In this document: positions 1-64,000 of the stretch, one piece after another
How the letters are laid out: each line of letters starts with the position of its first letter
Position numbering within the stretch: position 1 is the first letter of the stretch
NCBI GenBank assembly: GCA_003599755.1
Contig: QZJO01000007.1
Span: 41,221-105,220, forward strand
DNA: 64,000 nt
DNA from: Candidatus Parcubacteria bacterium
Lineage (GTDB): Bacteria; Patescibacteriota; Minisyncoccia; Sungbacterales; SURF-37
Reading direction: 5' to 3'
Notes under the pieces: generated by a model
Told to the model about the DNA's origin: nothing
The model's database searches: none
Seen by the model: the letters and a program-made list of their open reading frames with translations, nothing else
Position numbers and translations under genes: made by a program

Positions 1-381
1 GGCTATCCGCCGCTTGCGACCTACGCGGTCGAAAACGGCAAACTGGTCCGCCATCCGGTCCAGCAGCCGGAAATTCCGCCGTATCCGCGCACGACCGCAG
101 AGCCGGAACTCTGGCGCTATAACGCACGGGACGACGCAAGCAGAAAAATTTCATTCGAAGAGACGCAACTATTGCAGCTCGATCCTTCCACGCGCTCGCC
201 CGACGGCTTCGCCCTCGAGCGGGGAAGCGGGGCCGAAAATATTTTCGAGGCGCTCTTCGGCGGCAGTCGGTATAACGAATGGTATCTGACGAAAAACGGT
301 TCCGCGCGGCGCATATCAATTAGTCCATCAACGCCATATTACGATTATAATCCGCAATTTTTAGGCTGGATTATTCCCTAA
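1..381 (+). CDS. 3' end of a hypothetical protein gene entering from upstream (partial)
   Basis: Frame 1 is open from nt 1 to TAA at 379-381 (..ELWRYNARDDASRKISFEETQLLQLDPSTRSPDGFALERGSGAENIFEALFGGSRYNEWYL..); balanced composition unlike the Arg-rich shadow frames; no family recognised. Confidence 0.3.
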   Translation, partial: GYPPLATYAVENGKLVRHPVQQPEIPPYPRTTAEPELWRYNARDDASRKISFEETQLLQLDPSTRSPDGFALERGSGAENIFEALFGGSRYNEWYLTKNGSARRISISPSTPYYDYNPQFLGWIIP

Positions 382-397
382 TATTGCAGAGGACCTT

Positions 398-1390
398 ATG
401 AACAGAGAACAAGCGCTTGCCGAAATTCGCTCGTGGATCAGCCAAGGCATTATCAGCGAGGCCGATCTTTCGCGCACCATCGCCGCGGCCCCCGCTCCGG
501 AACGGGCCGGATGGATTCGGCATCGGTTCACCATTGCCGAGGTCCTCTACGCGCTCGGCGGTGTGCTCGTGCTGTCGGGCATCGGCGTACTCATCGCCCA
601 GCAGTGGCAAAACCTCCCGACGATCGCCCGGATTCTCGTGACGTTCGGCTCAGCCGTCGCCGCGTACGGTGTGGGCATCGCGCTGCTTTCGCACCCGGCG
701 CTCGGTAAGCTTGGGCAGGTATTCGCCGCGCTCTCGGGCATACTCATGCCGATTGGCGTCGCCACGATTCTATACGAAATGGATCTCGATATCGGCGCGC
801 TCAATACGCAAGTGCTCCTCGCGTCCGTATGTCTTCTTATCTTCGGCGTCTCGTCGGTCGTATTCCGCCGCACGGTATTCTATGTCTTCACGCTCCTGTT
901 CGGTACCTGGTTTTACTTTGCCACCGCACTCTGGCTCGTCGAAGGGAACCCCATGTTCCAGACCGGCCGCTTCATCCAATACCTTATTCTTATCGCCGGC
1001 GCAGCATATCTCGCGCTTGGGTATTACTTCGATCTGCGCAGTATGGAGTATGCGGCGCGGCGGTTGTATGCGATCGGTACGCTCGGATTCCTCGGCGCGG
1101 CATTCGCGCTCGGCGGATGGTTCCCGGATCAAAACGCATTTTGGGAATTCATTTTCCCGTTCCTCGCCGTCGGATTCATCTTCCTTTCCGTCCCGACCCG
1201 CTCGGGCGCGTTTCTGACGCTCGGCTCGCTCTTCCTCATGGGCTATATCGGAAAAATCACGGCCGAATACTTCGCCGACACGTTCGGCTGGGAGCTCTCG
1301 CTCGTAGTTGCGGGGCTTTTGGTAATGGCCACCGGATACGTAAGCTTGCGCCTGCGGAGGAAATATCTACGACCGGGCGAAGCGGCATAG
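398..1390 (+). CDS. hypothetical polytopic membrane protein
   Basis: 330-aa ORF with ~8 hydrophobic helices after a soluble N-terminus; no recognisable catalytic motif; followed by a strong terminator. Confidence 0.6.
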   Translation: MNREQALAEIRSWISQGIISEADLSRTIAAAPAPERAGWIRHRFTIAEVLYALGGVLVLSGIGVLIAQQWQNLPTIARILVTFGSAVAAYGVGIALLSHPALGKLGQVFAALSGILMPIGVATILYEMDLDIGALNTQVLLASVCLLIFGVSSVVFRRTVFYVFTLLFGTWFYFATALWLVEGNPMFQTGRFIQYLILIAGAAYLALGYYFDLRSMEYAARRLYAIGTLGFLGAAFALGGWFPDQNAFWEFIFPFLAVGFIFLSVPTRSGAFLTLGSLFLMGYIGKITAEYFADTFGWELSLVVAGLLVMATGYVSLRLRRKYLRPGEAA

Positions 1391-1405
1391 AACCCGAAAA
1401 CTGCA

Positions 1406-1439
1406 CCAAAAATCCCCCTCTGCAGAGGGGGATTTTTGG
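1406..1439. terminator. bidirectional rho-independent terminator between convergent genes
   Basis: caaaaatccccctc-tgca-gagggggatttttgg: 7-bp GC stem, A-run and T-run on either side. Confidence 0.6.
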
Positions 1440-1459
1440 TGCTTCGACCGTTGGCGGCT

Positions 1460-2683
1460 CTAATTTTTCTTTATCAGCGCGATGCCTTCGGCATTGGTTT
1501 TGACCGGCACCTGATTGTCGACAAGGTAGTCCACGATCTCCTGCAGCGCGACCGATGAGGTATCGAACCCGCTCGAGTCCGACTCGTCGATGCGATGGAA
1601 TACGAGGATCAGCCATGTCTTGTCCCGGTCGGCTTGATCGATCCATTGCTTGATGGTTTCAACTGCGGTATCGCTCCGCAGCGAGAAGCTGTTCAGTACG
1701 TAGATATTTTGGATCTTTTCGTTGAATATCCCGCCGCTGCCGCGCGCGCCTTTGAATTCATTCTTCACGATGCGCAGCGACGTGGTATCCCATTCCCCGA
1801 ACGGATAGGAGAAGGTCATCACATCCGCCACGCCCAGTCCCTGCAGCGCTCGTTTGGAGCCGACGATTTCTTCGCGCATCTGGTCTTTGGTCAAAAGCGG
1901 CAGATGCGGATGCGTGCGCGTATGCGCGCCAATCTCATGGCCGCTTTGATACAGTCCCAGCACCTGGTCGGCGGTCATGAAATTGGTCTGGCCCAGTCGC
2001 TCGGTCGTGATATAGAACGTCGCCTTCAAGCCCGCGGCGGCGAGAATAGGCGCTGCTTCCTCGTACTGCGACAGCCATCCGTCATCGAAGTTAAGCGATA
2101 CGAATCCTTCCTCGAAGATCGGCTGCTTTTTGAGCTCGGCTAGCGAATATTCATCCGTTACGATGAATCCCGGCTCTTTGATGAGATGGAATATGGTCAT
2201 CGAGACCACGCCGGACGGTACGCGGAATACGGTTTCGAACTTTTCCCATTTACCCGCGGCTTCCGGCATGCCGATATCCATGTACCGAAGCGTCCCGTCC
2301 GCGAAACGGTACTGCACGGTCACGAAATTCGGAACGTTCGATTGGTAAAAATCCCGAAATTCGTAATAATTGCCCGCCGTGACTGGCACTTCAGCGAAAT
2401 ATACCTTCGCGTCGCCCGACGCATAGCGCGTGATCTCGACCTTCGCGCCCGGTCCGGATTTCCCCGACACCGGATAGGTATACGTCGCGTCGTTGTCGCC
2501 GTATCCGCCGCGGAACCAGCCGGCGGGCAGGCCGCCCACACCTGCGTCGGTCATGGACGGATTTTGAATGAGATTCGGCAGCGATGCGGCTTCTGCAGCG
2601 CCAATACCCGAACCCGCGAACACAAAACCTGCCGCGAGCAGGGCGAAGCCGTACCCTGCCGCTCGGATTACAATAAATTGCAT
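1460..2683 (-). CDS. secreted polysaccharide deacetylase (NodB homology domain) with an N-terminal beta-rich domain
   Basis: NFDDGW / HEIGAHTRTHPHL / FSYPFGEW motifs typical of NodB-type deacetylases; start moved to the internal ATG (MQFIVIRAAGYGFALLAAGFVFAG signal peptide) because the upstream part of the ORF overlaps the next gene. Confidence 0.75.
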   Translation of the reverse strand: MQFIVIRAAGYGFALLAAGFVFAGSGIGAAEAASLPNLIQNPSMTDAGVGGLPAGWFRGGYGDNDATYTYPVSGKSGPGAKVEITRYASGDAKVYFAEVPVTAGNYYEFRDFYQSNVPNFVTVQYRFADGTLRYMDIGMPEAAGKWEKFETVFRVPSGVVSMTIFHLIKEPGFIVTDEYSLAELKKQPIFEEGFVSLNFDDGWLSQYEEAAPILAAAGLKATFYITTERLGQTNFMTADQVLGLYQSGHEIGAHTRTHPHLPLLTKDQMREEIVGSKRALQGLGVADVMTFSYPFGEWDTTSLRIVKNEFKGARGSGGIFNEKIQNIYVLNSFSLRSDTAVETIKQWIDQADRDKTWLILVFHRIDESDSSGFDTSSVALQEIVDYLVDNQVPVKTNAEGIALIKKN

Positions 2684-2833
2684 ATGAAAAGGGGACGGTT
2701 CGTTCCCGAGCTCCTTACCATTTTTTACTCCAATATTCCGGATAGTTCCGCGCGGCTGTACAAATTTTTCTTGTTGTGCTTTCGTAGTTACACCTATCGC
2801 TCCCGGCAATACATCCACACGGAGGAGATACAT

Positions 2834-3145
2834 ATGAATAAGACGGCGGGCCCTCTTCCGTACGACGACGCCGTGCGCACGGCTCTGATCGCAGCACTCG
2901 ATGGTATCGAGTCGGACCGGCGGCAGCAGCACATCATGCTGGAGAAGTTGGACCTCATTGCGAAGATGCAGATCCCGTCCGAGTCCTTTCCCGCGGTGCT
3001 GAAGGCCTGCGCCGAAGTACGGCGCGGACTCGATGCCGCGATGCAAGCACTGGCTCATGCCAGCGACCTGGACTGGTCATTCATGCATCATCTGCGCAAG
3101 GTCGCCGCAGGCGTCGTGGAGGACCTCGAGCACCGGCCGCAGTAA
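2834..3145 (+). CDS. hypothetical protein (103 aa)
   Basis: ATG preceded by GGAGGAG 7 nt upstream; followed by a hairpin and T-run (3159-3195); no family recognised. Confidence 0.5.
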   Translation: MNKTAGPLPYDDAVRTALIAALDGIESDRRQQHIMLEKLDLIAKMQIPSESFPAVLKACAEVRRGLDAAMQALAHASDLDWSFMHHLRKVAAGVVEDLEHRPQ

Positions 3146-3240
3146 AGCCGCGGCGCAATCATGACGAACCGCCCCATGCCAGATGGCACGGGGCGGGAAT
3201 ATTTTGGGAACTATACAAAGTTCAAAATTCTGAAATAGCG

Positions 3241-3269
3241 ATTCAGCCAACCACGCGGGTTGGCTAAAT
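3241..3269. repeat. hairpin repeat, copy 1 (attcagccaacc-N5-ggttggctaaat), left edge of the AT-rich island
   Basis: 25/29 identical to copy 2 at 5322-5350; forms an 8-bp stem followed by a T-rich tract. Confidence 0.5.
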
Positions 3270-3303
3270 TTATTTATGCAGTATTCTCAAAATAGTTCGA
3301 ACG

Positions 3304-3370
3304 GTTTTCGCCGCCGCTTTCGGCGCCGAAATGGAAAGCCCCCGCCCGCGCGCGGCTCCGCCGCGCCGAT
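3304..3370. repeat. left 67-bp terminal inverted repeat (GC-rich)
   Basis: Exact reverse complement of 4445-4511 (67/67 by manual alignment); contains the internal palindrome tttcggcgccgaaa. Confidence 0.7.
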
Positions 3371-3469
3371 GACAATTTCAAGTTTTTAATCGAGTTAATC
3401 ATAACTCGATTTATCAAATTTTTCAAATAAGGGATGGTTGAAAAATTTGATGCTTTGGCGGCAAATTCT

Positions 3470-3520
3470 TTTACAAAAAATCAGGCCCACCGTTCGCATT
3501 GCGCTACTAGGTGGGCCCAG
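3470..3520 (-). terminator. rho-independent terminator of the cassette gene
   Basis: Minus-strand hairpin aggcccacc/ggtgggccc followed by a T-run (plus-strand aaaaaa at 3475-3480) just 3' of the stop at 3545. Confidence 0.5.
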
Positions 3521-3544
3521 AACTGCTTCAGTCGCGGCGTGTCA

Positions 3545-4147
3545 CTAGGCTTCGGCGGCCTTGAGCACCGTCGTGGTGTCCCGCTTTCGCAACCGCCGGA
3601 TGACGGCCAGCGTGCGGGTCGCGATCGCGCCGAGGGCACCCGGCCCGCTCGACGCATCCATGGTCAGATGCCGACCGAACGCGACACCGAACGCGGCGGC
3701 GAGAGCGGACGTGATAACGTGACCGATCATCGCCTGTTGGGTCATGGTGACCTTGAAGATGAGGAATGTGAGCGCATCGCCCAGCGTCTTGTGCAGGTAG
3801 TCGTCGGGGCCGTAGTGGCCGAGCGCGAGGGTGTGCACGGCGCTGAAAAACAGAGGAACGATCACAGCGCCGAGACCGCCAGCGATGACGAATGAGCTGA
3901 ACACGCCGACTCCCCATCGGTGTCGGAGCGTGACGGCGAGCGTCACCACTGCCCCGATGCCGATGGCATGGATGAGCCACTCGAGAGCGGTGACCGGCAC
4001 CCTCAGATCGTAGAAGCGGATGATCCAGTTGGCGCCGAAGCTCTCGTTCGGCAGACGGGTGGCGAATGAGGCGTAGAGCGTCGCACCGATCTGCGCGAGC
4101 GCCAAGCACACCAGTGCCGTGATGGCGAACGCGATCTTCTTCTGCAT
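3545..4147 (-). CDS. hypothetical integral membrane protein (200 aa, ~5 TM helices)
   Basis: Strong SD AAAGGAGG 6 nt upstream of the ATG (rare in this window); hydrophobic throughout; own terminator; no family recognised. Confidence 0.55.
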   Translation of the reverse strand: MQKKIAFAITALVCLALAQIGATLYASFATRLPNESFGANWIIRFYDLRVPVTALEWLIHAIGIGAVVTLAVTLRHRWGVGVFSSFVIAGGLGAVIVPLFFSAVHTLALGHYGPDDYLHKTLGDALTFLIFKVTMTQQAMIGHVITSALAAAFGVAFGRHLTMDASSGPGALGAIATRTLAVIRRLRKRDTTTVLKAAEA

Positions 4148-4444
4148 GTGAGCCTCCTTTTGTTCCTGCCTGCCTTTTGGTCAGGGCTTACGGAACGTAT
4201 GTGCCGCACCAGAATCTACGGCAACAAAGAAGAAACTAACCACTTAACACTCTCTTTGTTACCGTAGAATATAGCTTATTTAAAGTGCTAGTTTACTGCT
4301 TAAATAATAGCATATCTATATGAAAAAGTCAAATAGCAGCAAGCACCGCTACTTTGAAAGAAGCTCAATGATTAAAAATTCTTTTTTCGCAAAACCAAAT
4401 ATGGTTCGAGCCGATGTTTTTCTTCCGGTTCTTTGGCAGTTTTT

Positions 4445-4511
4445 ATCGGCGCGGCGGAGCCGCGCGCGGGCGGGGGCTTTCCATTTCGGCGCCGAAAGCG
4501 GCGGCGAAAAC
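4445..4511. repeat. right 67-bp terminal inverted repeat
   Basis: Reverse complement of 3304-3370. Confidence 0.7.
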
Positions 4512-5213
4512 GGGAATATCCACGAGTATGTCTATTACCACTGCACCAAGAAGTCAAAATTGAAATGTCCCGAACCTTGTATTCGCCAAGAAGAATTGGA
4601 TCGCCAGTTATCATCCCTTATTCAAAAATTTTCTTTGAGACCGGATTGGGCGGAAGAAATGCGGGGAATGTTGGAAAAAGAAAAATCGGAATCCGCCCAA
4701 TCCGCAACCGCTTTTGTTCAGGAAGCCGAAACCAAAATCCGCGCCATACAAACGAAGCTCCAGCGACTTCTTGATGGATATTTGGAGCAAGATATTGAGC
4801 GCGAAATTTACCGAACCGAGAAAGCAAAACTACTTTCCGAAAAGAAGTCGCTGGAAGAGCAAATGGCGCGGATTGAACAAAAGCGGACTGGCTGGCTCGA
4901 ACCGATGATGGAATGGATAAAAGAGGCAGAAAATCTGCCTGAAATCGCGCGGGAGAGCAACCTTTTTGCCAAAAAGGTTACCGTCAAAGAAATCTTTGGC
5001 TCGAACCTCGTCTTGGCCAACCGCGAGGCGCGCCTCACCGCGCCGAGCGGAGAGGATTTGTCGGGGGAATCCGTTTGGGCCGCGCTCCGCGCGGCCACCG
5101 AAATGGTCGGTCAAATTGCAAAAAGTCAGATTTTGGTGCGGTCAGCGGGAATCCAGCGCTGCGCGCCTAGAACCCGTCGCGGCACGCGTCTCCGCCTGCG
5201 GCGGATCCGCTAG
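4512..5213 (+). pseudogene. C-terminal fragment (~230 aa) of a large serine recombinase; catalytic, recombinase and most zinc-ribbon domains are missing
   Basis: ..YVYYHCTKKSKLKCPEPCIRQEELDRQL.. (end of recombinase zinc beta-ribbon), then the characteristic coiled-coil LQRLLDGYLEQDIEREIYRTEKAKLLSEKKSLEEQMARIEQ; homology begins exactly at the TIR boundary; the ORF-track N-terminus (MKKSNSS..GAESGGENGN) is read-through of AT-rich spacer and TIR; two stacked terminator hairpins follow (5223-5242, 5254-5275). Confidence 0.55.
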
Positions 5214-5284
5214 CACCGCTCTTTGAAACCTTGCGGTTTCAATTCTTCCACCACGGGGAAACTTTCGTTTCCCCGACCCCTTTC

Positions 5285-5311
5285 CCAGGTTCGATTCCCG
5301 GAACTGACGCA
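5285..5311 (+). repeat. inverted partial duplicate of the tRNA-Gly 3' end (T-arm and acceptor)
   Basis: ccaggttcgattcccggaactgacgca shares ggttcgattcccg and ctgac.gca with the 3' half of tRNA-Gly (5356-5385) but in opposite orientation; lies between the recombinase fragment and the tRNA. Confidence 0.45.
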
Positions 5312-5321
5312 CACAAAATGC

Positions 5322-5350
5322 ATTCAGCCAACCACAAGGGTTGACTGAAT
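5322..5350. repeat. hairpin repeat, copy 2 (attcagccaacc-N5-ggttgactgaat), right edge of the island
   Basis: 25/29 identical to 3241-3269. Confidence 0.5.
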
Positions 5351-5355
5351 GTATG

Positions 5356-5426
5356 TATGCGGTCAGCGGGAATCGAACCCGCGTCTCGTCCTTGGCAAGG
5401 ACGCGTTCTACCACTAAACAATGACC
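5356..5426 (-). tRNA. tRNA-Gly (GCC)
   Basis: Cloverleaf GCGGTCA..TTGCCAA..GGTTCGATTCC..TGACCGC-A; anticodon loop uuGCCaa. Confidence 0.85.
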
Positions 5427-5455
5427 GCTTTAAATCTTCTGCCGGAAACCCGGCC

Positions 5456-5527
5456 GATGCCTGGGGTCAGAATCGAACTGACGACGCCAGCCTCTTCAGG
5501 GCTGCGCTCTACCACTGAGCTACCCAG
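5456..5527 (-). tRNA. tRNA-Phe (GAA)
   Basis: GCCTGGG-TA-GCTCAGTGGTAGAGC..cuGAAga..GTTCGATTC..CCCAGGC-A. Confidence 0.85.
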
Positions 5528-5602
5528 GCAAAAAGCTACTGCGTATGCGCAAGCACTGTAGCAGAATATTTTCCGGTTTTCAACCGTTAATACGCCACTA
5601 TA

Positions 5603-5788
5603 TCAGATACGCCGGACTACTAGTGCCCTATCCACGAGAAGCCCGGCGATGCCGATGGCGACGATCAGCCACAGCGCCCAGCGAGGGAGCGGCTGGTGCG
5701 TACGCAAAGACCAGGCAGCACTGGCCAGGAGAAACGAAAATACTGCAAGGCCGAATATATCGAAAAATTCAGGTCGCAGGATCGGCAT
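5603..5788 (-). CDS. possible small membrane protein (61 aa, 2 TM) between tRNA genes
   Basis: ORF only; hydrophobic helices; no SD; could be spurious. Confidence 0.2.
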   Translation of the reverse strand: MPILRPEFFDIFGLAVFSFLLASAAWSLRTHQPLPRWALWLIVAIGIAGLLVDRALVVRRI

Positions 5789-5809
5789 GGCAATCTATTC
5801 TATTGCATA

Positions 5810-5880
5810 TGGACCTAGCGAGAATCGAACTCGCGTCTCAGCAATGCGAATGCCGTGTACTACCACTGTACTATAGGCCC
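5810..5880 (-). tRNA. tRNA-Ala (CGC)
   Basis: GGGCCTA..uuCGCau..GTTCGATTCTCGC..TAGGTCC-A with the G3:U70 Ala identity pair. Confidence 0.8.
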
Positions 5881-5888
5881 GTAATCCC

Positions 5889-7079
5889 TTATGCGGCCGG
5901 CGTCGCTTCGCCCGTTTTGGGCGCGTCATCGGTCACGACACGGTCCGGCTCGCCTCGCTGAAGCTCCGGCGAAGCGGGCATGCCGAGCGCCATGCGGTGC
6001 TCCTTCGCGTCGATCGTGATGATCCGGAATTCCTGCTGGCTGCCGAGGGTGAGAAGCTCTTTCATGCGCGCCTCGGTGCCGAATTCGGAAATATGGGCAA
6101 GGCCCTGGATGTCTTCGTCGAGCTTTACGAATGCCCCGAACGGATTGAATTTCACCACGGTGCCGGTTACCAGATCGCCTTTATGATAGCGCTCTTCCAC
6201 CCGGCTCCACGGATCTTCTTTGAGGGCTTTCAACGAAAGGGAGACGCGCTCGCCTTCGACTGCGATGATTTTTGCCTTCACTTTTTGGCCGATGGAAAGC
6301 ACGTCGGCCGGATTCGTGATAAGCTGCCAATCAATTTCGGAAATGTGCACGAGTCCTTCGAGGCCTTCGCCGAAGCGGACAAACGCCCCGAACGACACGA
6401 GCCCCGCTACGTCGCCTTCGATCACGTCACCGACCTGGTAGGCGGACAATTTCTGACGCACGAGTTCCGTTTCGCGCGTTTTCTCGGAAAAAATGAGCTT
6501 TTCCTCGTTCGGATCGATGTCCAGAATCGTCACGGTCATGTCCTGGCCCACGAGTTTCTTAAGCTCCTCAAAGATTTTTTCCTTATCGCCGCCTTCAACC
6601 CGCGGATAATGCTCCTGGGAAAGCTGGGAAGCGGGGAGGAACCCGCGCATGCGCTGGAATTCAAGAATCAGGCCGCCGCGGTTGGCATCGAGCACTTTCA
6701 GAGTCAGCGGTTCGCGCGTTTCCATCAATTGGCGCAGGTCCTGCCAGCTCTTCTCGCGGCCCGCTTCCTTTAGCGAGAGCTCCACGTATCCCTCATCGTT
6801 GTCTACCTCGACGACTTTGGCGGTTACCGCGTCGCCGACGGCGAGGCCACGTACGATTTCGGTCGCCGCATAGTATTCGCGGCCGTAGACAATGCCGGTG
6901 CCACGGGCGCCTAAATCCACGAAAATGCGGCTGCCGCGCTTTTCAATGACTGTCCCGTCTACGATATCGCCGATTTTAAGAAATGTTCCGGGCTCGCTTT
7001 TCTGTTTTAAGAGCACCTCCATGGGGTGGCGGGCGCGGGCCAGAGCAGCGGTTTGGTTCTTTGCGATATTCCGTTCCAT
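5889..7079 (-). CDS. rpsA: 30S ribosomal protein S1 (four S1 domains)
   Basis: Repeated S1 motifs (GDVIEGDVAGLVSFGAFVRF..GLVHISE; GTVVKFNPFGAFVKLDEDIQGLAHISE); start set at the internal ATG (MERNIAKN..) because upstream ORF residues overlap the divergent hydrolase gene; 7022 is an alternative start. Confidence 0.8.
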   Translation of the reverse strand: MERNIAKNQTAALARARHPMEVLLKQKSEPGTFLKIGDIVDGTVIEKRGSRIFVDLGARGTGIVYGREYYAATEIVRGLAVGDAVTAKVVEVDNDEGYVELSLKEAGREKSWQDLRQLMETREPLTLKVLDANRGGLILEFQRMRGFLPASQLSQEHYPRVEGGDKEKIFEELKKLVGQDMTVTILDIDPNEEKLIFSEKTRETELVRQKLSAYQVGDVIEGDVAGLVSFGAFVRFGEGLEGLVHISEIDWQLITNPADVLSIGQKVKAKIIAVEGERVSLSLKALKEDPWSRVEERYHKGDLVTGTVVKFNPFGAFVKLDEDIQGLAHISEFGTEARMKELLTLGSQQEFRIITIDAKEHRMALGMPASPELQRGEPDRVVTDDAPKTGEATPAA

Positions 7080-7187
7080 ACGTACCCGAACACTATAGCC
7101 GGATGCCCGCTGATTGGCAAGATGCCGCATAATTGAGGCCTTTTCGGCCCGGGCCGAATATGCTACCCTTGAGTGGCCCCCAACCCT

Positions 7188-7844
7188 ATGACGATCATGT
7201 GGTACGGCCACGCCTGCTTCAAAATCGAGACGCGCGAGGCCACCCTCGCCATTGATCCGTTTTCCAAAAATATCGGCATCGCCGCGCCGCGGTTCCAGGC
7301 CGACGTGATACTCATGTCGCATGAACATCCCGCGCATGCCAACGCCGAATCGATTGGCGGCACGCCGCGCGTGATCACGGGGCCGGGGGAATACGAGGTC
7401 AAAGGGGTCGCGATCACCGGCATCCCGTCGTTCCACGACGCGGCAAAAGGCCAAGAACGCGGCCTCAATACGATTTGGCGCATCACGGCTGACGGCATGA
7501 CGATCGCGCACCTCGGCGATTTCGGCGAAAAGGATCTACGCGCGGAGACCCTCGAGGCGCTCGGCGCAGTCGATATCCTCCTGATTCCCGTGGGTGGCGC
7601 GCCGCATACCATTGCCGGCGAAACCGCAGCTGCGATCGCAAACCGCATCGAGCCTAAAATCGTGATCCCGATGCACTACGCGATCCCAGGCCTCTCGGTG
7701 GACATAGCTTCGCCCGACGCGTTCTTGAAGGCGTTCGGCGCAAGCGCTCCCGAACGATTGCCCAAGTTCGCCATCCGCTCCAAAGAATTGCCCGCAGAAG
7801 AAGAAACCCGTTTGGTGTTGCTCGCCGCGGGCGGCGAACGATAG
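7188..7844 (+). CDS. MBL-fold metal-dependent hydrolase (UPF0173/YtkL-like)
   Basis: MTIMWYGHACFKIE.. and the SHEHPAH (HxHxxH) motif; the ORF-track start at 7173 is a GTG 5 codons upstream. Confidence 0.7.
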   Translation: MTIMWYGHACFKIETREATLAIDPFSKNIGIAAPRFQADVILMSHEHPAHANAESIGGTPRVITGPGEYEVKGVAITGIPSFHDAAKGQERGLNTIWRITADGMTIAHLGDFGEKDLRAETLEALGAVDILLIPVGGAPHTIAGETAAAIANRIEPKIVIPMHYAIPGLSVDIASPDAFLKAFGASAPERLPKFAIRSKELPAEEETRLVLLAAGGER

Positions 7845-7853
7845 CGTCCTCGT

Positions 7854-8381
7854 ATGGCATCGGAATTCCTCGGCAGATTGCGCAACCGGCCGGAACGGGA
7901 GCGCAAGATTCTCGGCATATCGGTCTACGTAGCAATCGCCGCGATCTCGATCGCGCTTTGGGTCGGATCTGTCCGCCACGCGATCGTCGGGATCGGCGCG
8001 CCCGAAACGGATACCCGGGAATTGCCCGGACCGCTCGAGAGTATTGGCAGGGAAATTTCGCAGTTCACCAACGCGGCAGGGGACCTCGTTTCTAAAACCG
8101 CTTCGCTCGGCGCCCAGCTTGGCGCAATCCGGCCCGGCAATCCGGACGTACCGGTGCTCGTGACGACTTCAACGCCCCCGGCGACAGACGCCGGGCAGGC
8201 GTCCGTCGCATCGGCCTCGAGTACAAAAACCGCTCCATCCGCACCCAGAGCTCCGGCCGACGCGCCAGCGCCGCAAACCGCGGCCGAACCCGCCGCGGCA
8301 ACCAATGAGCGAAGCGCCTGGGCCTCATTCAGCGCATGGATCACGAACTGGTTCGGATCAGATGAATCGTATAATCGATAG
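7854..8381 (+). CDS. hypothetical membrane-anchored Ala/Pro-rich protein
   Basis: One N-terminal TM helix then low-complexity region; no family recognised. Confidence 0.4.
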
Positions 8382-8389
8382 AAGGCGCA

Positions 8390-10849
8390 ATGGCTGATAT
8401 CGGAAAAATTACGCCGCGCGAGATTACCGACGAGATGCGCGAGTCGTACCTCGACTACGCGATGTCGGTGATCGTTGCGCGGGCATTGCCCGACGTCCGG
8501 GACGGCCTCAAGCCCGTGCACCGGCGGATTTTGTACACCATGGATTCCATGGGATTGACCGCGGGCGCAAAATTCCGCAAATCCGCGGCCGTCGTGGGCG
8601 CGTGCCTCGGCCAATACCATCCGCACGGCGACATGGCAGTGTATGACGCGCTCGTACGCCTTGCCCAAGAGTTCGCGTTGCGCTATCCGCTCGTAGACGG
8701 GCAGGGCAACTTCGGATCCGTGGATGGCGATCCGCCCGCGGCCCAGCGCTACACCGAAGTCCGCCTGACCAAAATCGCATCCGAACTGTTGCGCGATATC
8801 GACAAGGAAACCGTCGCCTTTATTCCCAACTATGACGCGACGCGCGAAGAGCCCACGGTACTGCCGGCGGCCATCCCGAACCTGCTTTTGAACGGCGCGC
8901 TCGGCATCGCGGTCGGCATGGCGACCAATATTCCGCCGCATAATTTGAATGAGATCGTGGATGCGCTCGAGCACCTCATCGCGCATCCGAACGCTACGCA
9001 CGACGACCTTATGGAGATCCTCAAGGGCCCGGATTTCCCGACCGGCGGCCTGATTTTTGACGAAAAAAACATCCGCCAGACCTATGCCACGGGCCGCGGC
9101 GCGATTCTCATGCGCGGCGTTGCCGAGATCGCGGAGCGCGAAAAAGCCAAAGGATCGAGCCGCGAAGGAACGCAGATCATCATCACCGAAATTCCGTACC
9201 AGGTGAACAAGGCCGAGCTCATCACGCATATCGCGGAGCTGGTAACCGACAAAAAGCTCGAAGGCATCCGCGACATCCGCGACGAATCGGACAAGGAAGG
9301 ATTGCGCATCGCGATCGACCTCAAAACCGACGCCTATCCGCAAAAGGTACTGAACTTTTTGTACAAATACACCGACCTCGAAAAAAATTTCAACGTGAAC
9401 ATGTTAGCGCTCGTGGACGGCATCCAGCCGCAGGTTTTGTCCTTGAAGCAGATGCTCGAGGAATACCTCAAGCACCGCAAGGACGTGGTCACGCGCCGGA
9501 CGCAGTTCGATCTGGCGCGCACCAAAGAACGCATCCACATTCTTGAAGGACTTTCCAAGGCGCTTGATCATATCGATGCGGTGATCGACACGATCAAAAA
9601 ATCCGCTGACCGCGAAGCGGCGCATGCGAATTTGAAAAAGAAATTCAGTTTTTCCGACATCCAGGCCAACGCCATTCTCGACATGCGCTTGGCGACGCTC
9701 GCGAACCTCGAGCGCCAGAAGATCGACGACGAACTCAAGGAAAAGCAAAAGCTCGCGCGCGAGCTCGAAGCGCTGTTGAAAGATCCGAAAAAGATCTCGG
9801 ACGTCATTGCCAAGGAACTCAACGGCCTCAAAGCCAACTACGGCGACGAGCGGCGGACCAAAGTCATGAAGCACGCGGCGCGCGAGATCGCGACCGAAGA
9901 TATCATCCCCGAAGAAGAAATGATCATCGTGCTCACGCGCGGCGGCTATATCAAGCGTATCCGCCCCGAAGCGTATCGGGTGCAAAAGCGCGGCGGCAAA
10001 GGCATCCAGGGCATCGAAACGAAGGAGGAGGACGTGGTCGAGCATTTCGTGACCGTCAATACGCACGATGATCTTTTGTTTTTCACCTCGTCGGGCAAAG
10101 TATTCCAAACCAAGGCCTACGAGATACCTGAAGGGTCGCGCACCTCCAAGGGTAAAGCCATCGTCAATTTCCTCTCGGTCAAGGCGGACGAGCAGATCAT
10201 GTCGGTCGTGCCGGTGCCCAAACGCACCGCGCCCCGCCCCAGCGGATTTCTCGTACTGGTGACCGAGCGTGGTATGATAAAGAAGGTCACTTCCGACGCG
10301 TTCGCCAATGTGCGCAAAAGCGGCATTGTCGCGATCAATCTCGACAGCGGGGATGCGCTACGCGGCGTTTCACTGACCAGCGGCAAAGATGAGATCCTCC
10401 TGGTAACCGCCGGCGGCCAGGCGATCCGATTCAAGGAAACCGATATCCGGCCTATGGGCCGCGGCGCGCGCGGCGTCAAAGCCATGCGCCTCAGGAAGGA
10501 TGATCTCGTCCGCGGCATGAACGTCATCACTGCGGTCGGCGGCGAAGAACGCGCTGAAATCCTCGTGGTCTTCGATCAGGGATTCACGAAAAAAACGCCG
10601 GTGCGCGAATACAAGCGCCAGAAGCGCGGCGGTTCGGGCATCAAGACCGCAAAGATCACGGCCAAAAACGGCAAAATCGTCAACACGCGCATCATCAAAG
10701 AGGAGATAGAAGTCGTCGCTATTTCGCAAAAAGGCCAAGTCATCCGCACGCCGCTTGCCGACATCCCGACACTGGGCCGCGCGACGCAAGGCGTGCGCAT
10801 CATGCGCCTCAACGAGGGAGATCACATCGCGTCTTTCACGACACTCTAA
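8390..10849 (+). CDS. gyrA: DNA gyrase subunit A
   Basis: ..[30 protein letters not shown].. N-terminal signature; 819 aa with C-terminal beta-pinwheel repeats. Confidence 0.95.
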
Positions 10850-10855
10850 GCACCC

Positions 10856-11467
10856 ATGCCAGAATCGAGCGAACGGACCACAGCCGCAACCGTTCCGACT
10901 CGCGCCGAGCCGCCTCCGCCTCCCGGCAGCGGCGGATTTTTGCATCCCGATAAAACCATCGCGGCATTCGATCTGCGGCCGGGCATGATCGTGGCCGATT
11001 TCGGCTGCGGCGGCGGGTACTTCTCGATTCCTGCGGCGCGCGCGGTCGGCGAGAACGGCAAAGTATACGCCCTGGATGTCCAAAAAAACGCGCTTGCCGC
11101 GCTCAAGGCGAAAGTCGCGGCTGAGCACCTGCCGCAACTGGAACCGGTGTGGGCGGATCTGGAACGACCTGACGGCTCGCATCTTCCCCAAAGCGCGGTG
11201 GATTTCGTCATCATCGCGAATATTCTGTTCCAAGCCGAGAAACGGGATGCCGTCGTCGCGGAAGCGCGCCGCGTACTCCGCTCCGGCGGGATGCTCGCAA
11301 TCGTGGAATGGGATGATACGCCGTTTCCCGCCGGCCCGCCGATGATTCTGCGCGTCCCGCGGGCCGAAGCGAAGCAGCTTGCCGCGAAAACAGGGTTCGA
11401 ACTCGTCCGGGAATTCGATGCCGGCAGCCATCATTACGGCATGCTCTTTACCAAACCCCGCACCTAA
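10856..11467 (+). CDS. class I SAM-dependent methyltransferase
   Basis: Motif I VADFGCGGGYF, motif post-I YALDV, and the VLRSGGMLAIVEW region. Confidence 0.7.
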   Translation: MPESSERTTAATVPTRAEPPPPPGSGGFLHPDKTIAAFDLRPGMIVADFGCGGGYFSIPAARAVGENGKVYALDVQKNALAALKAKVAAEHLPQLEPVWADLERPDGSHLPQSAVDFVIIANILFQAEKRDAVVAEARRVLRSGGMLAIVEWDDTPFPAGPPMILRVPRAEAKQLAAKTGFELVREFDAGSHHYGMLFTKPRT

Positions 11468-11610
11468 CCCATGACCCTTCGACGCGACTCAGGGCGAGCA
11501 ACGAATATACCAAGACATATGCGCTATACTTTTCTCTCAACTACTCGTGGTGAGCCTGTGCTTCGACGTGCTCAGCATCTGCATCATGAGCGTAGTCGAA
11601 TGATCGAACC

Positions 11611-12906
11611 ATGAACAAGTTCCAGCTCGTATTCAGCATCGCGCTCGTCGTCATCATCGCGCTTGCCGTCATATTGTTGCTCCGAGGGTTCGGGGACGAT
11701 GGCACGAAAGCGCCGGAGTTCGAAATTACCGTGTGGGGGACTGACCCCGATGAAACGCGCTGGCGATCGCTGATCAATACCTATACCAAAGAACAGTCGC
11801 CCAACGCGAAAATCGAATACGTACCCAAAGATCCGCGTACGTACGAGGCCGAACTTTTGAACGCGCTCGCTTCCGGCGCGGGCCCGGACGCGTTTTTCTT
11901 GTCCAATACGCTCTTGGCCAAGCACCGCGACAAAGTCCAGCCGCTCCAGGAGCAATCGCTCGGCTATACCAAGCAATCGCTCAAGGCGGCGTTTCCGGAT
12001 GCCGTGGTGGATGCCGTCACGGGCCCCGACAATGAGCTCCTCGGCACGCCGTTGTATTTCGACACGCTCGCGCTCTTTTATAACCGCGATTATCTGAACA
12101 CGGCCAACATTCCGTTGCCGCCCGCGACCTGGGACGAACTCGTCAATCAAAGCCGGGCGCTGACGCGCTATGCCGAGACCGGAGCCATTCGCCGCTCGGG
12201 CGTCGCGATGGGCTCGTCGGGAAATGTCGCGCATGCGCACGAAATCATGGCGCTCTTGATCTATCAAAGCGGCGGCGACATCGTGAATTCCGCCAATCGG
12301 GCGAGCGCCCTCAACAGCCCCGAAACCGAAACCGCGCTCGGCTTTTATACCGCCTTCGTGGACCCGACGAAACGGAGCTTCAGCTGGAATGCGCTGTTCC
12401 CTCCGTCGATCGACGCGTTTTCCACGGGCGATGCCGCGTTCGTTCTGGGCTATGCCGCCGATGCCGAGCGCATCACGGCGCTGAATCCGCAGCTCAACTT
12501 TGACGTCGCGCCCGTGCCCCAGCCGACCGGTGCGAACATACGGATCAACATGGGCCGATTTGATATCATCGCGCTCTCGCGCCTGACCAAGGAAGCGAAC
12601 AATGCCTGGCATTTTCTGCTCTGGCTGCAAGAACGGGACGTACAGAAGCGCTACGCGGACGCGCGCGCCTTGCCGCCCGCGCGGCGCGACCTCATCGCGT
12701 CGCAGCCGCCGCGCGAATACCTTGCCGCGTTTTACGGACAAATCCTCTCGGCGCGCACGCTGCCGGTCGAGGCCGGCGACTCGCTCGCGCGCATCCTCGG
12801 TGATATGATTGATAGTGCGGCAACACGCCAGACGGAACTCGCGCAAGCCGTCCAACGCGCGCACCGGCAGCTTGCCGAAGCGCTCCGGCCGCCGGACAAC
12901 CCATAG
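11611..12906 (+). CDS. membrane-anchored extracellular solute-binding protein (family 1-like), orphan
   Basis: N-terminal TM anchor then periplasmic-binding-protein-like sequence; no adjacent permease or ATPase genes; stop is 9 nt before the first pilin gene. Confidence 0.5.
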   Translation: MNKFQLVFSIALVVIIALAVILLLRGFGDDGTKAPEFEITVWGTDPDETRWRSLINTYTKEQSPNAKIEYVPKDPRTYEAELLNALASGAGPDAFFLSNTLLAKHRDKVQPLQEQSLGYTKQSLKAAFPDAVVDAVTGPDNELLGTPLYFDTLALFYNRDYLNTANIPLPPATWDELVNQSRALTRYAETGAIRRSGVAMGSSGNVAHAHEIMALLIYQSGGDIVNSANRASALNSPETETALGFYTAFVDPTKRSFSWNALFPPSIDAFSTGDAAFVLGYAADAERITALNPQLNFDVAPVPQPTGANIRINMGRFDIIALSRLTKEANNAWHFLLWLQERDVQKRYADARALPPARRDLIASQPPREYLAAFYGQILSARTLPVEAGDSLARILGDMIDSAATRQTELAQAVQRAHRQLAEALRPPDNP

Positions 12907-12915
12907 ATTTCCGCC

Positions 12916-13359
12916 ATGCCCCGTATCTTCCGTATTGCGTTGTTCCTCACCGTGCTTGCGGTCTTTGTTCCCGTTTCGGCCGGCGCCCAAAGCGGCCTCG
13001 TACCCTGCACAATTACCCAGTGCCACATCTGCGATCTTGCGGAACTACTCAAGCGCGTCACGGACTTTTTCATCTTGCGCGTCGCGCTGCCCGGTTCCGC
13101 GCTCTTGTTCGCACTCGGCGGGATCATGCTCTTGATATCGGGCACGTCGGAACAGCGCCGCACGCAGGGCAAAACGATTATTTGGCGCACGGTCATCGGC
13201 ATCGTCATCATTCTGCTTTCATGGACATTCATCGATACGCTCATTAAAGTACTGACTGGAACCACCGCTGCTTCGGGGTCGGATACGTTCTATCCGGGTA
13301 AACTCGGTCCGTGGAACGAATTCAATCTAGAAAAATGCAAAGAAGGTTTCGCACCATGA
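12916..13359 (+). CDS. TrbC/VirB2-like pilin paralog 1
   Basis: Signal peptide (..FVPVSAGAQ), Cys pair (CTITQCHIC), then two TM helices separated by GTSEQRRTQGKTIIW; stop overlaps the next start (ATGA). Confidence 0.55.
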   Translation: MPRIFRIALFLTVLAVFVPVSAGAQSGLVPCTITQCHICDLAELLKRVTDFFILRVALPGSALLFALGGIMLLISGTSEQRRTQGKTIIWRTVIGIVIILLSWTFIDTLIKVLTGTTAASGSDTFYPGKLGPWNEFNLEKCKEGFAP

Positions 13360-13691
13360 TGGTCCGCACTGCGACACTCCTTACCTCCGTTCTCGCGTTC
13401 GCATCGCCCGTGCATGCGCAGACGGTTACTATTATCAATCCGCTCTGCCCTGGATCGACTTGTACGTTTGACGTTATTTTCGACCGCCTCACCAACTATG
13501 CGCTACTCGTGCTCGGGCCGATCGCCGTTATCATCATTCTTTGGGTCGGCTTTACGTATATGACAAGCGGCGGGAGCCCCGAGCGGATAAAGCAAGCCCA
13601 TCGGGCGCTTCTCTGGGCCATCGTCGGCATTGCCATCGTTCTTTTGGCCAAAGGCATATACGCGATTATCAAGACCGTCCTCGGCCCTTAG
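13356..13691 (+). CDS. TrbC/VirB2-like pilin paralog 2
   Basis: MMVRTATLLTSVLAFASPVHAQ signal peptide; CPGSTC; TM-SGGSPERIKQAHRALLW-TM. Confidence 0.6.
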   Translation: MMVRTATLLTSVLAFASPVHAQTVTIINPLCPGSTCTFDVIFDRLTNYALLVLGPIAVIIILWVGFTYMTSGGSPERIKQAHRALLWAIVGIAIVLLAKGIYAIIKTVLGP

Positions 13692-13692
13692 T

Positions 13693-14031
13693 ATGTCATC
13701 ATCAAAGCTCGCCCTTTTCGCGCTCTGCATCGGCATCATCGCCGCGCCGTTTTTCGCTGACGCCGCCATCACCTCCGCGTGCGATATCGTGACGCTCCTG
13801 AACCGCATCAAGGAATGGTTCGGCATCCTGGTCGGCATCATCGCGACGATTGCAATCCTCTACGCCGGCCTGTTGTTCATGACCGCGGCCGGCAGCGATG
13901 AGCAGATCACCAAAGCGAAATCCACGCTGCTCTGGGCATTGGTCGGCATCGCCGTCGCGCTGCTCGCCTCGGGAGTCGTGGCATTCGTGCAAACCATCGT
14001 CGGCGGCACCCTTCCCGCCAATTGCCCGTAA
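13693..14031 (+). CDS. TrbC/VirB2-like pilin paralog 3
   Basis: MSSSKLALFALCIGIIAAPFFADAA; TM-AAGSDEQITKAKSTLLW-TM; start is 2 nt after the previous stop. Confidence 0.6.
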   Translation: MSSSKLALFALCIGIIAAPFFADAAITSACDIVTLLNRIKEWFGILVGIIATIAILYAGLLFMTAAGSDEQITKAKSTLLWALVGIAVALLASGVVAFVQTIVGGTLPANCP

Positions 14032-14065
14032 CGCAGCCGACGCACCCATAAGTGAATTGCGCCCT

Positions 14066-14094
14066 TTGACGAACTTGGCAACTCTTTCTATGCT
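14066..14094 (+). promoter_or_regulatory. sigma70-like promoter for pilin paralog 4
   Basis: TTGACG (14066-14071), 17-nt spacer, TATGCT (14089-14094). Confidence 0.4.
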
Positions 14095-14186
14095 AGGAAT
14101 ACGGATTTTTGTTCATTCCGCAGGGTAGCCCTGCCTAAAGGTCGGCCCGATAGCGCATAATGTCAGTACTCATCATTCTCTCCACC

Positions 14187-14531
14187 ATGCAAAAAACCGT
14201 TCGCGCTTCACTCTTCGCCCTTGCTCTCCTTGCCGCTCCGTTCATGGCATCGGCCCAGATCGAGGACATCTGTGATGTTCTCACTCTCGTGGAACTCGTC
14301 CTGACCTGGTTCGGGATCCTGGTCTTCATCGTCGCGGTTATCTTCATTCTCTACGCCGGCTTCCTGTTTATTACGAGCGGCGGCAATGAAGAAACGCGGA
14401 AAAAAGCGAGCTCAACACTGCTCTGGGGCCTGATTGGCATCGCCGTCGCACTGCTTGCGACCAATGCCATTCCATTCGTCCAGGCAACCGTTGGCGGGCA
14501 AACATTCGACAACTGCGTCCCCAGCGTCTAA
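14187..14531 (+). CDS. TrbC/VirB2-like pilin paralog 4
   Basis: MQKTVRASLFALALLAAPFMASA signal peptide; TM-SGGNEETRKKASSTLLW-TM; followed by a perfect terminator. Confidence 0.6.
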   Translation: MQKTVRASLFALALLAAPFMASAQIEDICDVLTLVELVLTWFGILVFIVAVIFILYAGFLFITSGGNEETRKKASSTLLWGLIGIAVALLATNAIPFVQATVGGQTFDNCVPSV

Positions 14532-14552
14532 CCGCGCCCGGAAACGATACGA

Positions 14553-14588
14553 AAAGCAAAACGGCCCCTAGGGGCCGTTTTGCTTTTT
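14553..14588. terminator. rho-independent terminator after the pilin array
   Basis: aaaagcaaaacggcccc-ta-ggggccgttttgcttttt: 13-bp stem and T-run. Confidence 0.7.
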
Positions 14589-14608
14589 CCGAGCAATATC
14601 GCTATAGT
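14580..14608 (+). promoter_or_regulatory. candidate promoter for tRNA-Leu
   Basis: TTGCTT, 17-nt spacer, TATAGT, ending ~25 nt before the tRNA 5' end. Confidence 0.35.
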
Positions 14609-14632
14609 TCAGTGCGCGCCCGTCCCTTCGCT

Positions 14633-14714
14633 GCCGAGGTGGCGGAACTGGCATACGCGCAGGACTTAGAATCCTGTCCCGCAAGGGTTGTGGGTTCGAC
14701 TCCCACCCTCGGCA
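14633..14714 (+). tRNA. tRNA-Leu (TAG), long variable arm
   Basis: GCCGAGG..cuUAGaa..long extra arm..GGTTCGACTCC..CCTCGGC-A. Confidence 0.85.
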
Positions 14715-14817
14715 TGGATCGTTTATCGATAGAAGAGTAGCTATCGCGTTGGCCATTCTCACGTTTTGCCCGCGTCACGTATTTTACTCACGAAACGACT
14801 CGCATCCATTGCGACAA

Positions 14818-14853
14818 TGTACTACTATTACGCTATAGCGTAATAGTAGTACA
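14818..14853. promoter_or_regulatory. 36-bp perfect palindrome, putative operator, abutting the PaaX-like start codon
   Basis: tgtactactattacgcTATAGCgtaatagtagtaca; perfect dyad symmetry; last nt is the A of the ATG. Confidence 0.5.
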
Positions 14854-15416
14854 TGCAACGAAAAACGTGGTATTTTATTGGGAAAACTGTTCTTTCGATC
14901 ATCGGCACGGGTGCTCTTGTTTTGAGTGCCGCGGCTGTTCCAAACGCTGCACAGATGCTCGCTCCGTTAGTCGCCAAACGCCGCGGAAAAACGAATAGGC
15001 GTGCGCTTGAGCGTACAATCCATGCGCTGCAACGCCAGCGACTCATTGAATTCGTGCCTCATCACGGAAAAATTGTCATGCGGATTACCGAAGGTGGCAA
15101 GAAAAAATTGCGTGAATTTGACTTCGATACGATGTCGCTCGCGGTGCCGCAACACTGGAATAAACAATGGACCGTAATACTGTTTGATATTCCTGAAGAA
15201 AAGAAGTCTGCGCGGGACGCACTCAGAAGAAAACTACGGGATCTGCAATGCTATGCGCTCCATCGCAGCGTCTTCGTGCATCCAGCGGACGGACGCGATG
15301 AAATTGATTTCGTTATCCAGACATTCGGGATTCAAAACTACGTGATTCATTTTCGAACGCCATCCCTGGGCTATGGCGAGGGCAGGGCTCGCGCTCATTT
15401 CAAATTACTGCCATAG
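14853..15416 (+). CDS. PaaX-like transcriptional regulator with a predicted N-terminal TM segment
   Basis: Winged-helix-like ALERTIHALQRQRLIEF, then the PaaX C-terminal signature WNKQWTVILFDIPEEKKSARDALRRKLRDLQCYALHRSVFVHP. Confidence 0.5.
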   Translation: MQRKTWYFIGKTVLSIIGTGALVLSAAAVPNAAQMLAPLVAKRRGKTNRRALERTIHALQRQRLIEFVPHHGKIVMRITEGGKKKLREFDFDTMSLAVPQHWNKQWTVILFDIPEEKKSARDALRRKLRDLQCYALHRSVFVHPADGRDEIDFVIQTFGIQNYVIHFRTPSLGYGEGRARAHFKLLP

Positions 15417-15421
15417 CAGTC

Positions 15422-15457
15422 TGTACTGATATCGCGCTATAGCGCAGCATTAGTACA
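15422..15457. promoter_or_regulatory. degenerate second copy of the 36-bp palindrome, 3' of the PaaX-like gene
   Basis: tgtactgatatcgcgcTATAGCgcagcattagtaca; same TGTACT..CGCTATAGCG..AGTACA frame as the upstream site, 4 arm mismatches. Confidence 0.4.
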
Positions 15458-15547
15458 AAAACTCCGCCATTCATGCATGTCGCATGATATTGCGCAATCA
15501 TGGCTAGCGATATATTATGCATCAGGCATAAATAAATCAGCCGTAAT

Positions 15548-15819
15548 GCCGATGTAGCTCAGCGGCAGAGCAACTCCATGGTGGGATCGCTCTTGATCTC
15601 CCGCCCCCGCAACGGGAAACTGTTGCGGCGTACCCCGAATAACGGTTCACGGCCCGGCACGGGCATATAGACCGTGGCCCTGCCTCAGGGCCCGAACGAC
15701 TGACAAGGGGGATCCGGTCCAACGCGGATCAATATACAGTCTAGCCCTCTGATGGTGCCCCAGAAACAAGAGGTAGTACGCGAAGGAGTAGGTCGTGGGT
15801 TCAATTCCCACCATCGGCT
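15548..15819 (+). tRNA. intron-containing tRNA, best reading tRNA-Thr (GGU), split in the anticodon loop
   Basis: 5' exon GCCGATG-TA-GCTCAGCGGCAGAGC-A-ACTCC-auGGU and 3' exon aa-GGAGT-AGGTC-GTGGG-TTCAATT-CCCAC-CATCGGC-T give a perfect 7-bp acceptor, D arm, 5-bp anticodon stem and T arm only when ~200 nt are removed; the only junction obeying group I rules gives loop AUGGUAA. Confidence 0.55.
15583..15782 (+). ncRNA. ~200-nt intervening sequence in the tRNA anticodon loop, probably a small group I intron
   Basis: Bounded by an exon-terminal U and an intron-terminal G; GNRA-capped hairpin gcaacgg-GAAA-ctgttgc; GACTG..CAGTC candidate P7 pairing; size comparable to the smallest known tRNA group I introns. 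Confidence 0.45.
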
Positions 15820-15850
15820 CGAGCATATATCCGCATAACCCGCCACTCGC

Positions 15851-16012
15851 ATGCCGCAAGCAAATCTGATCAGATTCCAATGCTCCGCCTGCAAGCGCTA
15901 TACCTATTGGTCGCGCAAGAATGTGCGCAAAAGCGAAGGCAAACTTGCGCTGAAAAAGTTCTGCCGCTGGTGCCACAAGCAGACGCAGCACAAGGAAGCG
16001 AAAAAAACCTAA
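15851..16012 (+). CDS. rpmG: 50S ribosomal protein L33
   Basis: MPQANLIRFQCSACKRYTYWSRKNVRKSEGKLALKKFCRWCHKQTQHKEAKKT (53 aa, four-Cys zinc ribbon and LKKxC typical of L33); absent from the ORF track because it is shorter than 60 aa. Confidence 0.75.
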   Translation: MPQANLIRFQCSACKRYTYWSRKNVRKSEGKLALKKFCRWCHKQTQHKEAKKT

Positions 16013-16065
16013 CGAAATCGAACGCGTATGGCGTATTATAATGCGCTAACGCGCTCATCCGTGCT

Positions 16066-16140
16066 GGGGGTGTAAGCTCAACGGCAAACTGTCGCTCTCC
16101 AAAAGCGAACTTCCAGGTTCGAATCCTGGCACCCCCGCCA
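16066..16140 (+). tRNA. tRNA-Trp (CCA), 3' CCA encoded
   Basis: GGGGGTG..cuCCAaa..GGTTCGAATCC..CACCCCC-G-CCA. Confidence 0.85.
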
Positions 16141-16250
16141 TCCAATTGGCACGTCGGCTGCAACTATACGATTACCCGGGGCTACCGTGATCTGTCTGAA
16201 TGCCGAACTGAAAAAGCGTCTCCATGCGCTTGCGTCAACACTGGTGCGCC

Positions 16251-18014
16251 ATGGATGAACTTATCCGCGAACTGAAGCGCCAAGGAGTGCTCCGCTCGCC
16301 GCTTGTCGCGGAGGCCTTTGGCCGCGTGGATCGCAAGGACTTCGTGCGTCCCGAGGATGCGGCCGAGGCGTACGCAAACTGGCCGCTGGCCATCGGCGCT
16401 GGCCAGACCATTTCGCAACCCCAGACCGTCGCCTTCATGCTCGATCTTCTCGACCCGCGGCCGGGCGAGCGTATTTTGGATGTGGGCGCCGGATCCGGCT
16501 GGCAATCCGCCCTCCTCGCGGCGATCGTCGGCAAGCAGTCGGGCGGCCCGCCTGCCCGCTTCGCCGAAGCTCCCGCTTCGCCCGCGAAGCGAGGCGAGTC
16601 AGCGAGGCGAGCCGGGCGGGCAGGCACGGTCGTCGCGATCGAGCGCATTCCGGAACTCTGCCGTTTCGCCCAAACAAATTTAAAAAAATACGAGGCCATT
16701 ACCGCGCCGACGGTTCAGTTCATCTGCGGCGACGCGACTACGGCGCTCGAGCGCGCCGAGCCGTTCGATAAGATCATCGCCGCAGCCGCCGCAAAAGGCG
16801 ATATTCCCGCTTCCTGGCGCGCGCTTCTGAAACCCGGCGGCGTCATCGTCGCGCCGGTGGACGACGCGATCATCCGCCTGACAAAAACCGCCGACGGCGC
16901 ATGGCGCACCGAACGATTCGAGGGATTCGCATTCGTTCCGCTCATCAGCGGCACGGACCAGCCGAAAGCCGGATTCGGAAGCCCCGCCACCATCGCGACC
17001 GGCGCGATCGCCCTGGCCGTCGGCGCAACGCTCTGTGCGCTGGCAATGGTCGTGCCCGTCATTCTTCCCGGTCCCGTGACGCTTGATGTGCCGCGGGGCG
17101 CGGGATCCCAGGCCATCGGCCGGCTGCTCGAATCCCAAGGCCTCGTCTGGTCGCGCCATTTGTTCGTCGCATATGCCGTGCTCACGAATACCGCCGGCAA
17201 CCTAAAACCCGGGGCGTATTCGTTCGACGGCGCGGTGACCATCCCGGAAATCATCGGCGAATTGGCGCGCGGCAGCGCGAACGAACGCGTTATCGTCATT
17301 CCCGAAGGATGGGACCAGCGCACCCTGGGGATATATCTGGAAGAGCGAAACATCATGCCCGCGGAGCGCTGGTGGGATACGAACGGCTGGCCGGCGACCG
17401 ATTATCGTATCGCGACGCACCGGCCCGCGCTCCGCGATTTTTCTCAGGAGTTCGCGTTTCTGGCCGACAAACCCGCATACGTGGGACTCGAAGGATATCT
17501 CTATCCCGATACCTACCGCATTTGGGCCGATGCTTCACCCGAAGATATCGCGCGGCGCATGCTGGAAAACTTCGATGAAAAACTGACGCCCGCGTTGCGC
17601 ACGGAAATCGCGCGCCAAGGCAAAACTATATTCGAAGTCGTGACGCTCGCCTCGCTCGTCGAGCGCGAAACCGGAGAGCCGAGCGAACGGCCCGTCATCG
17701 CCGGGATTCTTTGGAAACGGCTTTCGGCCGGCATGCCGCTGCAGGTGGACGCGACCGTCAGTTATGCCACGGGCCGATACGCGACGCCCAGCGGCCCTTT
17801 ACTCGAGATCGATTCGCCGTACAACACGTATCGCTATGCGGGATTGCCGATCGGCCCGATCGCGAATCCGAGCATCGAATCCATCACCGCCGCGCTGTAT
17901 CCCATCCGTTCCGCCTATTGGTATTACCTTCATACGCCCGACGGCGACGTGGTCTTCTCGAAAACCCTCGAGGAGCACGAGGCGGCCAAGGCGCGCCACC
18001 GCGCAGGGCGGTAG
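16251..18014 (+). CDS. in-frame fusion of protein-L-isoaspartate O-methyltransferase (Pcm) and MltG/YceG endolytic transglycosylase
   Basis: N-half has Pcm motifs (ISQPQTVAFMLDLL, ILDVGAGSGWQSALLA, FDKIIAAAAA); one TM helix; C-half has YceG/MltG signatures (DTYRIW, SLVERET, DATVSYATG); no stop between halves; start set at MDELIREL. Confidence 0.6.
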   Translation: MDELIRELKRQGVLRSPLVAEAFGRVDRKDFVRPEDAAEAYANWPLAIGAGQTISQPQTVAFMLDLLDPRPGERILDVGAGSGWQSALLAAIVGKQSGGPPARFAEAPASPAKRGESARRAGRAGTVVAIERIPELCRFAQTNLKKYEAITAPTVQFICGDATTALERAEPFDKIIAAAAAKGDIPASWRALLKPGGVIVAPVDDAIIRLTKTADGAWRTERFEGFAFVPLISGTDQPKAGFGSPATIATGAIALAVGATLCALAMVVPVILPGPVTLDVPRGAGSQAIGRLLESQGLVWSRHLFVAYAVLTNTAGNLKPGAYSFDGAVTIPEIIGELARGSANERVIVIPEGWDQRTLGIYLEERNIMPAERWWDTNGWPATDYRIATHRPALRDFSQEFAFLADKPAYVGLEGYLYPDTYRIWADASPEDIARRMLENFDEKLTPALRTEIARQGKTIFEVVTLASLVERETGEPSERPVIAGILWKRLSAGMPLQVDATVSYATGRYATPSGPLLEIDSPYNTYRYAGLPIGPIANPSIESITAALYPIRSAYWYYLHTPDGDVVFSKTLEEHEAAKARHRAGR

Positions 18015-18091
18015 CTTTGCGCCATTGCGTCAACGGCAGGAGTGTGGTACGGTTACCATATGATCGATTTCTCTAGAGATTATTCGTTTTC

Positions 18092-18358
18092 ATGTTGACT
18101 TCTCGCGAAAAACGAGCCGTAATCGACACCGTCAAGACGGGCGCCGAGGACACGGGTTCGAGCGAAGTACAGGTGGCGCTTTTGTCCGAAGAGATCGCCC
18201 GCCTTACCGCGCATCTCAAAAAGCATCCTAAGGATCACCACTCCCGGCGGGGGCTTTTGGCTATGGTCGTGCGACGGCGCAAGCTCCTCGAATACCTGCG
18301 CGGGTCCGCGCCGAAGCGCTACGCGACGGTGACGCGGAAACTCGGCCTGAAACGCTGA
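18092..18358 (+). CDS. rpsO: 30S ribosomal protein S15
   Basis: ..[48 protein letters not shown].. Confidence 0.9.
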
Positions 18359-18378
18359 CCGACCGCACATCGCAACCC

Positions 18379-18969
18379 ATGACCCTTCCGCAAATGCAGC
18401 ACTCGGAACAACGCGTAGCGGTGTTCATCGACGTGCAAAACATGTACTATTCCGCGCGGCATCTCTATAATGCGCGCGTGAATTTCAAGGCCGTCGTGGA
18501 CGCCGCGGTGGCGCACCGTAAATTGATCCGTTCGTTCGCCTACGTGGTGCGCACGAAGACCGGCGAGGAAAAACCGTTTTTCGATGCGCTCATCAAGGAG
18601 GGGATCGAAACACGCGTCAAAGACCTCCAAGAGTTCACCGGCGGCGTCAAAAAAGCGGACTGGGACGTGGGGTTGGCTATTGACGCGGTGCGCACCGCGG
18701 ATATGGTAGACACGATCGTCATCGTGTCGGGCGACGGCGATTTTATCCCGCTTATCCAGTACCTCAAAGGGAGAGGGCGGCGGGTGGAGGTCGTCGCGTT
18801 CGGCCGCAGCGCATCGGGCAAGGTTCGGGAAGAAGCCGATGACTTTCTCGATATCGAGGAGGATCCGCGCCGGTTTCTCATGCGCTCCAAGCGCCTGATC
18901 GGCGGCCGCCGGAGCGGACGCGCGACCGAGGACCAATCCGACGAGCCGCTGCCCAAGATCCATTCGTAA
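18379..18969 (+). CDS. NYN-domain (LabA-like) protein
   Basis: VAVFIDVQNMYYSARHLY..IVIVSGDGDFIPLIQYLKGRGRRVEVVAF pattern of NYN nuclease-like domains. Confidence 0.6.
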   Translation: MTLPQMQHSEQRVAVFIDVQNMYYSARHLYNARVNFKAVVDAAVAHRKLIRSFAYVVRTKTGEEKPFFDALIKEGIETRVKDLQEFTGGVKKADWDVGLAIDAVRTADMVDTIVIVSGDGDFIPLIQYLKGRGRRVEVVAFGRSASGKVREEADDFLDIEEDPRRFLMRSKRLIGGRRSGRATEDQSDEPLPKIHS

Positions 18970-19095
18970 CCGCCCGCACCCGTCGCATTCATTATTCATC
19001 AGCTGATTCGTGTCCGTTCAGTTGTCTCCAGACGACGAGACGCCAGAGACGTCTTCCGCCTGGAGAGAACGCGTCGGACGCCACTCGCTTCTCAT

Positions 19096-21294
19096 ATGGA
19101 GACACAATCCTATTCGCTGCCGCTCGGCAACGCGGCCCTCACGGTCCAACTCACGCCGTTGGCACCCCACGCCAACGGCCGCGTGCTCGTCCGTCATGGC
19201 GACACCATGGTGCTCGTCACGGCGGTCATGGCCAAACGCCCGCGCGAAGGCGGAGATTTTTTCCCGCTGACCGTGGATTACGAAGAGCGCTTTTACGCCG
19301 CCGGCAAAATTCTCGGCTCGCGATTCGTAAAGCGCGAAACGCGGCCGTCGGAAGAAGCGATCCTCGGCGCGCGGCTCATCGATCGCACGATTCGCCCGCG
19401 CTTCGATTTGCGCATGCGCAATGAAGTGCAGGTTATCGCGACCGTATTGTCGTTCGACGGCGAACACGATCCGGATGTACCCGCTCTCTTGGGCGCGTCG
19501 CTCGCACTTGCCATTTCGGATATCCCGTGGGACGGACCGGTGGCCGGCGTGCGCATCGGCCGGGTTGACGACCGCTTTGTCGTCGGCCCCACCATTGCCG
19601 AGCGCGAATCGGGAACGCTGGATATGATCGCGTCGGGCACCGCGGAAAAACTCAATATGATTGAGACGGGCGCGGCCGAACTGACCGAGGCACAAATCGT
19701 CGAGGCGCTTGAGCTGGCACACGCCGAAATTAAAAAACTTGTCGCGCTCGAACAAGAGGTTATCCGCGCCGCGGGCCCGGTACGCAAAGCCGAAGTACCG
19801 CTCGTCGCGACGACCGGGCCCTTGCGCGACGCGCTCATCAAAAACTTTTCCGAACGCATCGGCGAGGCCATGTGGACCGCGGACAAACAGGAGCGGCTCG
19901 AAAAAACCGCTGCGCTGCGCAGCGAATGGGCCGCATTCGCGAAAGCGGAATTCCCGGACGCCACGCCGGCCGAAATCACATATCTGTGGGACGACGAGAT
20001 CGACGCCATCGTCCACAAAAAGATCCTGCATGACGGCAAACGGCCCGATGGCCGCGCGACCGACGAGCTCCGGGCGCTCACGGCCGAAGCGGGCATCATT
20101 CCGCGCGTGCATGGCTCGGGCATATTCTGCCGGGGCGAAACCCAAGCCCTCTCACTCCTCACGCTCGGCTCGCCCGGCGACCAATTGATCATCGAAGGCA
20201 TGGAAGTGCGCACGAAGCGCCGCTACATGCACCAATACAATTTCCCGCCCTATGCCACGGGCGAAACCAAGCCCTTGCGCGGTCCCGGCCGGCGCGAAAT
20301 CGGCCACGGCGTGCTGGCGCAAAAGGCAATTCTGCCGCTGTTGCCGACCGTGGACGAATTCCCCTACACGATCCGAATCGTATCCGAGATCATCTCTTCG
20401 AACGGCTCGTCGTCCATGGCTTCGGTCTGCGGCTCGACCTTGGCGCTGTTCGACGGCGGCGTGCCGCTCAAAAAACCGGCGGCCGGCATCGCCATGGGCC
20501 TGATGATGGAAAGTGAATCCCAATACCGCGTACTCACCGACATCCAAGGGCCCGAAGACCATTACGGCGACATGGATTTCAAGGCCGCGGGCACCCGCGA
20601 CGGCGTGACCGCGATCCAAATGGACGTCAAAATCGACGGCGTAACCATTCCGATGCTCGCCGAGACCCTCGCGCAAGCCAAGGAGGCGCGCCTCCAGATT
20701 CTGGACACGATTGAGGCCGCCTTGCCCGCGCCGCGGCCGGAACTCTCGCCGTATGCTCCGCGCATCGTGACGTTGAAAATCGATCCGCAAAAGATCGGCG
20801 CGCTCATCGGTCCGGGCGGCAAAATGATCAACAGTATCACCGATGCCACGGGCGTGGACATTGCCATCGAAGACGACGGCACCGTGTTCGTGACTTCGGA
20901 AAGCGCCGAAGGCATGACGCGAGCGCTCGAATTGATCAAGCAGGTGACGCGCGAATATAAGCCGGGCGAACTCCTAGAAGGAACGGTGACGCGCATCTTC
21001 GACTTCGGCGCCATGGTGGAAGTAGCGCCCAAAACCGAGGGCCTCGTGCACATCTCGGAACTCGCGCCCTGGCGCGTGGGCTCGGTTGAAGATATCGTAC
21101 ATGTGGGAGACCGTATTCCCGTCATGGTGCGCAATATCGACGACCAGGGGCGACTCAACTTTTCCCTCAAAAGCGTCCCTGGCCGGTATTCCGAAGACGA
21201 TATCGCCAAAGGACGCGCGAGCGAAGCGACGTATAGCCCGCCGCCGCGCGAGCGCCATGACGAACGCGGCCCGCGTCGCCATCACCGCCGCTGA
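19096..21294 (+). CDS. pnp: polynucleotide phosphorylase
   Basis: 732 aa; two RNase PH-like repeats, KH (GPGGKMINSI) and C-terminal S1 domain; downstream of rpsO. Confidence 0.9.
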   Translation: METQSYSLPLGNAALTVQLTPLAPHANGRVLVRHGDTMVLVTAVMAKRPREGGDFFPLTVDYEERFYAAGKILGSRFVKRETRPSEEAILGARLIDRTIRPRFDLRMRNEVQVIATVLSFDGEHDPDVPALLGASLALAISDIPWDGPVAGVRIGRVDDRFVVGPTIAERESGTLDMIASGTAEKLNMIETGAAELTEAQIVEALELAHAEIKKLVALEQEVIRAAGPVRKAEVPLVATTGPLRDALIKNFSERIGEAMWTADKQERLEKTAALRSEWAAFAKAEFPDATPAEITYLWDDEIDAIVHKKILHDGKRPDGRATDELRALTAEAGIIPRVHGSGIFCRGETQALSLLTLGSPGDQLIIEGMEVRTKRRYMHQYNFPPYATGETKPLRGPGRREIGHGVLAQKAILPLLPTVDEFPYTIRIVSEIISSNGSSSMASVCGSTLALFDGGVPLKKPAAGIAMGLMMESESQYRVLTDIQGPEDHYGDMDFKAAGTRDGVTAIQMDVKIDGVTIPMLAETLAQAKEARLQILDTIEAALPAPRPELSPYAPRIVTLKIDPQKIGALIGPGGKMINSITDATGVDIAIEDDGTVFVTSESAEGMTRALELIKQVTREYKPGELLEGTVTRIFDFGAMVEVAPKTEGLVHISELAPWRVGSVEDIVHVGDRIPVMVRNIDDQGRLNFSLKSVPGRYSEDDIAKGRASEATYSPPPRERHDERGPRRHHRR

Positions 21295-21335
21295 TCCCAT
21301 TCATCCGGCGAAGCGACGCTCCCTCGATCGTTTGC

Positions 21336-22301
21336 ATGCCGGATCATCCTACCGAATCTCAATCGGAACGCCGAGCATCAGAACCCGCCCGCACCATGGC
21401 GGGGGATATGCAGCGCGTCCTCACCGAGAAAAAACCAACGCTCCTTGCACGCCCGCCACGACCGCGAGAGCGCCTGGGCGCGACGGCTTCCGACCGTTGG
21501 ACTGAACAGAAATTCAAGGTCACCGCGATGGCCCTTCTTGGCGTCATCGCGCTTTTGATCACCGCGTGGTTCTGGCGATCCGAGCTGCCCGCGCTCGTCG
21601 AAAACCTGCCGCAGCCCGTGCCGCCCCCTGGCTCTGCATTTTTCTTCAACGCGACCGAGACGCTCTTGTTAAGTTCAAGCTCGCCGCCGCTTCCCGCGCT
21701 TCTGGCCGGACGGATCGCCATTCCCCGCGCGCCCGGCTCGTTCACGCGACTCCTGATCGAAGTAGAGCGGCTGCGCGCCGATCCGGCTGCCCTTTCGGCC
21801 CGCGGATTTTTCGATGCCATCGGCATCGAGCCGCCGCCGCAATTCCTCGATGCGATTGAGCCGCTGCCGCAGTGGTTCATCTATGGCGGGGCCGACGGCC
21901 GAGACGCCGGCATAATTTTTGTGGTAAAAAACGGGCCGGCCGCAGCCGAAGCGCTCGCGGCCTGGGAGCCGACCATCCGCAGCGATTTCGCATTCATGAT
22001 CCCCACCGCGCCGCCGCCACCGCCGCTTATCGCGACTACAACGCCGGATGCCGCGACCGGTACTACATCGGACGAACGCGCGCTCTTGCCTCCCGCCGCG
22101 CCATCCGCGGATCCCGTGCCGCCGCGATTCAAATCCCAGAGTTATCGCAACATCGAGTTCCGATTCCGCGAATTGATTTCGGGCCACGATCAGGGTTGGG
22201 GCTACTTGTACTTCCCGGCGCGGCGCCGTATCATCATGGGTACTTCGACCGCGGCGCTGCGCGCCGCCATCGACCGCTTGTTCGAATCGCCGAATCCCTA
22301 A
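21336..22301 (+). CDS. hypothetical membrane-anchored protein
   Basis: One TM helix after a charged N-terminus; Pro/Ala-rich; true start may be internal. Confidence 0.35.
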   Translation: MPDHPTESQSERRASEPARTMAGDMQRVLTEKKPTLLARPPRPRERLGATASDRWTEQKFKVTAMALLGVIALLITAWFWRSELPALVENLPQPVPPPGSAFFFNATETLLLSSSSPPLPALLAGRIAIPRAPGSFTRLLIEVERLRADPAALSARGFFDAIGIEPPPQFLDAIEPLPQWFIYGGADGRDAGIIFVVKNGPAAAEALAAWEPTIRSDFAFMIPTAPPPPPLIATTTPDAATGTTSDERALLPPAAPSADPVPPRFKSQSYRNIEFRFRELISGHDQGWGYLYFPARRRIIMGTSTAALRAAIDRLFESPNP

Positions 22302-22331
22302 TCGCAGCAATGCGCTGCGCGATTCCAATCC

Positions 22332-22721
22332 ATGAACCCTAATCTCGCCCGGGAATTGCAACCGCTGCTTGAACAAGAGCGCCACCGCTTGGAAGCGGAG
22401 CTTGGCGGCATCGCGACCAAAGACCCGCGCATGGTCGGCGACTGGGACGCGCGCATGCCCGATACCGCAAGCCGGGACACCAATGATCAGTCGGACATCG
22501 AGGAGCAAGCCGACGTACGGGAAGAATACGAGACGCGAATCGCCCAGGAACAAGCCCTCGAAGAACGGCTCGCCGAAGTGCGCAAAGCGTTGGAACGCAT
22601 CGCAGCCGGCTCGTATGGCGCTTGCCTTGCCTGCGGCAAGCCGATTCCCGAAGAACGCCTTCGCGCGAATCCCGCAGCCGCATATCACATCGAGCACGAG
22701 CCCGAATCCGCATCTGCCTAA
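22332..22721 (+). CDS. TraR/DksA-family zinc-finger protein (two-Cys variant)
   Basis: Coiled-coil N-half, then GSYGACLACGKPIPEERLRANPAAAYHIEHE. Confidence 0.5.
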   Translation: MNPNLARELQPLLEQERHRLEAELGGIATKDPRMVGDWDARMPDTASRDTNDQSDIEEQADVREEYETRIAQEQALEERLAEVRKALERIAAGSYGACLACGKPIPEERLRANPAAAYHIEHEPESASA

Positions 22722-22766
22722 TCATCTGCCGCGCCTTGAGCCGTCGAGGCGGCATTCGCGCACTCC

Positions 22767-24287
22767 ATGATCGCGCTCTTCTCGGCGCAGGTTACCGGCC
22801 TCGATGCGACGCTCATCAATGTCGAGGTCGATTTGTCTCCGGGCCTGCACGTGTTTTCGATCGTCGGGCTTGCCGACAAGGAAGTCCAAGAATCGCGCGA
22901 ACGCATCGGCGTGGCCATCCGCGCCATCGGCGCCCGGCCGCCGCATAAAAAAAGCGAACGCCTCATCGTCAATCTCGCGCCAGCCGACATCCGCAAGGAA
23001 GGCCCGGCGTTTGATTTGCCCATTGCGCTCGGATATCTACTCGCGTCCGGACAAGCCCGGTTTGATCCGGCCGGAAAACTATTCATCGGCGAACTCGGCC
23101 TCGACGGTTCGCTCAAGCCCGTAGTCGGCGTTTTGCCCATGGCAATTGCCGCGCGTCTCGCGGGCGCTACGGCCTGCTACGTGCCGCCCGGCAACGGCGC
23201 TGAAGCCGCGCTCATCGAGGGGCTCACGGTCAAAGAAGCGCCCAACATCCCCGCATTGCTCGATGACGTGGAAGGCCGTCGCGCACTGCCGCCGATATCA
23301 CGGCCGGAGCCCCCGCACGGCGCGGCCGACGTTTTCGACATCTCGCTGATCCACGGTCAAGAACACGCCAAACGCGCGCTCGTGATCGCCGCGGCCGGCG
23401 GGCATAACATCCTATTTCAAGGACCGCCGGGAACCGGAAAAACCATTCTCGCGCGAGCGTTGGCCGGCCTGCTGCCTCCGCCCACCGAGGATGAAATGAT
23501 CGAGATCACGAAGATCGCGAGCGTGGCCGGAATTCTCCGCGACCGGGGCGCGCTCGTGGCCACGCGGCCGTTCCGGAGCCCGCACCATTCGGCATCCGCG
23601 GTCGCGGTTACCGGCGGCGGCTCGCCCCCGCGGCCCGGCGAAGTCACGCTCGCGCACCGCGGAGTTCTTTTCCTTGATGAGCTACCCGAATTTCCGACAC
23701 ACGTGCTCGAATCGCTGCGCCAGCCGCTAGAAGACCGCATGATCACCGTCGCCCGCGCGGCCGGCACCATTTCCTTTCCCGCGGATTTTACGCTCATCGC
23801 ATCCATGAATCCCTGCCCCTGCGGCAATCTTTCGAATCCGCGGGGCAATTGCATCTGCGCGCCCGGCGCGATCGCGCGCTACCGCCGCCGCGTATCGGGG
23901 CCGTTGTTGGACCGGATTGATTTGCATATCGAAGTCGGCCCGGTCGCGTCCGAAAAGTTGGCGGCCGACGCCGCGGATCCCAGCCAGGGCATCGCAATCC
24001 GCGCCCAAATCGCGGCGGCGCGCGATCATGCGCTCAAGCGCTTCGCGCGTTCAAACTGCCGCACGAACGCGGCGATGTCGCTGGTCGAACTCAAAACATT
24101 CTGCCCGCTCGACGCCGAAAGCCGCCATATTCTCCAAGAGGCCTACGACCGTCTCGGCATGTCGGTGCGCACGTATTACCGCACGATCAAAGTCGCGCGC
24201 ACGATCGCCGATCTTGCGGCCTCGCCCGGCATCAGGTCCGAGCACGTGCTCGAAGCGCTCCAATACCGCCCGATGGGGGAACGATAG
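22767..24287 (+). CDS. YifB/ComM-family Mg-chelatase-like AAA+ ATPase
   Basis: MIALFSAQVTGLDATLINVEVD.. N-terminal Lon-like domain; Walker A ILFQGPPGTGKT; typical C-terminus. Confidence 0.85.
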   Translation: MIALFSAQVTGLDATLINVEVDLSPGLHVFSIVGLADKEVQESRERIGVAIRAIGARPPHKKSERLIVNLAPADIRKEGPAFDLPIALGYLLASGQARFDPAGKLFIGELGLDGSLKPVVGVLPMAIAARLAGATACYVPPGNGAEAALIEGLTVKEAPNIPALLDDVEGRRALPPISRPEPPHGAADVFDISLIHGQEHAKRALVIAAAGGHNILFQGPPGTGKTILARALAGLLPPPTEDEMIEITKIASVAGILRDRGALVATRPFRSPHHSASAVAVTGGGSPPRPGEVTLAHRGVLFLDELPEFPTHVLESLRQPLEDRMITVARAAGTISFPADFTLIASMNPCPCGNLSNPRGNCICAPGAIARYRRRVSGPLLDRIDLHIEVGPVASEKLAADAADPSQGIAIRAQIAAARDHALKRFARSNCRTNAAMSLVELKTFCPLDAESRHILQEAYDRLGMSVRTYYRTIKVARTIADLAASPGIRSEHVLEALQYRPMGER

Positions 24288-24311
24288 CGCGCGAATACCG
24301 CCATCGGTCTG

Positions 24312-24422
24312 GTATACCCGGTAGTACAACGCGCGAAGATCGTTGCGGTTAAAAAATTAACCGATATGCCACGCCCGTGCGCGCCGGATTTATTGGATGG
24401 AAGGTTGTACTACCGGGTATAC
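24312..24422. repeat. ~110-bp element with 19-bp terminal inverted repeats (family copy A)
   Basis: gtatacccggtagtacaac (24312-24330) / gttgtactaccgggtatac (24404-24422) around a 73-nt variable core; right arm ends 10 nt before the ATG of the next gene. Confidence 0.55.
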
Positions 24423-24432
24423 TGAAAGGACT

Positions 24433-24846
24433 ATGCCAGAACGCGCCCCGGGCCATTTAGCCAACGAAATCGCGGAACTGGAATCATTACTCGCTCAAAA
24501 GCGCGCATCGCTGGAACGCGCGGGCGAGGCCGGCGAAGAAAAGGAAGCGTTCGGCGAGACATTTCGCGAGCGCTACGGCGAAGCGTTCGCCCCGCCGCCT
24601 GCGGCAAGCCCCGGACAGACCACTCCGCCGCCCGCGCCGCCCCATGATCAGGTTGCCGCGGTCCAGACCGCGCCCGAAGACCAGCAGGTCGCCGCGCTTG
24701 TCGAAATCGCGCTTACCAAAGGCGTGCGCGCGGCCGCCGAGGTCGCGCGCCATGCGACGCCATGGCTTTTGGATGAACTCCATGACCGTCTCCAAGACCG
24801 CTACTACGACGAGCTCGTCCGCGCGCGCAAATTGAACGAGCGCTAG
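24433..24846 (+). CDS. hypothetical protein
   Basis: ATG with AAAGGA upstream; Pro/Ala-rich middle, helical ends; no family recognised. Confidence 0.4.
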   Translation: MPERAPGHLANEIAELESLLAQKRASLERAGEAGEEKEAFGETFRERYGEAFAPPPAASPGQTTPPPAPPHDQVAAVQTAPEDQQVAALVEIALTKGVRAAAEVARHATPWLLDELHDRLQDRYYDELVRARKLNER

Positions 24847-24854
24847 CACTTCCC

Positions 24855-27284
24855 ATGAGTTCTCTTGCCATCTTGGGCTACGGAACCGTACTCGCGGTTG
24901 CGGTCGCGAGCGGCGCGGCATGGTGGGCCGTGCGCCGCGTCCGCTCCCAAGACGAGCTCGCGCGATCGCTCAATCTCGCGCTCCTGCACGTGTCGCTGCC
25001 GCGACCGGATCCGAATGTCCAGCGGTCGGCCGAAGAGTTACGCCAAGATATCGGCCTCATGGAGACGGTATTCTCGGGCCTGAGCAACATCCGCGACTCG
25101 TGGTGGAGCACGCTCTGGCACGGCGCCCCGAATTTCGCGCTCGAGTTGACCGTGCCGCATGTCGGCGAGGAACTGTGGTTTTACGCCGCGGTGCCGCGCC
25201 GATTTGCCGCCGCGGTCGAGAAAATAATCCACGGCGTATATCCGGACGCGCGCATCGAAAAAACGAACGACTATAACATCTTCCATCCGACGGGCGAGAG
25301 CGCCGTGGCGCTCGTCACGCTGGCGCGCTCCACCATCCTGCCGATCCGCACGTACCGCCGCGCCGAGGGCGATCCGTTGCGCGAGGTCGCCAACGCATTC
25401 TCAAAACTCGCGTCCACCGGCGAAGGAGCGGCACTCCAGATTGTTGCGCGCCCCGCGCCGAGCTTCTGGACCGAACGGATCTTGTCGCACGCGAAGCTCG
25501 CATTCGCCGGCAAAGCGCCCATTATCCCGAAATCAGCCCTCGCGGGGGAACTTGCTGCGTTGGCTGGAGCAACGACTCAGAAAAAAGACGGCCAACCCGA
25601 AAAAGAACATCGCCTTTCGCCGCAGGAAGAAGAGGCGATCCGGCTTATCGAGACCAAGGGATCGCGGCCGCTGTTTCTCGCAAACATTCGCATCGTCGCC
25701 GCCGCGCCTACCCAGGAGCGGGCCGACGCCATTGCATCGGACATCAGTGCCGCGTTTCGCCAGTACGCCGAACCCGCGCTCAACGAATTCAGCATCCGAC
25801 CGCAAACCGGATCAAACCGAGCAAAGGCCCTGTATCACTACTCGTTCCGGCTATTCCACCCGCGCTCGGCAATCGTGCTTTCGGCCGAGGAACTTTCGAG
25901 CATCTACCATTTCCCCAATGCGGTGCTCGGTACGCCCAAAGTACGCGCAGTCAGGGCGCGCGAGGCCGCGTTGCCGATGAATCTAGGAACCGCGGGCGTC
26001 ATGCTCGGCACGAATATCTTCCGCGGCGAGACGCGCGATGTCCGCATGGATCCGGACGACCGGCGACGGCATTTGTATATCATCGGCCAGACCGGAACCG
26101 GCAAAACGTCGCTCATGACCGAAATGATCCGCCAGGATGTTCTCGCAGGCCATGGCGTCTGCTTCATCGATCCGCACGGCGAAAGCGTGGAGCGCGTGCT
26201 CGGCTATATACCGCCCGCGCGCCTCGGCGACGTAATCTATTTCAATCCCGCGGACGTCGAGCGGCCGTTCGGCCTGAACCTCCTCGAATATGATCCGCGC
26301 TTCCCCGAGCAAAAAACGTTCGTGGTCAATGAGCTCTTTTCGATTTTTCAGAAACTCTACGGCGCGGTGCCCGAGGCCATGGGCCCGATGTTCGAGCAGT
26401 ATTTCCGGAATGCCACGCTCCTCGTGCTCGACGATCCGGAATCCGGCAATACGCTTTTGGAAGTGGAGCGCGTATTCGTGGATAAAGCATTTCGCGCGCT
26501 GAAGCTCGAGCGTTCGCACAACGTCGTGGTTCAGACCTTCTGGCGCGAAATGGCTGAAAAAGCCGGCGGCGATGCGGCGCTCGCCAACATGGCGCCCTAT
26601 ATCACCTCGAAGTTCGATACGTTCCTCGCCAACGAAATCATGCGGCCGATCATCGCCCAACAGCATTCGGCGTTCGACTTTCGCGCCGTCATGGATAAAA
26701 AACAAATCCTACTCGTAAACCTTTCCAAGGGCCGCCTCGGCGAACTCAATTCTTCACTGATCGGCTTGATCCTCGTCGGCAAGCTTCTCATGGCCGCACT
26801 CGCGCGTACCGACGCGCCCGAATCCGAGCGGCCGGATTTCTATTGCTACCTGGACGAATTCCAAAACGTCACCACGCCCTCGATCGCGACGATTCTTTCC
26901 GAAGCGCGCAAATACCGGCTTAATCTTATCCTGGCGCACCAATTTCTCGGGCAGCTCGATGAAAAGATCAAAACCGCCGTGTTCGGCAACGTGGGGTCGC
27001 TGGCCGCGTTCCGCGTCGGCGCCGAGGACGGCGAATTTCTCGCCACCCAATTCCAGCCGGTGTTTTCGGCGCACGATCTCATCAACACCGATAACCATCA
27101 CGCCTGCGTGAAGTTGTTGGCGCACGGCCAAACCGCCCTTGCCTTCAGCATGCACACCAGTCCGCCGGCCGCGCCGGACCCGGCGCAGGCGGAGGCTGCC
27201 AAGAATTTTTCGCGCGCGACCTATGGCCGACCGAAAGCGGATGTCGAGCAGGAGATACGTGCCCGCTACAATTCCGTGAACTAA
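24855..27284 (+). CDS. VirD4/TraG-family type IV secretion coupling-protein-like ATPase (membrane-anchored)
   Basis: N-terminal TM helix, ~400-aa unique domain, Walker A IIGQTGTGKTSLM, Walker B FYCYLDEFQNV, 809 aa. Confidence 0.5.
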   Translation: MSSLAILGYGTVLAVAVASGAAWWAVRRVRSQDELARSLNLALLHVSLPRPDPNVQRSAEELRQDIGLMETVFSGLSNIRDSWWSTLWHGAPNFALELTVPHVGEELWFYAAVPRRFAAAVEKIIHGVYPDARIEKTNDYNIFHPTGESAVALVTLARSTILPIRTYRRAEGDPLREVANAFSKLASTGEGAALQIVARPAPSFWTERILSHAKLAFAGKAPIIPKSALAGELAALAGATTQKKDGQPEKEHRLSPQEEEAIRLIETKGSRPLFLANIRIVAAAPTQERADAIASDISAAFRQYAEPALNEFSIRPQTGSNRAKALYHYSFRLFHPRSAIVLSAEELSSIYHFPNAVLGTPKVRAVRAREAALPMNLGTAGVMLGTNIFRGETRDVRMDPDDRRRHLYIIGQTGTGKTSLMTEMIRQDVLAGHGVCFIDPHGESVERVLGYIPPARLGDVIYFNPADVERPFGLNLLEYDPRFPEQKTFVVNELFSIFQKLYGAVPEAMGPMFEQYFRNATLLVLDDPESGNTLLEVERVFVDKAFRALKLERSHNVVVQTFWREMAEKAGGDAALANMAPYITSKFDTFLANEIMRPIIAQQHSAFDFRAVMDKKQILLVNLSKGRLGELNSSLIGLILVGKLLMAALARTDAPESERPDFYCYLDEFQNVTTPSIATILSEARKYRLNLILAHQFLGQLDEKIKTAVFGNVGSLAAFRVGAEDGEFLATQFQPVFSAHDLINTDNHHACVKLLAHGQTALAFSMHTSPPAAPDPAQAEAAKNFSRATYGRPKADVEQEIRARYNSVN

Positions 27285-27303
27285 TTCTTATCTCCGCGAA
27301 TCG

Positions 27304-27339
27304 AAAACCGAGCGCGTACCACGCGCTCGGTTTTGTTTT
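27304..27339. terminator. bidirectional rho-independent terminator
   Basis: aaaaccgagcgcg-tacca-cgcgctcggttttgtttt. Confidence 0.65.
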
Positions 27340-27353
27340 ATGCACACACTCTC

Positions 27354-28454
27354 CTAAAACGGATTTCTTGCGCCGCGGATTTCGAAATGCACATGGCAGC
27401 CGGTGGAATTGCCCGTGGTACCGATCGTGCCGATCTGTTGCCCCTGTTCCACGCCCGCACCCGCGGTCACAAGTACGTCGGTAAGGTGCGCGTACAGGGT
27501 TTGGGTGCCATTGGAATGTTTCAGCACGATGTAGCGGCCGTATCCGCCGTTCCAACCGGAACTGCGCGCGAGCACCACGCTGCCGCCGGCCGATGCAACC
27601 ACCGGCAGGCCGCAGGCATTGGCCAGATCAACGCCGTTGTAGCCGTGCACGCCGCGCGTGCGCCGACCGCCGGCAATCGGCCGGATGTAGTAGCCCTGGT
27701 ATGCGGGCAGTCCCGATGCCACCGCACTGCCGCTGGACGCCACCGGGGCGGGCAATTCGCCGTCTGGAACAATAATGATGCCGCCGAGCGCCAGCGCGGC
27801 GTCCGCATCCAAACCGTTGAAATTCTGAATATCGTCCTGATCGGCCTTATACTGTTTTGCGATGCTGGCAAGCGTGTCACCTTTCTTTACTTCGTGGCGG
27901 ATGCCGGTCACCGGCAGGATGACGATCTCGGATCCGACCTTCAGGGACCGGGCATTGGCAAGATTATTTGCCCACAGAATGGTATTGACCGATACGCCGA
28001 AACTCTCGGCGATCGTGCTGATCGTATCGCCGGGTCGCACGGTGTAGACGAAAATCAGCCCGCCGCCGCCCGTACCCTCGGCAATCCACCCTTGGGGATT
28101 CAGCGGCGCGGCAAGCGCGTCGTTCGCCTGAATAAGCGCCAGCCCGGTCGAAGCGCCCAGCTGAGCCGCCGGTTCGGCTTGTAGAACGGGTACGCCCGCG
28201 GCCTGGGTACGCGGCACGGCCACCGGCATTTTTTCCTCGATTTCAGCATTACCAACACCCGCAAAAAGCCGGAAAATCAGATCCAAAATACCCGCCTGAG
28301 CCTGGGCGGGTTGCGCGACGAGAAGAAGGAAAATGCCGGAAACAAGAACTATTTTGATGGTTTGGCCATCAAAAACGAAACGCTTCTTCGAAAAAAGAAG
28401 CGAACTCGGGAATTGCGGTTTTATTATTTCACCACGCGATTGGAAATACGGCAA
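27354..28454 (-). CDS. LysM-domain M23 family peptidoglycan endopeptidase
   Basis: Two LysM repeats (GDTLASIAKQY.., GDTISTIAESFGVSVNTILWANNL) and M23 HxH region (GCHVHFEIR); signal peptide; exact start uncertain. Confidence 0.75.
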   Translation of the reverse strand: MPYFQSRGEIIKPQFPSSLLFSKKRFVFDGQTIKIVLVSGIFLLLVAQPAQAQAGILDLIFRLFAGVGNAEIEEKMPVAVPRTQAAGVPVLQAEPAAQLGASTGLALIQANDALAAPLNPQGWIAEGTGGGGLIFVYTVRPGDTISTIAESFGVSVNTILWANNLANARSLKVGSEIVILPVTGIRHEVKKGDTLASIAKQYKADQDDIQNFNGLDADAALALGGIIIVPDGELPAPVASSGSAVASGLPAYQGYYIRPIAGGRRTRGVHGYNGVDLANACGLPVVASAGGSVVLARSSGWNGGYGRYIVLKHSNGTQTLYAHLTDVLVTAGAGVEQGQQIGTIGTTGNSTGCHVHFEIRGARNPF

Positions 28455-28699
28455 TATCGCGCGGCCGAAATTGAAGATTGTACGAATAGAAGAATCTCCT
28501 TGAAGATTGCTGCCGTACGGGAAAAAACCAGGAAATACGGGGTTTTCTTATACGGACCGTGGGCTTCTCGGACAGCCGCTAGTATAGCGCCCGAGAAGCC
28601 GGGGAACCAGGCCGGCTATCCACGACCCGTCCCCATGACCCGCGGCCCATCCGCGTATCGGGGCCGCCCGGTTTTTGCTACGATACTGCTGCCACTCCC

Positions 28700-30655
28700 A
28701 TGCCCACCGCCTCCGAAACCATTCTTGCGGGATTAAACGACCGGCAGCGAGAAGCCGTCCTCACCACCGAGGGGCCGGTACTCGTCATCGCTGGGCCGGG
28801 CTCCGGCAAAACCCGCGCCCTGACCCATCGCATCGCGTACCTCATCGCCGCGGGCCGCCATCCGGCCGGCATTCTTGCCGTAACCTTTACCAACCGCGCG
28901 GCAGGCGAAATGCGCGAGCGCGTACGCGAGCTCGTCGACGGGAATGGCGCTGGGGGGCGGCGAGGCGGTACGGATGCAATGCCATGGATCGGAACATTTC
29001 ATGCCTTTGCCGCGCATCTCTTACGCCAGGAAGCCGCACGCGTCGGCTTTAAGCCGAACTTCACGATATATGACGAGAGTGATTCGGCCGCGCTGCTTCG
29101 CGAAGTCATGAAGGAAGAGGCGATCAACACCGAGCGCTATCCGCCGCCCATGATCGCGGGCGCCATTTCACGATTGAAAGGGGACCTGGTCGCGCCGGCC
29201 GAGTACGAAGGGCGCGACAGCGGCGAACCGTTCGAGCGCACGCTTGCGAAAATGTACGACGCGTACCAACAGCGCCTCAGGTTCGCGAATGCCATGGATT
29301 TCGATGACCTCGTATTCCATACCGTGCGCTTGCTCAGAAGCGACGCGGCCGCGCGCCAGCGCTGGCAGCGGCGGTTCCAATACGTCCATATCGATGAATA
29401 CCAGGACACCTCACCGAGCCAATATGAACTCATCCGGCTGCTCGCGGCCGAACATCGCAATGTTTTTGCCATCGGCGACGATGCGCAGTCCATCTACAGC
29501 TGGCGCCAGGCCGATTTCCGAAACATCTTGAATTTCGAACGCGATTGGCCCGAGGCGACGGTCGTGCTGCTTGAAGAAAACTACCGCTCCACGCCCGAGA
29601 TCCTGACCGCGGCCAATCATCTGATCAAAGAAAACGTCGAGCAGCGGCCGAAAACCCTCTGGACCAACAACCCGTCCGGTTCGGTGCCGCTCGTACACGC
29701 CGAGGCGCACGAACGGGCAGAGGCCGCGTTCGTCGGCGACGAAATTCTCTCGAGCCGCGCCGAAGGAAGACACTGGAGCGATGTCGCAGTGCTGTACCGT
29801 ACCAATGCCCAATCCCGCGCGCTCGAAGAGGCGCTACTCGAGCGCGACATACCGTATGTCATCATCGGCGGCGTGCGCTTTTTCGAGCGGCGCGAAGTCA
29901 AAGACCTTGCCGCCTGGCTCCGGTTTCTTTCGAATCCCGATGACTCCATCGCCCTCAAACGCATCATCAACGTGCCCGCGCGCGGCATCGGTCCCAAAAC
30001 CCTGCTCGCGTACCTCTCGGGTGACGCCGCGTCGCTCGGTGAGCGGGAACGCGCGCGCATTACCGCGTTCGAGCGGACAGTCGCGAAGCTCCGCGATGCG
30101 CTCGCGTCCCAAACGCTTGCCGAATTTTTGCGCTTCTTGATCAAGGAGACGAATTACGAAGCGTATCTCGAAGAAGTATCGCGCGACGCCGAGGCGCGTA
30201 TTGAAAACGTTCGCGAATTCGTGACGCTCGCGCGCCGCTACGATGCGTTGCCGATCACCGAGGCCGTCACGAAACTCACCGAAGAGATCGCGCTCGCCTC
30301 GGAACAAGACGAGCTCCGCACGGGCGAAGAGCGCGTGCGCCTCATGACCGTGCACGCGGCCAAGGGCTTGGAATTTCCCGTGGTGTTCCTAACCGGCCTC
30401 GAAGAAGGAATTCTGCCGCATGCCCGATCGCTGACCGGCGGACGGGCGGAGCTGGAGGAAGAACGGCGACTCGCGTATGTGGGCATGACGCGCGCGAAAG
30501 AGCGGCTCTATTTGACTTGGGCGGTCGAACGGATGCTCTTTGGCGAGCGGCAAGCGAATTTGCCGTCGCGGTTTTTACGCGAACTGCCACCCGAAGTCAC
30601 AGCGCGCGCCGTATTGCGCGACGAAGAATTGGAAGAAATTTACCTCGATGAATAG
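28700..30655 (+). CDS. uvrD: UvrD/PcrA-type ATP-dependent DNA helicase
   Basis: LNDRQREAVL..VIAGPGSGKTRALTHRIAYLI (motifs Q, I); later helicase motifs; 651 aa. Confidence 0.9.
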   Translation: MPTASETILAGLNDRQREAVLTTEGPVLVIAGPGSGKTRALTHRIAYLIAAGRHPAGILAVTFTNRAAGEMRERVRELVDGNGAGGRRGGTDAMPWIGTFHAFAAHLLRQEAARVGFKPNFTIYDESDSAALLREVMKEEAINTERYPPPMIAGAISRLKGDLVAPAEYEGRDSGEPFERTLAKMYDAYQQRLRFANAMDFDDLVFHTVRLLRSDAAARQRWQRRFQYVHIDEYQDTSPSQYELIRLLAAEHRNVFAIGDDAQSIYSWRQADFRNILNFERDWPEATVVLLEENYRSTPEILTAANHLIKENVEQRPKTLWTNNPSGSVPLVHAEAHERAEAAFVGDEILSSRAEGRHWSDVAVLYRTNAQSRALEEALLERDIPYVIIGGVRFFERREVKDLAAWLRFLSNPDDSIALKRIINVPARGIGPKTLLAYLSGDAASLGERERARITAFERTVAKLRDALASQTLAEFLRFLIKETNYEAYLEEVSRDAEARIENVREFVTLARRYDALPITEAVTKLTEEIALASEQDELRTGEERVRLMTVHAAKGLEFPVVFLTGLEEGILPHARSLTGGRAELEEERRLAYVGMTRAKERLYLTWAVERMLFGERQANLPSRFLRELPPEVTARAVLRDEELEEIYLDE

Positions 30656-31472
30656 ATCCCGCCTCCCACGCCACTCTGCCGCGCCCCGCACGCCCCGCCT
30701 TGGCCAGCATTTTTTGGCCTCGCCCGCGGCGCTGGCGATGATTCTCAAAGCTGCGGGCCGCGACTCGCAAGGAACGGTGTTGGAAATCGGACCGGGCCGC
30801 GGCGTATTGACGCTGCCATTGGCCGAGCGCTTCGGCGCGGTGATTGCCGTAGAAAAAGACGAACGGCTCGCCGCGACCCTCGATGCAATACTCAAAGAAC
30901 GAAAGATCGCCAATGTCCGTTTGCATGCCGGCGACATCCTTGATCTTTTTCCCAAGCAACTTAACCTTCCGGATCACTATGCGGTAGTCGCGAACATCCC
31001 GTACTATCTGACCGGACGGTTACTGCGCGTGCTCCTCGAATCGCCTGCGCGCCCCAAGCGCATGGTGCTTTTGGTGCAGCGCGAAGTCGCCGAACGCATG
31101 GTCGCCAAACCGCCGCACATGAATCTTCTGGCATTATCCGTGCAGGCCTACGGCAGTCCACATATCGTGGCAGAAATACCCTCGACCGCATTTTCTCCGC
31201 CGCCGAGTGTAGCATCGGCAATTATCGAAGTACGGGAAATCTCGAACGACTTTTTTACGCATCAGGCCGTCCCGCCAGAGAAGTTTTTCTCGCTTCTCCG
31301 AGCGGCTTTTTCCGGCAAGCGAAAAATGCTCATCAACTCGCTTGCAAAACCTCTCGGCGGTAAAGATCGCGCGCGGGCGCTCCTCGGGGAATCGAAGCTC
31401 GCCGCAAACAAGCGCCCGGAAGAACTCTCGCTAAACGACTGGATCACGCTCGCAAGAATCGCATCCCATTGA
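30648..31472 (+). CDS. rsmA: 16S rRNA (adenine1518/1519-N6)-dimethyltransferase
   Basis: ..LGQHFLASPAALAMILKAAG..VLEIGPGRGVLT..ANIPYYLTG; ATG overlaps the last codons of uvrD. Confidence 0.85.
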   Translation: MNRSRLPRHSAAPRTPRLGQHFLASPAALAMILKAAGRDSQGTVLEIGPGRGVLTLPLAERFGAVIAVEKDERLAATLDAILKERKIANVRLHAGDILDLFPKQLNLPDHYAVVANIPYYLTGRLLRVLLESPARPKRMVLLVQREVAERMVAKPPHMNLLALSVQAYGSPHIVAEIPSTAFSPPPSVASAIIEVREISNDFFTHQAVPPEKFFSLLRAAFSGKRKMLINSLAKPLGGKDRARALLGESKLAANKRPEELSLNDWITLARIASH

Positions 31473-32696
31473 CTACCCGCAGCCGCAGATGCCGACGGGA
31501 TCCCAAATCAACGGCCGCGAACCTTCTCCGCAGAGCTCGAAGCAGCCAATAGGGACGCCGCAGATGCGGCCAAAACAACACGGTGTAGGAAAATTGGCAC
31601 CTACTGGGCCGCCGGCGCCCTCGACAAAACAAATCGCCGGCCTAATACAGTATGTCGGACCGCACGCCGCGTTTGCCACGCCGACCATAAAAAAATCCCC
31701 GATCAATCTGAATCCAGCGATCAAATGCCGTGAAAGTACGAGGCGGTTATCGGACGGCGCTTGCGAACTCGATTGGCCGCGGAGGATTGCATCAAGATCA
31801 TACCCTTGCAGCCGCAAGACCTCTCTGAATTCATCGAGGGCCTCTTCGGGCGTGACCGCATGATGGGAATCATTGGAGAATACACCCTCCTGAATGGCCT
31901 TGATGGTCTGCGCTTCGCGAAGCTTGAACTCGTACGAAGCAGAAAATACCTGGTCGGCAGCCTCCCGGGAAATTTCATACGCCTGGGTATCAACGGCACC
32001 CTGATCGCGCAGATATCGGAGCAGCGTATCGCTCGCTGTCTTGACCTCCGCTTCCGTGTGAAGGGGCAAGACATCATTTGGCGCGATGACGCCCTCGCTT
32101 ACCAAGGAACCCTGCGCCGCGCGGAGCGCGTCCAAGTACACAACCGGATAAAGGAGCTCGAAAATTTCTCGATCGGTCAGCGGCGCAGACCCGTCGGCTG
32201 GCCCCGGCGCCAAGAGTATGCCATCCGTATTGCGCGGACCGGTGAACACCGGGGTTTCGGGTATCGACACGCCGAGCGCAAGCGCGCGCTGTTGGACTGA
32301 AAAGAAATCGAACTGCCCGATAATCGGCTGCTGCGAAAGCGGGGAAGTGACCGATCCCTGCGATGAGGGCGGCGCGGCAATCGGCACGGGAATAACGGGC
32401 AAATCGGGCAAAACCGGGGAATCTTCGAGCGAAATTGATCCGGCCGCGAGGGGCGCAAGCTCTCCGGGTAGCCGGGGAGCTTGGATATTTGGGTCATTCA
32501 TGCCCCGCAGCCGGGACTCTGAGACTGCTTGCAGAGGCAATGCGCCGGTTGCGGCCGGCGGAGTGGGACTCTCGTCAGACCTTCCGGAAAAATATACGAC
32601 AAAAAACCCGATGATGGCGCCCGCCAACAGGATGATAGCTACCGCGATGAGCGTTCCCGGACCAATGCGTGACCTCACATCGGTATGGTTGCACAC
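31473..32696 (-). CDS. membrane-anchored secreted protein with a C-terminal 12-Cys domain
   Basis: N-terminal TM helix; Pro-rich linker; C-terminal ~60 aa CGPTYCIRPAICFVEGAGGPVGANFPTPCCFGRICGVPIGCFELCGEGSRPLIWDPVGICGCG. Confidence 0.45.
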   Translation of the reverse strand: MCNHTDVRSRIGPGTLIAVAIILLAGAIIGFFVVYFSGRSDESPTPPAATGALPLQAVSESRLRGMNDPNIQAPRLPGELAPLAAGSISLEDSPVLPDLPVIPVPIAAPPSSQGSVTSPLSQQPIIGQFDFFSVQQRALALGVSIPETPVFTGPRNTDGILLAPGPADGSAPLTDREIFELLYPVVYLDALRAAQGSLVSEGVIAPNDVLPLHTEAEVKTASDTLLRYLRDQGAVDTQAYEISREAADQVFSASYEFKLREAQTIKAIQEGVFSNDSHHAVTPEEALDEFREVLRLQGYDLDAILRGQSSSQAPSDNRLVLSRHLIAGFRLIGDFFMVGVANAACGPTYCIRPAICFVEGAGGPVGANFPTPCCFGRICGVPIGCFELCGEGSRPLIWDPVGICGCG

Positions 32697-32768
32697 TCCG
32701 CACGCCAGCGGACCGCTCGGTTATCCACAGTACGCTCGGAAAAATGCGCAAAATGCTATAATTCGTCT

Positions 32769-33791
32769 ATGGAAATTCCGACGCACCGACGCCGGAAAAC
32801 GTCTGCATGGCGACAGGCGACATTATTCGTGATCGTGCCGCTTCTGGCGGCCGCATCGTTCTTCGGCGTTCGCGCGGCGTTCGGCACGGACGACGAACGC
32901 TATGGATCCAGCCCGCAATCGCTGGCATCGGCGCTCTCCGCAGCAACTCGAAATCCTGCAGCGAATCAGGACAGCGATCAAGACGGCCTTCTGGACTGGC
33001 AAGAAACCGTATATCGGACTGATCCGCAGAATCCCGATACTGATGGCGACGGAACTCTTGACGGCGCGGAAATAAAGGAAGGCCGTGATCCGCTAAAGCC
33101 AGGACCGGATGATCCATTGGAATTCGCGGCAATAAACGCTTCCGGCGGCGCGCCGCCCGACGGAGCAGGCCCGAATCTCACTACGGCATTTTTGTCGCAA
33201 ATAGTTGGCGGTTTTTCAGGAGAGATCGACTCGAACGGTGTGCTTAACGCCGAACAATCGGAGGTCTTGCTATCGGCAGCCGAGACGCTGGATTCGAAGA
33301 GCGCCCTCGGCATCCCGCAAGCGAGCCGCGGCGAACTGACCCTGACCACCACCGGCGACCCCACGGTTGTTAAGCAATACTTCAACGGCATCGGGACCAT
33401 CTACGCGACCACGTTCCCGTCGTTTTCGCGCAATACCATCGGTATGCTCGAACCGTCGCCCAAAACCGCGTCCGGCGCCGATGCTACGAGTCCGGAAGGC
33501 GTCATCCAAATACTCGACGAGGCAATCCGCGCTGTCAGAGCGCTGCCCGCGCCACAGGCGTTCGGCGATTTTGCAGTTTCGGAACTGAACTATCTTCTCG
33601 CGCTCAAGCGTATTTCCGAAATATTGAAAGACGCCAAAAACGATCCGCTTGCCGGCATTGTCGCGGTAGGAGAATTGCAGGCCCAGACCCAACGGATCGA
33701 AACCGCACGCCGAGAAATGCTAGCCAAACTCCAATCCCAGTCCATTACTTTTGGGGTTGATGAACCTGCCCATGCGTTTTTGAATCCATGA
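32769..33791 (+). CDS. secreted protein with thrombospondin-type-3-like Ca-binding repeats
   Basis: Signal anchor, then DSDQDGLLDWQE / DPQNPDTDGDGTLDGAE DxDxDG repeats; start set at MEIPTHRRRK. Confidence 0.45.
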   Translation: MEIPTHRRRKTSAWRQATLFVIVPLLAAASFFGVRAAFGTDDERYGSSPQSLASALSAATRNPAANQDSDQDGLLDWQETVYRTDPQNPDTDGDGTLDGAEIKEGRDPLKPGPDDPLEFAAINASGGAPPDGAGPNLTTAFLSQIVGGFSGEIDSNGVLNAEQSEVLLSAAETLDSKSALGIPQASRGELTLTTTGDPTVVKQYFNGIGTIYATTFPSFSRNTIGMLEPSPKTASGADATSPEGVIQILDEAIRAVRALPAPQAFGDFAVSELNYLLALKRISEILKDAKNDPLAGIVAVGELQAQTQRIETARREMLAKLQSQSITFGVDEPAHAFLNP

Positions 33792-34678
33792 GCGCCATAC
33801 CTTGGACGAAAATCCAATCAAGCGTCGCGATTCTCCTCATTATCGTGGTGGTCGGTGGAATGATCGTCGTGCCGCCCAAAAAGGCGGAGGCCGTCGTCCC
33901 GACCAACGTTGATTTCAGCCCCAAGGCGATTGCCGAATGGATCCTACAGACCGCCACGGCGATAAAAAACCTCGCCGAAAACGTTCTCCAAACTGGTTTC
34001 CTGAATAGCCTGGTTGTGAAAGAGTACGCGCTGGATCCCGCTGCGTGGCTTATGAAGCTCGTGATCCAGCAGCTGCGCGACATGGCGATTCAATGGATTT
34101 TGACGGGTAACTTCGGCGGCCCGACGTTTTCTCAAGGTATTTTAATCGATCTTCGCAACGCCGTTACTGAGGCGTCCAAAATTTTTGTTTCCAATTTAAC
34201 CGGTATCAACTTCTGTGACGGCTATCCCCCAATTCCCCCCAACGCTTTCTTCAGCTTGGATCTCTCACTGCGCCTTCAATGCTCATTCACCGGAGGGGGC
34301 GCACTTGCGGACTTCAGGAATGGAACTGCGTTCAGTTGGGAAATGGTCGCCAGCGCCCAGGAATCGGCCAATGATCCGTTCAATGCATACGTCGATGCGC
34401 TTTCGGAGAAAATGCGAATGGAAGCCGAAGTGCTTGGCGCGGTTACGCAAGAGCACCTTGCGGGTGGCGGGTTTTACGGCATCCGCGGCGAAGACGGAAA
34501 AATCAAAACCCCGGGCCGCCACATCGCCGATTTTCTCCAAGAAGACATCAACTCAATGTTCCGAGAATTCGACAATGCCGACGAGCTCTCCGAAGTGTTT
34601 GCGGGGGCGATCACATCGATCGTGGATACGTTCGCCTGGAAAATCATCAATGACGGCCTTACTGCCGCGAGCAACTAG
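33788..34678 (+). CDS. hypothetical secreted or membrane-anchored protein
   Basis: ATGA overlap with the previous gene; N-terminal TM helix; no family recognised. Confidence 0.4.
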   Translation: MSAIPWTKIQSSVAILLIIVVVGGMIVVPPKKAEAVVPTNVDFSPKAIAEWILQTATAIKNLAENVLQTGFLNSLVVKEYALDPAAWLMKLVIQQLRDMAIQWILTGNFGGPTFSQGILIDLRNAVTEASKIFVSNLTGINFCDGYPPIPPNAFFSLDLSLRLQCSFTGGGALADFRNGTAFSWEMVASAQESANDPFNAYVDALSEKMRMEAEVLGAVTQEHLAGGGFYGIRGEDGKIKTPGRHIADFLQEDINSMFREFDNADELSEVFAGAITSIVDTFAWKIINDGLTAASN

Positions 34679-34709
34679 CAATTCCATCTACTAATGGACG
34701 TCATCTAGC

Positions 34710-36977
34710 ATGACTCTGTCTAACTCTAGAAAACGAAGGCAGATTGAAATACTCCTTGTCGTATTGATACTTGTTGTGCTTATTGCAGGAATTTACGCGC
34801 CGCCTGCATTCGCGCAAACAACAAAACAGCTTGGACAAATGGGTATACAGGTGCCCGGCGGCGGATCATCGGCGCCACCGCCCGACGTCTTCAGCTGCTC
34901 CTGGTGGTCACACGGCTTCGCGTGCGGCGCGTATCGAATACTGGACTCGCTGAGCGACTTTGTTACTTCATACTTCGTTCGGCTCGCGGCATATATATTT
35001 GATACGTTCCTCCGCTTCGCACTTTTGGACATCAGCCAGACCACGATCGTCAAGGTGGGAAGCTCGATTGCAGTAGCCACGGCAAATTTATTCTTCATCC
35101 TCATTCTCCTTTGGATCGCCATTGCCACGATCTTCGATTGGGCGGATTATTCGGCACGCCAACTTTTGCCGAAACTCATCATCATCGCACTCCTCATCAA
35201 CTTCAGCGTGGCTATCGGCGCGACTATCATCAATCTTTCCAACGGCATCGCGCGCACGTTTTACTGCGTCATCGCGGGAACTTCCACGCTTTGCCCAGCT
35301 AACCCGGGCGGTGACAGCAAATCCATAAGCGAAAACTTTGCCGATATTTCAAAATTCAGATCAGTCGCCGTCATAACGCGGGAGGACTTACCGCCCCCCC
35401 AAGGTACTCCAACGAGCAGCGAAAACGAATTAAAAGGCGCATTCATAGCTATTTTTGCTAAGATGCTACTCGCTCCCGTGCTCATTTTCACACTCCTGGC
35501 CGGTGCGTTTTTCATCCTCGCTCGGCAAATCGCGCTTATGTTCGTGCTCATCCTGAGCCCGCTCGCGTTTTTCTTTTATATATTGCCAGGCACGCGCGGC
35601 ATGAATAGCAGATGGTGGTCCGCGCTCTTCAAATGGAGTTTTTTCCTGCCGGCGTACCTCTTTTTCATCATGCTCACCATTAAGACGGGCGGGGCCATGT
35701 TGACGGCCATCCAAGCAAATCCGAATGATCCCGCATCGGGCACGTTCACTTTATGGATGCAATATCTCGTGCTTATCGGATTGATGATCGGCTCGCTCAT
35801 TGTATCCAATCAGCTTTCCATCTATGGCGCCGGCGCGGTGACGAACCTTGGAAAACGCTGGAGCAAGGGCGCTGGGAAACGCGTAGGATGGAAAGTGGGC
35901 AGCCTTGCTGCGCGCGGAGCTCTCCGCACGCCGGGCGTACGTCAAGCAGTAGGAAGAACTCCGGGACTTAAATATGCCGCGGCACTTGCCATTCAAAAAG
36001 ACGCCGCATATGCCAAGAAAAGGGCGGACTTCTACGCCAAACTGCCTGATGCACAACTTGCTCGCATGCTGCACACGATGAATCCAGGCATTCGACAGCA
36101 AGTATGGAACTCCCTCAAAGAAAGCCGCAGACAAACATTGCGCGGCATCGCACCGGATCTTGATCAATATGTTACCTCGCCAACATTCGGCCAGCGGATC
36201 CGTTCGAGTATCCTCGGACAGCCGGCAACGCCAGCGCAACAAGCCGCGCAGCGAGCTCTCCAGGAGCGTAATAACCGAATTGTCGCTGCGGCCATCACGC
36301 ATTTGCCGCAGAACATCCGAACGGCTGTTGAAGCAGGCATGCGCGAAGCCATGCAAAGCCTTCCGGAGAATGTAACCGTCGCTCAGGCCGTGGGCGCTGC
36401 GGAAGCATCGGCTCTTGAGGCAGCTCGCCGCGCATTTCCCGATTCTCCGGAAGTGGAAGAACGCATTCGTGAAGAATTCCGACGCCAGCAGGATGCTATC
36501 CGCGCCAGCGTAGAAACAGCCATGCATCCCGAGCGTCCGGCACGCAACGAGGCCATCTATACGCAGGTTGCGCCGCTCATCATGCAGCACCCGGCTATCC
36601 AAAATCTGCCAAACGACGTCCGCATTTCCGTTTCGCTCGCCGTGGAACGTTCTATCCGCGCCCTTCCCGCCAATGCAACACCGGAGATGGCAGCAGCCGC
36701 GATCGAGCAGGCGGTTCAGAGCGCCGTAGCCGCGCAGCCGCCTGCGCTCCGGCAAGCCGGAGAAGACGCGGTTCGCGCAACGCGCGAACAGATGGATCGA
36801 ATCCGTCAGGCAATCAACACCGCGCTGCGGACATTCCAAGAAAGCCAGCGCGCACGCTCCACAACCCCGCGTCCTAGACAGGCGCCCGCTGACTACGTTG
36901 CGGCTTACGAAGAACGTATTGAGGATCTCGAAAGCCGACTCGGCGGCCTCGAGGAGCGACAAGAAGGCGCTTCATGA
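34710..36977 (+). CDS. VirB6/TrbL-like polytopic membrane protein with a long hydrophilic C-terminal extension
   Basis: Signal peptide, ~8 TM helices in the first 400 aa, then a ~350-aa Ala/Arg/Gln-rich helical tail; size and topology resemble Gram-positive VirB6 analogues. Confidence 0.45.
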   Translation: MTLSNSRKRRQIEILLVVLILVVLIAGIYAPPAFAQTTKQLGQMGIQVPGGGSSAPPPDVFSCSWWSHGFACGAYRILDSLSDFVTSYFVRLAAYIFDTFLRFALLDISQTTIVKVGSSIAVATANLFFILILLWIAIATIFDWADYSARQLLPKLIIIALLINFSVAIGATIINLSNGIARTFYCVIAGTSTLCPANPGGDSKSISENFADISKFRSVAVITREDLPPPQGTPTSSENELKGAFIAIFAKMLLAPVLIFTLLAGAFFILARQIALMFVLILSPLAFFFYILPGTRGMNSRWWSALFKWSFFLPAYLFFIMLTIKTGGAMLTAIQANPNDPASGTFTLWMQYLVLIGLMIGSLIVSNQLSIYGAGAVTNLGKRWSKGAGKRVGWKVGSLAARGALRTPGVRQAVGRTPGLKYAAALAIQKDAAYAKKRADFYAKLPDAQLARMLHTMNPGIRQQVWNSLKESRRQTLRGIAPDLDQYVTSPTFGQRIRSSILGQPATPAQQAAQRALQERNNRIVAAAITHLPQNIRTAVEAGMREAMQSLPENVTVAQAVGAAEASALEAARRAFPDSPEVEERIREEFRRQQDAIRASVETAMHPERPARNEAIYTQVAPLIMQHPAIQNLPNDVRISVSLAVERSIRALPANATPEMAAAAIEQAVQSAVAAQPPALRQAGEDAVRATREQMDRIRQAINTALRTFQESQRARSTTPRPRQAPADYVAAYEERIEDLESRLGGLEERQEGAS

Positions 36978-38509
36978 GCATACATATCGGAGAACAACTT
37001 TCTCTGTGGGAGCGGACATTACCGGATGAAATCCGGGATATTGTTTCCTCCATGCCCCTTGAAGCCGCAATTACTACGATTAGCCAGCGCTATCAATTCT
37101 CGCCCGAAATGACATCGGCCTTAGTAACGGAGATCGGCGGTTTCGTGACCGGCACGACATCGGCCCGCGAATTTCTCTCTCACCTGATTGAGCTTAACCA
37201 TGGAGACACGCACGCGACCACTGCATTCACCCGCCTGCTCCTCGCAGAAATTTTGATTCCCCTGCGCACTGCAATGCGTCAACGCCTTGTGCGCCAAGGC
37301 CCCAAGCCCTGGGGGGCGAAGTCACTTACAAAAGCGCCCCCACCCCACGTGGCGCCGCCAGCTGTTGCCCCGCCGAAGCCCGCAACCCCTCCGTCGCCAG
37401 CTCGAATTCCTCCGCCCCCGCCACCCCCACTGGCGCCGCAGCCCGCCGCCCCCGCGCCGCGGCCGATTATCATGCCGCCGGTCGGCGCCGCGCCCCATGC
37501 AGCGGCCGACCCCACCGAGGAAACCATCACCAAATATTATCGCGACCTGCCGCCCGTGGTGCGCGATGCCATGCGTGGCATTCCGATCACCCGGATCCTG
37601 TACGACATCGGCCGCGAGCACCAGTTGACCGTTGAACAAACCGGCAAGATGGCCGACGCGGTCATGCAGTTTGTCGCCGGCAAAGCGAATCAAGACGCAT
37701 TCTTGGACACACTCCTTGATATCTTCGGCGGCTTCCGCCAGAAATCCGCGGCCGCATCACAGGAAATCAATACCAAGATTTTTTCACCGATCCGCAAAGC
37801 GCTCAAAACCACGACGCTCGAATCGCTGCATGCCGAACCGCCGACAAAGTCCGCGCCGGCAGCTGCCAAGCCCGGAGAACCGTCCGTACCGACGGCGTCT
37901 CCCGCGCCTCATCCCAAACCGTCTCCTTCGACGGATTCGACCCCTTCGACGGGCTCAGGGCAAACACGCTCACCAGAAGCAAGCTTCCCTCGGCCCGAGC
38001 TCGGGACGAAGGCAGGGCAAGCGCCGCCGGTCGTGCCCGCCCGCCCGGCGGTACCACCGATTCCACCGCCGCCTGCGGTGAGTCGCGTCGAACCACCGAC
38101 CGCGCCGTCGCCAGCGCCAAAACTCCAAACCCCGCCTCCCGCAACACCCAAGCCGTCTGCCCCGAGCCGAGTCGAGGGGCCGCGCGAGCCCGAGCCGTGG
38201 ATCATCTATCCTTTGCGTACGCCGACGCCGCGGCCGGTTTCTCCGTCTGATACAGAAACTCCTGCCGCGCCCGCCCCGCAGCCGGCCGCATCCCCGCAAC
38301 CGCCGACGCCGCCTTCGCCCCCGGCGTCTCCGAGCCCGGTGCCGCCTTCGACGGGCTCAGGGCAAACACGCTCACCAGAAGCAAGCTTCCCTCGGCCTGA
38401 GCTCGGGACGAAAGCAGGGCAAGCGCCGCCGAATTTGCCGACCGCGCCCGGTCGCGCGCCCATGCCGCATCGGGACAATGATCCGTATCGGGAAAAACCC
38501 GGCGCCTAA
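36974..38509 (+). CDS. proline-rich repeat protein
   Basis: ATGA overlap with the upstream gene; PxP-rich; contains two near-identical 29-aa repeats PSTGSGQTRSPEASFPRPELGTKAGQAPP. Confidence 0.45.
   Translation: MSIHIGEQLSLWERTLPDEIRDIVSSMPLEAAITTISQRYQFSPEMTSALVTEIGGFVTGTTSAREFLSHLIELNHGDTHATTAFTRLLLAEILIPLRTAMRQRLVRQGPKPWGAKSLTKAPPPHVAPPAVAPPKPATPPSPARIPPPPPPPLAPQPAAPAPRPIIMPPVGAAPHAAADPTEETITKYYRDLPPVVRDAMRGIPITRILYDIGREHQLTVEQTGKMADAVMQFVAGKANQDAFLDTLLDIFGGFRQKSAAASQEINTKIFSPIRKALKTTTLESLHAEPPTKSAPAAAKPGEPSVPTASPAPHPKPSPSTDSTPSTGSGQTRSPEASFPRPELGTKAGQAPPVVPARPAVPPIPPPPAVSRVEPPTAPSPAPKLQTPPPATPKPSAPSRVEGPREPEPWIIYPLRTPTPRPVSPSDTETPAAPAPQPAASPQPPTPPSPPASPSPVPPSTGSGQTRSPEASFPRPELGTKAGQAPPNLPTAPGRAPMPHRDNDPYREKPGA
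37943..38029 (+). repeat. 87-bp direct repeat, copy 1 (within the proline-rich gene)
   Basis: 85/87 identical to 38345-38431. Confidence 0.6.
38345..38431 (+). repeat. 87-bp direct repeat, copy 2
   Basis: 85/87 identical to 37943-38029; both in frame. Confidence 0.6.
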
Positions 38510-38521
38510 TCACGGACATCC

Positions 38522-39082
38522 ATGGCGGCGGCAACCATTCCAGACATCATGAAGGAATTCCAAGTGCCCCAATTCATCACCGTCGAAGACCGCATTGTCG
38601 GCCCGTTTACGCTGCGCCAATTTTTCTTCCTGCTCGGCGGCGCGTCCATTCTGCTCGTGGGCTGGTTTCTTTTGCCCCTGATCGTGTTTTTCCTGCTGGC
38701 GCTGCCCGCCGCAGCCGGCGTCGGCGCGCTTCCGTTTGCGAAAGTGCAGGGCTTGCCGCTTACCACCGTGCTTTCGAGCGCCATGAACTATTACACCCGC
38801 CCGCGCTTGTACGTATGGCGCGCCCTGCCGCCGAAAGGCACGGAACCCAAAGAATCCGCCGCGGCGGCGAAGGAACTCGAACAAGAGAACCAATTGCGCC
38901 GAATGGCCGGGCAGCAGCTGGCCGCGGCGCCGAAACCCGGAAGTACCGACACGACGCTTACCGAAAAGCGCCTCCAGGACCTTGCCTGGAGCTTGGACAT
39001 CAAGGAAACCGTTGAACGCCCGCTTCGCCAAGGCACCGCCTCGCCGACAGGCGGGTCCGGCGAGGCGAGCCGTCCCTCATAA
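38522..39082 (+). CDS. PrgI-like (VirB3 analogue) small membrane protein
   Basis: ATIPDIMKEFQVPQFITVEDRIVGPFTLRQFFFLLGGASILLVGWFLLPLIVFF pattern typical of PrgI/VirB3 proteins encoded just upstream of VirB4. Confidence 0.45.
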   Translation: MAAATIPDIMKEFQVPQFITVEDRIVGPFTLRQFFFLLGGASILLVGWFLLPLIVFFLLALPAAAGVGALPFAKVQGLPLTTVLSSAMNYYTRPRLYVWRALPPKGTEPKESAAAAKELEQENQLRRMAGQQLAAAPKPGSTDTTLTEKRLQDLAWSLDIKETVERPLRQGTASPTGGSGEASRPS

Positions 39083-39084
39083 CC

Positions 39085-39741
39085 ATGGCAACTCCTGCGC
39101 GCAAATCAGCCGTTACCCAGGACTTCGTCCTGATCGAATCCATTCGGGACGGCATTGTCCTTTTGAAAGACGGCGGCCTACGCGCCGTGCTTATGGCATC
39201 GTCCTTAAATTTTGCCTTGAAATCGGAAGAGGAGCAGGACGCGATCGTTTTCCAATACGAAAATTTCCTGAACTCGCTCGACTTTACCGTGCAATTCGTC
39301 GTCCATTCGCGGCGGCTCAATATCCAGCCGTACCTGGATACGCTTGCCGCGCGGCAGAACGAGGAGACGCAGGAACTCTTGCGCGTGCAAATCGCCGAAT
39401 ACATCGAATTCGTTCGTTCGTTCGTGGAACTTTCCGAAGTCGTATCCAAGACGTTTTACATTGTCGTGCCGTTCCAGCCCTCGATCGTCGAACAGCGCGC
39501 GGGACTCTTCACGAAATTCTTCGGCAGCGGAGCTAAAACCGCGGCAAGCGGCGCCGAAGATGATTTCGGCCATTACAAAAATCAGCTCTTGCAGCGCGTG
39601 GAGTCGGTCAGCTTGGGGCTCCGGCGGCTGGGACTGCGCGTCGTCGAACTCAACACCGAAGAGCTGATTGAGCTGTATTACAACATCTTCAATCCGGCCG
39701 AATCGCAGCGCGCGCAGATACCCGCGCAATCGCGCGAATAA
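39085..39741 (+). CDS. VirB4-family ATPase, N-terminal domain (separate reading frame)
   Basis: DGIVLLKDGGLRAVLMASSLNFALKSEEEQDAIVFQYENFLNSLDFTVQFVVHSRRL resembles the N-terminal domain of Gram-positive VirB4 (TraE/PrgJ) proteins; stops 2 nt before the ATPase ORF in a different frame. Confidence 0.45.
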   Translation: MATPARKSAVTQDFVLIESIRDGIVLLKDGGLRAVLMASSLNFALKSEEEQDAIVFQYENFLNSLDFTVQFVVHSRRLNIQPYLDTLAARQNEETQELLRVQIAEYIEFVRSFVELSEVVSKTFYIVVPFQPSIVEQRAGLFTKFFGSGAKTAASGAEDDFGHYKNQLLQRVESVSLGLRRLGLRVVELNTEELIELYYNIFNPAESQRAQIPAQSRE

Positions 39742-39743
39742 CC

Positions 39744-41558
39744 ATGGAATTCCCATCCCTCTTCGGAAAGAAAACCCAACCGGTCGAGGATCTGGCGCCC
39801 GTAGCGCCGGAGCAGATTTACCGCACCGGCGCGGCCACATTGCGCGACGTTATCGCTCCCGCGGCCCTCGAGGTCAATCCGAGCTTTATCCGCCTGGGCG
39901 AGAAATTCGTCCGGACCCTTTTCGTATTCTCGTATCCGCGGTATCTGGCGACCAACTGGTTCTCGCCGATCATCAATCTCGACAAGGTATTCGACATCAC
40001 GTTTTTCATCCATCCGGTGGATACGGCCATCGTTATGCGGCAACTCCGCAAACAGGTGGCGCGCGTGCAATCTCAGATCGCGATGCGCGAAGAAAAAGGG
40101 CAGGTGCGCGATCCACTCCTGGAAACCGCATATCAAGACCTCGAAGATCTGCGCGACCGCCTGCAGCAAGCGCGGGAACGCCTCTTCAATTTCGGCCTTT
40201 ATATTTCGCTCTACGCTTCCAAGGTAGAGGAGCTCGACCGATTGGAGAACGAAATGCGCGCGCTCTTAGAGGCCCGATTGGTCTACGTCAAACCTGCGCT
40301 GTTCCAGCAGGCCGAGGCCTTCCGATCATGCGTGCCGCTCGATACCGACGAGCTGCAGATCAGCACCTACCTCAATTCAGGGCCGGTATCGAGCACGTTT
40401 CCGTTCGTATCGTTCGACCTTACGTCCAACAAGGGGATTCTCTACGGCGTCAACCGCCACAACAACTCGCTCATCCTCTTCGATCGTTGGTCATTACCCA
40501 ATGCCAATTCCGTAACGTTCGCGACGTCCGGTGCGGGCAAAAGCTACGCGATGAAACTCGAGGTTTTACGCTCGCTGATGTTCGGCGTGCACGTCATCAT
40601 CATCGACCCCGAACGCGAATACCAGTATCTGGCCGAAGTGGTCGGCGGAGCGTACTTCAACATCTCGCTGACTTCGCCGAACCACATCAATCCGTTCGAT
40701 CTGCCCGTGCCCCGCGAAGACGAATCGCCGGCCGACGTGCTTCGTTCCAATATCATCAATTTGGTCGGATTTTTCCGGATTCTGCTCGGCGGCCTGACCC
40801 CCGAAGAAGACGCGCTTTTGGACCGCGCCATCACCGAAACATACGCCGCGCGCGACATCACGGCCGAATCCGACTTCGGCGCGATCACGCCGCCCACGCT
40901 TTCGGACCTCGCGCTCGTGGTCGCGAGCACCCAAGGAGGCGAACAGATCGCGACGCGCATCAAGAAATATACCGAGGGCACTTGGTCCGGGTTCTTGAAC
41001 CAGCAGACGAATCTCGATATCCAAAACCGCCTCGTGGTCTTTTCCGTGCGGGATATGGAAGAGGAATTGCGGCCGGTCGCGATGTATATCGTACTCCACT
41101 ACATCTGGAACATCGTGCGCACCGATCTCAAGAAGCGGCTCCTGGTCGTGGACGAGGCCTGGTGGCTCATGCGCACCGAGGACGGCGCATCATTCCTCTA
41201 CGGCATCGCCAAGCGCGCCCGCAAATACTTCCTCGGCCTCGCGACGATCACGCAGGACGTCGCCGATTTCATGGATTCGCCCTACGGCAAGCCGATCGTG
41301 ACGAACTCCTCGCTGCAGCTATTGCTTAAGCAATCACCGGCCACGATCCAGAAAGTCGTCGAGACGTTCAACCTGACCGAAGAAGAAAAATTCCTGCTGT
41401 TGGAATCCGAGGTAGGGGAAGGGATCTTTTTCGCCGGCCTCAAGCACGTAGCGATTAAAATTATCGCGTCCTACAGCGAAGACCAGGTCATCACGTCCGA
41501 CCCGCAGCAATTGATGCTCATCAAAAAGGCGCGCGAAGAATTCGATCAGAAACAATAA
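39744..41558 (+). CDS. VirB4/TrbE/CagE-family conjugal-transfer ATPase (C-terminal 604 aa)
   Basis: RTLFVFSYPRYLATNWFSPII.., Walker A FATSGAGKSYAMKLEV, Walker B LLVVDEAWWLM. Confidence 0.7.
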   Translation: MEFPSLFGKKTQPVEDLAPVAPEQIYRTGAATLRDVIAPAALEVNPSFIRLGEKFVRTLFVFSYPRYLATNWFSPIINLDKVFDITFFIHPVDTAIVMRQLRKQVARVQSQIAMREEKGQVRDPLLETAYQDLEDLRDRLQQARERLFNFGLYISLYASKVEELDRLENEMRALLEARLVYVKPALFQQAEAFRSCVPLDTDELQISTYLNSGPVSSTFPFVSFDLTSNKGILYGVNRHNNSLILFDRWSLPNANSVTFATSGAGKSYAMKLEVLRSLMFGVHVIIIDPEREYQYLAEVVGGAYFNISLTSPNHINPFDLPVPREDESPADVLRSNIINLVGFFRILLGGLTPEEDALLDRAITETYAARDITAESDFGAITPPTLSDLALVVASTQGGEQIATRIKKYTEGTWSGFLNQQTNLDIQNRLVVFSVRDMEEELRPVAMYIVLHYIWNIVRTDLKKRLLVVDEAWWLMRTEDGASFLYGIAKRARKYFLGLATITQDVADFMDSPYGKPIVTNSSLQLLLKQSPATIQKVVETFNLTEEEKFLLLESEVGEGIFFAGLKHVAIKIIASYSEDQVITSDPQQLMLIKKAREEFDQKQ

Positions 41559-41566
41559 ATCTAACC

Positions 41567-42085
41567 ATGGCATCACGCGGGGAAGAAGCACAACGACGAA
41601 TGGCCCTATACGCGGCCCGATATGAAGACCGACAGATCGTCGAGTCAATAAATACGTTCGTCATGAAGGAGGCGAAACGGATCGCCGACAAGTTGAATGA
41701 ACAGATCGAGCGTGGCAACGACGGAGCTGCTTTCACTATCGCCCTTATGCTGGGGTTGCTTAAAGACGGCGTGCTTGATTGGATCCTCGACTTCCTACTC
41801 ATCGGCGAGATCCCTGTAATTGGGCAGATCCCCGGTCTCCTCGTTTCCGGTATAATCATGTACTTCCTTTGGGGCAAAGGCTGGTTCCTTAAATCAAAGA
41901 TACGAGTGATGTATTGGATACTCGGTCTTTTCTTCGACAATCTGCCGCTTTTCAATAATCTGCCGCTCACCACGCTCGTTATCCTCTACGCTTGGCACAA
42001 CGTGCGGAAAGACATGCGTGAAGCCGAAGAAAAAAGGGAGGAATTAGAAACGCAAGTCGGCCGTACACTCCAGGAAGCAGCATGA
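41567..42085 (+). CDS. small membrane protein (3 TM), lower GC
   Basis: Hydrophobic core IALMLGLL..IIMYFLW..LGLFFDNLP; no family recognised. Confidence 0.4.
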   Translation: MASRGEEAQRRMALYAARYEDRQIVESINTFVMKEAKRIADKLNEQIERGNDGAAFTIALMLGLLKDGVLDWILDFLLIGEIPVIGQIPGLLVSGIIMYFLWGKGWFLKSKIRVMYWILGLFFDNLPLFNNLPLTTLVILYAWHNVRKDMREAEEKREELETQVGRTLQEAA

Positions 42086-43398
42086 GGTATACTTATTGCA
42101 CAGGTATGAACCCCGCTCCAGCCATTCGCTCTGTCGCGATCCTCGCAACCGGTTTGCTTGTTGTGGCGGCCTGGTCGCTCGTTGGTGCTCAAACGACCCA
42201 GACGATTCCGCTTTTCACACTCGACATTTCGCCGCTGCCGGTGTTTGCCGGCGACCAAGCGGTCATTACCGTGCTGCCGCAGAACTTCAACACCGCGAGC
42301 ACGACGTTTCAATGGAAATATAATGGCGCGGCGGTGCCGAGCGCGTCGGGAATCGGAAAGAGCCAATACGCGATCGGCACTGCGGCCCAGGGTCCGGAAA
42401 TCATCACGATATCGGTGCTCGTGGACCCCGGCCCCGGATTTCAGCCGCGCGAACTCTCCCAGATCGTTGTCACGGTGCAGCGGCCCGAAGACCCCACCGA
42501 TCTTTTAGGCGCGCTGCAATCGGATTTTTCGCTCGAGCTATCGCCCGAAAGTCCGAACCCCGGCCAAGAAGTGCGCGTCTCGGTCACGAGCTTGGCGTTT
42601 GATCGCGAGCGCGCGAGCTTCCAATGGTCGGTCAACGGCGCGGCGCAGGCCGGCGCAGGTGGCCGCGGCCGCTGGTTTCTTACGCTGCCGCCCGGTCGCG
42701 AGGGAGAATCACGAACCGTGCGCGTGACCGTCACCACGCCGGCCGGCCTGACGCGGACGCAGAGCATCACCGTACAGAGCATTTCCATGCCGCTCTATTG
42801 GTGGACGAATACCGAGGTACCGTATTGGTACAAGGGCAAAGCCCTGCCGACGGCGGCTTCTGAACTATCGGTAGCTGCATTCCCCAACGTTGCCAACGCG
42901 CGGGATCTCGCATACCGCTGGGAACTCAATGACACCATAGCGCCCGCCGCGTCGGGTATCGGCCGCGCCGCGTTTTCCCTGCCGCTTACGCTGCCGATTG
43001 CCGAAAAAATTACGGTCACGGCACAAAACGCGAGCGGTTCATTCCGCAAAACCGGGAGCATCGCATTCGCGCCGCTGCCGCCGCTCGTGCGGGTTTATCC
43101 AAACGATGCGCCGGGCCTGCCTCCGGGAGAAGCCATTGCAACATACGAGGCATCGGCCGGTTCGCCCTATGCGTTTGTCGCGGTTCCGTTCTTTTTCTCG
43201 CGCGCCGCCGGGGGAACGGTGCAATATGCCTGGACGCTCAACGGCCGGCGCATCACCGGCGAATTCGACGAACCGTGGCTCTTTACGCTGCTCTCCGGCC
43301 CCCGCGAACCAAGCACCAACCGACTGTCGGTCGAAATCCGCGATCCGCGCCGCAGCGGCGCGGCAAGCAGTCGCGATCTCACGATCAATCTCCGCTAA
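42082..43398 (+). CDS. secreted protein with four tandem ~100-aa Ig-like repeats
   Basis: Signal peptide; recurring FQW(K/S)xNGAA, YRWELND, YAWTLNG motifs; likely start at the internal MNPAPAIRS. Confidence 0.45.
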   Translation: MRYTYCTGMNPAPAIRSVAILATGLLVVAAWSLVGAQTTQTIPLFTLDISPLPVFAGDQAVITVLPQNFNTASTTFQWKYNGAAVPSASGIGKSQYAIGTAAQGPEIITISVLVDPGPGFQPRELSQIVVTVQRPEDPTDLLGALQSDFSLELSPESPNPGQEVRVSVTSLAFDRERASFQWSVNGAAQAGAGGRGRWFLTLPPGREGESRTVRVTVTTPAGLTRTQSITVQSISMPLYWWTNTEVPYWYKGKALPTAASELSVAAFPNVANARDLAYRWELNDTIAPAASGIGRAAFSLPLTLPIAEKITVTAQNASGSFRKTGSIAFAPLPPLVRVYPNDAPGLPPGEAIATYEASAGSPYAFVAVPFFFSRAAGGTVQYAWTLNGRRITGEFDEPWLFTLLSGPREPSTNRLSVEIRDPRRSGAASSRDLTINLR

Positions 43399-43401
43399 TA
43401 T

Positions 43402-43788
43402 ATGCGAGCGATACTCTTTATAGGCCTTGCGCTGCTCCTCGCTTTTGGGCCGCTTGCTGCGCTTGCCGCCGGGCCTGTCGGCAACCCCGCCCTCACGGGT
43501 CCGCAAGACGTTCAGATCAATACGACCAAGTACCTCGGCAATCTCTACCTCTGGATGCTTGGATTCGTCGGCATTGCCGCGTTTTTCGCGATCGTGTACG
43601 GTGGTGTGCTCTACATGTTCTCCGGCCCAAACATCACGAAAGTTGACCAGGCCAAGACCTGGATCCAAAACGCCATTTTCGGCATTCTGCTTGCCGCCGC
43701 AAGCTACGTGATCCTCAATACCATTAATCCGGCTCTGGTAAATCATAACTTTGATCTCGAAACAATGATCAAGGATGCGCTTAAATAG
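43402..43788 (+). CDS. TrbC/VirB2-like pilin paralog 5
   Basis: Signal peptide MRAILFIGLALLLAFGPLAALAAGP, two TM helices separated by SGPNITKVDQAKTWIQN. Confidence 0.5.
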   Translation: MRAILFIGLALLLAFGPLAALAAGPVGNPALTGPQDVQINTTKYLGNLYLWMLGFVGIAAFFAIVYGGVLYMFSGPNITKVDQAKTWIQNAIFGILLAAASYVILNTINPALVNHNFDLETMIKDALK

Positions 43789-43790
43789 AT

Positions 43791-45029
43791 ATGCTGACGA
43801 ATCGCTGGTTCATTCTCGTTGTCGCGCTCCTCGCCGTTGCCCTCGTCGGCGCCGCGGTATTTTTCATGCTCGGCCGCGGCGACGGAGAAACAGTGAGCGG
43901 CGATGGATTCTTCGGTAATCTGCCGTTTCTCGGCGGCGATAGCGGCACCCCGCCGCCTCCGCCGCCCGTATCCGGTAATGGCAACGGATTCTTCGAGAAC
44001 GGCGATCCGAACGCCAACCTCCGTCCGTTGATCCAGATTATTGACCGGCCCGTGCTCGGCCCCGTGCTCGCCAAGGGAGCCGATGGACTTTTGTATATTG
44101 ATCCGCAAAACGGCCACGTGCTCACCACGGATCTTCTGGGCGATAACGAGCAGAGTATCGTCAGCATCACGGTGCCCGAGCCGTTCGACGCGCGCTGGGC
44201 GCCCGACCGCAGCCGCGTCGTAATTTTTTCGCACGATGCGGGCATCGTGAAAAAATTCCTCGCTGGCGTCGCCACCGGCACGCTCTCGAAATTCCTACCG
44301 CCCGAAATCACGGCAATCGACTGGGCGCCGGATTCGAAACAGATCGCGTACCTCACCCGCCGCGCATCCGACTCGGCGCTCACCGTCGCTGACGCGGCAA
44401 ACCAAAAGCCGGCGGTCGTCTGGACCACGCCGATACCCGATCTCACGGTCGCATGGCTTTCCCGGAATACGATTCTTCTGCCGTCGCGGCCGTCAGGCCT
44501 GGCGCCGAGCGTCGTATTCAGCTTCAATCCCGCCACCAAAGCCGTCGCCCAGCTCGTCCAGGGCGTCAACGGCGCGGTGCTGCAGCCGCTCGCCGGCGGC
44601 ACGGCGTTTCTTTTGTCAGCCGCGGACCAGCGGGGGAATGCCACGCCGGTGACCCGCTATACGCTCGCCGGCGGCACGGCCGCGGCCCTTGGCGTTACCA
44701 CGATCGCGGAAAAATGCGCCTCGAGCGCGGATCAGAAAAAAATCTGGTGCGGCGTGCCGCGCGACGCCATCCCCGCACCCAGTCCCGATACCTGGTACCA
44801 GCGCGCTGCCGGCATTCATGACCGTATCGTCGAAATCGATGTCGCATCCGGCCGCGTGACCACGCTCTTGGACGGCAATCCCGATCTCGATGTCGCGGCA
44901 TTGTTCGCCACGCCCGATAGCCGGTATTTGTTCATCCACGATTGGCGGAGCGGCACCGTATGGCGGCTTGATCTTCTCCCGGCAACGCAATCGGATGAAC
45001 CTGCGGCGACGACCACGCCTGCCTCGTGA
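43791..45029 (+). CDS. membrane-anchored beta-propeller-like (TolB/PD40-like) protein
   Basis: TM anchor, Gly/Pro linker, repeated WAPD..(I/V)A(Y/W) segments. Confidence 0.4.
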   Translation: MLTNRWFILVVALLAVALVGAAVFFMLGRGDGETVSGDGFFGNLPFLGGDSGTPPPPPPVSGNGNGFFENGDPNANLRPLIQIIDRPVLGPVLAKGADGLLYIDPQNGHVLTTDLLGDNEQSIVSITVPEPFDARWAPDRSRVVIFSHDAGIVKKFLAGVATGTLSKFLPPEITAIDWAPDSKQIAYLTRRASDSALTVADAANQKPAVVWTTPIPDLTVAWLSRNTILLPSRPSGLAPSVVFSFNPATKAVAQLVQGVNGAVLQPLAGGTAFLLSAADQRGNATPVTRYTLAGGTAAALGVTTIAEKCASSADQKKIWCGVPRDAIPAPSPDTWYQRAAGIHDRIVEIDVASGRVTTLLDGNPDLDVAALFATPDSRYLFIHDWRSGTVWRLDLLPATQSDEPAATTTPAS

Positions 45030-45043
45030 GAAACGCATGAGAG

Positions 45044-45082
45044 CAAAAACCGCCGCCCCGATGATCGGGGCGGCGGTTTGTT
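45044..45082. terminator. rho-independent terminator after the T4SS-like operon
   Basis: caaaaaccgccgccccg-atgat-cggggcggcggtttgtt. Confidence 0.7.
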
Positions 45083-45092
45083 CGGTACGCAT

Positions 45093-45548
45093 TTAAGGAT
45101 ACGGCTTGATCACGACGCGGCGCGACTCGCCTTCGCCCACGGATTGCGTCGTGATATCGGGATATTCGGCCAACGCCATATGCACGATACGCCGTTCGAA
45201 CGGCGACATGGGCTTGAGCATGATCCCGTTCCGATACAGCCGCACTTTTTTGGCAACGTTTTTCACTTCCGTTTTTAATTCCTCCAGCTGATGGTAACGA
45301 TAGCCGTTTACGTCGAGAAAAAAATTTGGCCGATCGCCGCCGACCTGCCGTTCCGCGAGGCGGCGCAGTAGGTATTCAAGCGCGTAGAGCGTGCGCGCGC
45401 GCGAGCCAATAAGAAAACGCGCCTCGTCGGTGAGGAGGTTTACGTACGGCATGGAAAGATCCGGCAAGGATCGCTCCTCAATGTCCGCGCGGATTCCCAT
45501 CGTGTTGAGAATCCGCTCCAGATGCTCGCGAACTGCGGTTGCGCTCAT
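45093..45548 (-). CDS. khpB: Jag/KhpB RNA-binding protein (KH-like and R3H domains)
   Basis: R3H motif ERRIVHMALAEYPDITTQSVGEGESRRVVIKP; downstream of yidC. Confidence 0.8.
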   Translation of the reverse strand: MSATAVREHLERILNTMGIRADIEERSLPDLSMPYVNLLTDEARFLIGSRARTLYALEYLLRRLAERQVGGDRPNFFLDVNGYRYHQLEELKTEVKNVAKKVRLYRNGIMLKPMSPFERRIVHMALAEYPDITTQSVGEGESRRVVIKPYP

Positions 45549-46257
45549 ACGAAAATCGTCGGTGAATCCACGTCTGCTGTACTATAGCAGCCAGGTTAAA
45601 CGCTGTCCAGGAAAACGCGATCGCCGAGGGCAAGCCGAACGCGATGACGGTAAATACGATCGGGATCACATACATGCCCTGCCAGCGCATCATGCGGCCG
45701 AAATCATCGGTTTTGGTGCCCGGCATCTCGGGCGGCCGCGGCGCAAGATACGTTTGCAAAAATTGGGAAATGCCGGCCGCCAGCGCCATAACCACGTTCG
45801 GTTCGGTAAAATTGATAAGCCCGAATGCGATCGGATTGAACGCGTCGATGGCCGGCAAAAACGAATAGATCAGCGAGGGATCATTGACCGCGATGCCTTT
45901 GGAAAATACCTGGTAGATGCCAATGAATACCGGAATCTGGACCAAAAGCGGCGTCAGGAACGAAAACGGATGCATGCCGTACGACCGGTACAGCGCCATG
46001 GTGGCTTTGGCCTGCTCTTCGCGCTTATCTTTATATTTCGCTTGGATCTCCTTGAGCTTGGCCTGCAATTCCGGCATTACATACTGCGCCCGCGTGCTTT
46101 GCACGATGCTGCGATGCAGCAGCAGCCGCACGGCCACGACGAGCACGAGCGCGGCAAGTCCGATATCGTGATATGGAATTACGCTGTAAAAAAACGCGAG
46201 GCCGTTCAAGAGCGGCCGATAGATAATTTCCGTATACAGCGTGCTGAGGATGCTCAT
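45478..46257 (-). CDS. yidC: membrane protein insertase YidC (short form)
   Basis: MSILSTLYTEIIYRPLLNGLAFFY.. and conserved TM core; start at the ATG that overlaps the rnpA stop (ATGA). Confidence 0.85.
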   Translation of the reverse strand: MSILSTLYTEIIYRPLLNGLAFFYSVIPYHDIGLAALVLVVAVRLLLHRSIVQSTRAQYVMPELQAKLKEIQAKYKDKREEQAKATMALYRSYGMHPFSFLTPLLVQIPVFIGIYQVFSKGIAVNDPSLIYSFLPAIDAFNPIAFGLINFTEPNVVMALAAGISQFLQTYLAPRPPEMPGTKTDDFGRMMRWQGMYVIPIVFTVIAFGLPSAIAFSWTAFNLAAIVQQTWIHRRFSYERNRSSRASGADSQHDGNPRGH

Positions 46258-46628
46258 CGAGAAGGAGAGAATGCAATGCGAGAACGCGCTCGCGCCAGGT
46301 GCGCCGCGGCATCTGCGGCCGCAACGCGGAATGCGGCGCGCGACATCGTCGCTACCGGCGGCGCGGCCAGGATGACGATGCTGCGCGCCATGCGCGATGC
46401 GAGCGCCTCGTGGCGCGCCCATGCGGCAATGCGCCGCTTCGCCCGGTTCCGCACGGTGCTTTTTTTCGAAACCGTTTTACCGGCTACGACGAGCGCGCGC
46501 GGATGCCGGCCGAGATTTTCCGGGCCCACGATGATCCGGCCGAGCGGCGTGCTGACAGAACGGCCCTCCCGGAGGATGCGGCGCACGAGTATCCGATTCG
46601 GCAGATCCCGCCCCAACGGCGCGGGCAT
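46254..46628 (-). CDS. rnpA: ribonuclease P protein component
   Basis: ..LVVAGKTVSKKSTVRNRAKRRI.. RNR.KR motif; position between rpmH and yidC. Confidence 0.8.
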   Translation of the reverse strand: MPAPLGRDLPNRILVRRILREGRSVSTPLGRIIVGPENLGRHPRALVVAGKTVSKKSTVRNRAKRRIAAWARHEALASRMARSIVILAAPPVATMSRAAFRVAAADAAAHLARARSRIAFSPSR

Positions 46629-46631
46629 GCG

Positions 46632-46766
46632 CTACGGCGCAAGGCGCGCACGGCCTTTACGCCGGCGCCGCTGCAGCAGGCGGCGGCCGGCTGGCCGGCT
46701 CCGACGCGTTCGAAAGCCATGCACGCGCTTGCGATGAATTTTTTTCGGCTGATACGTTCGCTTCAT
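46632..46766 (-). CDS. rpmH: 50S ribosomal protein L34
   Basis: Manual translation [44 protein letters not shown] (44 aa); absent from the ORF track (shorter than 60 aa). Confidence 0.8.
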
Positions 46767-47085
46767 GGGTTATGGATGGTTGATGCCGCCAGGCGACGTT
46801 CCTAGTATAGCGGGAATTCTCCGATGGATGCGAGTCCGAAGGAAGTGAACGCTATGCGATCCGTCTTCCACACACGATGCACAAGTTATAAACATTTTCT
46901 CGATTCTTTTCAAGTTCCCCGAAACAAAAGCTCTGGTATATAGTAGTGAGCAGACATTACGCATCCGACCGTATCCCATGCGCCGGGTCGAACCGGCCTT
47001 CGATTCGCCTTCGCCGTCCTTATCCATCCTCGTTTCGAAACCCGCTTCCGACGCGCGGTAGTGCGTTTGAGGCCATTCGTTCACC
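46767..47085. other. candidate oriC segment I (rpmH-dnaA intergenic)
   Basis: Lower-GC 319-bp spacer between divergent rpmH and dnaA; DnaA-box-like TTATCCATC at 47010-47018 and weaker TTATAAACA. Confidence 0.3.
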
Positions 47086-48471
47086 ATGAATCGAGAGGAT
47101 ATCTGGAAAAGCGTTCTCGCGGAACTCGAGCTCACCATCTCGCGCGCGAGCTTTATTACATGGTTCCGGGAGACGTCGATCGCCGACATGAACGACGGCG
47201 TGGTTACTGTGTCGGTCCCGAACGGATTCGCCAAAAGCTGGCTGCAGGACAAATACCATAAATCCATCGTCCGGGCGCTCCGCGGACTCGCCACTGACAT
47301 ACGGGAGGTGCAATACGTCGTTGGCGCGATCGATCGCCCAATGCCCGTCCTGCGGCCGAAACCCGTGCGGTTTTTCCCGCGCCCCGACGTATCGGATATC
47401 CCTCAGGATCGCCTGGAACTGCGGGATACCGTGGTAGATCCCGAAAGCGGCCTCAACCCGCGCTATACGTTCGAACATTTCATCGTCGGCTCGTTCAATG
47501 AGCTGGCGCATGCCGCCGCGCAAGCGGTGGTACAGAATCCGGGAGGCGCGGGCTACAATCCGCTCTTTATCTATGGAGGCGTAGGACTTGGCAAAACGCA
47601 CCTCATTCAGGCCATCGGCAATGAATTTCTCAAACAGAACCCCGGCCGCCGGGTCCGCTACATGCCGTCTGAGCGCTACATGGGCGAGGTGGTGGAAGCG
47701 CTGACGTCCAAGACCATGAATGACCTCAAAGAGCGCTACCGCGCCGTGGATGTCCTCATCATCGATGACATCCAATTCATCGCGCGTACGGAAAAAATGC
47801 AGGAAGAATTCTTCCATTTATTCAACTCCCTGTACGAGCGCAACAAACAGATCATCATTTCTTCCGATAAGCCGCCAGCCGCCATTCCGACGCTCGAAAA
47901 CCGCTTGCGTTCGCGTTTTGAGGGCGGACAGCTGGCTGATGTCGGATCCCCGGATATCGAAACGCGCCTCGCGATTCTGCAAACCAAGCTCAAAACGCGC
48001 AATGTAGCGTTCTCAGAAGACGTCATACGGTGCATCGCCGAGACCATCTCGACCAATATCCGTGATCTTGAAGGAGCGCTGAACCGTATTATTCTGCGTT
48101 CGTCGATGTCGAATGCGCCGATTGATGCCGAAGAAGCCAAGCGCATTCTCAACCAAGTGGTCTCGGCTCCGCGGCGATTTACATCGTATAAAAAGATCAT
48201 CCGCGCGGTCGCGGAATTCTATGACGTATCAGAAAAAGACCTTATCAATCGCAGTCGGAGAAAAGAGATCGTAAAACCCCGCCAAATCGCCATGTACCTC
48301 ATGCGGGATGAACTAAAATGTTCGTTTCCGTTCATTGGGGAGAAGCTCGGGAAAAAAGATCATACCACCGCCATCCACGCGTTTAAAAAAATCATGAACG
48401 ACCTTACCGTCGACCCCACGCTTGAGGTAGAGCTGAAATCAGTGCGAGAAAAAATTTATACTAACCCTTGA
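47086..48471 (+). CDS. dnaA: chromosomal replication initiator DnaA
   Basis: Walker A GGVGLGKTHLIQAIGNEF, sensor and box VII regions, C-terminal HTH (..HTTAIHAFKKI); 461 aa. Confidence 0.95.
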   Translation: MNREDIWKSVLAELELTISRASFITWFRETSIADMNDGVVTVSVPNGFAKSWLQDKYHKSIVRALRGLATDIREVQYVVGAIDRPMPVLRPKPVRFFPRPDVSDIPQDRLELRDTVVDPESGLNPRYTFEHFIVGSFNELAHAAAQAVVQNPGGAGYNPLFIYGGVGLGKTHLIQAIGNEFLKQNPGRRVRYMPSERYMGEVVEALTSKTMNDLKERYRAVDVLIIDDIQFIARTEKMQEEFFHLFNSLYERNKQIIISSDKPPAAIPTLENRLRSRFEGGQLADVGSPDIETRLAILQTKLKTRNVAFSEDVIRCIAETISTNIRDLEGALNRIILRSSMSNAPIDAEEAKRILNQVVSAPRRFTSYKKIIRAVAEFYDVSEKDLINRSRRKEIVKPRQIAMYLMRDELKCSFPFIGEKLGKKDHTTAIHAFKKIMNDLTVDPTLEVELKSVREKIYTNP

Positions 48472-48676
48472 GTTACTTGGGGAAAACACGGTGACGGTTG
48501 ATGATATAAATTCTTACAGAAAAATTCTTCTCCTCTCTATCCCCGCAGCCGTCCACACCCTATACCATAGCTGCAACGCTTTAAAACCCGCGCGCCATCT
48601 ATCCAATCCATCGCTATCCCGATATTATTCATCCCTAACAACCACAACAATAAAATTATATACGTACGGTATTGTT
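48472..48676. other. candidate oriC segment II (dnaA-dnaN intergenic)
   Basis: 205-bp AT-rich spacer with several degenerate DnaA boxes (cTATCCAAt, cTATCCCGa, gTCCACA) and an AT-rich tract aacaataaaattatatacgta. Confidence 0.35.
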
Positions 48677-49771
48677 ATGAAATTTACTTCTACGCTTGAA
48701 CACCTCAAAAACGCCGTACAAACCGTTGAGCGATTCAGTGGGCGCCATATCACGTTGCCAATTCTTGCGCATATTCTTATCGTGGTAAAAGAGCGGGGCA
48801 TCGCATTACGCGCGACGAATCTTGAAATGGGGATTGAATATACTATTCCGGGAAAAACACTAAAGGTCGGCGCTACTACCGTGCCCGCCCGATCGTTTTC
48901 ACAAATTCTTCAGTCCTTGCGTGATGATACGGTCACGCTGGAAGCGGAAAAGCAACACCTCGCCATTACTACGCAAAATACGAATGCGACGCTATTCGGC
49001 TTAAATGCCGATGAATTTCCCGTTTTGCCGGCGATTAAAGAGGAAACGAAATTTTCACTCGATACGATATTATTTACCGGCGCTCTGGAACGCATTATTC
49101 CCGCCGCGGCAACGTCTGATCTTAAACCCCAGCTCAACGGCGTATACCTGGCGGTTAAGCCGGGCACAATTACCCTTGCGGCAACCGACTCATTCCGGCT
49201 TGCGGAGCAGACGCTTGCCGTACCTGAGATCAAAGATACGAGCGTGGAATGTATCTTGCCGCTCCGCACCGCGCAGGAACTTTTGCATACGTTGCCCGCG
49301 GAAGGAACGCTCGCGATCGGCATCGGTGAACACCAGATTGTGTTTCGCGCGGGGAACGTAGAAATCGTTTCGCGTCTTATTGATGGCGCGTATCCGCCGT
49401 ATCGCGCTATTATCCCGAAAACCTATGAAACGAATACCGTCATCAAGCGCGACGACCTGATCCAGCGCATCCGGCTTGCCGCTATTTTTTCGAGCCGGCT
49501 GAATGAAGTGAGTTTAGAAGTAGGGCCCCAAGAGATCGCGGTCGCGACCTCGAACAGCGAAACGGGTTCGTCCACCACGCGGCTTGCCGCCAAAGGAAAG
49601 GGGAAGACCGGGTCGGTCCTGTTCAATCATCGGTATCTCGTCGACGGCTTAGCAGCGGCCGGCGGCGAGCACGTCACGCTGAACCTCAACGGTTCGGGCG
49701 GCGCGGCGCTGATCCAAAATCCGAATGACTCATCATTTCTCTATCTCTTGATGCCGATCCGCTCCGCCTAG
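48677..49771 (+). CDS. dnaN: DNA polymerase III beta sliding clamp
   Basis: MKFTSTLEHLKNAVQTVERF.. three-domain clamp, 365 aa from the internal ATG; ORF-track upstream extension is AT-rich spacer. Confidence 0.9.
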   Translation: MKFTSTLEHLKNAVQTVERFSGRHITLPILAHILIVVKERGIALRATNLEMGIEYTIPGKTLKVGATTVPARSFSQILQSLRDDTVTLEAEKQHLAITTQNTNATLFGLNADEFPVLPAIKEETKFSLDTILFTGALERIIPAAATSDLKPQLNGVYLAVKPGTITLAATDSFRLAEQTLAVPEIKDTSVECILPLRTAQELLHTLPAEGTLAIGIGEHQIVFRAGNVEIVSRLIDGAYPPYRAIIPKTYETNTVIKRDDLIQRIRLAAIFSSRLNEVSLEVGPQEIAVATSNSETGSSTTRLAAKGKGKTGSVLFNHRYLVDGLAAAGGEHVTLNLNGSGGAALIQNPNDSSFLYLLMPIRSA

Positions 49772-49778
49772 CATTCAT

Positions 49779-49810
49779 CAAACCGCCCGGGAATCACCCG
49801 GGCGGTTTGA
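49779..49810. terminator. bidirectional terminator between dnaN and the convergent PBP gene
   Basis: caaaccgcccggg-aatca-cccgggcggtttga. Confidence 0.65.
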
Positions 49811-49811
49811 T

Positions 49812-52358
49812 TTAGGGAATCGCGACGCTTGCGCGTCCCATGTTCCCGTACGGATCATAGGCCCGCACTTCAAGTATGCTGGATGCCGAGGGAAGTTCGG
49901 CTTGCGATATGCGAAATTCGATTTGCGGGGGCGGCGATTGGCGAGACAAGAGAATCCGTTCGCCGGCAACCACAAGCACTTCGCGCACGCCGTGGGGCGC
50001 GGTCATTCCGACGCGCAGTACGACGCCTGAGTCATCCGGCGGGGAAATCTTTTCGACGCTCACCTGCGGCTGTTTTTCGGGCGTATGGATATCGTCGCTT
50101 TCGCGCGGTATCTCGGCGACGGGGCGGACCGTAAATCCGCTCGCGCCGAGCCATCCCCGGAACGCGGCCTCCCAATTTTCGTATTGCGGATCGCGGGTCG
50201 GATCATCCGGTGCGGGGCCGCTCGGGTCGCGCCGATCGATCCAGTACAGGGGATCGTGCGGCTCGCCGTACGCGACTTCGCGGCGGAGTTCGGGCGGCGT
50301 GAAGGGCGTGGCCAGCTTCTGGGAAACGCTATCAATGGTGATGATCTGGCCGCCCTGCCAGATACCGCGGAGGATTGGCTTGTCCGTTTCTTGGGACTCG
50401 GGCGGAGTGAATTCGGCCGGCTGTATGTGATTGAGCGCGAATGCCATGAAGTCGTGCCATGCGGGCGCTGCGGCCATAACACCCGATCCTTCTTGCTGGA
50501 TCGGGTCGTTGTTGCTGTTGCCCACCCAGACGCCGATGGCGACGCGCGGGGTATAGCCGACGGTCCATGCATCGCGATAGTCCTGCGTGGTGCCGGTTTT
50601 TGCCGCGACTTTGACATCGGGGAAATAGAGCGATGAGCGCGGCTGGAACGTCGGTATGCGGGCGTCATTGTCGGAGAGCACGTCATTGACGATGCGCGCG
50701 ACGTTTTGGTCTATCACGAGGTGGCCATCAATTTTCTTTTCTTCCAGAATTTCCCCGCTCGCACTTTTGACCGAAAGGATCGCGGACGGCGCATGGCGCA
50801 CGCCGTCGTTCGCGAATACGCCATACGCGCTGACCATATCCAGTAATCGCACTTCGGCGCCGCCGAGCACGAGCGATAGGCCGTATCGGCGCGCATCGCC
50901 GAGCGTCGTGATGCCGAGAGCCGATGCAGTGCGCATGGCATCGTCAACGCCGGTCAAATACAAAAGTTTTACTGAAGGAACGTTCAGGGACTGCGCGATG
51001 GATTGGCGCAGGGTCACCGGCCCGCGGAACGTGTTGTCGTAGTTCCGGGGATGATAGCAATCTTCGGGATTGGCCCCGCTCTGGGGTCGGGGCAGGCCAT
51101 CAGGACCGCATCGGGTGTTGAATTCCGTAAAGACGTCGAACAGGACCGTATCGGGCGTGAACCCTTTTTCGAATGCCGCGGCGTATACGAACGGCTTGAA
51201 CGCCGAGCCCGGCTGGCGGAGGCGCAACGCGGCATTTACTTGCGGATCGAGGAGGCAGGAGACGCCGGGCGCGCAACCCTTGGGCTCGGGATCGGAGAAA
51301 TATTTTTCGGCCGCCGAGCCGACCATGGCCAAAATATCGCCCGTCGTGGGATCGACCGCCACGAGCGCCATATTATGGGCTTTGATCAAGGTTTCGTTCC
51401 GCTCGCCGTATTCTCGGACGACGCGCTCGGCTTCTTCCTGCCATTCCCAATCAAGCGTCGTGGTCACGATAAGCCCGCCGCGCTCCAATTCCTCTTGGCC
51501 GTACCGTTCGGCAAGATACTCGCGCACGTGCATGACAAAATGCGGCGCACGCATGTCGTCGGTTGGTTCGAGAAATTTGAGTTCTTCGGCCTTGGCCGCG
51601 GCCGCTTCCGCGTCGGTAATGAAATCGAGCGCGGCCATGCGGTCGATGACGTAGTTTTTGCGGGCGAAGAGATCCTCTTGGTGCTGCCCGTACGGCGAGT
51701 AATACGAAGGCGCTTGGGGCAGCGACGCCAAGAGCGCCGCTTGAGCAGTCGTGAGGTCCTTCGCATCCTTGCCGAAGAAGGTTTCTGCCGCGGCCTCGAT
51801 GCCGTAGGCGTTGGAACCGTAGGGGATTTGGTTCAGATAGGCGGCGAAAATTTGGTCCTTGGGAAACCGCGCATCCAAGGCGATCGCGAGGATCGCTTCT
51901 TTGAATTTCCGGGTCCAGCTTTGCTCGTCGGTCAAAAACGATTTCTTGATGAGCTGCTGGGTGATGGTCGATCCGCCTTCTTCGATGCTGCCGGCGCGCA
52001 GGTTCGTGATCGCGGCGCGCAGAATTCCGCGCAGCGACAGGCCGCTATGACTGTAGAAATTGGCATCCTCGATCGCGATGGTGGCCTCTTTGACGTGCTC
52101 CGAGACCTCGGAAAACGGCACGACGGTTCGGCGCTCTTCGCCGTGAACTTCGTAGAGTAATACTTTACCGGTGCGATCGTAGATCTTGGTGGACTGGACG
52201 ACGCGGCGCGCGAATAATTCTTCGGGTTGCGGGAGATTCCGCCAGATGACGGCCACGGCGATACCGCCCGCGGCAACGGATGCGAGTATGCCGATCAAGC
52301 CGATCCAGATGATCGTGCGGAGCCAGTGCCGCATATGCAATTTTCTCAGTCGAACCAT
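49812..52358 (-). CDS. class A penicillin-binding protein (transglycosylase/transpeptidase, PBP1A type)
   Basis: GT51 motifs EDANFYSHSGL and GGSTITQQL; transpeptidase SxxK/SxN/KTG motifs downstream; N-terminal TM anchor. Confidence 0.9.
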   Translation of the reverse strand: MVRLRKLHMRHWLRTIIWIGLIGILASVAAGGIAVAVIWRNLPQPEELFARRVVQSTKIYDRTGKVLLYEVHGEERRTVVPFSEVSEHVKEATIAIEDANFYSHSGLSLRGILRAAITNLRAGSIEEGGSTITQQLIKKSFLTDEQSWTRKFKEAILAIALDARFPKDQIFAAYLNQIPYGSNAYGIEAAAETFFGKDAKDLTTAQAALLASLPQAPSYYSPYGQHQEDLFARKNYVIDRMAALDFITDAEAAAAKAEELKFLEPTDDMRAPHFVMHVREYLAERYGQEELERGGLIVTTTLDWEWQEEAERVVREYGERNETLIKAHNMALVAVDPTTGDILAMVGSAAEKYFSDPEPKGCAPGVSCLLDPQVNAALRLRQPGSAFKPFVYAAAFEKGFTPDTVLFDVFTEFNTRCGPDGLPRPQSGANPEDCYHPRNYDNTFRGPVTLRQSIAQSLNVPSVKLLYLTGVDDAMRTASALGITTLGDARRYGLSLVLGGAEVRLLDMVSAYGVFANDGVRHAPSAILSVKSASGEILEEKKIDGHLVIDQNVARIVNDVLSDNDARIPTFQPRSSLYFPDVKVAAKTGTTQDYRDAWTVGYTPRVAIGVWVGNSNNDPIQQEGSGVMAAAPAWHDFMAFALNHIQPAEFTPPESQETDKPILRGIWQGGQIITIDSVSQKLATPFTPPELRREVAYGEPHDPLYWIDRRDPSGPAPDDPTRDPQYENWEAAFRGWLGASGFTVRPVAEIPRESDDIHTPEKQPQVSVEKISPPDDSGVVLRVGMTAPHGVREVLVVAGERILLSRQSPPPQIEFRISQAELPSASSILEVRAYDPYGNMGRASVAIP

Positions 52359-52556
52359 TGCGCAACGAGTATATCATGCCTGACGCCTGAATCCCAGCGT
52401 TCTTTCGCCCGCCTATCTTCCCGGCTGTGATATAAATCCAGGCGAAACCATGGGAGAAAAAGCTCATGAGGATGAGGAAAACAGCGTCTCCGGGGACGAT
52501 GGGCGGCCCGCGCCTCGCTGGCGGCTCCTCCGCCGCCATGGTACGCTCGATGGCGT

Positions 52557-53756
52557 ATGGCTGTCTCCCGCGCCGCCCGGCCAGATGAATTGATCGCGAT
52601 CCTGCGCGCTCGGGCGGGCGAAACCATCGACGCCGCCCGCTTGGAACAAAAGCTCCGTTCGAGCCGGAAACTCCGCGTCAAACTCGGCATTGATCCGACG
52701 TCGCCGCATCTGCACATCGGGCACATGCTGCCGCTGTGGTTTTTGCGCGCGTTCCAGGACGCAGGCCATCGCGCGGTCCTGATTATCGGCGATTTCACCG
52801 CGCGCATCGGCGATCCGTCCGGCCGGTCGGCCGCGCGGACGGCATTGAGCACGGCGCAGGTGAAAAAGAACGAACGCACGTATCTTGCCCAGATCGGCCG
52901 CGTGCTGGATCTCAAACGCGCCGAGGTGCGACACAACAGCGAATGGCTCGGTACGATGCGCCTGGAGCAATTCTTAGGATTATTGGCGCGGTTTCCCTTG
53001 AAAAGCGCGTGGGAACGGGAGGATTTCCAAAAACGGCTGGCTGCCGGCAAGCCAGTGCAACTTTCCGAAGCGATGTATCCGGTGCTGCAGGCATATGATT
53101 CCGTTGCGGTCAAAGCCGATGTGGAACTCGGCGGCATGGACCAGCGGCTGAACGTGCTTGCCGGGCGTGAATTACAAGCCGCGTTTGGGAAGGAGCCGCA
53201 AGACGTGGTGCTGCTGCCGTATTTGGTCGGACTGGATGGCAGCCAGAAAATGTCCAAATCTCTCGGCAATACGATTGATCTTCTCGATGCCGCGGACGTC
53301 ATGTTCGGCAAAGTCATGCGCATACCCGACGCGTTGATTCCGTCATACGCGGCGCTTGCGGCATGGCTTCCCGCGGCGGATGTAGATCGCATCGTGGCCG
53401 GATTGCAGCGCGGCGAAAATCCCCGCGATGCGAAACTCGAGGTCGCCGAGGGCCTCGTGCGCCGATTTTACGGTGACGCGGCGGCGCGCGCCGCGCGGGC
53501 GGCATTTGTGCGATTATTCTCGGCGCGCGATCAGAGCGGCGAATTCCCGGAATCTGCGCTCGGGCCCGGCCGCTACGCGGCGCTGGATATCATCGCGCGC
53601 CTGGGCGGTACGTCCAAATCCGAAGCGCGCCGATTACTCGCCGGAAAGGCGCTGGAGATCAATCAGCGGCCAGTGCTCGGAGCGGACACTACCGTGGAAT
53701 TGGAATCCGGTGATGTTATCCGCATCGGCAAAAAGAAGTTTTTCCGCGTCCCCTAG
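52557..53756 (+). CDS. tyrS: tyrosine--tRNA ligase
   Basis: HIGH-type HLHIGH, KMSKS, C-terminal S4-like domain. Confidence 0.9.
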   Translation: MAVSRAARPDELIAILRARAGETIDAARLEQKLRSSRKLRVKLGIDPTSPHLHIGHMLPLWFLRAFQDAGHRAVLIIGDFTARIGDPSGRSAARTALSTAQVKKNERTYLAQIGRVLDLKRAEVRHNSEWLGTMRLEQFLGLLARFPLKSAWEREDFQKRLAAGKPVQLSEAMYPVLQAYDSVAVKADVELGGMDQRLNVLAGRELQAAFGKEPQDVVLLPYLVGLDGSQKMSKSLGNTIDLLDAADVMFGKVMRIPDALIPSYAALAAWLPAADVDRIVAGLQRGENPRDAKLEVAEGLVRRFYGDAAARAARAAFVRLFSARDQSGEFPESALGPGRYAALDIIARLGGTSKSEARRLLAGKALEINQRPVLGADTTVELESGDVIRIGKKKFFRVP

Positions 53757-53766
53757 ATCCCATCGG

Positions 53767-53801
53767 AAAACCCCGCCCAGCGATCGCTGGGCGGGGTTTT
53801 T
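53767..53801. terminator. bidirectional rho-independent terminator
   Basis: aaaaccccgcccagc-gatc-gctgggcggggttttt. Confidence 0.7.
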
Positions 53802-53802
53802 A

Positions 53803-53955
53803 TTACGCGGCTTCGGTGCCGTCTGCGTCCTCTTCGTCGTCGTCGAGTTCCGCTTCGTCGTCTGCGAGTTCGTCGTCGCCATCGGCGCCGCCGTCCGTGT
53901 CGGGATCGTCGTCTTCGGCGAGGATGGGTTCTGCGAAATCGTCAAGATACGTCAT
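53803..53955 (-). CDS. possible 50-aa highly acidic protein
   Basis: Manual translation MTYLDDFAEPILAEDDDPDTDGGADGDDELADDEAELDDDEEDADGTEAA; sits between ruvC and the terminator; no SD; could be spurious. Confidence 0.25.
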   Translation of the reverse strand: MTYLDDFAEPILAEDDDPDTDGGADGDDELADDEAELDDDEEDADGTEAA

Positions 53956-53996
53956 AACCGAAACAATTTAGAGATTGCGGGTACGACCTTTGCGTA

Positions 53997-54521
53997 TCAG
54001 GAAGGAAATGATGCGGGATGGGGCTTTGGTCCGGCTGCATCGCCGTGCGGGGATGCGCCGCGAGCCAAGGCAGTCAGCGCGATGGCGATCGCGTCGATCG
54101 CGTCGTCGCCGCGCGGCAGCGCATGGGCGCCGAACGTGAGCGCGAGCATTTTTTTCACGTCCGCTTTTGCGGCATTGCCCGAACCGGTGACCGCAAGTTT
54201 TACTTCCAGCGGCGTGTACTCCCAGATGCTAGAGACGGCGCGCGCGGCTGTCAAGAGAATGATGCCGCGCGTTTCGGCGACCGGTAACGCGGTGTTGACG
54301 TTTTTTGCGAAGAACAGCCGCTCCACAGCAATACCGACCGGTTGGTCGCGCTCAAACCGTTCGGCAAGCGCTGCGGCGACGAGTGGCAGGCGCTTGAACG
54401 CGGCAAGGCCCGGCGCGAATTCAATCGTCTCGGCGCGCACGAGCGCGGGCTTGTGGCGGTCGCCGTTAATAACGGCGTAGCCGATACGGTGGCTCCCCGG
54501 ATCAATGCCGACGATCGTCAT
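53997..54521 (-). CDS. ruvC: Holliday junction resolvase RuvC
   Basis: MTIVGIDPGSHRIGYAV..(catalytic Asp)..DAIDAIAIALTA. Confidence 0.85.
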   Translation of the reverse strand: MTIVGIDPGSHRIGYAVINGDRHKPALVRAETIEFAPGLAAFKRLPLVAAALAERFERDQPVGIAVERLFFAKNVNTALPVAETRGIILLTAARAVSSIWEYTPLEVKLAVTGSGNAAKADVKKMLALTFGAHALPRGDDAIDAIAIALTALARGASPHGDAAGPKPHPASFPS

Positions 54522-54631
54522 AGCCGATGTTTTGCGCTACCGTTCTGTTCGCTCGCATACGCAATTTTGCCGATTCCGGTTCTCGCTCGTCAATGCAGGG
54601 TTATGTGGATAACTTTCTGATCTCATGCGCA

Positions 54632-54690
54632 GCATGCCAAGCATGCCCGGGAAGGGTAGCTAACGCTTGCCTACGGCGGAGAGTGCCAGA
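54632..54690. repeat. conserved ~60-nt intergenic motif, copy 1 (leader of ruvC)
   Basis: agcatgcccgggaaggg..gagagtgccagaagggaaat matches 57062-57124 at both ends. Confidence 0.45.
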
Positions 54691-54724
54691 AGGGAAATCC
54701 CGTCAAAGGGCTTTCCGTCTTTTA

Positions 54725-55447
54725 CTAATCGGCAATATTCGTCCATACATCGGTAACATCCGCATGGTCTTCGAGCTCCGCGGCCAGGGTCGCTGCCGCG
54801 GTTTTATCGGCAGGAGAGAGTGTCATCGGGTTTTTGGAGATCGCCGTAAGCGCGGTGCTCAAAGGCGCGGCACCGCGCGTCGTCAGGTGTGCGATGAACG
54901 CGGCCGAACGATCCGGCGCAATGAGTACGTGGAGCGCATCGTCATCCTCTTCGATCGCCTCGGCGCCGCCGTCGATGAGAAAGAGTTCGAATTCGTCGCG
55001 CGCTGTGGCTGGAGGCGGCGGCAGGGCGATCGCTATTTTGCGCTCAAACATCCAGGCCACGCTGCCGGTCTCGGCAAGCCGTCCGCCGTGGTCATCGAGA
55101 AGGCGCTTTACCTCGTTGGTCGTGCGATTCGGGCTGTCGGTCAGGGCGGCGATGAGAAATGCCGCGCCGCCCGGCCCATATGCTTCGTATTCCATGGCGC
55201 GCAAGTTCGCGGCATCCGCGCTCCCCGCCGCGCGCTGGATTGCGCGCTCGATATTGTCTTTGGGTACGCCCGCCGCGCGCGCTTGATCGACAGCTTGGCG
55301 GAGTTTCGGATTCATTGCGGGATCCGGGCCGCCGTCCCGGGCCGCGATGGTGATGATGCGGCCCAATTTCGAAAACAGAACGCCGCGCTTCGCGTCCGTG
55401 CCGGATTTCTGGTGCTTGATTTGAGCCCAGCGGGAATGGCCTGCCAT
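54725..55447 (-). CDS. YebC/PmpR-family DNA-binding regulator
   Basis: MAGHSKWAQIKHQKSGTDAKRG.. Confidence 0.85.
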   Translation of the reverse strand: MAGHSRWAQIKHQKSGTDAKRGVLFSKLGRIITIAARDGGPDPAMNPKLRQAVDQARAAGVPKDNIERAIQRAAGSADAANLRAMEYEAYGPGGAAFLIAALTDSPNRTTNEVKRLLDDHGGRLAETGSVAWMFERKIAIALPPPPATARDEFELFLIDGGAEAIEEDDDALHVLIAPDRSAAFIAHLTTRGAAPLSTALTAISKNPMTLSPADKTAAATLAAELEDHADVTDVWTNIAD

Positions 55448-55533
55448 GTACGTAAGAATTGCGAATCATGAATCAAGAATCAAGGGACGACGGAATCCCA
55501 ATGCCATCCGTAATTCTTGATTCATACTCTCCG

Positions 55534-56142
55534 TTATCCACCCATGATTTGGGCATTCGGTTCGTGCGGGACATCGGTACGCGGGGTGCGTGAATGTTTC
55601 AATATCAAATCCTTTGCCCGATAGCAATCGGGTACGTGGCGGATCGTGTACCGGCTTTCGCTCGCGGTCTGTACCGTGATCGTACCGAACCCGAGGAATG
55701 TCGCGAGGAGGCCCGGGACCACGATAGTTACGTCTTGCACTCGCTCCATGGCGATCTCGGTGATGGACCGATGGAACAGGCCATGCTGCTCGATCGCGAT
55801 GATGCGCTGGTCGGTGATGATCCAGGCGTCGAGATAGTATTTCACCCAGAATTCGAGCATCGCGAAGAGTACGGCCAATAGGTAGCATGCGTAGAAAAAG
55901 CGCCAGAACGGCGCAAACTCAGCCACAACGCCGAGCGCGGGAATAACGGCGCTCGCAATGAGCAGCGCTGCGGGCGCAACGAGCGCGATCACGAATCCGA
56001 TCATCGGCGCCACGAATACGATCCAATGGCGGCGGATAACGAGGAGGACGATTTCGGTCGGGTAGAGCTTGATCATCGAGCCGGTGGCAAAAATTGGCGG
56101 AGATCGAATGAGGTGCCGAAATCCGCGAACGGGATATTCCAA
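55534..56142 (-). CDS. bacterial PH-domain (bPH_2/YdbT-like) membrane protein
   Basis: Two TM helices then ITDQRIIAIEQHGLFHRSITEIAMERVQDVTI; true start may be the internal MIKLYPTE. Confidence 0.55.
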   Translation of the reverse strand: MEYPVRGFRHLIRSPPIFATGSMIKLYPTEIVLLVIRRHWIVFVAPMIGFVIALVAPAALLIASAVIPALGVVAEFAPFWRFFYACYLLAVLFAMLEFWVKYYLDAWIITDQRIIAIEQHGLFHRSITEIAMERVQDVTIVVPGLLATFLGFGTITVQTASESRYTIRHVPDCYRAKDLILKHSRTPRTDVPHEPNAQIMGG

Positions 56143-56321
56143 AGCTCATACAGCGCCAACAGGGCGAAGAGCGTGGCAAGCGCGAGGTATATCGGGACGA
56201 TGAGGCGCGCCGCTTGCCAATCCGGCATGGTGTATTGCCGGAGATGGTAGAGTGCCGCCGCGGACAGCGCGGCATCGATTGCGAGATATATAAGGAATGC
56301 GGCGAGAAAAGCGATGAACAT
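56073..56321 (-). CDS. small membrane protein (82 aa, 2-3 TM)
   Basis: ORF with hydrophobic helices; reading frame continues from the neighbouring genes. Confidence 0.35.
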   Translation of the reverse strand: MFIAFLAAFLIYLAIDAALSAAALYHLRQYTMPDWQAARLIVPIYLALATLFALLALYELWNIPFADFGTSFDLRQFLPPAR

Positions 56322-56323
56322 GA

Positions 56324-57022
56324 CTATGCGCGGGGCAGATGAAGCGCGGGCGCGCCCGGCCGCGTCTGAACGAGAAATGATTCTTCTTCCGGAAATTGCC
56401 GCGCGCGAGTGAGGATCCGCTCAATGTCGTGGCGCTGGGACCGATGGGCGAGCATGGCCTTGAGCTTCACGTCCCCCATGCCGGCAGTCGGTACGGTCAA
56501 ACCCATTGTACCGCGTTCGTATCCGGGCGGCACCCAGATGAAATATCCTTTGCGCATGGCGTTGGCGCGCGGGGTTGATACGCAGTAGGCGAGTAATCGC
56601 TTGATGCGGGGTTGGCGTTCGTACACGAAGCGCGCCGCGAGGGCCACGGCAATGTGGTCCAGATGCCCGGATACGCCAAGTGGCTCGTAGGTGAGGAGCG
56701 TATGCGGCTTGAGGCGTCGCACCAGTCCTTCGATGCGTCGGGCGAGCGCATGGTACGTAGCATTGGAAAGCTCGCCGTCGCGAAAATCGAAAAAGACGAC
56801 TCCTCGGGCGCCGAGGATCTTGGCCGCGGCGCGGAGTTCCCGCGGCCGCGCGGCGGCGAGCGATCCGGTTTTTTGCGCGCGGCTGTCTTTGCCCGCGTTG
56901 CCCCGGGTTGCGCTGGCGATCCAGACGTCGTGGTGGCGCGCCAGAAGCGCGATCGTGCCGCCGGGTCCGAACGTCTCATCGTCGGGATGGGCGAATACGC
57001 AAAGGATCGTGTTTTTCCTCAT
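56324..57022 (-). CDS. PIG-L/LmbE-family N-acetylglucosaminyl deacetylase
   Basis: ILCVFAHPDDETFGPGGTIA.. metal-binding signature. Confidence 0.75.
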   Translation of the reverse strand: MRKNTILCVFAHPDDETFGPGGTIALLARHHDVWIASATRGNAGKDSRAQKTGSLAAARPRELRAAAKILGARGVVFFDFRDGELSNATYHALARRIEGLVRRLKPHTLLTYEPLGVSGHLDHIAVALAARFVYERQPRIKRLLAYCVSTPRANAMRKGYFIWVPPGYERGTMGLTVPTAGMGDVKLKAMLAHRSQRHDIERILTRARQFPEEESFLVQTRPGAPALHLPRA

Positions 57023-57061
57023 ATCAGGGAAACGATGTGCGGCGGTTTTCTATCGTGTGCC

Positions 57062-57124
57062 GAGCATGCCAGGGAAGGGGAAGCCGGCGATCCGCCGCAG
57101 GCAAAGAGTGTCAGAAGGGGAAAT
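57062..57124. repeat. conserved ~60-nt intergenic motif, copy 2 (leader of the PIG-L deacetylase gene)
   Basis: agcatgccagggaagggg..aagagtgtcagaaggggaaat; also ccagggaag/cttccctgg inverted repeat with 57140-57148. Confidence 0.45.
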
Positions 57125-57150
57125 TTTTTCTCGGGTTTTCTTCCCTGGGT

Positions 57151-58185
57151 CTAAGATTCCATGAGCCGCGGTTGCTCGGGCATGGGAATGCCCAAATGCT
57201 GCCAGGCGACCGCGGTCGCCATGCGTCCCCGCGCGGTGCGTTCGAGAAACCCGATGCGCATGAGATACGGCTCGTACACCTCTTCGATCGTGTCTTCTTC
57301 TTCGGCGGTCGCCGCGGCAAGCGCGGCCAAGCCGACCGGGCCGCCGCGGAATTTCGTGACTACGGTTTCCAAAATGCGGCGGTCCGTGGGCTCAAGTCCG
57401 AGCTCGTCGATTTCGAGCAGGTGGAGCGCGGTGCGCGCCGCGTCGGTCGTGAGCCGGCCGCTGCCGTGTACGGCTGCGTAATCACGCGCACGCTTCAGGA
57501 GGCGGTTGGCGACGCGCGGGGTCATGCGCGACGCGCCCGCGATGATGCCGAGGGCCTCGGCATCGGCCGCGATATCCAACAGTGCGGCCGAGCGCGCGAG
57601 GATTTTGCCGATATCGTCGGTAGTATAGAAATCGAGCCGGAACGTGACCCCGAAGCGGGAGCGTAAGGGGCCGGAGAGCATCCCAAGGCGCGTGGTCGCG
57701 GCGATGAGCGTAAAGGGCGGCAGCTCGAGCTGGATCGTGCGCGCCGACGGCCCTTTGCCGATGATGATGTCGAGCGATCGGGACTCCATCGCCGGATAGA
57801 GCACTTCCTCGATGAGTTTGTTCATCCGGTGCGCTTCGTCGATGAACAAAATATCGCCGGGCAAGAGATTCGTGAGAATGGAGGCAAGGTCGCCGACGCG
57901 CTCGATCGCCGGACCCGAGGTAATACGGATATTCGCGTTGATTTCGCGCGCGATCAGATGCGCGAGCGACGTTTTGCCAAGGCCCGGCGGCCCGTAGAGA
58001 AGCACGTGCTCGATGGGCTCGTTGCGCTGCTTCGCGGCCGCGATCAAAATGCGCAGATTTTCCTTCAGCGCGGCCTGACCGATGAATTCGTCCCAGGATT
58101 TGGGGCGTAAGGCCTGATCCAGGGCCGCGTCATCGGGTCGGGCGGCGGGGGAGGCAGGGGCGGGCGGGTTATTGACAGTTGACAT
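57151..58185 (-). CDS. ruvB: Holliday junction branch-migration ATPase RuvB
   Basis: Walker [19 protein letters not shown], Walker [11 protein letters not shown]-terminal winged helix; start at the internal ATG (MSTVNNPP); ORF-track upstream residues are spacer. Confidence 0.9.
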
Positions 58186-58276
58186 TTTTATTGCTATACT
58201 GTATTTAGCGCATTGAAGATCTTCGATTGCAAAAGGGCTACCAGGCCCTTTTCGCGTATTCGATGCTGTTCGCCCG

Positions 58277-58437
58277 CTCAGGCTGTGGGCAATTGCAGTT
58301 ACTGACCCGTTTCTGCAATGGGGGTTTTCTTTAGTCCGGCGTCTTGGTTCCCGCCTCGCTGCGGATCCTACTGGGGCGTGCGACGGGGGAATCCTGACCT
58401 CCGCGTTCCCGAACCGGAGCATTGCCCACAGCCTGAG
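58277..58437. promoter_or_regulatory. ~160-nt structured element closed by a 17-bp long-range stem (candidate cis-regulatory leader or small RNA)
   Basis: ctcaggctgtgggcaat (58277-58293) pairs with attgcccacagcctgag (58421-58437); interior has several local hairpins, one (attgcag/ctgcaat) competing with the closing stem, and G5/G4/G5 runs; lies in the 300-bp spacer upstream of the 58488 gene. Confidence 0.35.
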
Positions 58438-58487
58438 AGGGTGATTAGATGTTCGTTGTGCAGTAAACTAACCGATCGAGGGAGGAT

Positions 58488-58688
58488 ATGATGCGAATGG
58501 CGATCGCGATGTCAGGACTCGTGAGCATGCTCATCGCGTTTCTCCTCGCGGCGGCGAATGGCTATGCGAGGCGCGAGCCAGCGATGGCCGTATCCGTGCA
58601 GAGGACAGTGTATCGCGCCGCGTCCATGATCATTCTCTGCATCGTTGGTGCCACGACAGTCCTCACTCAGGTACTTCTTCTCCGGTAG
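58488..58688 (+). CDS. small membrane protein (66 aa, 2 TM)
   Basis: GGGAGG immediately upstream of tandem ATGs; two hydrophobic helices. Confidence 0.4.
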   Translation: MMRMAIAMSGLVSMLIAFLLAAANGYARREPAMAVSVQRTVYRAASMIILCIVGATTVLTQVLLLR

Positions 58689-58747
58689 TTCCCCTCCGTT
58701 CGTCATCGCCTCGCGCTCCGCTGCGCGGGGCGCTCTATTTAACACGA

Positions 58748-60430
58748 TTACGTTTCGCCGACTACTCGCTCGACCTCGGCGAGATCGGTGATACCGGCCA
58801 ATACTTTCAGGATGCCGTCCTGGCGCATGGTGATCTGGCCCTGCGCGTGGGCGGCTTTTTTCATGTCTACTTCGGAGGGCTTATGGAACACGAGCTGCTC
58901 GACGGTGTCGTCTACCAGGATGATTTCAAATACGCCGATGCGGCCTTTGTAGCCGGTGCCATGGCAGTGCTCGCAGCCGACGGGCCGGACAAGCATGAGT
59001 TTTTCGGGGAGGTCGGGGCGCTTGACGCTTTTGGGCAGGCCGTCGAGTTCCTTTTTAATGGCAGCCACCATGGCAGCATCGGCCGGCGCTTCCTTGCGGC
59101 ATTTGGGACAGAGGCGGCGCACGAGGCGCTGGGCGATCGAGACGTTCAGGGCAGGCGCGATAATGGCCGGATCTACGCCAAGATCGATCAAGCGGGGGAT
59201 GGTACCGGCGGCATTGTTGGTATGGAGCGTGGAAAATACCAGATGCCCGGTCAGCGCGGCGTTCATGGCCGTATGCGCGGTTTCCAGATCGCGCATTTCG
59301 CCGACGAGAATCACATCCGGATCCTGGCGGAGAATCGAGCGCAGGCCCCCGGCGAAGTCATAGCCGCGTTCGGTATTGATTTGAGTCTGTTCGATGCCGA
59401 CCAGGTGGTATTCGATCGGGTCTTCGAGCGTGATGATTTTTACGTCGGACGTATGTACTTCGCGGAGGAACGCATAGAGCGTTGTGGTCTTGCCCGAACC
59501 GGTCGGCCCGGTGGTCACGATCATGCCGTTGGGTTTTTTGAGCTCGCGGGCGAGCGCATCAAGAATCCAGGGTTGCATGCCAAGTTCGCCGAATCCGACG
59601 GCAATGGACTTGGGGTTCAGGATGCGGAGCACTATGTTCTCGCCGTACGGCCCCGGCAGCGTAGAGGCGCGCACTTCGATCTCGACCTCACCCGTATGAA
59701 TGGTGAAGCGGCCGTCCTGTCCTTTCTCTTGGATGTTCAGCTTCAGACCGGAGACGAGTTTAATGCGCGAGAGCAAAAACTTGTAGGCCGTCGGCGGCAG
59801 CATCGCAATGTCGTTCAATACGCCGTCCAGGCGGTAGCGCAAACGCGCTTGGTCGGCTTGCGGTTCGAGATGGATATCGGACGAATCGGTCTCCAGCGCT
59901 CCGGCAATGATGATTTCCAATACCTCGGTAATGCGCTGGCGGTCCACCGCGGCCAAGAGCTTCCCGATATCGGCGATGGATTTTACTTTGGCGCGAAATT
60001 CCGTGAGACGCGCGTCCGAGACGCTGACTTCGCCAGCGATCCGAGCGCTTTTGCGCGCGACGCTGGCATAGCCGGCCCAGGCCTTTTCCAGGCTCGTGCG
60101 CGATACCAAAAAAAGATTGTACGTGTAGCGGTTCGCGGAAAGCCGTTCGAGGGTTTTTTTGGCCGCTGGCGCGTTGAGGTCCCGCACCGCGATGTCGAGT
60201 TTGCGGCCCGTGCCCTGGATGACCGCCAGGCCGGCTCTCTTCGCTTCGGCTTCGGGTACCAGCCCGAGCACGTCCACGTTGACGGGGATGGCCGAAAGAT
60301 CCGCATACGGAATATGCGCCCGCTCCGCGAGGAGTTTGGTCACTTCCTCTTCCTCCTCATGGCGGAGTTTTGCGAGCCGTTCGACTTGTTTTTGTTCTTC
60401 GAAGATCGGCACGGGTCTGGAGCGCGGCAC
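58748..60430 (-). CDS. pilB: type II/IV secretion (type IV pilus assembly) ATPase, GspE/PilB family
   Basis: Walker A VTTGPTGSGKTTTL, Asp box, Walker B ILVGEMRD, His box, tetra-Cys CPKC..CEHC. Confidence 0.85.
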   Translation of the reverse strand: MPRSRPVPIFEEQKQVERLAKLRHEEEEEVTKLLAERAHIPYADLSAIPVNVDVLGLVPEAEAKRAGLAVIQGTGRKLDIAVRDLNAPAAKKTLERLSANRYTYNLFLVSRTSLEKAWAGYASVARKSARIAGEVSVSDARLTEFRAKVKSIADIGKLLAAVDRQRITEVLEIIIAGALETDSSDIHLEPQADQARLRYRLDGVLNDIAMLPPTAYKFLLSRIKLVSGLKLNIQEKGQDGRFTIHTGEVEIEVRASTLPGPYGENIVLRILNPKSIAVGFGELGMQPWILDALARELKKPNGMIVTTGPTGSGKTTTLYAFLREVHTSDVKIITLEDPIEYHLVGIEQTQINTERGYDFAGGLRSILRQDPDVILVGEMRDLETAHTAMNAALTGHLVFSTLHTNNAAGTIPRLIDLGVDPAIIAPALNVSIAQRLVRRLCPKCRKEAPADAAMVAAIKKELDGLPKSVKRPDLPEKLMLVRPVGCEHCHGTGYKGRIGVFEIILVDDTVEQLVFHKPSEVDMKKAAHAQGQITMRQDGILKVLAGITDLAEVERVVGET

Positions 60431-60469
60431 CTGCCTGTCGGAGGGCCGAGTCGCGCGTATTAGCTCTTC

Positions 60470-61564
60470 TTATTGTATCCCATCGTTCCGACCGAGCAAT
60501 CCGACGATCGCCGCTTCGGCTTCGGCAAATGACGCATAGGTCTCGGCGGGAAGGACGGCGCGTCCAGCGGCCTGCTCCAGGGGCGCGCCTGCCAGGAGCA
60601 GATCGGCGTGCACGCGGCGGCTTTGAGGATCCTGCCACAGAAGAATAATACGGCCGGCGTAGGGCAGCATGCGTTGCAGTTCGGGGCGCATGGTATCGAG
60701 GCCCCGGGGCTCGCCGCCGGTGGCTTGGAAATCGTCGGGCGTGAGCACGGACCAGGTAATATCGCGCGCCGGATCGAATCGCGAGCGGGCAAGCGCGCGC
60801 GCCGCCAGCTGCGCAGCGCGCAAGCGCTCGGGACCCGGCGCGAGTTCGGGCAGGACTTGGGCGCCGCGATCTAAAAGATCGGCCGCAATGCGCAGCGCCT
60901 CTGCCGGCGTGCCCGGCATGCGCAGATGGCCGGTCGCTTCGATCAATGCGGCAAGCAGGGGTGAGGCGTCGGCCGATCCCTGCGGGAGAGCGTTGAGCAC
61001 GGAAAGCAAGCGCCAGGCGACGATCGGCAGGTATTCGCCGCGGCTCGCGTCGGCAATGAGATTCCATTCGCCGAATCGCTGCGCTTGAGAGTCGGCGCCG
61101 AGATTCACGACCGGTTTTTCCATAAATAATTCCGGCGCGCGGCGGAGCGCCGATTGCGCCGCTTCGGGAGAAGCCACGCCGACCGCGATCGCCAGGTCAT
61201 AGCGCAGGGAACCGGTGCGGAATTCCACGTCGTCCCGGCTGATGCGGCCGTCGGAGGGCGCCAAGATCACGTTGAGCCGGTTTTGATCGCGTTCGTAGCG
61301 CAGTTCCCGGACCGGCGAGTGCGCGGTATCGAACGACACGATGAACTCGCGCAGCGGTTCGGTATCGATGCGCATGCCGAACGGCAAGCCCATGGGCCCG
61401 AATACGTGTACGGTTTTATCCGGCGCTGCAAGCGCGCGCGCAAGCGTCGCGGCAGTGCCGGCCGCGATCAGTTCAGCCGCATCCGGCAATACGATCGCGA
61501 CAGCGCCTGCCGCGCGGATCTTTTCCGCCGCCTCAGTAAGCGGCATGCGGTGTTGGGGTGGCAT
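60470..61564 (-). CDS. hypothetical protein, possibly a degenerate DHH/DHHA1-like phosphoesterase
   Basis: Length and Gly/Asp spacing loosely NrnA-like, but DHH and GGGH catalytic motifs are absent. Confidence 0.25.
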   Translation of the reverse strand: MPPQHRMPLTEAAEKIRAAGAVAIVLPDAAELIAAGTAATLARALAAPDKTVHVFGPMGLPFGMRIDTEPLREFIVSFDTAHSPVRELRYERDQNRLNVILAPSDGRISRDDVEFRTGSLRYDLAIAVGVASPEAAQSALRRAPELFMEKPVVNLGADSQAQRFGEWNLIADASRGEYLPIVAWRLLSVLNALPQGSADASPLLAALIEATGHLRMPGTPAEALRIAADLLDRGAQVLPELAPGPERLRAAQLAARALARSRFDPARDITWSVLTPDDFQATGGEPRGLDTMRPELQRMLPYAGRIILLWQDPQSRRVHADLLLAGAPLEQAAGRAVLPAETYASFAEAEAAIVGLLGRNDGIQ

Positions 61565-61746
61565 AGGAAAGCGGATTGCCCCATTGGTAGCGCCTTGCCC
61601 GGGGAAGTCAAAGCGAGAATCTGTGCATAACGGAAAGGCAGAATCTATACTTGACTAACTTCATAAAATATGCTACTTTATCGTAAGAAATGGCTTGATT
61701 CCTTGCTGTTTTCCAACAGGCATCTGACCCTCACTGGGAGGAAGAG

Positions 61747-62328
61747 ATGAAGACCAAAACGCTGTCCCCGATCGTACTGGTCGTGGTTCTGGGGCTTGCC
61801 CTGCAGGGCTGTGCGGCATTAGGCGCGGGCTCCGGCTACGCGGTCGGCGGCCCGAAGGGCGCGATCGTCGGCGGGCTTATCGGTGCTGGTCTCGATGCGC
61901 TCGCGATCACGAGCGCGTTTCGATCCGCGAAGGAGCGCGAGCGCGCCGAGGCCGCTGCCCGCGCCGAGGCCGAGGCCTTGGCCAAGGGCATTACGCCCTG
62001 CCATACCGGCACACGCAAACGCTGGGCGCAGGGTGCGCTAGTGGTGAACGATCGGTTCGAGAACTGTGACAGCTTCACGAACCGCGTCCACTACCTGGGC
62101 GACGAAACTTATGTGTCGCCCCCGCCCGGCGTAGTCTACAAGCCAGGTGCGGTGGAGATGGATCCATACTCCCAGGAAGGGTTGCGGCCGCCAGCGATTC
62201 CGAAGGTACCGGTGCCCGTGCCGCCACCAGCCGTGAATTCGGCGCCGCCCGGCGACGAAGGCCCGGACGACGAGCGGCCCAAACGGAAGCAGAAGTATCA
62301 ACCGCGGCTGTTCAGGTACAGCCGCTAG
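61747..62328 (+). CDS. lipoprotein with a Gly-zipper segment and Pro-rich tail
   Basis: Lipobox LALQGC; GxxxG-rich YAVGGPKGAIVGGLIGAGL. Confidence 0.55.
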   Translation: MKTKTLSPIVLVVVLGLALQGCAALGAGSGYAVGGPKGAIVGGLIGAGLDALAITSAFRSAKERERAEAAARAEAEALAKGITPCHTGTRKRWAQGALVVNDRFENCDSFTNRVHYLGDETYVSPPPGVVYKPGAVEMDPYSQEGLRPPAIPKVPVPVPPPAVNSAPPGDEGPDDERPKRKQKYQPRLFRYSR

Positions 62329-62332
62329 CAAG

Positions 62333-62360
62333 AAGGCGAGGACCAGCCGGTCCTCGCCTT
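62333..62360. terminator. rho-independent terminator
   Basis: aaggcgaggacc-agcc-ggtcctcgcctt followed by cattcgttt. Confidence 0.6.
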
Positions 62361-62444
62361 CATTCGTTTAAATATTTAAGGAAGCGGAAGCGCCGGGCCG
62401 CAGCATTCCCGATACAAAGGAAAATCTGCTAGGGTGAGGTTGCT

Positions 62445-62551
62445 TATACCCGGTACTTACAACGGTAAACGTAGTATTGATCGGGCGGAGGCGGATCATC
62501 TCAAAAGTCGTATGCGGGCATACCAATCTTTTGCGTTGTAGTACCGGGTAT
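62445..62551. repeat. ~107-bp element with terminal inverted repeats (family copy B)
   Basis: tatacccggtacttacaacg / cgttgtagtaccgggtat; arms homologous to copy A (24312-24422); right arm overlaps the tsaE ATG. Confidence 0.55.
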
Positions 62552-63032
62552 GGAACGGCGAACGAAAACCGTCCGCGAGACCCAGGACTTTGCGCGTACG
62601 CTCATGGGAGCGTTGCGGCGGCAGAGCCCCCGGAAGGGTGCGCTCGTGCTCGCGCTCGAAGGCGAGCTGGGCAGCGGCAAGACCGCGTTTACCCAAGGTA
62701 TTGCCAAGGCGCTGGGTATCCGCGAAGCGGTGCAGAGCCCGACGTTCGTACTCATGCGCGTGTATGCACTGCGGCGTCCGATCGCCGGATTCCGCCGCTT
62801 CGCGCATATCGATGCGTATCGACTCGGCGCGGCGGATGCTCGGCGGCATCTGGGATTGCCGGCCCTGCTCGCCGATCGAGAAACGATTGTCGCCGTCGAG
62901 TGGGCAAGCCGCATCAGAGCGCTTTTGCCGCCGGATGCGGTATGGATTTCGTTCGCACATGAGCAGCGGCGCGGCCTGCCCGTCCGACAGGCGGGCCGCG
63001 CCATCCGCGTGCGCATACCGACGCATTCTTGA
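62550..63032 (+). CDS. tsaE: tRNA threonylcarbamoyladenosine biosynthesis protein TsaE
   Basis: P-loop LEGELGSGKTAFTQGIAKALG and SPTFVLMRVY. Confidence 0.8.
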   Translation: MERRTKTVRETQDFARTLMGALRRQSPRKGALVLALEGELGSGKTAFTQGIAKALGIREAVQSPTFVLMRVYALRRPIAGFRRFAHIDAYRLGAADARRHLGLPALLADRETIVAVEWASRIRALLPPDAVWISFAHEQRRGLPVRQAGRAIRVRIPTHS

Positions 63033-63034
63033 CC

Positions 63035-64000
63035 ATGAAATTGAAACGACTCGTGCTTATCGATTCGCACGCGATCATTCATCGGGCGTTCCACGCGCTG
63101 CCGCCGCTTTCGGCACCGGACGGAACGCCGACGAACGCCGCCTACGGCTTCACGACCATCCTTTTGAAGATGCTCCGCGAGCTCAAGCCGGATTACGCGA
63201 TCGCGGCCTTCGATGCGGCCGGCCCGACGTTCCGCCATGTCGCGTTCGAGCGCTACAAGGCCACGCGGGCCAAAGCTCCCGATGCGCTGTACCAGCAGAT
63301 TCCGGTCGTGAAGGAAATCACCGCGGCATTCGGCATCCCGGTCATCGAAAAGGCCGGATTCGAAGCCGATGACATTATCGGCACGATCGCGGCTGCCATG
63401 GCGAAAAAACATCCCAACATCGAAACGATCATCGTCACGGGCGATTTGGATACGCTGCAGCTGGTCGGGCCGCGCACCAAAGTATTTACCATGAAGAAAG
63501 GCATATCGGACACGGTGCTCTATGATGCGGCGGCCGTGCGCGAACGCTTCGGCCTCGATCCTGCCGCGCTCGTGGATTATAAGGCGCTGCGCGGGGACCC
63601 GTCGGACAATATTCCCGGCGTGCGCGGCATCGGCGAAAAAACTGCCGCCGCTCTGATCGCGCGCCACGGCTCGGTTGAAGAGCTCTATCGGGCGCTTAAA
63701 AAATCCAAGGAACCGATCGCCAAACCCGGCATCGTTGCCGCGCTGAAGACCCATGAGGCAGACGCATTATTTTCCAAGACACTCGCGACCATTAACGCCA
63801 AAGTTCCCATTAAATTCACGCTCGCCGCGGCAAAGATGCGTGCCGCGGATGAGGGCGGTATGCGCGCGTTGTTTTCGCGGCTCGGATTCGAAAGCTTGCT
63901 GCGGCGCCTGAACGGCGGAAACGCAAGCGCCAAGACCTCGGTTGCCGCTCCGACTCCGGGCGTGGATTTGGTCATCCGTGAAGCCGCGCGCATCGCCGAT
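63035..64000 (+). CDS. polA: DNA polymerase I, 5'-3' exonuclease domain (partial; runs past the window end)
   Basis: MKLKRLVLIDSHAIIHRAFHALPPL..GEKTAAALI (5'-nuclease/FEN motifs and H3TH); absent from the ORF track because no stop occurs in the window. Confidence 0.8.
   Translation, partial: MKLKRLVLIDSHAIIHRAFHALPPLSAPDGTPTNAAYGFTTILLKMLRELKPDYAIAAFDAAGPTFRHVAFERYKATRAKAPDALYQQIPVVKEITAAFGIPVIEKAGFEADDIIGTIAAAMAKKHPNIETIIVTGDLDTLQLVGPRTKVFTMKKGISDTVLYDAAAVRERFGLDPAALVDYKALRGDPSDNIPGVRGIGEKTAAALIARHGSVEELYRALKKSKEPIAKPGIVAALKTHEADALFSKTLATINAKVPIKFTLAAAKMRAADEGGMRALFSRLGFESLLRRLNGGNASAKTSVAAPTPGVDLVIREAARIAD

Follow-up and report, generated by a model that had tools for sequence, protein, structure and literature searches.

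Introns that interrupt tRNA-Thr(GGU) between positions 36 and 37 were described by Nakagawa et al. (2026 mSystems, PMC13011429, Table 1) in complete genomes of Patescibacteria, two of them Paceibacteria (GCA_001029635.1 and GCA_030583745.1) and one from Saccharimonadia (GCA_016700375.1); the name 'divergent group I introns' used for them is credited in that paper to Castelle et al. 2018. These introns are reported as 'not detected' by the Rfam group I model RF00028 and are found by the tFind covariance model of Williams, two of the three are miscalled by ARAGORN as Arg(GCG) with an intron at 34/35, and in phylogeny they form a long branch within IA, adjoining other Patescibacteria tRNA introns (PMC13011429). 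Both tFind and a covariance model for tRNA introns of bacteria were introduced by Williams 2020. By tRNAscan-SE the three genomes with a Thr intron have 2 tRNA-Thr genes and most relatives have 3 (PMC13011429), and because of this difference in tRNA counts the split gene is suggested to be their sole GGU isoacceptor gene. The splicing assays of Nakagawa et al. concern the Asn and Asp introns only, and the same authors speculate on regulatory roles for such introns (PMC13011429); in the accessible literature no test of self-splicing was found for an intron of the Thr type.

The other tRNA introns of Patescibacteria share with the Thr type the phylum, the position in the anticodon loop and, mostly, the lack of homing-endonuclease genes, and their self-splicing has been shown in vitro; they differ in the tRNA, in the site (35/36) and in being detectable by RF00028. 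The IC3 introns in Azoarcus tRNA-Ile(CAU) and Agrobacterium tRNA-Arg(CCU) are about 200 nt long, have no ORF and fold into a minimal P1-P9 structure without P7.1/P7.2, in which the GAAA loop L2 docks on a receptor in P8. They resemble the Thr introns in lying in the anticodon loop after position 36 and in having U-1 and omega-G, whereas the core sequence is different, the Thr introns are placed in IA instead of IC3 by Nakagawa et al. (PMC13011429), P3 is shorter in the Thr class and the Thr class is unseen by RF00028. In Williams 2020 the Azoarcus and Agrobacterium introns are designated 'Ile2.5Ug' and 'Arg.5Ug', respectively.

The locus considered here lies on a stretch of 64,000 nt (the window) and is very probably the tRNA-Thr(GGU) gene of a Saccharibacteria-like CPR bacterium, split at U36/A37 by a 200-nt, endonuclease-free group I intron of the published class. 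The split gene occupies 15548-15819 on the plus strand, and its insert (15583-15782, exactly 200 nt) separates positions 36 and 37. The 5' exon (15548-15582, +), GCCGATG TA GCTC AGCGGCA GAGC A ACTCC ATGGT, comprises the 5' strand of the acceptor, the D arm, the 5' strand of the anticodon stem (ACUCC) and the loop nucleotides A32 U33 G34 G35 U36, while the 3' exon (15783-15819, +), AA GGAGT AGGTC GTGGG TTCAATT CCCAC CATCGGC T, supplies A37 A38, the 3' strand of the anticodon stem (GGAGU), the variable loop, the T arm, the 3' strand of the acceptor and the discriminator U; CCA is not encoded at its end. The perfectly complementary anticodon stem across about 200 nt, pointed out in the initial annotation, is present letter by letter and its coordinates hold. 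The removal of the insert leaves a flawless cloverleaf of 73 nt called tRNA-Thr(GGT) by ARAGORN, in agreement with the earlier description of a nearly canonical tRNA-Thr body. When all the junction shifts that keep a 7-nt loop were considered, a 5' exon ending in U together with an insert ending in G was obtained only with an exon ending in CCAUGGU, an insert running from GGGAUC to UACGCG and a 3' exon beginning with AAGGAGU; the junction at 36/37 that had been singled out by this rule, with anticodon GGU in the loop, thus holds.

The split gene is missed by standard ARAGORN and by the Rfam tRNA model, both of which find the five other tRNAs of the window. ARAGORN in intron mode detects it, with the junction placed three bases upstream and the isotype given as Arg(GCG). 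The spliced body is closer to the intronless tRNA-Thr of relatives (70-74% identity) than to the remaining tRNAs of the window (53-67%).

The helices of the insert follow the order P3-P4-P5-P6-P7-P3'-P8-P7'-P9, that is the pseudoknotted core of group I introns, and every helix was placed in the window copy, on the plus strand. P1 (15580-15605) is formed by the anticodon GGU (15580-15582) and the intron nucleotides G1-C6, which pair with the internal guide GAUCUCCCGCC (15595-15605), and its wobble U36 (15582)·G21 (15603) marks the 5' splice site. The hairpin P2 (15607-15628), with the GAAA tetraloop L2 at 15616-15619, is the GAAA-capped hairpin noticed earlier. P3 pairs CCCC (15633-15636) with GGGG (15707-15710), forming a pseudoknot together with P7; P4 pairs ACGGUU (15642-15647) with GACCGU (15670-15675) and encloses J4/5, P5 (15652-15664) and J5/4; P6 is the hairpin GGCCCUG/CAGGGCC at 15676-15692. 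In the segment 15693-15706, J6/7 (CGAAC) precedes the 5' strand of P7 and J7/3 (ACAA) joins it to the 3' strand of P3. P7 pairs GACUG (15698-15702) with CAGUC (15737-15741), and its pair G15698-C15741 is the proposed G-binding pair. The hairpin P8 (15711-15730, GAUCCG...CGGAUC) is followed by J8/7 and the 3' strand of P7 (15731-15741), AAUAUA and then CAGUC, which constitute the S element. The 2-bp P9.0, GC (15744-15745) with GC (15780-15781), encloses the hairpin P9, CCUCU (15746-15750) with AGAGG (15769-15773), and the last intron nucleotide, G15782, is omega-G, with the 3' splice site right after it.

Minimum-free-energy folds recover most of these helices (z = -2.2 and -3.5). The 200-nt insert holds no plausible ORF and therefore no homing endonuclease. 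A convincing P10 was not found, the best candidate being a non-contiguous 4-bp GGAG/CUCC that is two nucleotides off. P3 is short for group I introns (4 bp in the window copy, 3 bp in the family described below), and the window copy also departs from the family consensus in a plain P8 without the receptor motif and in a J5/4 that is 3 nt longer.

The core can be compared with the intron of T4 td, a classical self-splicing intron of subgroup IA2. The R element (J6/7-P7) reads AACGACUA in td and AACGACUG here, and the S element (J8/7-P7') reads GAUAUAGUCUG in td and AAUAUACAGUCUA here. In particular, the motifs AACGACUR and AUAYAGUCU agree with T4 td and the RF00028 consensus; AACGACUR is common to the family, T4 td and the R element of that consensus, while for the S element the family consensus is AAGAUACAGUC and that of RF00028 is AAGAUAUAGUC. 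As judged from these sequences, the core motifs are of the group I, IA-like type, while the rest of the intron escapes scoring by RF00028. The GACTG...CAGTC pairing that had been likened to P7 is present and was placed as P7 by comparison with td and with the consensus of RF00028; the register GACUG/CAGUC thus rests on analogy, and the alternative register GAC (15702-15704)/GUC was set aside on the same grounds. Differences from td are also evident, since the latter is 1016 nt long, carries the I-TevI gene and P7.1/P7.2 and is scored by RF00028, and an HMM of the Thr family, based on sequence only, does not match it.

No group I match was obtained with RF00028, either in the whole window at the gathering score or in a 371-nt slice (15500-15870) at E≤10, nor on homologous copies in tRNA and outside tRNA; as a positive control, the intron of T4 td is detected by the same tool (40.3 bits, E=4e-8). 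The initial annotation had looked to Rfam for a group I match and had counted a missing one against the intron. Because the same miss is published for the tRNA-Thr class (PMC13011429), this result speaks of the model and not of the RNA, and the absence of an Rfam match is not a valid refutation. In fact, the window copy shares with the published Thr(GGU) introns the tRNA, the anticodon, the insertion site and the phylum (one of the published cases being from Saccharimonadia), as well as the lack of an RF00028 match and the ARAGORN miscall as Arg(GCG); as compared by description, nothing substantive sets them apart. Given this identical behaviour, the kind is already known, and the window intron belongs to the published 'divergent group I intron' class of Patescibacteria tRNA-Thr(GGU).

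Homologues were collected by a metagenome scan with the pattern AACGACTGACAAGG-N15-45-ATACAGTC, which matched at least 120 stretches. Among the matches listed, 111 of 128 regions are split tRNAs, and in all but a few of these a junction with a 5' exon ending in GGU, an intron ending in G and a 3' exon beginning with AA (U-1/omega-G) is available; they yield 95 unique introns (169-232 nt) and 91 different sets of exons. All 95 introns share one insertion site in tRNA-Thr(GGU), and every spliced product is called Thr(GGT) by ARAGORN. For the unspliced genes, ARAGORN gives a mixture of isotypes (Arg, Pro, His, Leu and Thr). With the window copy excluded, the 94 homologous introns gave a profile HMM that matches 15574-15790 (E=3.6e-32) and nothing else in the window, so the insert is not a chance resemblance. 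The smallest member among the matches listed (L025 4732-4900; L035) has all the core helices in 169 nt; in complete genomes, the shortest group I intron reported from a bacterial tRNA has 184 nt (Nakagawa et al., PMC13011429). A search with the L33 protein encoded next to the split gene (E cutoff 1e-8) returned one cluster, a closer relative whose L33 is 87% identical and which carries, at the identical position, a homologue of 232 nt with the core segments kept and the peripheral helices rewritten. The tRNA that carries it shows compensatory changes in the acceptor and T stems, and therefore the split tRNA is under selection. No match to the intron was found by blastn in 50,697 phage records.

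The 95 unique introns were aligned with MAFFT, and pairing was counted over a structure that included P3, P7 (as a pseudoknot) and P9.0. The base-pair cells are paired in 94.7% of cases versus 76.4% after shuffling (none of 500 shuffles, which ignore phylogeny, comes up to 94.7%) and at most 44.3% when the partners are slid; the covariation score is 0.507 versus 0.153 in the same phylogeny-blind shuffles. Of the 54 pairs, 37 have undergone compensatory changes, with examples in P1, P2, P5, P6, P8, P9 and P9.0, and RNAalifold, run without a supplied structure, returns the anticodon stem, P1, P2, P4, P5, P6, P7, P8 and P9. The anticodon-stem pairs, which enclose the intron, are 99.4% paired in the family, with compensatory changes. 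With the full group I topology and this covariation over 95 homologues, the group I reading of the insert proposed in the initial annotation is upheld.

At the level of single helices, the GGU/GCC of P1 is invariant in the family, the U·G at the 5' splice site is found in 94 of 95 members and the next two pairs covary (GU/AU/GC/UA/CG); the guide, by pairing with the anticodon in P1, would account for the restriction of the tRNA family to GGU. All the pairs of P2 (9/9) and of P9 (6) covary, as do the base of P5, all five scored pairs of P6 (94% of cells paired) and, strongly, the four basal pairs of P8 (AU/UA/GC/CG). P9.0 is paired in 98.9% of cases, with pair types GC/AU/UA/CG and CG/UA/UG, and the omega-G column is G in 95/95. 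The CCC/GGG of P3 is paired in 100% of the family, its fourth pair being peculiar to the window copy. P4 is invariant, although it was left free in the search pattern, and hence is without covariation; P7 (GACUG/CAGUC) is invariant in the set and without covariation because it was fixed by the search pattern.

The loop of P2 is of the GNRA type in nearly all members and is correlated with the form of P8. An 11-nt-receptor-like internal loop in P8 (CUAAG...UAUG) accompanies GAAA in L2 in 37 of 59 introns versus 3 of 36 for other loops (p=1e-7), and where L2 is GYAA or GCGA, P8 tends to be short and plain (alignment A1, columns 60-63 and 208-242). The Azoarcus intron has an L2-P8 contact of that kind. 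The window copy departs from the correlation in having a GAAA loop yet a plain P8.

The neighbours of the split gene are, on one side, a solute-binding protein gene, three tandem T4SS-pilin-like genes, tRNA-Leu(UAG) and a gene for a PaaX_M-domain protein and, past the split tRNA, rpmG (L33), tRNA-Trp, a PCMT-YceG fusion, a gene for a NYN-domain protein and PNPase. An L33-based scan of GTDB genomes found 3 loci, all with an intronless tRNA-Thr; in the relatives L001 and L002 an uninterrupted tRNA-Thr(GGU) lies directly upstream of rpmG. From this intronless gene at the syntenic site, the split gene is independently identified as tRNA-Thr(GGU). The closest L33 loci in GTDB genomes belong to MAGs of 'Candidatus Saccharibacteria' (67% and 53% identity over 53 aa), and no exact match to the L33 protein of the window is on record. 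These loci and the CPR-typical gene content, for example the T4SS-pilin paralogues, place the host in the Patescibacteria (CPR); at class level the same sequences tentatively suggest a Saccharibacteria-like bacterium, the assignment being tentative because the L33 identities are modest.

Some features of the neighbourhood are of separate interest. The three tandem small ORFs at 12916-14531 (+), of 147, 133 and 123 aa, each match T4SS_pilin, and four are found at this place in the close relative L004. At 16224-18014 (+) a 596-aa ORF fuses a protein-L-isoaspartate O-methyltransferase domain (two matched stretches) to YceG/MltG, while the YceG gene of L004 encodes 368 aa without this N-terminal domain. 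The PaaX_M-domain gene (14853-15416) is located upstream of the tRNA-Thr/rpmG/tRNA-Trp block in the window and downstream of it in L004 (3408-3968), which is a local rearrangement around the tRNA cluster.

By analogy with characterized group I introns, catalysis would be due to the RNA itself and presumably independent of proteins. The anticodon GGU would pair with the internal guide GCC to give P1 with its U36·G wobble, and a free guanosine bound at the P7 pair G15698-C15741 would then attack after U36. In the second stage, the 2-bp P9.0 would put the terminal G15782 into the same site and the 3'-OH of U36 would attack after G15782, joining AUGGU to AAGGAGU and releasing the intron. The predicted spliced junction is ACUCCAUGGU followed directly by AAGGAGU, and the predicted sequence of the ligated exons is ACUCCAUGGUAAGGAGU. 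Throughout the reaction the anticodon stem ACUCC/GGAGU presumably holds the exons together, standing in for a real P10; with the pre-tRNA intron of Anabaena, the anticodon stem is reported to align the exons in this way (Zaug et al. 1993).

It is unlikely, on the whole, that the RNA adopts the group I fold and nevertheless needs a protein cofactor for splicing in vivo, or that splicing acts as a conditional regulatory gate on the supply of tRNA-Thr(GGU). The minimal P3 (3-4 bp), the lack of a P10 and the complete failure of RF00028 could be read in this way, as could the regulatory roles considered by Nakagawa et al., whose assays are on Asn and Asp introns (PMC13011429); however, every core element and tertiary contact (L2-P8, P9.0, J8/7) is conserved, even at 169 nt, and the occurrence of the family in genes on viral contigs indicates that it appears functional in another genetic context. 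Far less probable is a pseudogene with an inert insertion or a degenerate intron, the decoding being left to another tRNA. Although the invisibility of the gene to standard tRNA finders would suit a pseudogene, the 91 distinct exon sets among the matches listed are all perfect Thr(GGU) cloverleaves, compensatory changes are seen in the acceptor, T and anticodon stems, and the helices of the intron are kept by covariation; moreover, the published genomes with the intron have 2 other tRNA-Thr versus 3 in relatives (PMC13011429), and by these counts the split gene appears to be the only one for the GGU isoacceptor.

The remaining two explanations can practically be dismissed. One of them moves the junction and turns the gene into tRNA-Arg(GCG) or tRNA-Pro(GGG), as in the Arg(gcg) call of ARAGORN in intron mode, but such a junction leaves an intron ending in C or an exon ending in G, the ARAGORN isotypes scatter within the family while the GGU and AA exon ends with an intron-terminal G are available in nearly every member, and the same miscall is documented in Table 1 of PMC13011429. 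In addition, the syntenic intronless genes are Thr(GGU) and the spliced body is closer to tRNA-Thr (70-74% versus 53-67%); the U-1/omega-G rule and consistency within the family led to the rejection of the other junctions, with which the gene would be read as Arg, Pro or Thr with G37. The other is a protein-removed bulge-helix-bulge intron of the archaeal/eukaryal kind, or a group II intron, and only a negligible chance is left to it: the site in the anticodon loop beside position 37 does resemble the canonical archaeal/eukaryal one, but the context is bacterial (bL33, bacterial tRNAs, gyrA, PNPase), the fold is a group I P1-P9 with a pseudoknot and has no bulge-helix-bulge motif, and a group II intron would be much longer than 200 nt, the Rfam searches of the window and of the 371-nt slice having given no group II match. 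A group I intron of the published Thr(GGU) class remains the preferred reading, on the basis of its anatomy, its homologous family, covariation and synteny.

The kind of intron being known, the locus keeps its value for annotation, for the study of how Thr introns are spliced and for a possible connection with the introns of phage genes. Since the standard tRNA finders miss the gene or label it tRNA-Arg(GCG), reduced genomes seem to be without tRNA-Thr(GGU) and completeness estimates fall; the Rfam group I model is blind to the class, and a dedicated covariance model from the about 100 sequences collected would close this gap. Should the genome have no further gene for the GGU isoacceptor, a condition raised in the initial annotation and indirectly supported by the tRNA counts of the published complete genomes, the decoding of ACC and ACU would hang on the predicted RNA-catalysed step.

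Members of the family are also found outside tRNAs. A scan of viral contigs gave 42 copies on 38 IMG/VR contigs (L132-L169), and no copy lies in a tRNA. At all readable 5' ends the last exon nucleotides are GGU, GGUU or GGAU, and the guide covaries with them, being GCC with GGU, GGCC with GGUU and GUCC with GGAU. On L016 (corresponding to the IMG/VR contig L153, and also L167), one protein-coding gene at 6187-8079 has three introns of the tRNA-Thr family, at 6274-6469, 6746-6935 and 7569-7752, which are 196, 190 and 184 nt long by the rules of a U-ending exon, a G-ending intron and P9.0, and are matched by the tRNA-derived HMM with E=2e-28, 8e-24 and 2e-21. Their removal connects exons of 87, 276 and 633 nt into one continuous ORF, and the spliced protein has no match in PHROGs, Pfam or PDB sequences; the gene comes after a 357-aa coiled-coil ORF, and from gene order it could be guessed to encode the capsid. 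RF00028 does not match the four non-tRNA copies submitted to it (three on L016, one on L061).

It is conceivable, as a tentative proposal, that the intron in tRNA-Thr represents a single branch of a separate lineage of miniature group I introns, which is uncovered by curated models and occurs also on viral contigs. The traits of such a lineage are a length of 169-232 nt, a 3-bp P3, IA-like R/S elements, an IC3-like L2-P8 periphery and a GGU-like 5' exon as sufficient target. Its presence on viral contigs, with up to three copies per gene, would fit a spread by reverse splicing between CPR tRNA-Thr and genes of phages, perhaps of CPR, without homing endonucleases.

Other group-I-like sequences were seen in the same material. 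Near 8070-8130 of L016 there is a fourth, different core of this type (AACGACUAAG...GCGAUAGUCUGAAC). Another element, with only the R and S motifs in common (AACGACUGACAAGG...GAUAUACAGUCUGAAC), is found on L030 (about 4700-5100), L050, L055 and L133; it has no Rfam match and lies in AT-rich, phage-like DNA beside an amidase-like gene.

Follow-up and report, generated by a model that had tools for sequence, protein, structure and literature searches.

The genomes of Patescibacteria (CPR) are extremely compact and are usually seen as poor in repeats and insertion sequences, and the literature open to search yielded no description of MITE-like or REPIN-like elements from this group. In other bacteria such elements are well described. 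The Correia/NEMIS elements of Neisseria, the pneumococcal RUP elements and the enterobacterial ERIC elements are MITEs of ~100-150 bp with ~20-26-bp terminal repeats that form RNA hairpins; they occur in tens to hundreds of copies per genome, and the copies are alike along their whole length. Correia hairpins are substrates of RNase III and can carry promoters. REPINs are reportedly doublets of REP sequences that form hairpins and are mobilised by RAYT transposases. Here we describe from Patescibacteria a family of short sequences which share their terminal inverted repeats and nothing else, and which we read, with about even confidence, as low-copy, non-autonomous foldback insertion elements of the MITE/REPIN-like kind, conserved only in their arms.

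The analysis started from a 64,000-nucleotide stretch of a Candidatus Parcubacteria contig, hereafter the window. Its genes include dnaA-dnaN and a type IV secretion/pilus-like cluster, along with housekeeping genes whose order recurs in several of the loci compared, and its nearest relatives beyond the source organism are Candidatus Sungbacteria with ~70% ComM identity. Two elements, copies A and B, lie 38 kb apart among the housekeeping genes. Their parts and neighbours are as follows.

24312..24330, + strand: left arm of copy A, GTATACCCGGTAGTACAAC, 19 nt
24331..24403, + strand: core of copy A, 73 nt, two small hairpins when folded, no kinship with any other core
24404..24422, + strand: right arm of copy A, GTTGTACTACCGGGTATAC, followed by TGAAAGGACT and then by the ATG at 24433
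24433..24846, + strand: open reading frame 3' of copy A, 137 aa, no Pfam match, first gene of a ~3-kb segment
24855-27284: VirD4/TraG-like ATPase gene in the same ~3-kb segment as the open reading frame at 24433
62332..62361, + strand: hairpin resembling an intrinsic terminator, belonging to the upstream gene (61747-62328) and 84 nt ahead of copy B
62445..62464, + strand: left arm of copy B, TATACCCGGTACTTACAACG, one T of which is bulged when paired with the right arm
62465..62533, + strand: core of copy B, 69 nt, two small hairpins when folded, unrelated to the core of copy A
62534..62552, + strand: right arm of copy B, CGTTGTAGTACCGGGTATG, ending in the three bases of the tsaE start codon
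62550..63032, + strand: tsaE (PF02367), whose ATG is the earliest possible start of the open reading frame and sits in the base of the stem

The arms of copy A (24312-24422), each 19 nt long and spaced by 73 nt, are 100% complementary, and 10 nt separate the end of the right arm from the ATG at 24433. Copy B (62445-62552) has the same arms save for one compensated change of G-C to C-G and one bulge, which gives a stem of 12 bp, a 1-nt bulge and 7 bp; with its right arm written as CGTTGTAGTACCGGGTAT(G), the first two bases of the tsaE ATG fall inside the arm. Folded as RNA, the arms of either copy close into one long stem, at -55.2 kcal/mol for copy A (z = -4.5 vs shuffles) and -45.7 kcal/mol for copy B (z = -4.0), and the opposite strands, as well as single-stranded DNA, fold about equally well. 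The two cores could not be aligned with each other, nor did either match any other sequence compared. An initial sequence-only reading of the window had described two ~110-bp elements with ~19-bp terminal inverted repeats, homologous arms around unrelated ~70-nt cores with small hairpins of their own, and a right arm ending at or within 10 nt of the next ATG, and all of this was borne out, the repeats being perfect in copy A and modified by the swap and the bulge in copy B. Its further statement that both copies follow a terminated upstream gene holds for copy B, with the terminator at 62332-62361, but not for copy A, since no terminator was detected between comM and this copy. Copy A lies at the left edge of the ~3-kb segment made up of the hypothetical gene and the VirD4/TraG-like ATPase gene. 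The relatives L020-L022 lack this segment: there comM leads directly to the LysM/M23 peptidase gene and uvrD, both of which come after the segment in the window.

Within the window these structures stand alone. An 18-mer of the arm, with up to 3 mismatches allowed, occurs three times against 0.01 expected, the fourth arm differing by an indel, and the exact motif TACCSGGTA is confined to the four arms. When the whole window was scanned for inverted repeats, no strong long-range foldback of this type emerged other than copies A and B, and the window likewise gave no further match to a covariance model built from the arms. Solo arms were found neither in the window nor in the loci examined.

Further members came from pattern scans and from syntenic loci, all in Parcubacteria/Saccharibacteria genomes. 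A scan of a genome collection with the pattern ATACCCGGTA-N70-100-TACCGGGTAT gave 15 loci, roughly the number expected by chance; five of these are Patescibacteria MAGs (L003, L004, L009, L010 and L015), and only in these five do the arms extend well past the searched 10-mers, the remaining ten having no extended arms. A stricter scan of metagenomes gave four loci (L016-L019), each with extended arms and each a member of the family, with L019 representing the same organism as L015 (99.8% identity) and L017 the same as L003 (99.3%). Two divergent members were found without any pattern constraint, at 2497-2607 in L023 (arms ATACCCCGTAGAAAAATTTT / AAAATTTTTCTACGGGGTAT) and at 6952-7091 in L018 (hereafter L018-2; arms CCGGGCAGTGAAAATGCGATT / AATCGCATTTCTACTGCCCGG). 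Altogether the family counts 13 elements in 8 organisms, 11 of them in 7 Patescibacteria genomes other than that of the window, and it is confirmed that copies A and B belong to a real family.

The consensus arms read (T)ATACCC[G/C]GTA[G/C]T...A[C/G]TAC[C/G]GGGTAT(A) and form terminal inverted repeats of 17-24 bp around elements of 61-140 bp, mostly ~107 bp, with no open reading frame inside. Two arm types can be distinguished. A-type arms (...GGTA[G/C]TACAAC) occur in both window copies, L004, L009 and the first element of L018 (L018-1), and Type 2 arms, ...GGTAGTGA... facing ...TCTACTACC, in L003 (twice, in tandem), L010, L016, L019 and L018-2, so that both types co-occur in L018. A second, unrelated arm family, ACCCCCACACCA/TGGTGTGGGGGT, is present in L018 and L023, and there too the arms are shared and the cores unrelated. 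No member of the family was present in seven further syntenic genome segments (L020/21, L022, L026-28, L029, L030, L038 and L039; ten loci that total about 120 kb once redundancy is removed).

To describe the evolution of the arms, we aligned those of ten elements and analysed their pairing. Standard pairs occupy 88.6% of the alignment cells, and 11 of the 22 stem pairs have been altered on both sides; none of 500 shuffles attained these values, and sliding the partner strand reduced pairing to 32-48%. Covariation of the arms across copies, which the sequence-only reading had named as a check, is therefore present. Copy A and L004 have G-C where copy B and L018-1 have C-G, in both arms, and L023 and L018-2 each carry two compensated pair changes within an otherwise invariant 12-mer, with the palindromy within a single arm lost in both (L023, TACCCCGTA; L018-2, CCGGGCAG). 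These compensations indicate that complementarity between the arms is kept, and not the palindrome within each arm.

Over 17-19 nt the arm sequence is nearly identical in genomes with a GC content of 0.51-0.63 (window, L004, L009 and L018), while core identity is at the random level of ~25%, whether in the same or the flipped orientation. Even copies within one genome (A and B, the two of L003, the two of L018) have their arms in common and nothing else. Length is kept as well: A-type elements measure 106, 107, 108, 108 and 109 bp and the L023 element 111 bp, and three independent finds fell within 2 bp of the lengths of the window copies, which we estimate, on a uniform expectation and with searches that allowed 90-120 bp, to be an event of ~0.004. 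Type 2 elements range from 61 to 140 bp; at positions 13-14 of their stems a G.U pair precedes an AxC mismatch, and wherever the direction of the flanking genes is known, GTGA is on the arm that is 5' with respect to them. This evolutionary signature of frozen arms, randomised cores and constant length is unusual and calls for a sequence-specific partner or a non-standard copying mechanism. Together with the fixed position of the AUG described below, the frozen arms, the fixed A-type length and the Type 2 polarity suggest that the arms are read sequence-specifically, and perhaps strand-specifically.

Such a partner could act on DNA, with the arms serving as crossover sites of a recombinase or invertase, or as sites for a regulator or nucleoid protein that bridges two positions at a fixed spacing, so that the DNA between them would vary while its length is held. 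The narrow A-type range of 106-109 bp despite cores of random identity would be expected if the geometry of double-stranded DNA were constrained, the 9-bp palindrome TACCSGGTA is found in every canonical arm, the arm sequence is constant across genera, and L018-1 adjoins a XerC/D-like recombinase gene between divergent genes. We nevertheless consider this explanation quite unlikely, because the palindrome within the arm is lost in L023 and L018-2 with between-arm complementarity kept instead, Type 2 elements span 61 to 140 bp, a length of about 70 bp falls below that of known inversion systems, and apart from L018 no Xer or IntI homologue was found in the window or adjoining the other copies. 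An inverton is specifically disfavoured by the lack of promoters in the cores, by the same orientation of the elements in independent assemblies (L003/L017 and L015/L019) and by the fixed polarity of Type 2. Identification with integron attC sites was rejected as well: the outer ends read TATACCC...GGGTATA in place of the core sites RYYYAAC...GTTRRRY, and the window holds neither a cassette array nor intI. Nor do the cores appear to be captured phage or other foreign DNA, for they matched nothing in the phage collection, the two-arm pattern is absent from IMG/VR, and the viral matches to single arms are attributable to chance.

The comparison of orthologous gene junctions bears directly on the foldback-insertion reading. 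The L023 element fills the junction of yebC and ruvC exactly: the TAG stop codon of yebC falls in its left arm and the ATG of ruvC, whose product starts MRIVGIDPG..., in its right arm; the stem is perfect over 23 bp, AUG included. In L029 and L030, whose flanking DNA is about 87-91% and about 79-81% identical to that of L023, respectively, the same junction is element-free and consists of the stop codon, one base and the ATG. BLAST alignments of L023 with these loci break exactly there, with 112 nt replacing 3 nt. L026-28, L038, L039 and the window likewise have no element between yebC and ruvC. Conversely, the junction between a hypothetical gene and tsaE holds copy B in the window and is element-free in L023, L026 and L030, and the junction between pnp and a hypothetical gene is filled in L018 and empty in the window. 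As judged from these alignments, the pattern of presence is one of insertion or loss, and not that of a conserved regulatory site of particular genes. A clean comparison of filled and empty sites, combined with different occupied junctions, supports gain and loss, that is, mobility on an evolutionary time scale.

All copies are flanked by AT (often TAT...ATA), and because AT and TA are self-complementary, a duplicated target and an extension of the stem look the same. When L023 is compared with the empty sites, the data fit a duplication of AT at the ATG only if the 3 nt on the left were also changed: these read AAC in L029, AGT in L030 and CGC in L023, and the CGC, which differs from both empty sites, is complementary to the host GCG after the ATG. 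This resembles selection for pairing more than the footprint of a transposition, and it counts against the foldback-insertion reading, as do the absence of near-identical multi-copy sets, unlike in known bacterial MITEs, Correia elements and REPINs, and the fixed G.U and AxC polarity of Type 2, a strand-specific feature that hints at a constraint at the RNA level. In the same vein, a purely selfish nature of the elements would leave the ~100% conservation of the arms across genera (GC 0.51-0.63), beside saturated cores, without explanation. On the other side, L018-2 is positioned between a terminator and a promoter-like TATAAT stretch and is thus probably outside any mRNA, which argues against a general regulatory role as RNA and fits selfish DNA in a safe spot better.

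If these are insertions, their entry or their persistence would be limited to short YATR/ATG sites, at which the start codon would be regenerated and neither neighbour damaged. Whatever moves them and holds the arms constant, be it a transposase, a recombinase or another activity, would presumably be encoded elsewhere. Searches for Pfam matches in the 64-kb window gave no transposase, integrase, RAYT or Y1-transposase, and the gene tables of related loci (~230 kb) list no transposase, RAYT or recombinase. Membership in the REP-RAYT system was rejected on the loss of single-arm palindromy in L023 and L018-2, the presence of only 2 copies in 64 kb and the lack of a Y1-transposase match, although a hairpin with compensatory change is present.

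The relation of the elements to start and stop codons raises the question of a function in the host. In five elements, or six when the tandem partner in L003 is counted, the arm ends in the A and T of a start codon that is well supported; the genes are tsaE in the window, ruvC in L023, murG in L015/L019, a gene for an Mnh-like membrane protein in L003 and, on the other strand, the XerC/D-like gene of L018. In four more (copy A, L004, L009 and L010) an ATG follows 8-13 nt past the arm. The elements of L003, L010 and L023 also touch the upstream stop codon, and in L004 a CTCC in the left flank lies opposite the GGAG of a Shine-Dalgarno sequence. Most copies have a stem stability of -43 to -63 kcal/mol, with -43.1 kcal/mol (z -6.3) for L023. 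Were the whole element transcribed, the transcript would form a very stable hairpin with the AUG in its base, which would have to matter for downstream expression. The downstream gene could then be expressed only with the help of ribosomes coming from the cistron before it, after the stem had been cut by an enzyme such as RNase III, or from a transcript initiated within the element. In L023, where the 5' arm holds the UAG and the 3' arm the AUG, ribosomes that end translation of yebC could melt the stem and expose the ruvC start, which would preserve the translational coupling of the empty sites.

Considering these features, we weighed the possibility that the elements are cis-regulatory RNA hairpins of the host, in which a co-transcribed stem of 17-24 bp hides the start codon, and the Shine-Dalgarno sequence where there is one, and is gated by upstream coupling or by a double-strand RNase of the RNase III/Mini-III type to yield leaderless or short-leader mRNAs, the arms being kept by an RNA-binding protein or RNase that reads their sequence. 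This would account for a stability far beyond that of shuffles in copies A, B and L023, for the covariation of the arms, for the constant placement of the AUG within the stem base of five elements whose genes include ruvC and murG, for the CGC/GCG pairing that lengthens the L023 stem over the start codon, for the CTCC opposite GGAG in L004, for a Type 2 polarity that is constant relative to transcription wherever orientation is known, and for arms that stay constant across genera while the cores drift. The predicted stems, with at least ~20 bp of near-perfect double strand, would be long enough for processing of the RNase III type. Against this stand the functionally unrelated downstream genes and the occurrence of the same gene with or without an element in close relatives, as well as the location of L018-2 between a terminator and TATAAT and of copy B after a terminator. 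Further, the complementarity of the host flanks past the arms is, across all elements, no better than in mismatched-pair controls, so that there is no general evidence that the flanks have evolved to lengthen the stem; by hand count, G.U is no more frequent than A.C on the sense strand; both strands fold about equally well; and no Rfam family was matched (Rfam 15, neither at the gathering score nor at E<=10). Pairing alone would also leave identical arms at unrelated loci unexplained. Weighing both sides, we regard this alternative as possible but on the whole doubtful.

Each of the two origins offered by the sequence-only reading is supported in part. That of a MITE-like family is upheld insofar as the family is real, spans several genomes and shows gain and loss, and falls short in that neither near-identical multi-copy sets nor a transposase were found. 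That of a long-stem regulatory RNA sequestering the start region is supported by co-varying arms and by the start codon in the stem base of five elements, and is weakened by flank complementarity at control level and by the element at 6952-7091 of L018, which is probably outside any mRNA. The two alternatives appear to bracket the truth, with the signature of mobility better supported and a regulatory role possible, and foldback insertion and host regulation are not mutually exclusive.

A combination of the two can be envisaged in which the arms would be the recognition module of a sequence-specific machinery of Patescibacteria and the elements would be mobile 'start-codon gates' spreading between junctions; the AUG of genes without a Shine-Dalgarno sequence would be fixed in the base of a ~20-bp stem, which ribosomes coming from upstream would open or a double-strand RNase would cut, giving leaderless or short-leader mRNAs. 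Such gates would explain at once the conservation of the arms across genera, the G.U and AxC polarity, the ~107-bp length and the randomising cores. We offer this as speculation and think it unlikely.

One more explanation holds that the arms serve as outward promoters or signals for translation initiation, or as processing stems that flank the gene of a small RNA, for instance a decayed tRNA, their inversion being incidental. The right arm is indeed followed by TATACT or TATAAT in copy A, L004, L009 and L010, or directly by ATG in others, the arms of L018-1 face outward to divergent genes, at 68-73 nt the A-type cores have the size of a tRNA, and L020 contains a genuine tRNA-Thr enclosed by a long-range stem of 16 bp. 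Yet no sigma-70-type promoter was found within the elements or in or around copies A and B, although the tRNA genes of the window genome have ordinary TTGC-N17-TATAnT promoters upstream. There is no -35 element at the right distance, and by hand inspection the -10-like hexamers of the right arm fail at -11A/-7T, those beside the ATG-overlapping copies lacking the key bases. Solo arms, as noted, are absent, and the cores are not tRNAs or pseudo-tRNAs, as ARAGORN returned none at its default or 85% thresholds and the calls at 70% are noise; with the lack of Rfam matches, this makes the explanation very improbable. Two other identities were also discarded. No intrinsic terminator (a GC-rich stem-loop with a U tract) occurs in copy A or B, the real one at 62332-62361 being upstream of copy B. 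The conserved 12-mer equals AUACCCUGGUAGU of the 790 region of 16S rRNA minus one base, and since the alignment scores are only marginally above those of shuffles and fail for L023 and L018, we treat this resemblance as coincidence.

Returning to foldback insertion, its confirmation would mean that small foldback insertions do circulate in the genomes of Patescibacteria, and that they fit intercistronic gaps of one to a few bases while regenerating the start codon. The elements would then serve as markers of recent rearrangement, copy A being at the edge of a 3-kb lineage-specific segment, and would be candidate post-transcriptional gates for tsaE, ruvC, murG and the like.

Compared with integron attC sites, the elements are likewise imperfect inverted repeats with a conserved base, small bulges or mismatches and a terminal structure of variable length, of similar size (57-141 bp) and between open reading frames, and one copy, in L018, lies beside a tyrosine-recombinase gene. 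They differ in having no R''/R' core sites and no cassette arrays, in their housekeeping neighbours in conserved synteny and in the absence of an integrase from the window. Partial parallels exist with three other groups: in Stowaway-type eukaryotic MITEs, only terminal repeats, a TA target and small size are common across subfamilies; mycobacterial MIRUs are placed between cistrons with overlapping stop and start codons, much as in yebC-[element]-ruvC; and Rickettsia palindromic elements (RPE) similarly persist where genes are not destroyed. These belong, however, to other organisms, have other sequences and are homologous throughout within each family; in addition, MIRUs are direct repeats with small open reading frames, and RPEs are in-frame insertions in coding regions.

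REPINs resemble the elements in a size of ~110 bp, in two inverted conserved units of ~20-25 nt around a less conserved spacer, in compensatory changes and in their intergenic location. REP units, in contrast, are imperfect palindromes headed by GTAG, whereas palindromy within the arm is not conserved here, and REPINs are high-copy and accompanied by a RAYT gene, neither of which was seen here, with spacers that are still homologous between copies. With Correia/NEMIS, RUP and ERIC the elements share size, lack of coding capacity, intergenic position (often within transcription units), flanks of the TA/AT type, variable presence and long hairpins able to affect neighbours when transcribed. Unlike these, they occur in 1-2 copies per 15-64 kb and share only their arms, their start codon is often within the terminal repeat, their AT flanks read equally as stem, and no cognate transposase was found, whether in the window and the gene tables of related loci or in viral contigs. 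As for MITEs in general, they are short and non-coding, have terminal inverted repeats and show presence or absence at orthologous sites, but do not form sets of copies similar over their whole length within a genome. Keeping in mind that the sharing of arms only, the very low copy number and the lack of a mobilising enzyme in sight set them apart from all described bacterial families, their terminal inverted repeats, small size, non-coding nature, intergenic location and sporadic presence with a clean empty site place them closest to bacterial foldback elements of the MITE/REPIN kind.

Upstream of ruvB, at the same position in five syntenic genomes, lies a conserved structured element of ~175 nt:

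Window 58270-58444, minus strand: structured element upstream of ruvB (57151 to ~58160)
L023 5185-5352, L030 7983-8160, L026 5820-6014 and L038 6234-6408: its relatives in loci from other genomes

The element is closed by a stem of 21-25 bp (..CAGGCTGTGGGCAAT / ATTGCCCACAGCCTG..), and compensatory changes were observed in 17 of its 47 predicted pairs in an alignment of four genomes, the L038 copy, which was found later, being left out. Rfam gave no match to the element, which makes a candidate for a structured RNA or leader of a new kind. At L038 6683-8869, RuvB itself carries an intein bearing a LAGLIDADG endonuclease domain, and is 728 aa long vs. ~336 aa in the other genomes.

Further long-range stems and a second foldback family were found in the compared loci:

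L018 3870-4011 and L030 7853-7977: long-range stems
L018 10343-10478 and L023 7819-7932: second foldback family
L023 ~9920-9960: shorter hairpin, listed with this family

Of the two long-range stems, the first is 24 bp long (88%) and the second 21 bp (100%), with 83-94 nt enclosed. One is placed directly upstream of rpsO, and the other precedes the leader element of ruvB. Members of the second foldback family span ~115-135 bp and have arms ACCCCCACACCA / TGGTGTGGGGGT around unrelated cores; their intergenic positions differ between the two genomes, with the L018 copy located after comM, between convergent genes.

Copy A, the window's foldback element with 19-bp arms, belongs to a larger segment:

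Window 24288-27350: ~3-kb segment between comM and a LysM/M23 peptidase gene

Besides copy A, the segment contains genes for a 137-aa hypothetical protein and for an ATPase of VirD4/TraG-like type. It is missing from the relatives L020-L022, in which comM adjoins the LysM/M23 peptidase gene, and it is possible that it was inserted in this lineage specifically, copy A lying at the edge of the insertion. The conserved arm 12-mer ATACCCGGTAGT, found in all canonical copies (e.g. window 24314-24325), equals AUACCCUGGUAGU minus one base, the latter being the universally conserved 16S rRNA 790-region sequence (785F/806R primer site). This likeness is probably a coincidence, as alignment scores against the 790 region were just marginally above those of shuffles and the arms of the L023 member lack it.

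DnaA-related features were found in two places:

L018 7092-7135: DnaA box and adjacent sequence, immediately right of L018-2, a member of copy A's family
Window ~47000-50000: dnaA-dnaN and the cumulative GC skew minimum

The former comprises a perfect DnaA-box 9-mer (TTATCCACA) followed by GCTATAAT before the next gene. Because of the latter, the window covers the replication origin region.

The remaining features comprise palindromes and tRNA-associated structures:

Window 14817-14854 and 15422-15457: two related long palindromes flanking ORF 14853-15416
Window 15548-15820, plus strand: tRNA-Arg(GCG) with intron
Window 5288-5379: 92-nt inverted repeat with tRNA-like arms
L020 2737-2846: tRNA-Thr(GGT) inside a long-range stem

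Both palindromes read TGTACT..TAT..CGCTATAGCG..ATA..AGTACA, and the ORF between them is a PaaX_M gene (Cas2-like domain), whose ATG overlaps the end of the first palindrome; the palindromes are likely an operator pair. PaaX_M homologues also occur in L020, L023 and L030. The tRNA-Arg(GCG), interrupted in the anticodon loop by a 200-nt intron, was detected by ARAGORN only with intron search enabled, neither default ARAGORN nor Rfam reporting it, and the intron matched no group I intron model at E<=1. In the 92-nt repeat, the arms resemble a tRNA T-arm/acceptor (GGTTCGATTCCCGG...); one corresponds to the 3' part of the minus-strand tRNA-Gly at 5358-5428, and the other looks like a plus-strand tRNA fragment. 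Finally, a long-range stem of 16 bp, perfectly paired (CCCGCCTAACTTTTGC / GCAAAAGTTAGGCGGG), encloses the L020 tRNA-Thr(GGT) gene, an arrangement resembling the processing stems of rRNA operons.

Follow-up and report, generated by a model that had tools for sequence, protein, structure and literature searches.

A known type of chromosomal, relaxase-less type IV secretion and pilus cluster beside the replication origin of a Parcubacteria bacterium, with conserved envelope protein partners

The 64-kb stretch of DNA analysed here (the window) carries a CPR-type chromosomal type IV secretion system (T4SS)/pilus cluster beside the replication origin, which is real and not new, having been described in 2023-2025. 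With a probability of roughly 80%, the locus is the vertically inherited Patescibacteria T4SS of the Paceibacteria (Parcubacteria/Sungbacteria-like), derived from MPF_FATA conjugation machinery and repurposed, of which the main product would be a host-interface pilus or conduit and not conjugation. The T4SS has been found to be essential by Tn-seq in Saccharibacteria, of which the cluster carries a different accessory set (Wang et al. 2023, PMC10633639). Moreover, the T4SS repertoire of the Patescibacteria has been defined as TrsD, PrgI, VirB6, and pilin arrays, with a distant coupling protein (T4CP), a missing relaxase, and dnaA close by (Quinonero-Coronel et al. 2025, PMC12102498). The preliminary description of this DNA is outdated where it called such machinery essentially uncharacterised; its core reading, a relaxase-less Gram-positive-type VirB3-VirB4-VirB6-pilin machine of CPR bacteria with separate T4CP and hydrolase, was borne out by HMM, profile, and synteny analyses. 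The features concerned are:

12916-14531, plus: four tandem VirB2-like pilin paralogues (12916-13359, ~13353-13691, ~13693-14031, 14160-14531; PF18895, 7e-7 to 3.3e-13)
24855-27284, plus: VirD4-like T4CP homologue with one N-terminal TM segment (TrwB_AAD_bind 6.4e-8, T4SS-DNA_transf 2.8e-5, TraG-D_C 6.2e-5)
27354-28454, minus: LysM-LysM-M23 peptidoglycan hydrolase (Peptidase_M23 1.2e-27, LysM 6.9e-26)
31473-32696, minus: g01, 407-aa membrane-anchored protein with Cys-rich C-terminus
32769-33791, plus: g02, signal-anchored TSP3 calcium-binding repeat protein (Pfam TSP3_bac 9.3e-6)
33788-34678, plus: g03, 296-aa exported protein of a family without assignment (N-terminal TM/signal, two conserved Cys)
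34710-36977, plus: g04, extended VirB6/TrbL-like polytopic membrane protein, 755 aa (profile, hydropathy)
36974-38509, plus: g05, 511-aa Pro-rich protein without TM segment (translation, hydropathy)
38522-39082, plus: g06, PrgI/VirB3-like membrane protein (Pfam PrgI 9e-10, above gathering score)
39085-39741, plus: g07, TrsD-type, free-standing VirB4 N-terminal-domain homologue, 218 aa (NCBIfam TrsD 9.7e-9)
39744-41558, plus: g08, VirB4 ATPase, middle and C-terminal P-loop domains (P-loop_TraG 1.2e-27, AAA_10, DUF87)
41567-42085, plus: g09, 172-aa small membrane protein without family assignment (hydropathy)
42082-43398, plus: g10, membrane-anchored string of four Ig-like beta-sandwich domains, 438 aa (AF2 model)
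43402-43788, plus: g11, VirB2-like T4SS pilin, fifth paralogue of the window (PF18895 6.4e-6, at gathering score)
43791-45029, plus: g12, N-terminally membrane-anchored TolB-like (PD40) beta-propeller, 412 aa (profile search)
45093-49771: origin-region genes directly downstream of the cluster, jag, yidC, rnpA, rpmH (minus) and dnaA, dnaN (plus), recognised by R3H and 60KD_IMP domains, the rpmH/rnpA translations, and DnaA and DnaN domains
58748-60430: PilB/T2SSE ATPase (domain match)

The genes and coordinates of the preliminary description were confirmed: eleven tightly packed ORFs, all on the plus strand, occupy positions 32769-45029, and 32769 is the most likely start of the first gene, of which the longest ORF starts at 32685. 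Three gene junctions are ATGA overlaps (33788, 36974, and 42082) and the remaining gaps measure 2-31 nt, which suggests that the 11 genes form an operon. Its calls outside the cluster were recovered as well, since all four array pilins match PF18895, Pfam domains were found in both the T4CP and the LysM-M23 protein, and the PilB gene has the corresponding domain match. The Cys-rich gene g01 had been described as convergent and is actually divergent, as it lies on the minus strand and starts at 32696. Its product has a hydrophobic segment at residues 9-40, approximately 12 Cys within the final 70 aa, and no Pfam match; relatives were detected by tblastn in 8 of 81 loci, with ORFs extractable for six, one of these on the other strand. 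The gene is poorly conserved, and its membership of the cluster is doubtful. As had been noted before, relaxase, VirB9/10/11, and lytic transglycosylase domains were not detected in a scan of the ORFs of the 64-kb window; an integrase domain was not found among them either, and no repeat boundaries were found within the 64 kb. A VirB8-like protein was not identified for the cluster.

The core of the machine consists of an extended VirB6, PrgI/VirB3, a two-gene VirB4 (TrsD plus ATPase), and VirB2-like pilins, one in the operon and four in the array. The profile of g04, built from 40 orthologues, matches R388 TrwI (VirB6, 7o3v_F; E=5.2e-5) across the TM region, and this match and that of g06 to PrgI agree with the original VirB6/TrbL-like and PrgI/VirB3-like calls. 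About six hydrophobic segments of g04 are followed by a hydrophilic helical C-terminal tail of ~380 aa; g04 was found in 52 of 56 and g06 in all 76 eligible loci. Besides its TrsD match, g07 aligns with N-terminal positions of VirB4_plasma, CD1110-family VirB4, and TIGR00929, and matches Pfam TraC_F_IV (2.8e-4), while its orthologues, present in 77/77 loci at a median identity of 51%, match PF26593 TraC-like. Searches of the PDB with g08 gave VirB4 structure 4ag5 (1e-46) and also TrwK residues 446-734; the protein has more than 8000 homologues of ~600 aa, and identity across the Paceibacteria is 59-83%. An NCBI VirB4 100% identical to g08 is assigned to 'Candidatus Parcubacteria bacterium', its neighbours being Sungbacteria and Parcubacteria. 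The idea that g07 and g08 represent a broken VirB4 was rejected, as the TrsD-VirB4 pair occurs in 77/77 loci and VirB4 is ~600 aa everywhere. The 'split VirB4 ATPase' of the preliminary description is the two-gene TrsD/VirB4 arrangement, which is ancestral and lineage-wide.

The in-cluster pilin g11, recognised as VirB2-like from the outset, has a signal peptide and two hydrophobic helices and was found in 63 of 73 eligible loci. Two of the array pilins additionally match Pfam TrbC/VirB2, and pairwise identity among the window pilins is 24-54%. The T4CP homologue, with a ~370-aa domain without family assignment in addition to its TM segment (hydropathy), lies 12 kb upstream of virB4, and in none of 81 loci was a T4CP found within 10 kb of virB4. 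In 16 further loci of the Paceibacteria, a LysM-M23 homologue lies upstream of virB4 at a distance of up to 10 kb (minus strand in 13/16), and the hydrolase is a candidate VirB1 substitute.

Gene order and the place beside rpmH-rnpA-yidC-jag/dnaA-dnaN are kept in L001 and L002 and across most of 80 species-level Paceibacteria genomes, and of 60 eligible loci 57 have dnaA downstream of virB4; order shared with these 80 other genomes puts the cluster far beyond chance. VirB4 identity exceeds DnaA identity in 57/57 genomes (medians 69% and 51%) and UvrD identity in 19/19, a comparison slightly biased towards VirB4 by the selection of loci on VirB4 similarity, and this suggests strong purifying selection on VirB4. 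Judged from sequence, the cluster is a vertically inherited core system and not a mobile element, because order and position are conserved, its GC content (0.586) resembles that of the flanks (0.619 and 0.597), relaxase and integrase domains were not found in the window, and the closest plasmid-borne VirB4 relatives, from Actinobacteria and Firmicutes, are at most 37% identical.

In related genomes, the partners without assignment are likewise encoded beside VirB4, as the preliminary description had required of its own reading, and the accessory proteins are syntenic in the Sung/Giovannoni/Azambacteria subclade, where they have N-terminal anchors and conserved Cys pairs. The TSP3, Ig-repeat, and beta-propeller calls made initially were supported by the TSP3_bac match, by agreement of AF2 and Foldseek, and by a profile match to TolB, respectively. 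In g02, the acidic motif D-x-D-x-D-G is invariant among 28 orthologues and the profile matches the Ca-binding repeats of Bap, while a C-terminal domain of ~220 aa has no family assignment; the gene was found in 32 of 52 eligible loci, upstream and on the same strand every time. The g03 family (37 matches of 214-1700 aa by jackhmmer within the loci) is encoded directly upstream of the VirB6-like gene wherever checked, which is the place of VirB5 in virB operons. Sub-threshold matches were obtained to DUF4141 (3.4e-6, L036 member) and to the VirB5 family PF07996 (0.047, L056 member); hhalign comparisons with TrwJ (VirB5) and TrwG (VirB8) were negative, PDB searches gave no support, the AF2 model has a pLDDT of 32, and neither structure nor profile comparison linked the family significantly to VirB5/VirB8. 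The g05 protein, found in 26 of 70 eligible loci, has a helical domain of ~90 aa, which is present twice here, long linkers rich in Pro, and a DPYRE motif at the C-terminus that is invariant in an alignment of 20 orthologues, and its gene contains an internal 87-nt repeat of 98% identity. In g09, coiled N- and C-terminal regions flank 2-3 hydrophobic segments, and the motifs KDG-x-DW, IPxVG, and FFDNxP are conserved in an alignment of 14 orthologues; no consistent Pfam match was found, and in L001, L002, and L084 its position holds a short ORF of 97-184 aa. The AF2 model of g10 (pLDDT 90.5) consists of a TM helix (14-32) and four sandwiches, with tandem Ig/FN3/MG-domain proteins as Foldseek matches in the PDB. 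Its family comprises 2349 representatives (E<=1e-3), it was found in 55 of 78 eligible loci, and a distant member likewise has the context TrsD-VirB4-small ORF-g10-pilin. The g12 profile (39 orthologues) matches TolB structures at 7.6e-13, C309 and C320 are invariant, the L002 orthologue has a faint PD40 match, and g12 was found in 48 of 69 eligible loci. The earlier statement that more than half of the components lack a recognisable family is thus fair for function and overstated for fold, as 8/11 are now placeable.

The core does not differ from the Paceibacteria arrangement of PMC12102498, which likewise has TrsD beside VirB4, PrgI/VirB3, a homologue of VirB6, a VirB2-like pilin in the vicinity of virB4 and a further array set apart, a T4CP elsewhere, and no relaxase; it too lies on the chromosome near dnaA/dnaN/rnpA/rpmH/ksgA, with an M23/LysM hydrolase as the candidate for VirB1. 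Neighbours without assignment are shown in grey there, and neither its text nor the supplements examined give a name to the TSP3 protein g02, the g03 family, the Pro-rich g05 with its DPYRE motif, the small membrane protein g09, the g10 Ig string, or the TolB-like g12 propeller. The Southlakia epibionticum T4SS (SEML1_0006-0019; PMC10633639) likewise has VirB4, a gene in the TrsD position, PrgI, extended VirB6-like proteins with ARM/helical tails, and PF18895 pilins in the cluster, and no relaxase. It differs in that it has a pair of large VirB6-like proteins, an NTF2-like (VirB8-like) protein, and an array of six pilins within the cluster. In the window, by contrast, VirB6 is single, an NTF2 protein was not recognisable, one pilin lies in the cluster and four in a distant array, and the Ig/TolB-like/TSP3 partners are present. 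In MPF_FATA systems (pGO1/pSK41/pIP501; TrsC/TrsD/TrsE, TraD/TraE), TrsD likewise has a gene of its own upstream of VirB4; they also share a small membrane protein resembling VirB3, a polytopic one resembling VirB6, the monoderm lack of VirB7/9/10/11, and a VirB4 closest to Firmicutes/Actinobacteria homologues. These systems are plasmid-borne, with relaxase and oriT, linked T4CP, in-cluster SLT/CHAP hydrolase, VirB8-like proteins, and no VirB2 pilin, in contrast to the chromosomal locus and five pilins here. With Agrobacterium VirB and R388 Trw (MPF_T), the locus shares VirB2-type pilins, homologues of VirB3, VirB4, and VirB6, and a gene for an exported protein just upstream of virB6, whereas VirB1, 5, 7, 8, 9, 10, and 11 were not demonstrable in the window.

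By analogy with these systems, a TrsD/VirB4 hexamer would dock at the membrane on VirB3 and VirB6 and pull pilin subunits out of the membrane, so that a pilus or tube polymerises through the thin wall, possibly aided by local opening of the peptidoglycan by the LysM-M23 hydrolase. Topology and fold suggest that g02, g03, the g10 Ig string, and the g12 propeller could form a wall-spanning or adhesive scaffold round the pilus base, in which these partners may replace the missing VirB5/7/8/9/10 proteins and adhesins; the roles of g02, g03, g05, g09, g10, and g12 are proposed on synteny, topology, and fold. The pilus or conduit would be the primary, selectively important product, assembled without the coupling protein, and the unlinked T4CP may supply optional substrates. 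As PMC10633639 is summarised in PMC12102498 and PMC12857230, Southlakia requires its T4SS genes and pilin array, while its T4CP homologue is non-essential and it remains viable without comEC.

Two other functions are each unlikely as the main one. The relaxase-less, T4CP-independent core of Helicobacter ComB resembles the present one, and the pilus and channel could import host DNA or RNA as a nucleotide supply in an organism of a lineage that lacks nucleotide biosynthesis. Host RNA acquisition and structures that may be T4SS pili, both reported for a cultivated representative of the Minisyncoccota (Patescibacteria) (2026 preprint, 10.64898/2026.06.21.733656), and the speculation on a pilus as uptake conduit in PMC12857230 favour such uptake. 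However, deletion of comEC in Southlakia ends transformation and leaves viability intact, while the T4SS is still essential (PMC12857230), and classical DNA uptake is therefore not the essential role; moreover, ComB-type VirB7/9/10 are absent here, and the window is silent on substrate.

Alternatively, and with similarly little likelihood, the T4CP, which has a unique N-terminal domain, would recruit proteins for injection to manipulate or lyse the host cell. Possibly these include g05, which lacks both signal peptide and TM segments, and of which the disordered Pro-rich body and invariant C-terminal motif are, by analogy, typical of C-terminal T4SS secretion signals. Protein export is among the options suggested by Wang et al. 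(PMC10633639), but the T4CP is unlinked to virB4 in 81 loci and is reported (PMC12102498) as non-essential in Southlakia despite an essential T4SS; g05 was detected in a minority of loci, and effector-like enzymes were not found in the cluster.

It is highly improbable that the locus is an ordinary ICE or integrated conjugative plasmid that transfers DNA to other cells, with relaxase and oriT outside the window or too divergent for detection: VirB4, TrsD, PrgI, and VirB6 are homologous to Firmicutes/Actinobacteria plasmid conjugation proteins, a T4CP homologue lies upstream, and very divergent relaxases are considered possible in PMC12102498, but the place beside the origin genes is fixed across dozens of species, VirB4 evolves more slowly than DnaA, GC content matches the flanks, relaxase, integrase, and repeat boundaries were not found in the 64 kb, and only 109 relaxases were reported among all surveyed Patescibacteria genomes, rarely near virB4 (PMC12102498).

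The host-interface pilus or conduit would serve attachment and macromolecule exchange with the host cell and not conjugative DNA transfer; tubes, possibly T4SS pili, have been described at a host interface of the cultivated Minisyncoccota representative (10.64898/2026.06.21.733656). Beyond this known machinery, the remaining novelty lies in six conserved partners of which the function is not yet explained, and which make up an accessory set of envelope proteins specific to the subclade.

Eleven plus-strand ORFs spanning positions 32769 to 45029, bounded by ksgA and the origin-region genes, form a type IV secretion system (T4SS)-like locus with the components listed in the preliminary description, confirming that observation and supporting its interpretation. 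In gene order, they encode a TSP3-repeat protein (g02), an exported protein (g03), a VirB6-like protein (g04), a Pro-rich protein (g05), PrgI/VirB3 (g06), TrsD (g07), VirB4 (g08), a small membrane protein (g09), an Ig-domain string (g10), a pilin (g11), and a TolB-like propeller (g12). Three junctions are ATGA overlaps and the remaining gaps measure 2-31 nt, with PrgI, TrsD, and VirB4 encoded consecutively at 2-nt gaps. The Cys-rich gene g01 (31473-32696, minus strand), described before as convergent with the operon, starts at 32696 and is divergent from it.

Landmark genes of the cluster and its surroundings
30540-31472: ksgA, upstream of the cluster
38522-39082, plus strand: PrgI/VirB3 (g06; Pfam PrgI, 9e-10)
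39744-41558, plus strand: VirB4 ATPase (g08; Pfam P-loop_TraG, AAA_10, and DUF87)
43402-43788, plus strand: T4SS_pilin (g11; Pfam)
45093-45548, minus strand: jag/R3H
45478-46422, minus strand: yidC
46254-46628, minus strand: rnpA
46632-46766, minus strand: rpmH

Systems of this kind have been described across the Patescibacteria, with a VirB4 clade that is related to MPF_FATA and has TrsD as its commonest partner (Quinonero-Coronel et al. 2025; PMC12102498). The same study reported PrgI/VirB3, VirB6 detected by HMM in a minority of cases, VirB2-like pilins and pilin arrays, a coupling protein (T4CP) usually encoded far from virB4, the near absence of relaxases, M23/LysM hydrolases as VirB1 candidates, and, in Paceibacteria, proximity to dnaA, dnaN, rnpA, rpmH, and ksgA. 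Moreover, the Saccharibacteria counterpart and its pilins were found by Tn-seq to be essential for epibiotic growth (Wang et al. 2023; PMC10633639), and a 2025 FEMS review describes it as the first T4SS found to be essential, speculating that it is a pilus conduit (PMC12857230). In view of these descriptions the finding is real and correctly interpreted, and the system itself is already known; the window holds no new kind of system but a clean Paceibacteria example, of which the accessory module is of interest.

Sequence identities place the window's VirB4 in the Patescibacteria clade. Its VirB4 part matched the solved C-terminal domain of Thermoanaerobacter VirB4 (1e-46), as well as residues 446-734 of R388 TrwK, and an ATPase part of approximately 600 aa recurs in thousands of homologues. 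The product of g07 (218 aa), encoded directly upstream of virB4, scored 9.7e-9 against NCBIfam TrsD and also matched the N-terminal 100-230 positions in each of three VirB4 models; in 77/77 loci, virB4 has a TrsD gene (205-235 aa) ahead of it. What looked like a split VirB4 is therefore the pairing of TrsD with VirB4 that is familiar from pGO1-type systems, and it is lineage-wide. Homology of g07 to the VirB4 N-domain is based on NCBIfam and Pfam, and the TrsD profile matched neither PDB entries nor TrwK. The 755-aa polytopic g04 product gave no Pfam match as a single sequence, but a profile of 40 orthologues matched TrwI (VirB6) across the membrane domain (5.2e-5), which places a VirB6 homologue near virB4; with its helical tail of approximately 380 aa it corresponds to what PMC12857230 terms an "extended VirB6". 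A same-strand Arg-rich ORF of 553 aa (39668-41329, plus strand) lies within virB4 in another frame, and none of 2000 synonymous-codon shuffles reached its open run of 527 codons (maximum 375). In 25 GC-matched orthologues the frame is interrupted (longest open run 227), and this ORF is probably not a gene.

Besides the operon pilin, four tandem pilins are encoded elsewhere in the window; all five belong to PF18895, one of the two families (with PF04956) that often form arrays in the Patescibacteria clade, and the tandem four share 24-54% mutual identity. A T4CP homologue is encoded 12.5 kb from virB4, and none was found within the ±10 kb flanks of virB4 in 81 loci. A 149-aa ORF (24397-24846, plus strand) with a Pro-rich centre and without family assignment terminates 8 nt upstream of the T4CP gene, and may encode a partner of the coupling protein. 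The sole hydrolase is a LysM-M23 peptidase encoded 4.3 kb upstream of the operon, whose homologues in more distant Paceibacteria immediately precede the cluster; SLT or CHAP domains were not found. In the ORFs scanned across the 64-kb window, no MOB/relaxase, VirB9/10/11, or lytic transglycosylase domain was detected. A PilB ATPase is also encoded in the window, as is an unusual fusion of PCMT (protein-L-isoaspartate O-methyltransferase) and YceG/MltG domains in a single 596-aa ORF (16224-18014, plus strand).

The locus differs from MPF_FATA conjugative systems of the pGO1/pIP501/pCF10 type, which have a relaxase, an oriT, and a linked coupling protein, whereas the window lacks a relaxase and its T4CP is unlinked. 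Those systems carry an in-cluster SLT/CHAP hydrolase and VirB8-like (NTF2) proteins; the hydrolase of the window is the LysM-M23 peptidase outside the operon. They also rely on adhesin-mediated contact without VirB2-type pilins, of which the window has five. ComB-type DNA-uptake systems combine a VirB7/VirB9/VirB10 core with VirB2-4 and VirB6, whereas domains of VirB7, VirB9, and VirB10 were not found in the window.

An NCBI protein from "Candidatus Parcubacteria bacterium" matches the window's VirB4 at 100% identity. Scanning of genomes that represent species recovered 80 loci from Sung-, Giovannoni-, Azam-, Nealson-, Portnoy-, Terry-, and Jorgensenbacteria, with VirB4 identities of 59-83% to these 80 Paceibacteria genomes; the best plasmid-borne VirB4s, from Actinobacteria and Firmicutes, are at most 37% identical. 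Conservation of the other components was assessed by tblastn of the window proteins against the loci, and, with the exception of four pilin matches, all shared the strand of virB4 and lay on the side of it where they were expected.

Presence of components by tblastn, with loci having enough flank as denominator
PrgI (g06): 76/76
TrsD (g07): 77/77
VirB6-like (g04): 52/56
Pilin (g11): 63/73
Ig string (g10): 55/78
TolB-like propeller (g12): 48/69
TSP3 protein (g02): 32/52
Pro-rich protein (g05): 26/70
g03: 20/54

A downstream dnaA was found within 3.6-12 kb in 57/60 loci, and in the window dnaA starts 2 kb past the last gene of the cluster. VirB4 identity exceeded DnaA identity in 57/57 genomes (medians 69% vs 51%) and UvrD identity in 19/19, a comparison that is mildly biased by the selection of loci on VirB4 similarity. 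The GC content of the cluster is in line with that of its flanks (approximately 60% across the window). Synteny, dnaA proximity, VirB4 conservation, the distance to plasmid-borne VirB4s, and GC content together show that the system is chromosomal, vertically inherited, and strongly constrained, and not an integrated conjugative element.

Housekeeping genes occur across the window (S1, gyrA, PNPase, uvrD, ksgA, dnaA, dnaN, PBP1, ruvC, and ruvB), and the minus-strand jag, yidC, rnpA, and rpmH are followed by dnaA and dnaN. The longest ORF over these four genes (45391-46737, plus strand) is a spurious Arg-rich reading. Genes left of approximately 49.8 kb are mostly on the plus strand and those to the right mostly on the minus strand, so that the two sets are transcribed towards dnaN/PBP1. 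GC skew also changes sign there, near 50 kb, and coding strands are C-rich both left and right of it; the skew therefore follows gene orientation and is not on its own evidence for where the origin lies. At 32721-32729, within the 72 nt of divergent promoter region that separate g01 from g02, is a perfect DnaA box (TTATCCACA); window-wide, 9 DnaA boxes were counted vs 5.5 expected, which is not significant. Promoter and terminator scans returned sites no more numerous than in shuffled sequence. Three junctions in a row, PrgI/TrsD (39080-39088), TrsD/VirB4 (39739-39747), and VirB4/g09 (41562-41570), consist of the nonamer TAACCATGG (stop, CC, start), which occurs once more at 37195-37203. All four copies of the 64-kb window thus fall within the cluster (0.15 expected), and the junctions may reflect translational coupling. 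The motif was not found in 80 related loci and is therefore specific to the genome of the window.

The accessory proteins g02, g03, g05, g09, g10, and g12 are not named in the text or accessible supplements of PMC12102498. The first of these, g02, has calcium-binding repeats of the TSP3 type, in which acidic residues are invariant, and g12 (412 aa) is a membrane-anchored TolB-like propeller by the match of its profile to TolB (7.6e-13); both are placed at fold level only. One in-frame stop each interrupts a propeller orthologue (L049:14362-15567) and a TSP3 orthologue (L058:141-1265) in two related Paceibacteria loci, reflecting either pseudogenes or assembly errors. The g10 product (438 aa) was modelled with a pLDDT of 90.5 as one TM helix followed by four beta-sandwich domains, and its structural matches were generic Ig/FN3/macroglobulin strings only. 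Its family comprises 2349 representatives at E<=1e-3, including a distant member in the shared context TrsD-VirB4-small ORF-g10-pilin. The small membrane protein g09 contains conserved motifs and matched no family.

The Pro-rich g05 (36974-38509) encodes no TM segment, and consists of a conserved helical domain of approximately 90 aa and variable Pro-rich linkers; in its family an invariant C-terminal DPYRE(P)xE motif follows a hypervariable Pro-rich region, and the window copy has an additional N-terminal copy of the helical domain. An 87-nt direct repeat in g05 (37943-38029 and 38345-38431, 402 nt apart, 98% identity), with two copies only in the window, yields two copies of one 29-aa peptide and has the appearance of a duplication that arose recently within the gene.

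The g03 product has a signal anchor, two conserved Cys residues, and a conserved GxGF...TPG motif. A local jackhmmer search returned 37 hits, and those checked sit directly upstream of the VirB6-like gene, the position that virB5 occupies in virB operons. Comparisons with VirB5 and VirB8 gave no support: neither profile searches against PDB nor hhalign with R388 TrwJ and TrwG yielded a match, and g03 has no significant similarity to the VirB5/TrbJ minor pilin family (PF07996; TraC/TrwJ structures). Two sub-threshold Pfam matches are left, one family member matching DUF4141 (3.4e-6, 26.8 bits vs a cut-off of 30) and another PF07996 (E=0.047), and a VirB5-like nature of g03 is a lead, not a result. 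An AlphaFold model from a 4-sequence alignment was unusable (pLDDT 32.5), and a homologue search with a concatenated g03 and g10 alignment returned only the window's own g10. No NTF2-like (VirB8-like) protein was recognised by sequence, with g03 and the C-terminal domain of g02 lacking a usable model. The g03-family protein encoded ahead of VirB6 is 1500-1700 aa long in Azambacteria loci (L056:1205-5770, L058:1144-5676, and L077:1039-6141), and its counterpart in locus L039 has a C-terminal Big_7 Ig domain; the conserved N-terminal module of approximately 300 aa thus appears to bear variable surface extensions.

The locus shows the parts list of a machine in which, by analogy with homologous systems, TrsD/VirB4 would dock on VirB3 and VirB6 and assemble a pilus from pilins pulled out of the membrane, and the M23 hydrolase would open the wall. 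The anchored extracytoplasmic proteins, judged by topology and fold only, could form a wall-spanning or adhesive scaffold; the Ig string, TolB-like propeller, TSP3 protein, g03 family, and DPYRE protein are candidates for the missing structural parts. In Southlakia the T4CP was reported to be non-essential and the pilins essential (PMC12102498), which, together with the unlinked T4CP, favours the view that the key product is a pilus or conduit independent of the T4CP. As alternatives, the system may import host material or export effectors. A 2026 preprint on a cultivated Minisyncoccota (Patescibacteria) representative reports tubular structures, possibly T4SS pili, as well as acquisition of host RNA (10.64898/2026.06.21.733656). 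A more far-reaching and tentative reading, given a probability of roughly 0.3, is that g02, g03, g05, g09, g10, and g12 constitute a Paceibacteria-specific envelope module that replaces VirB5/7/8/9/10 and adhesins, and defines a distinct architectural subclass of pilus-forming monoderm T4SS tapping host cells, for instance to acquire RNA or nucleotides. The Patescibacteria T4SS is a leading candidate for the means by which these ultrasmall bacteria, crippled in biosynthesis, exploit their hosts; for structural and cryo-ET work on the few relatives in culture, the co-inherited envelope proteins listed here could serve as a guide.
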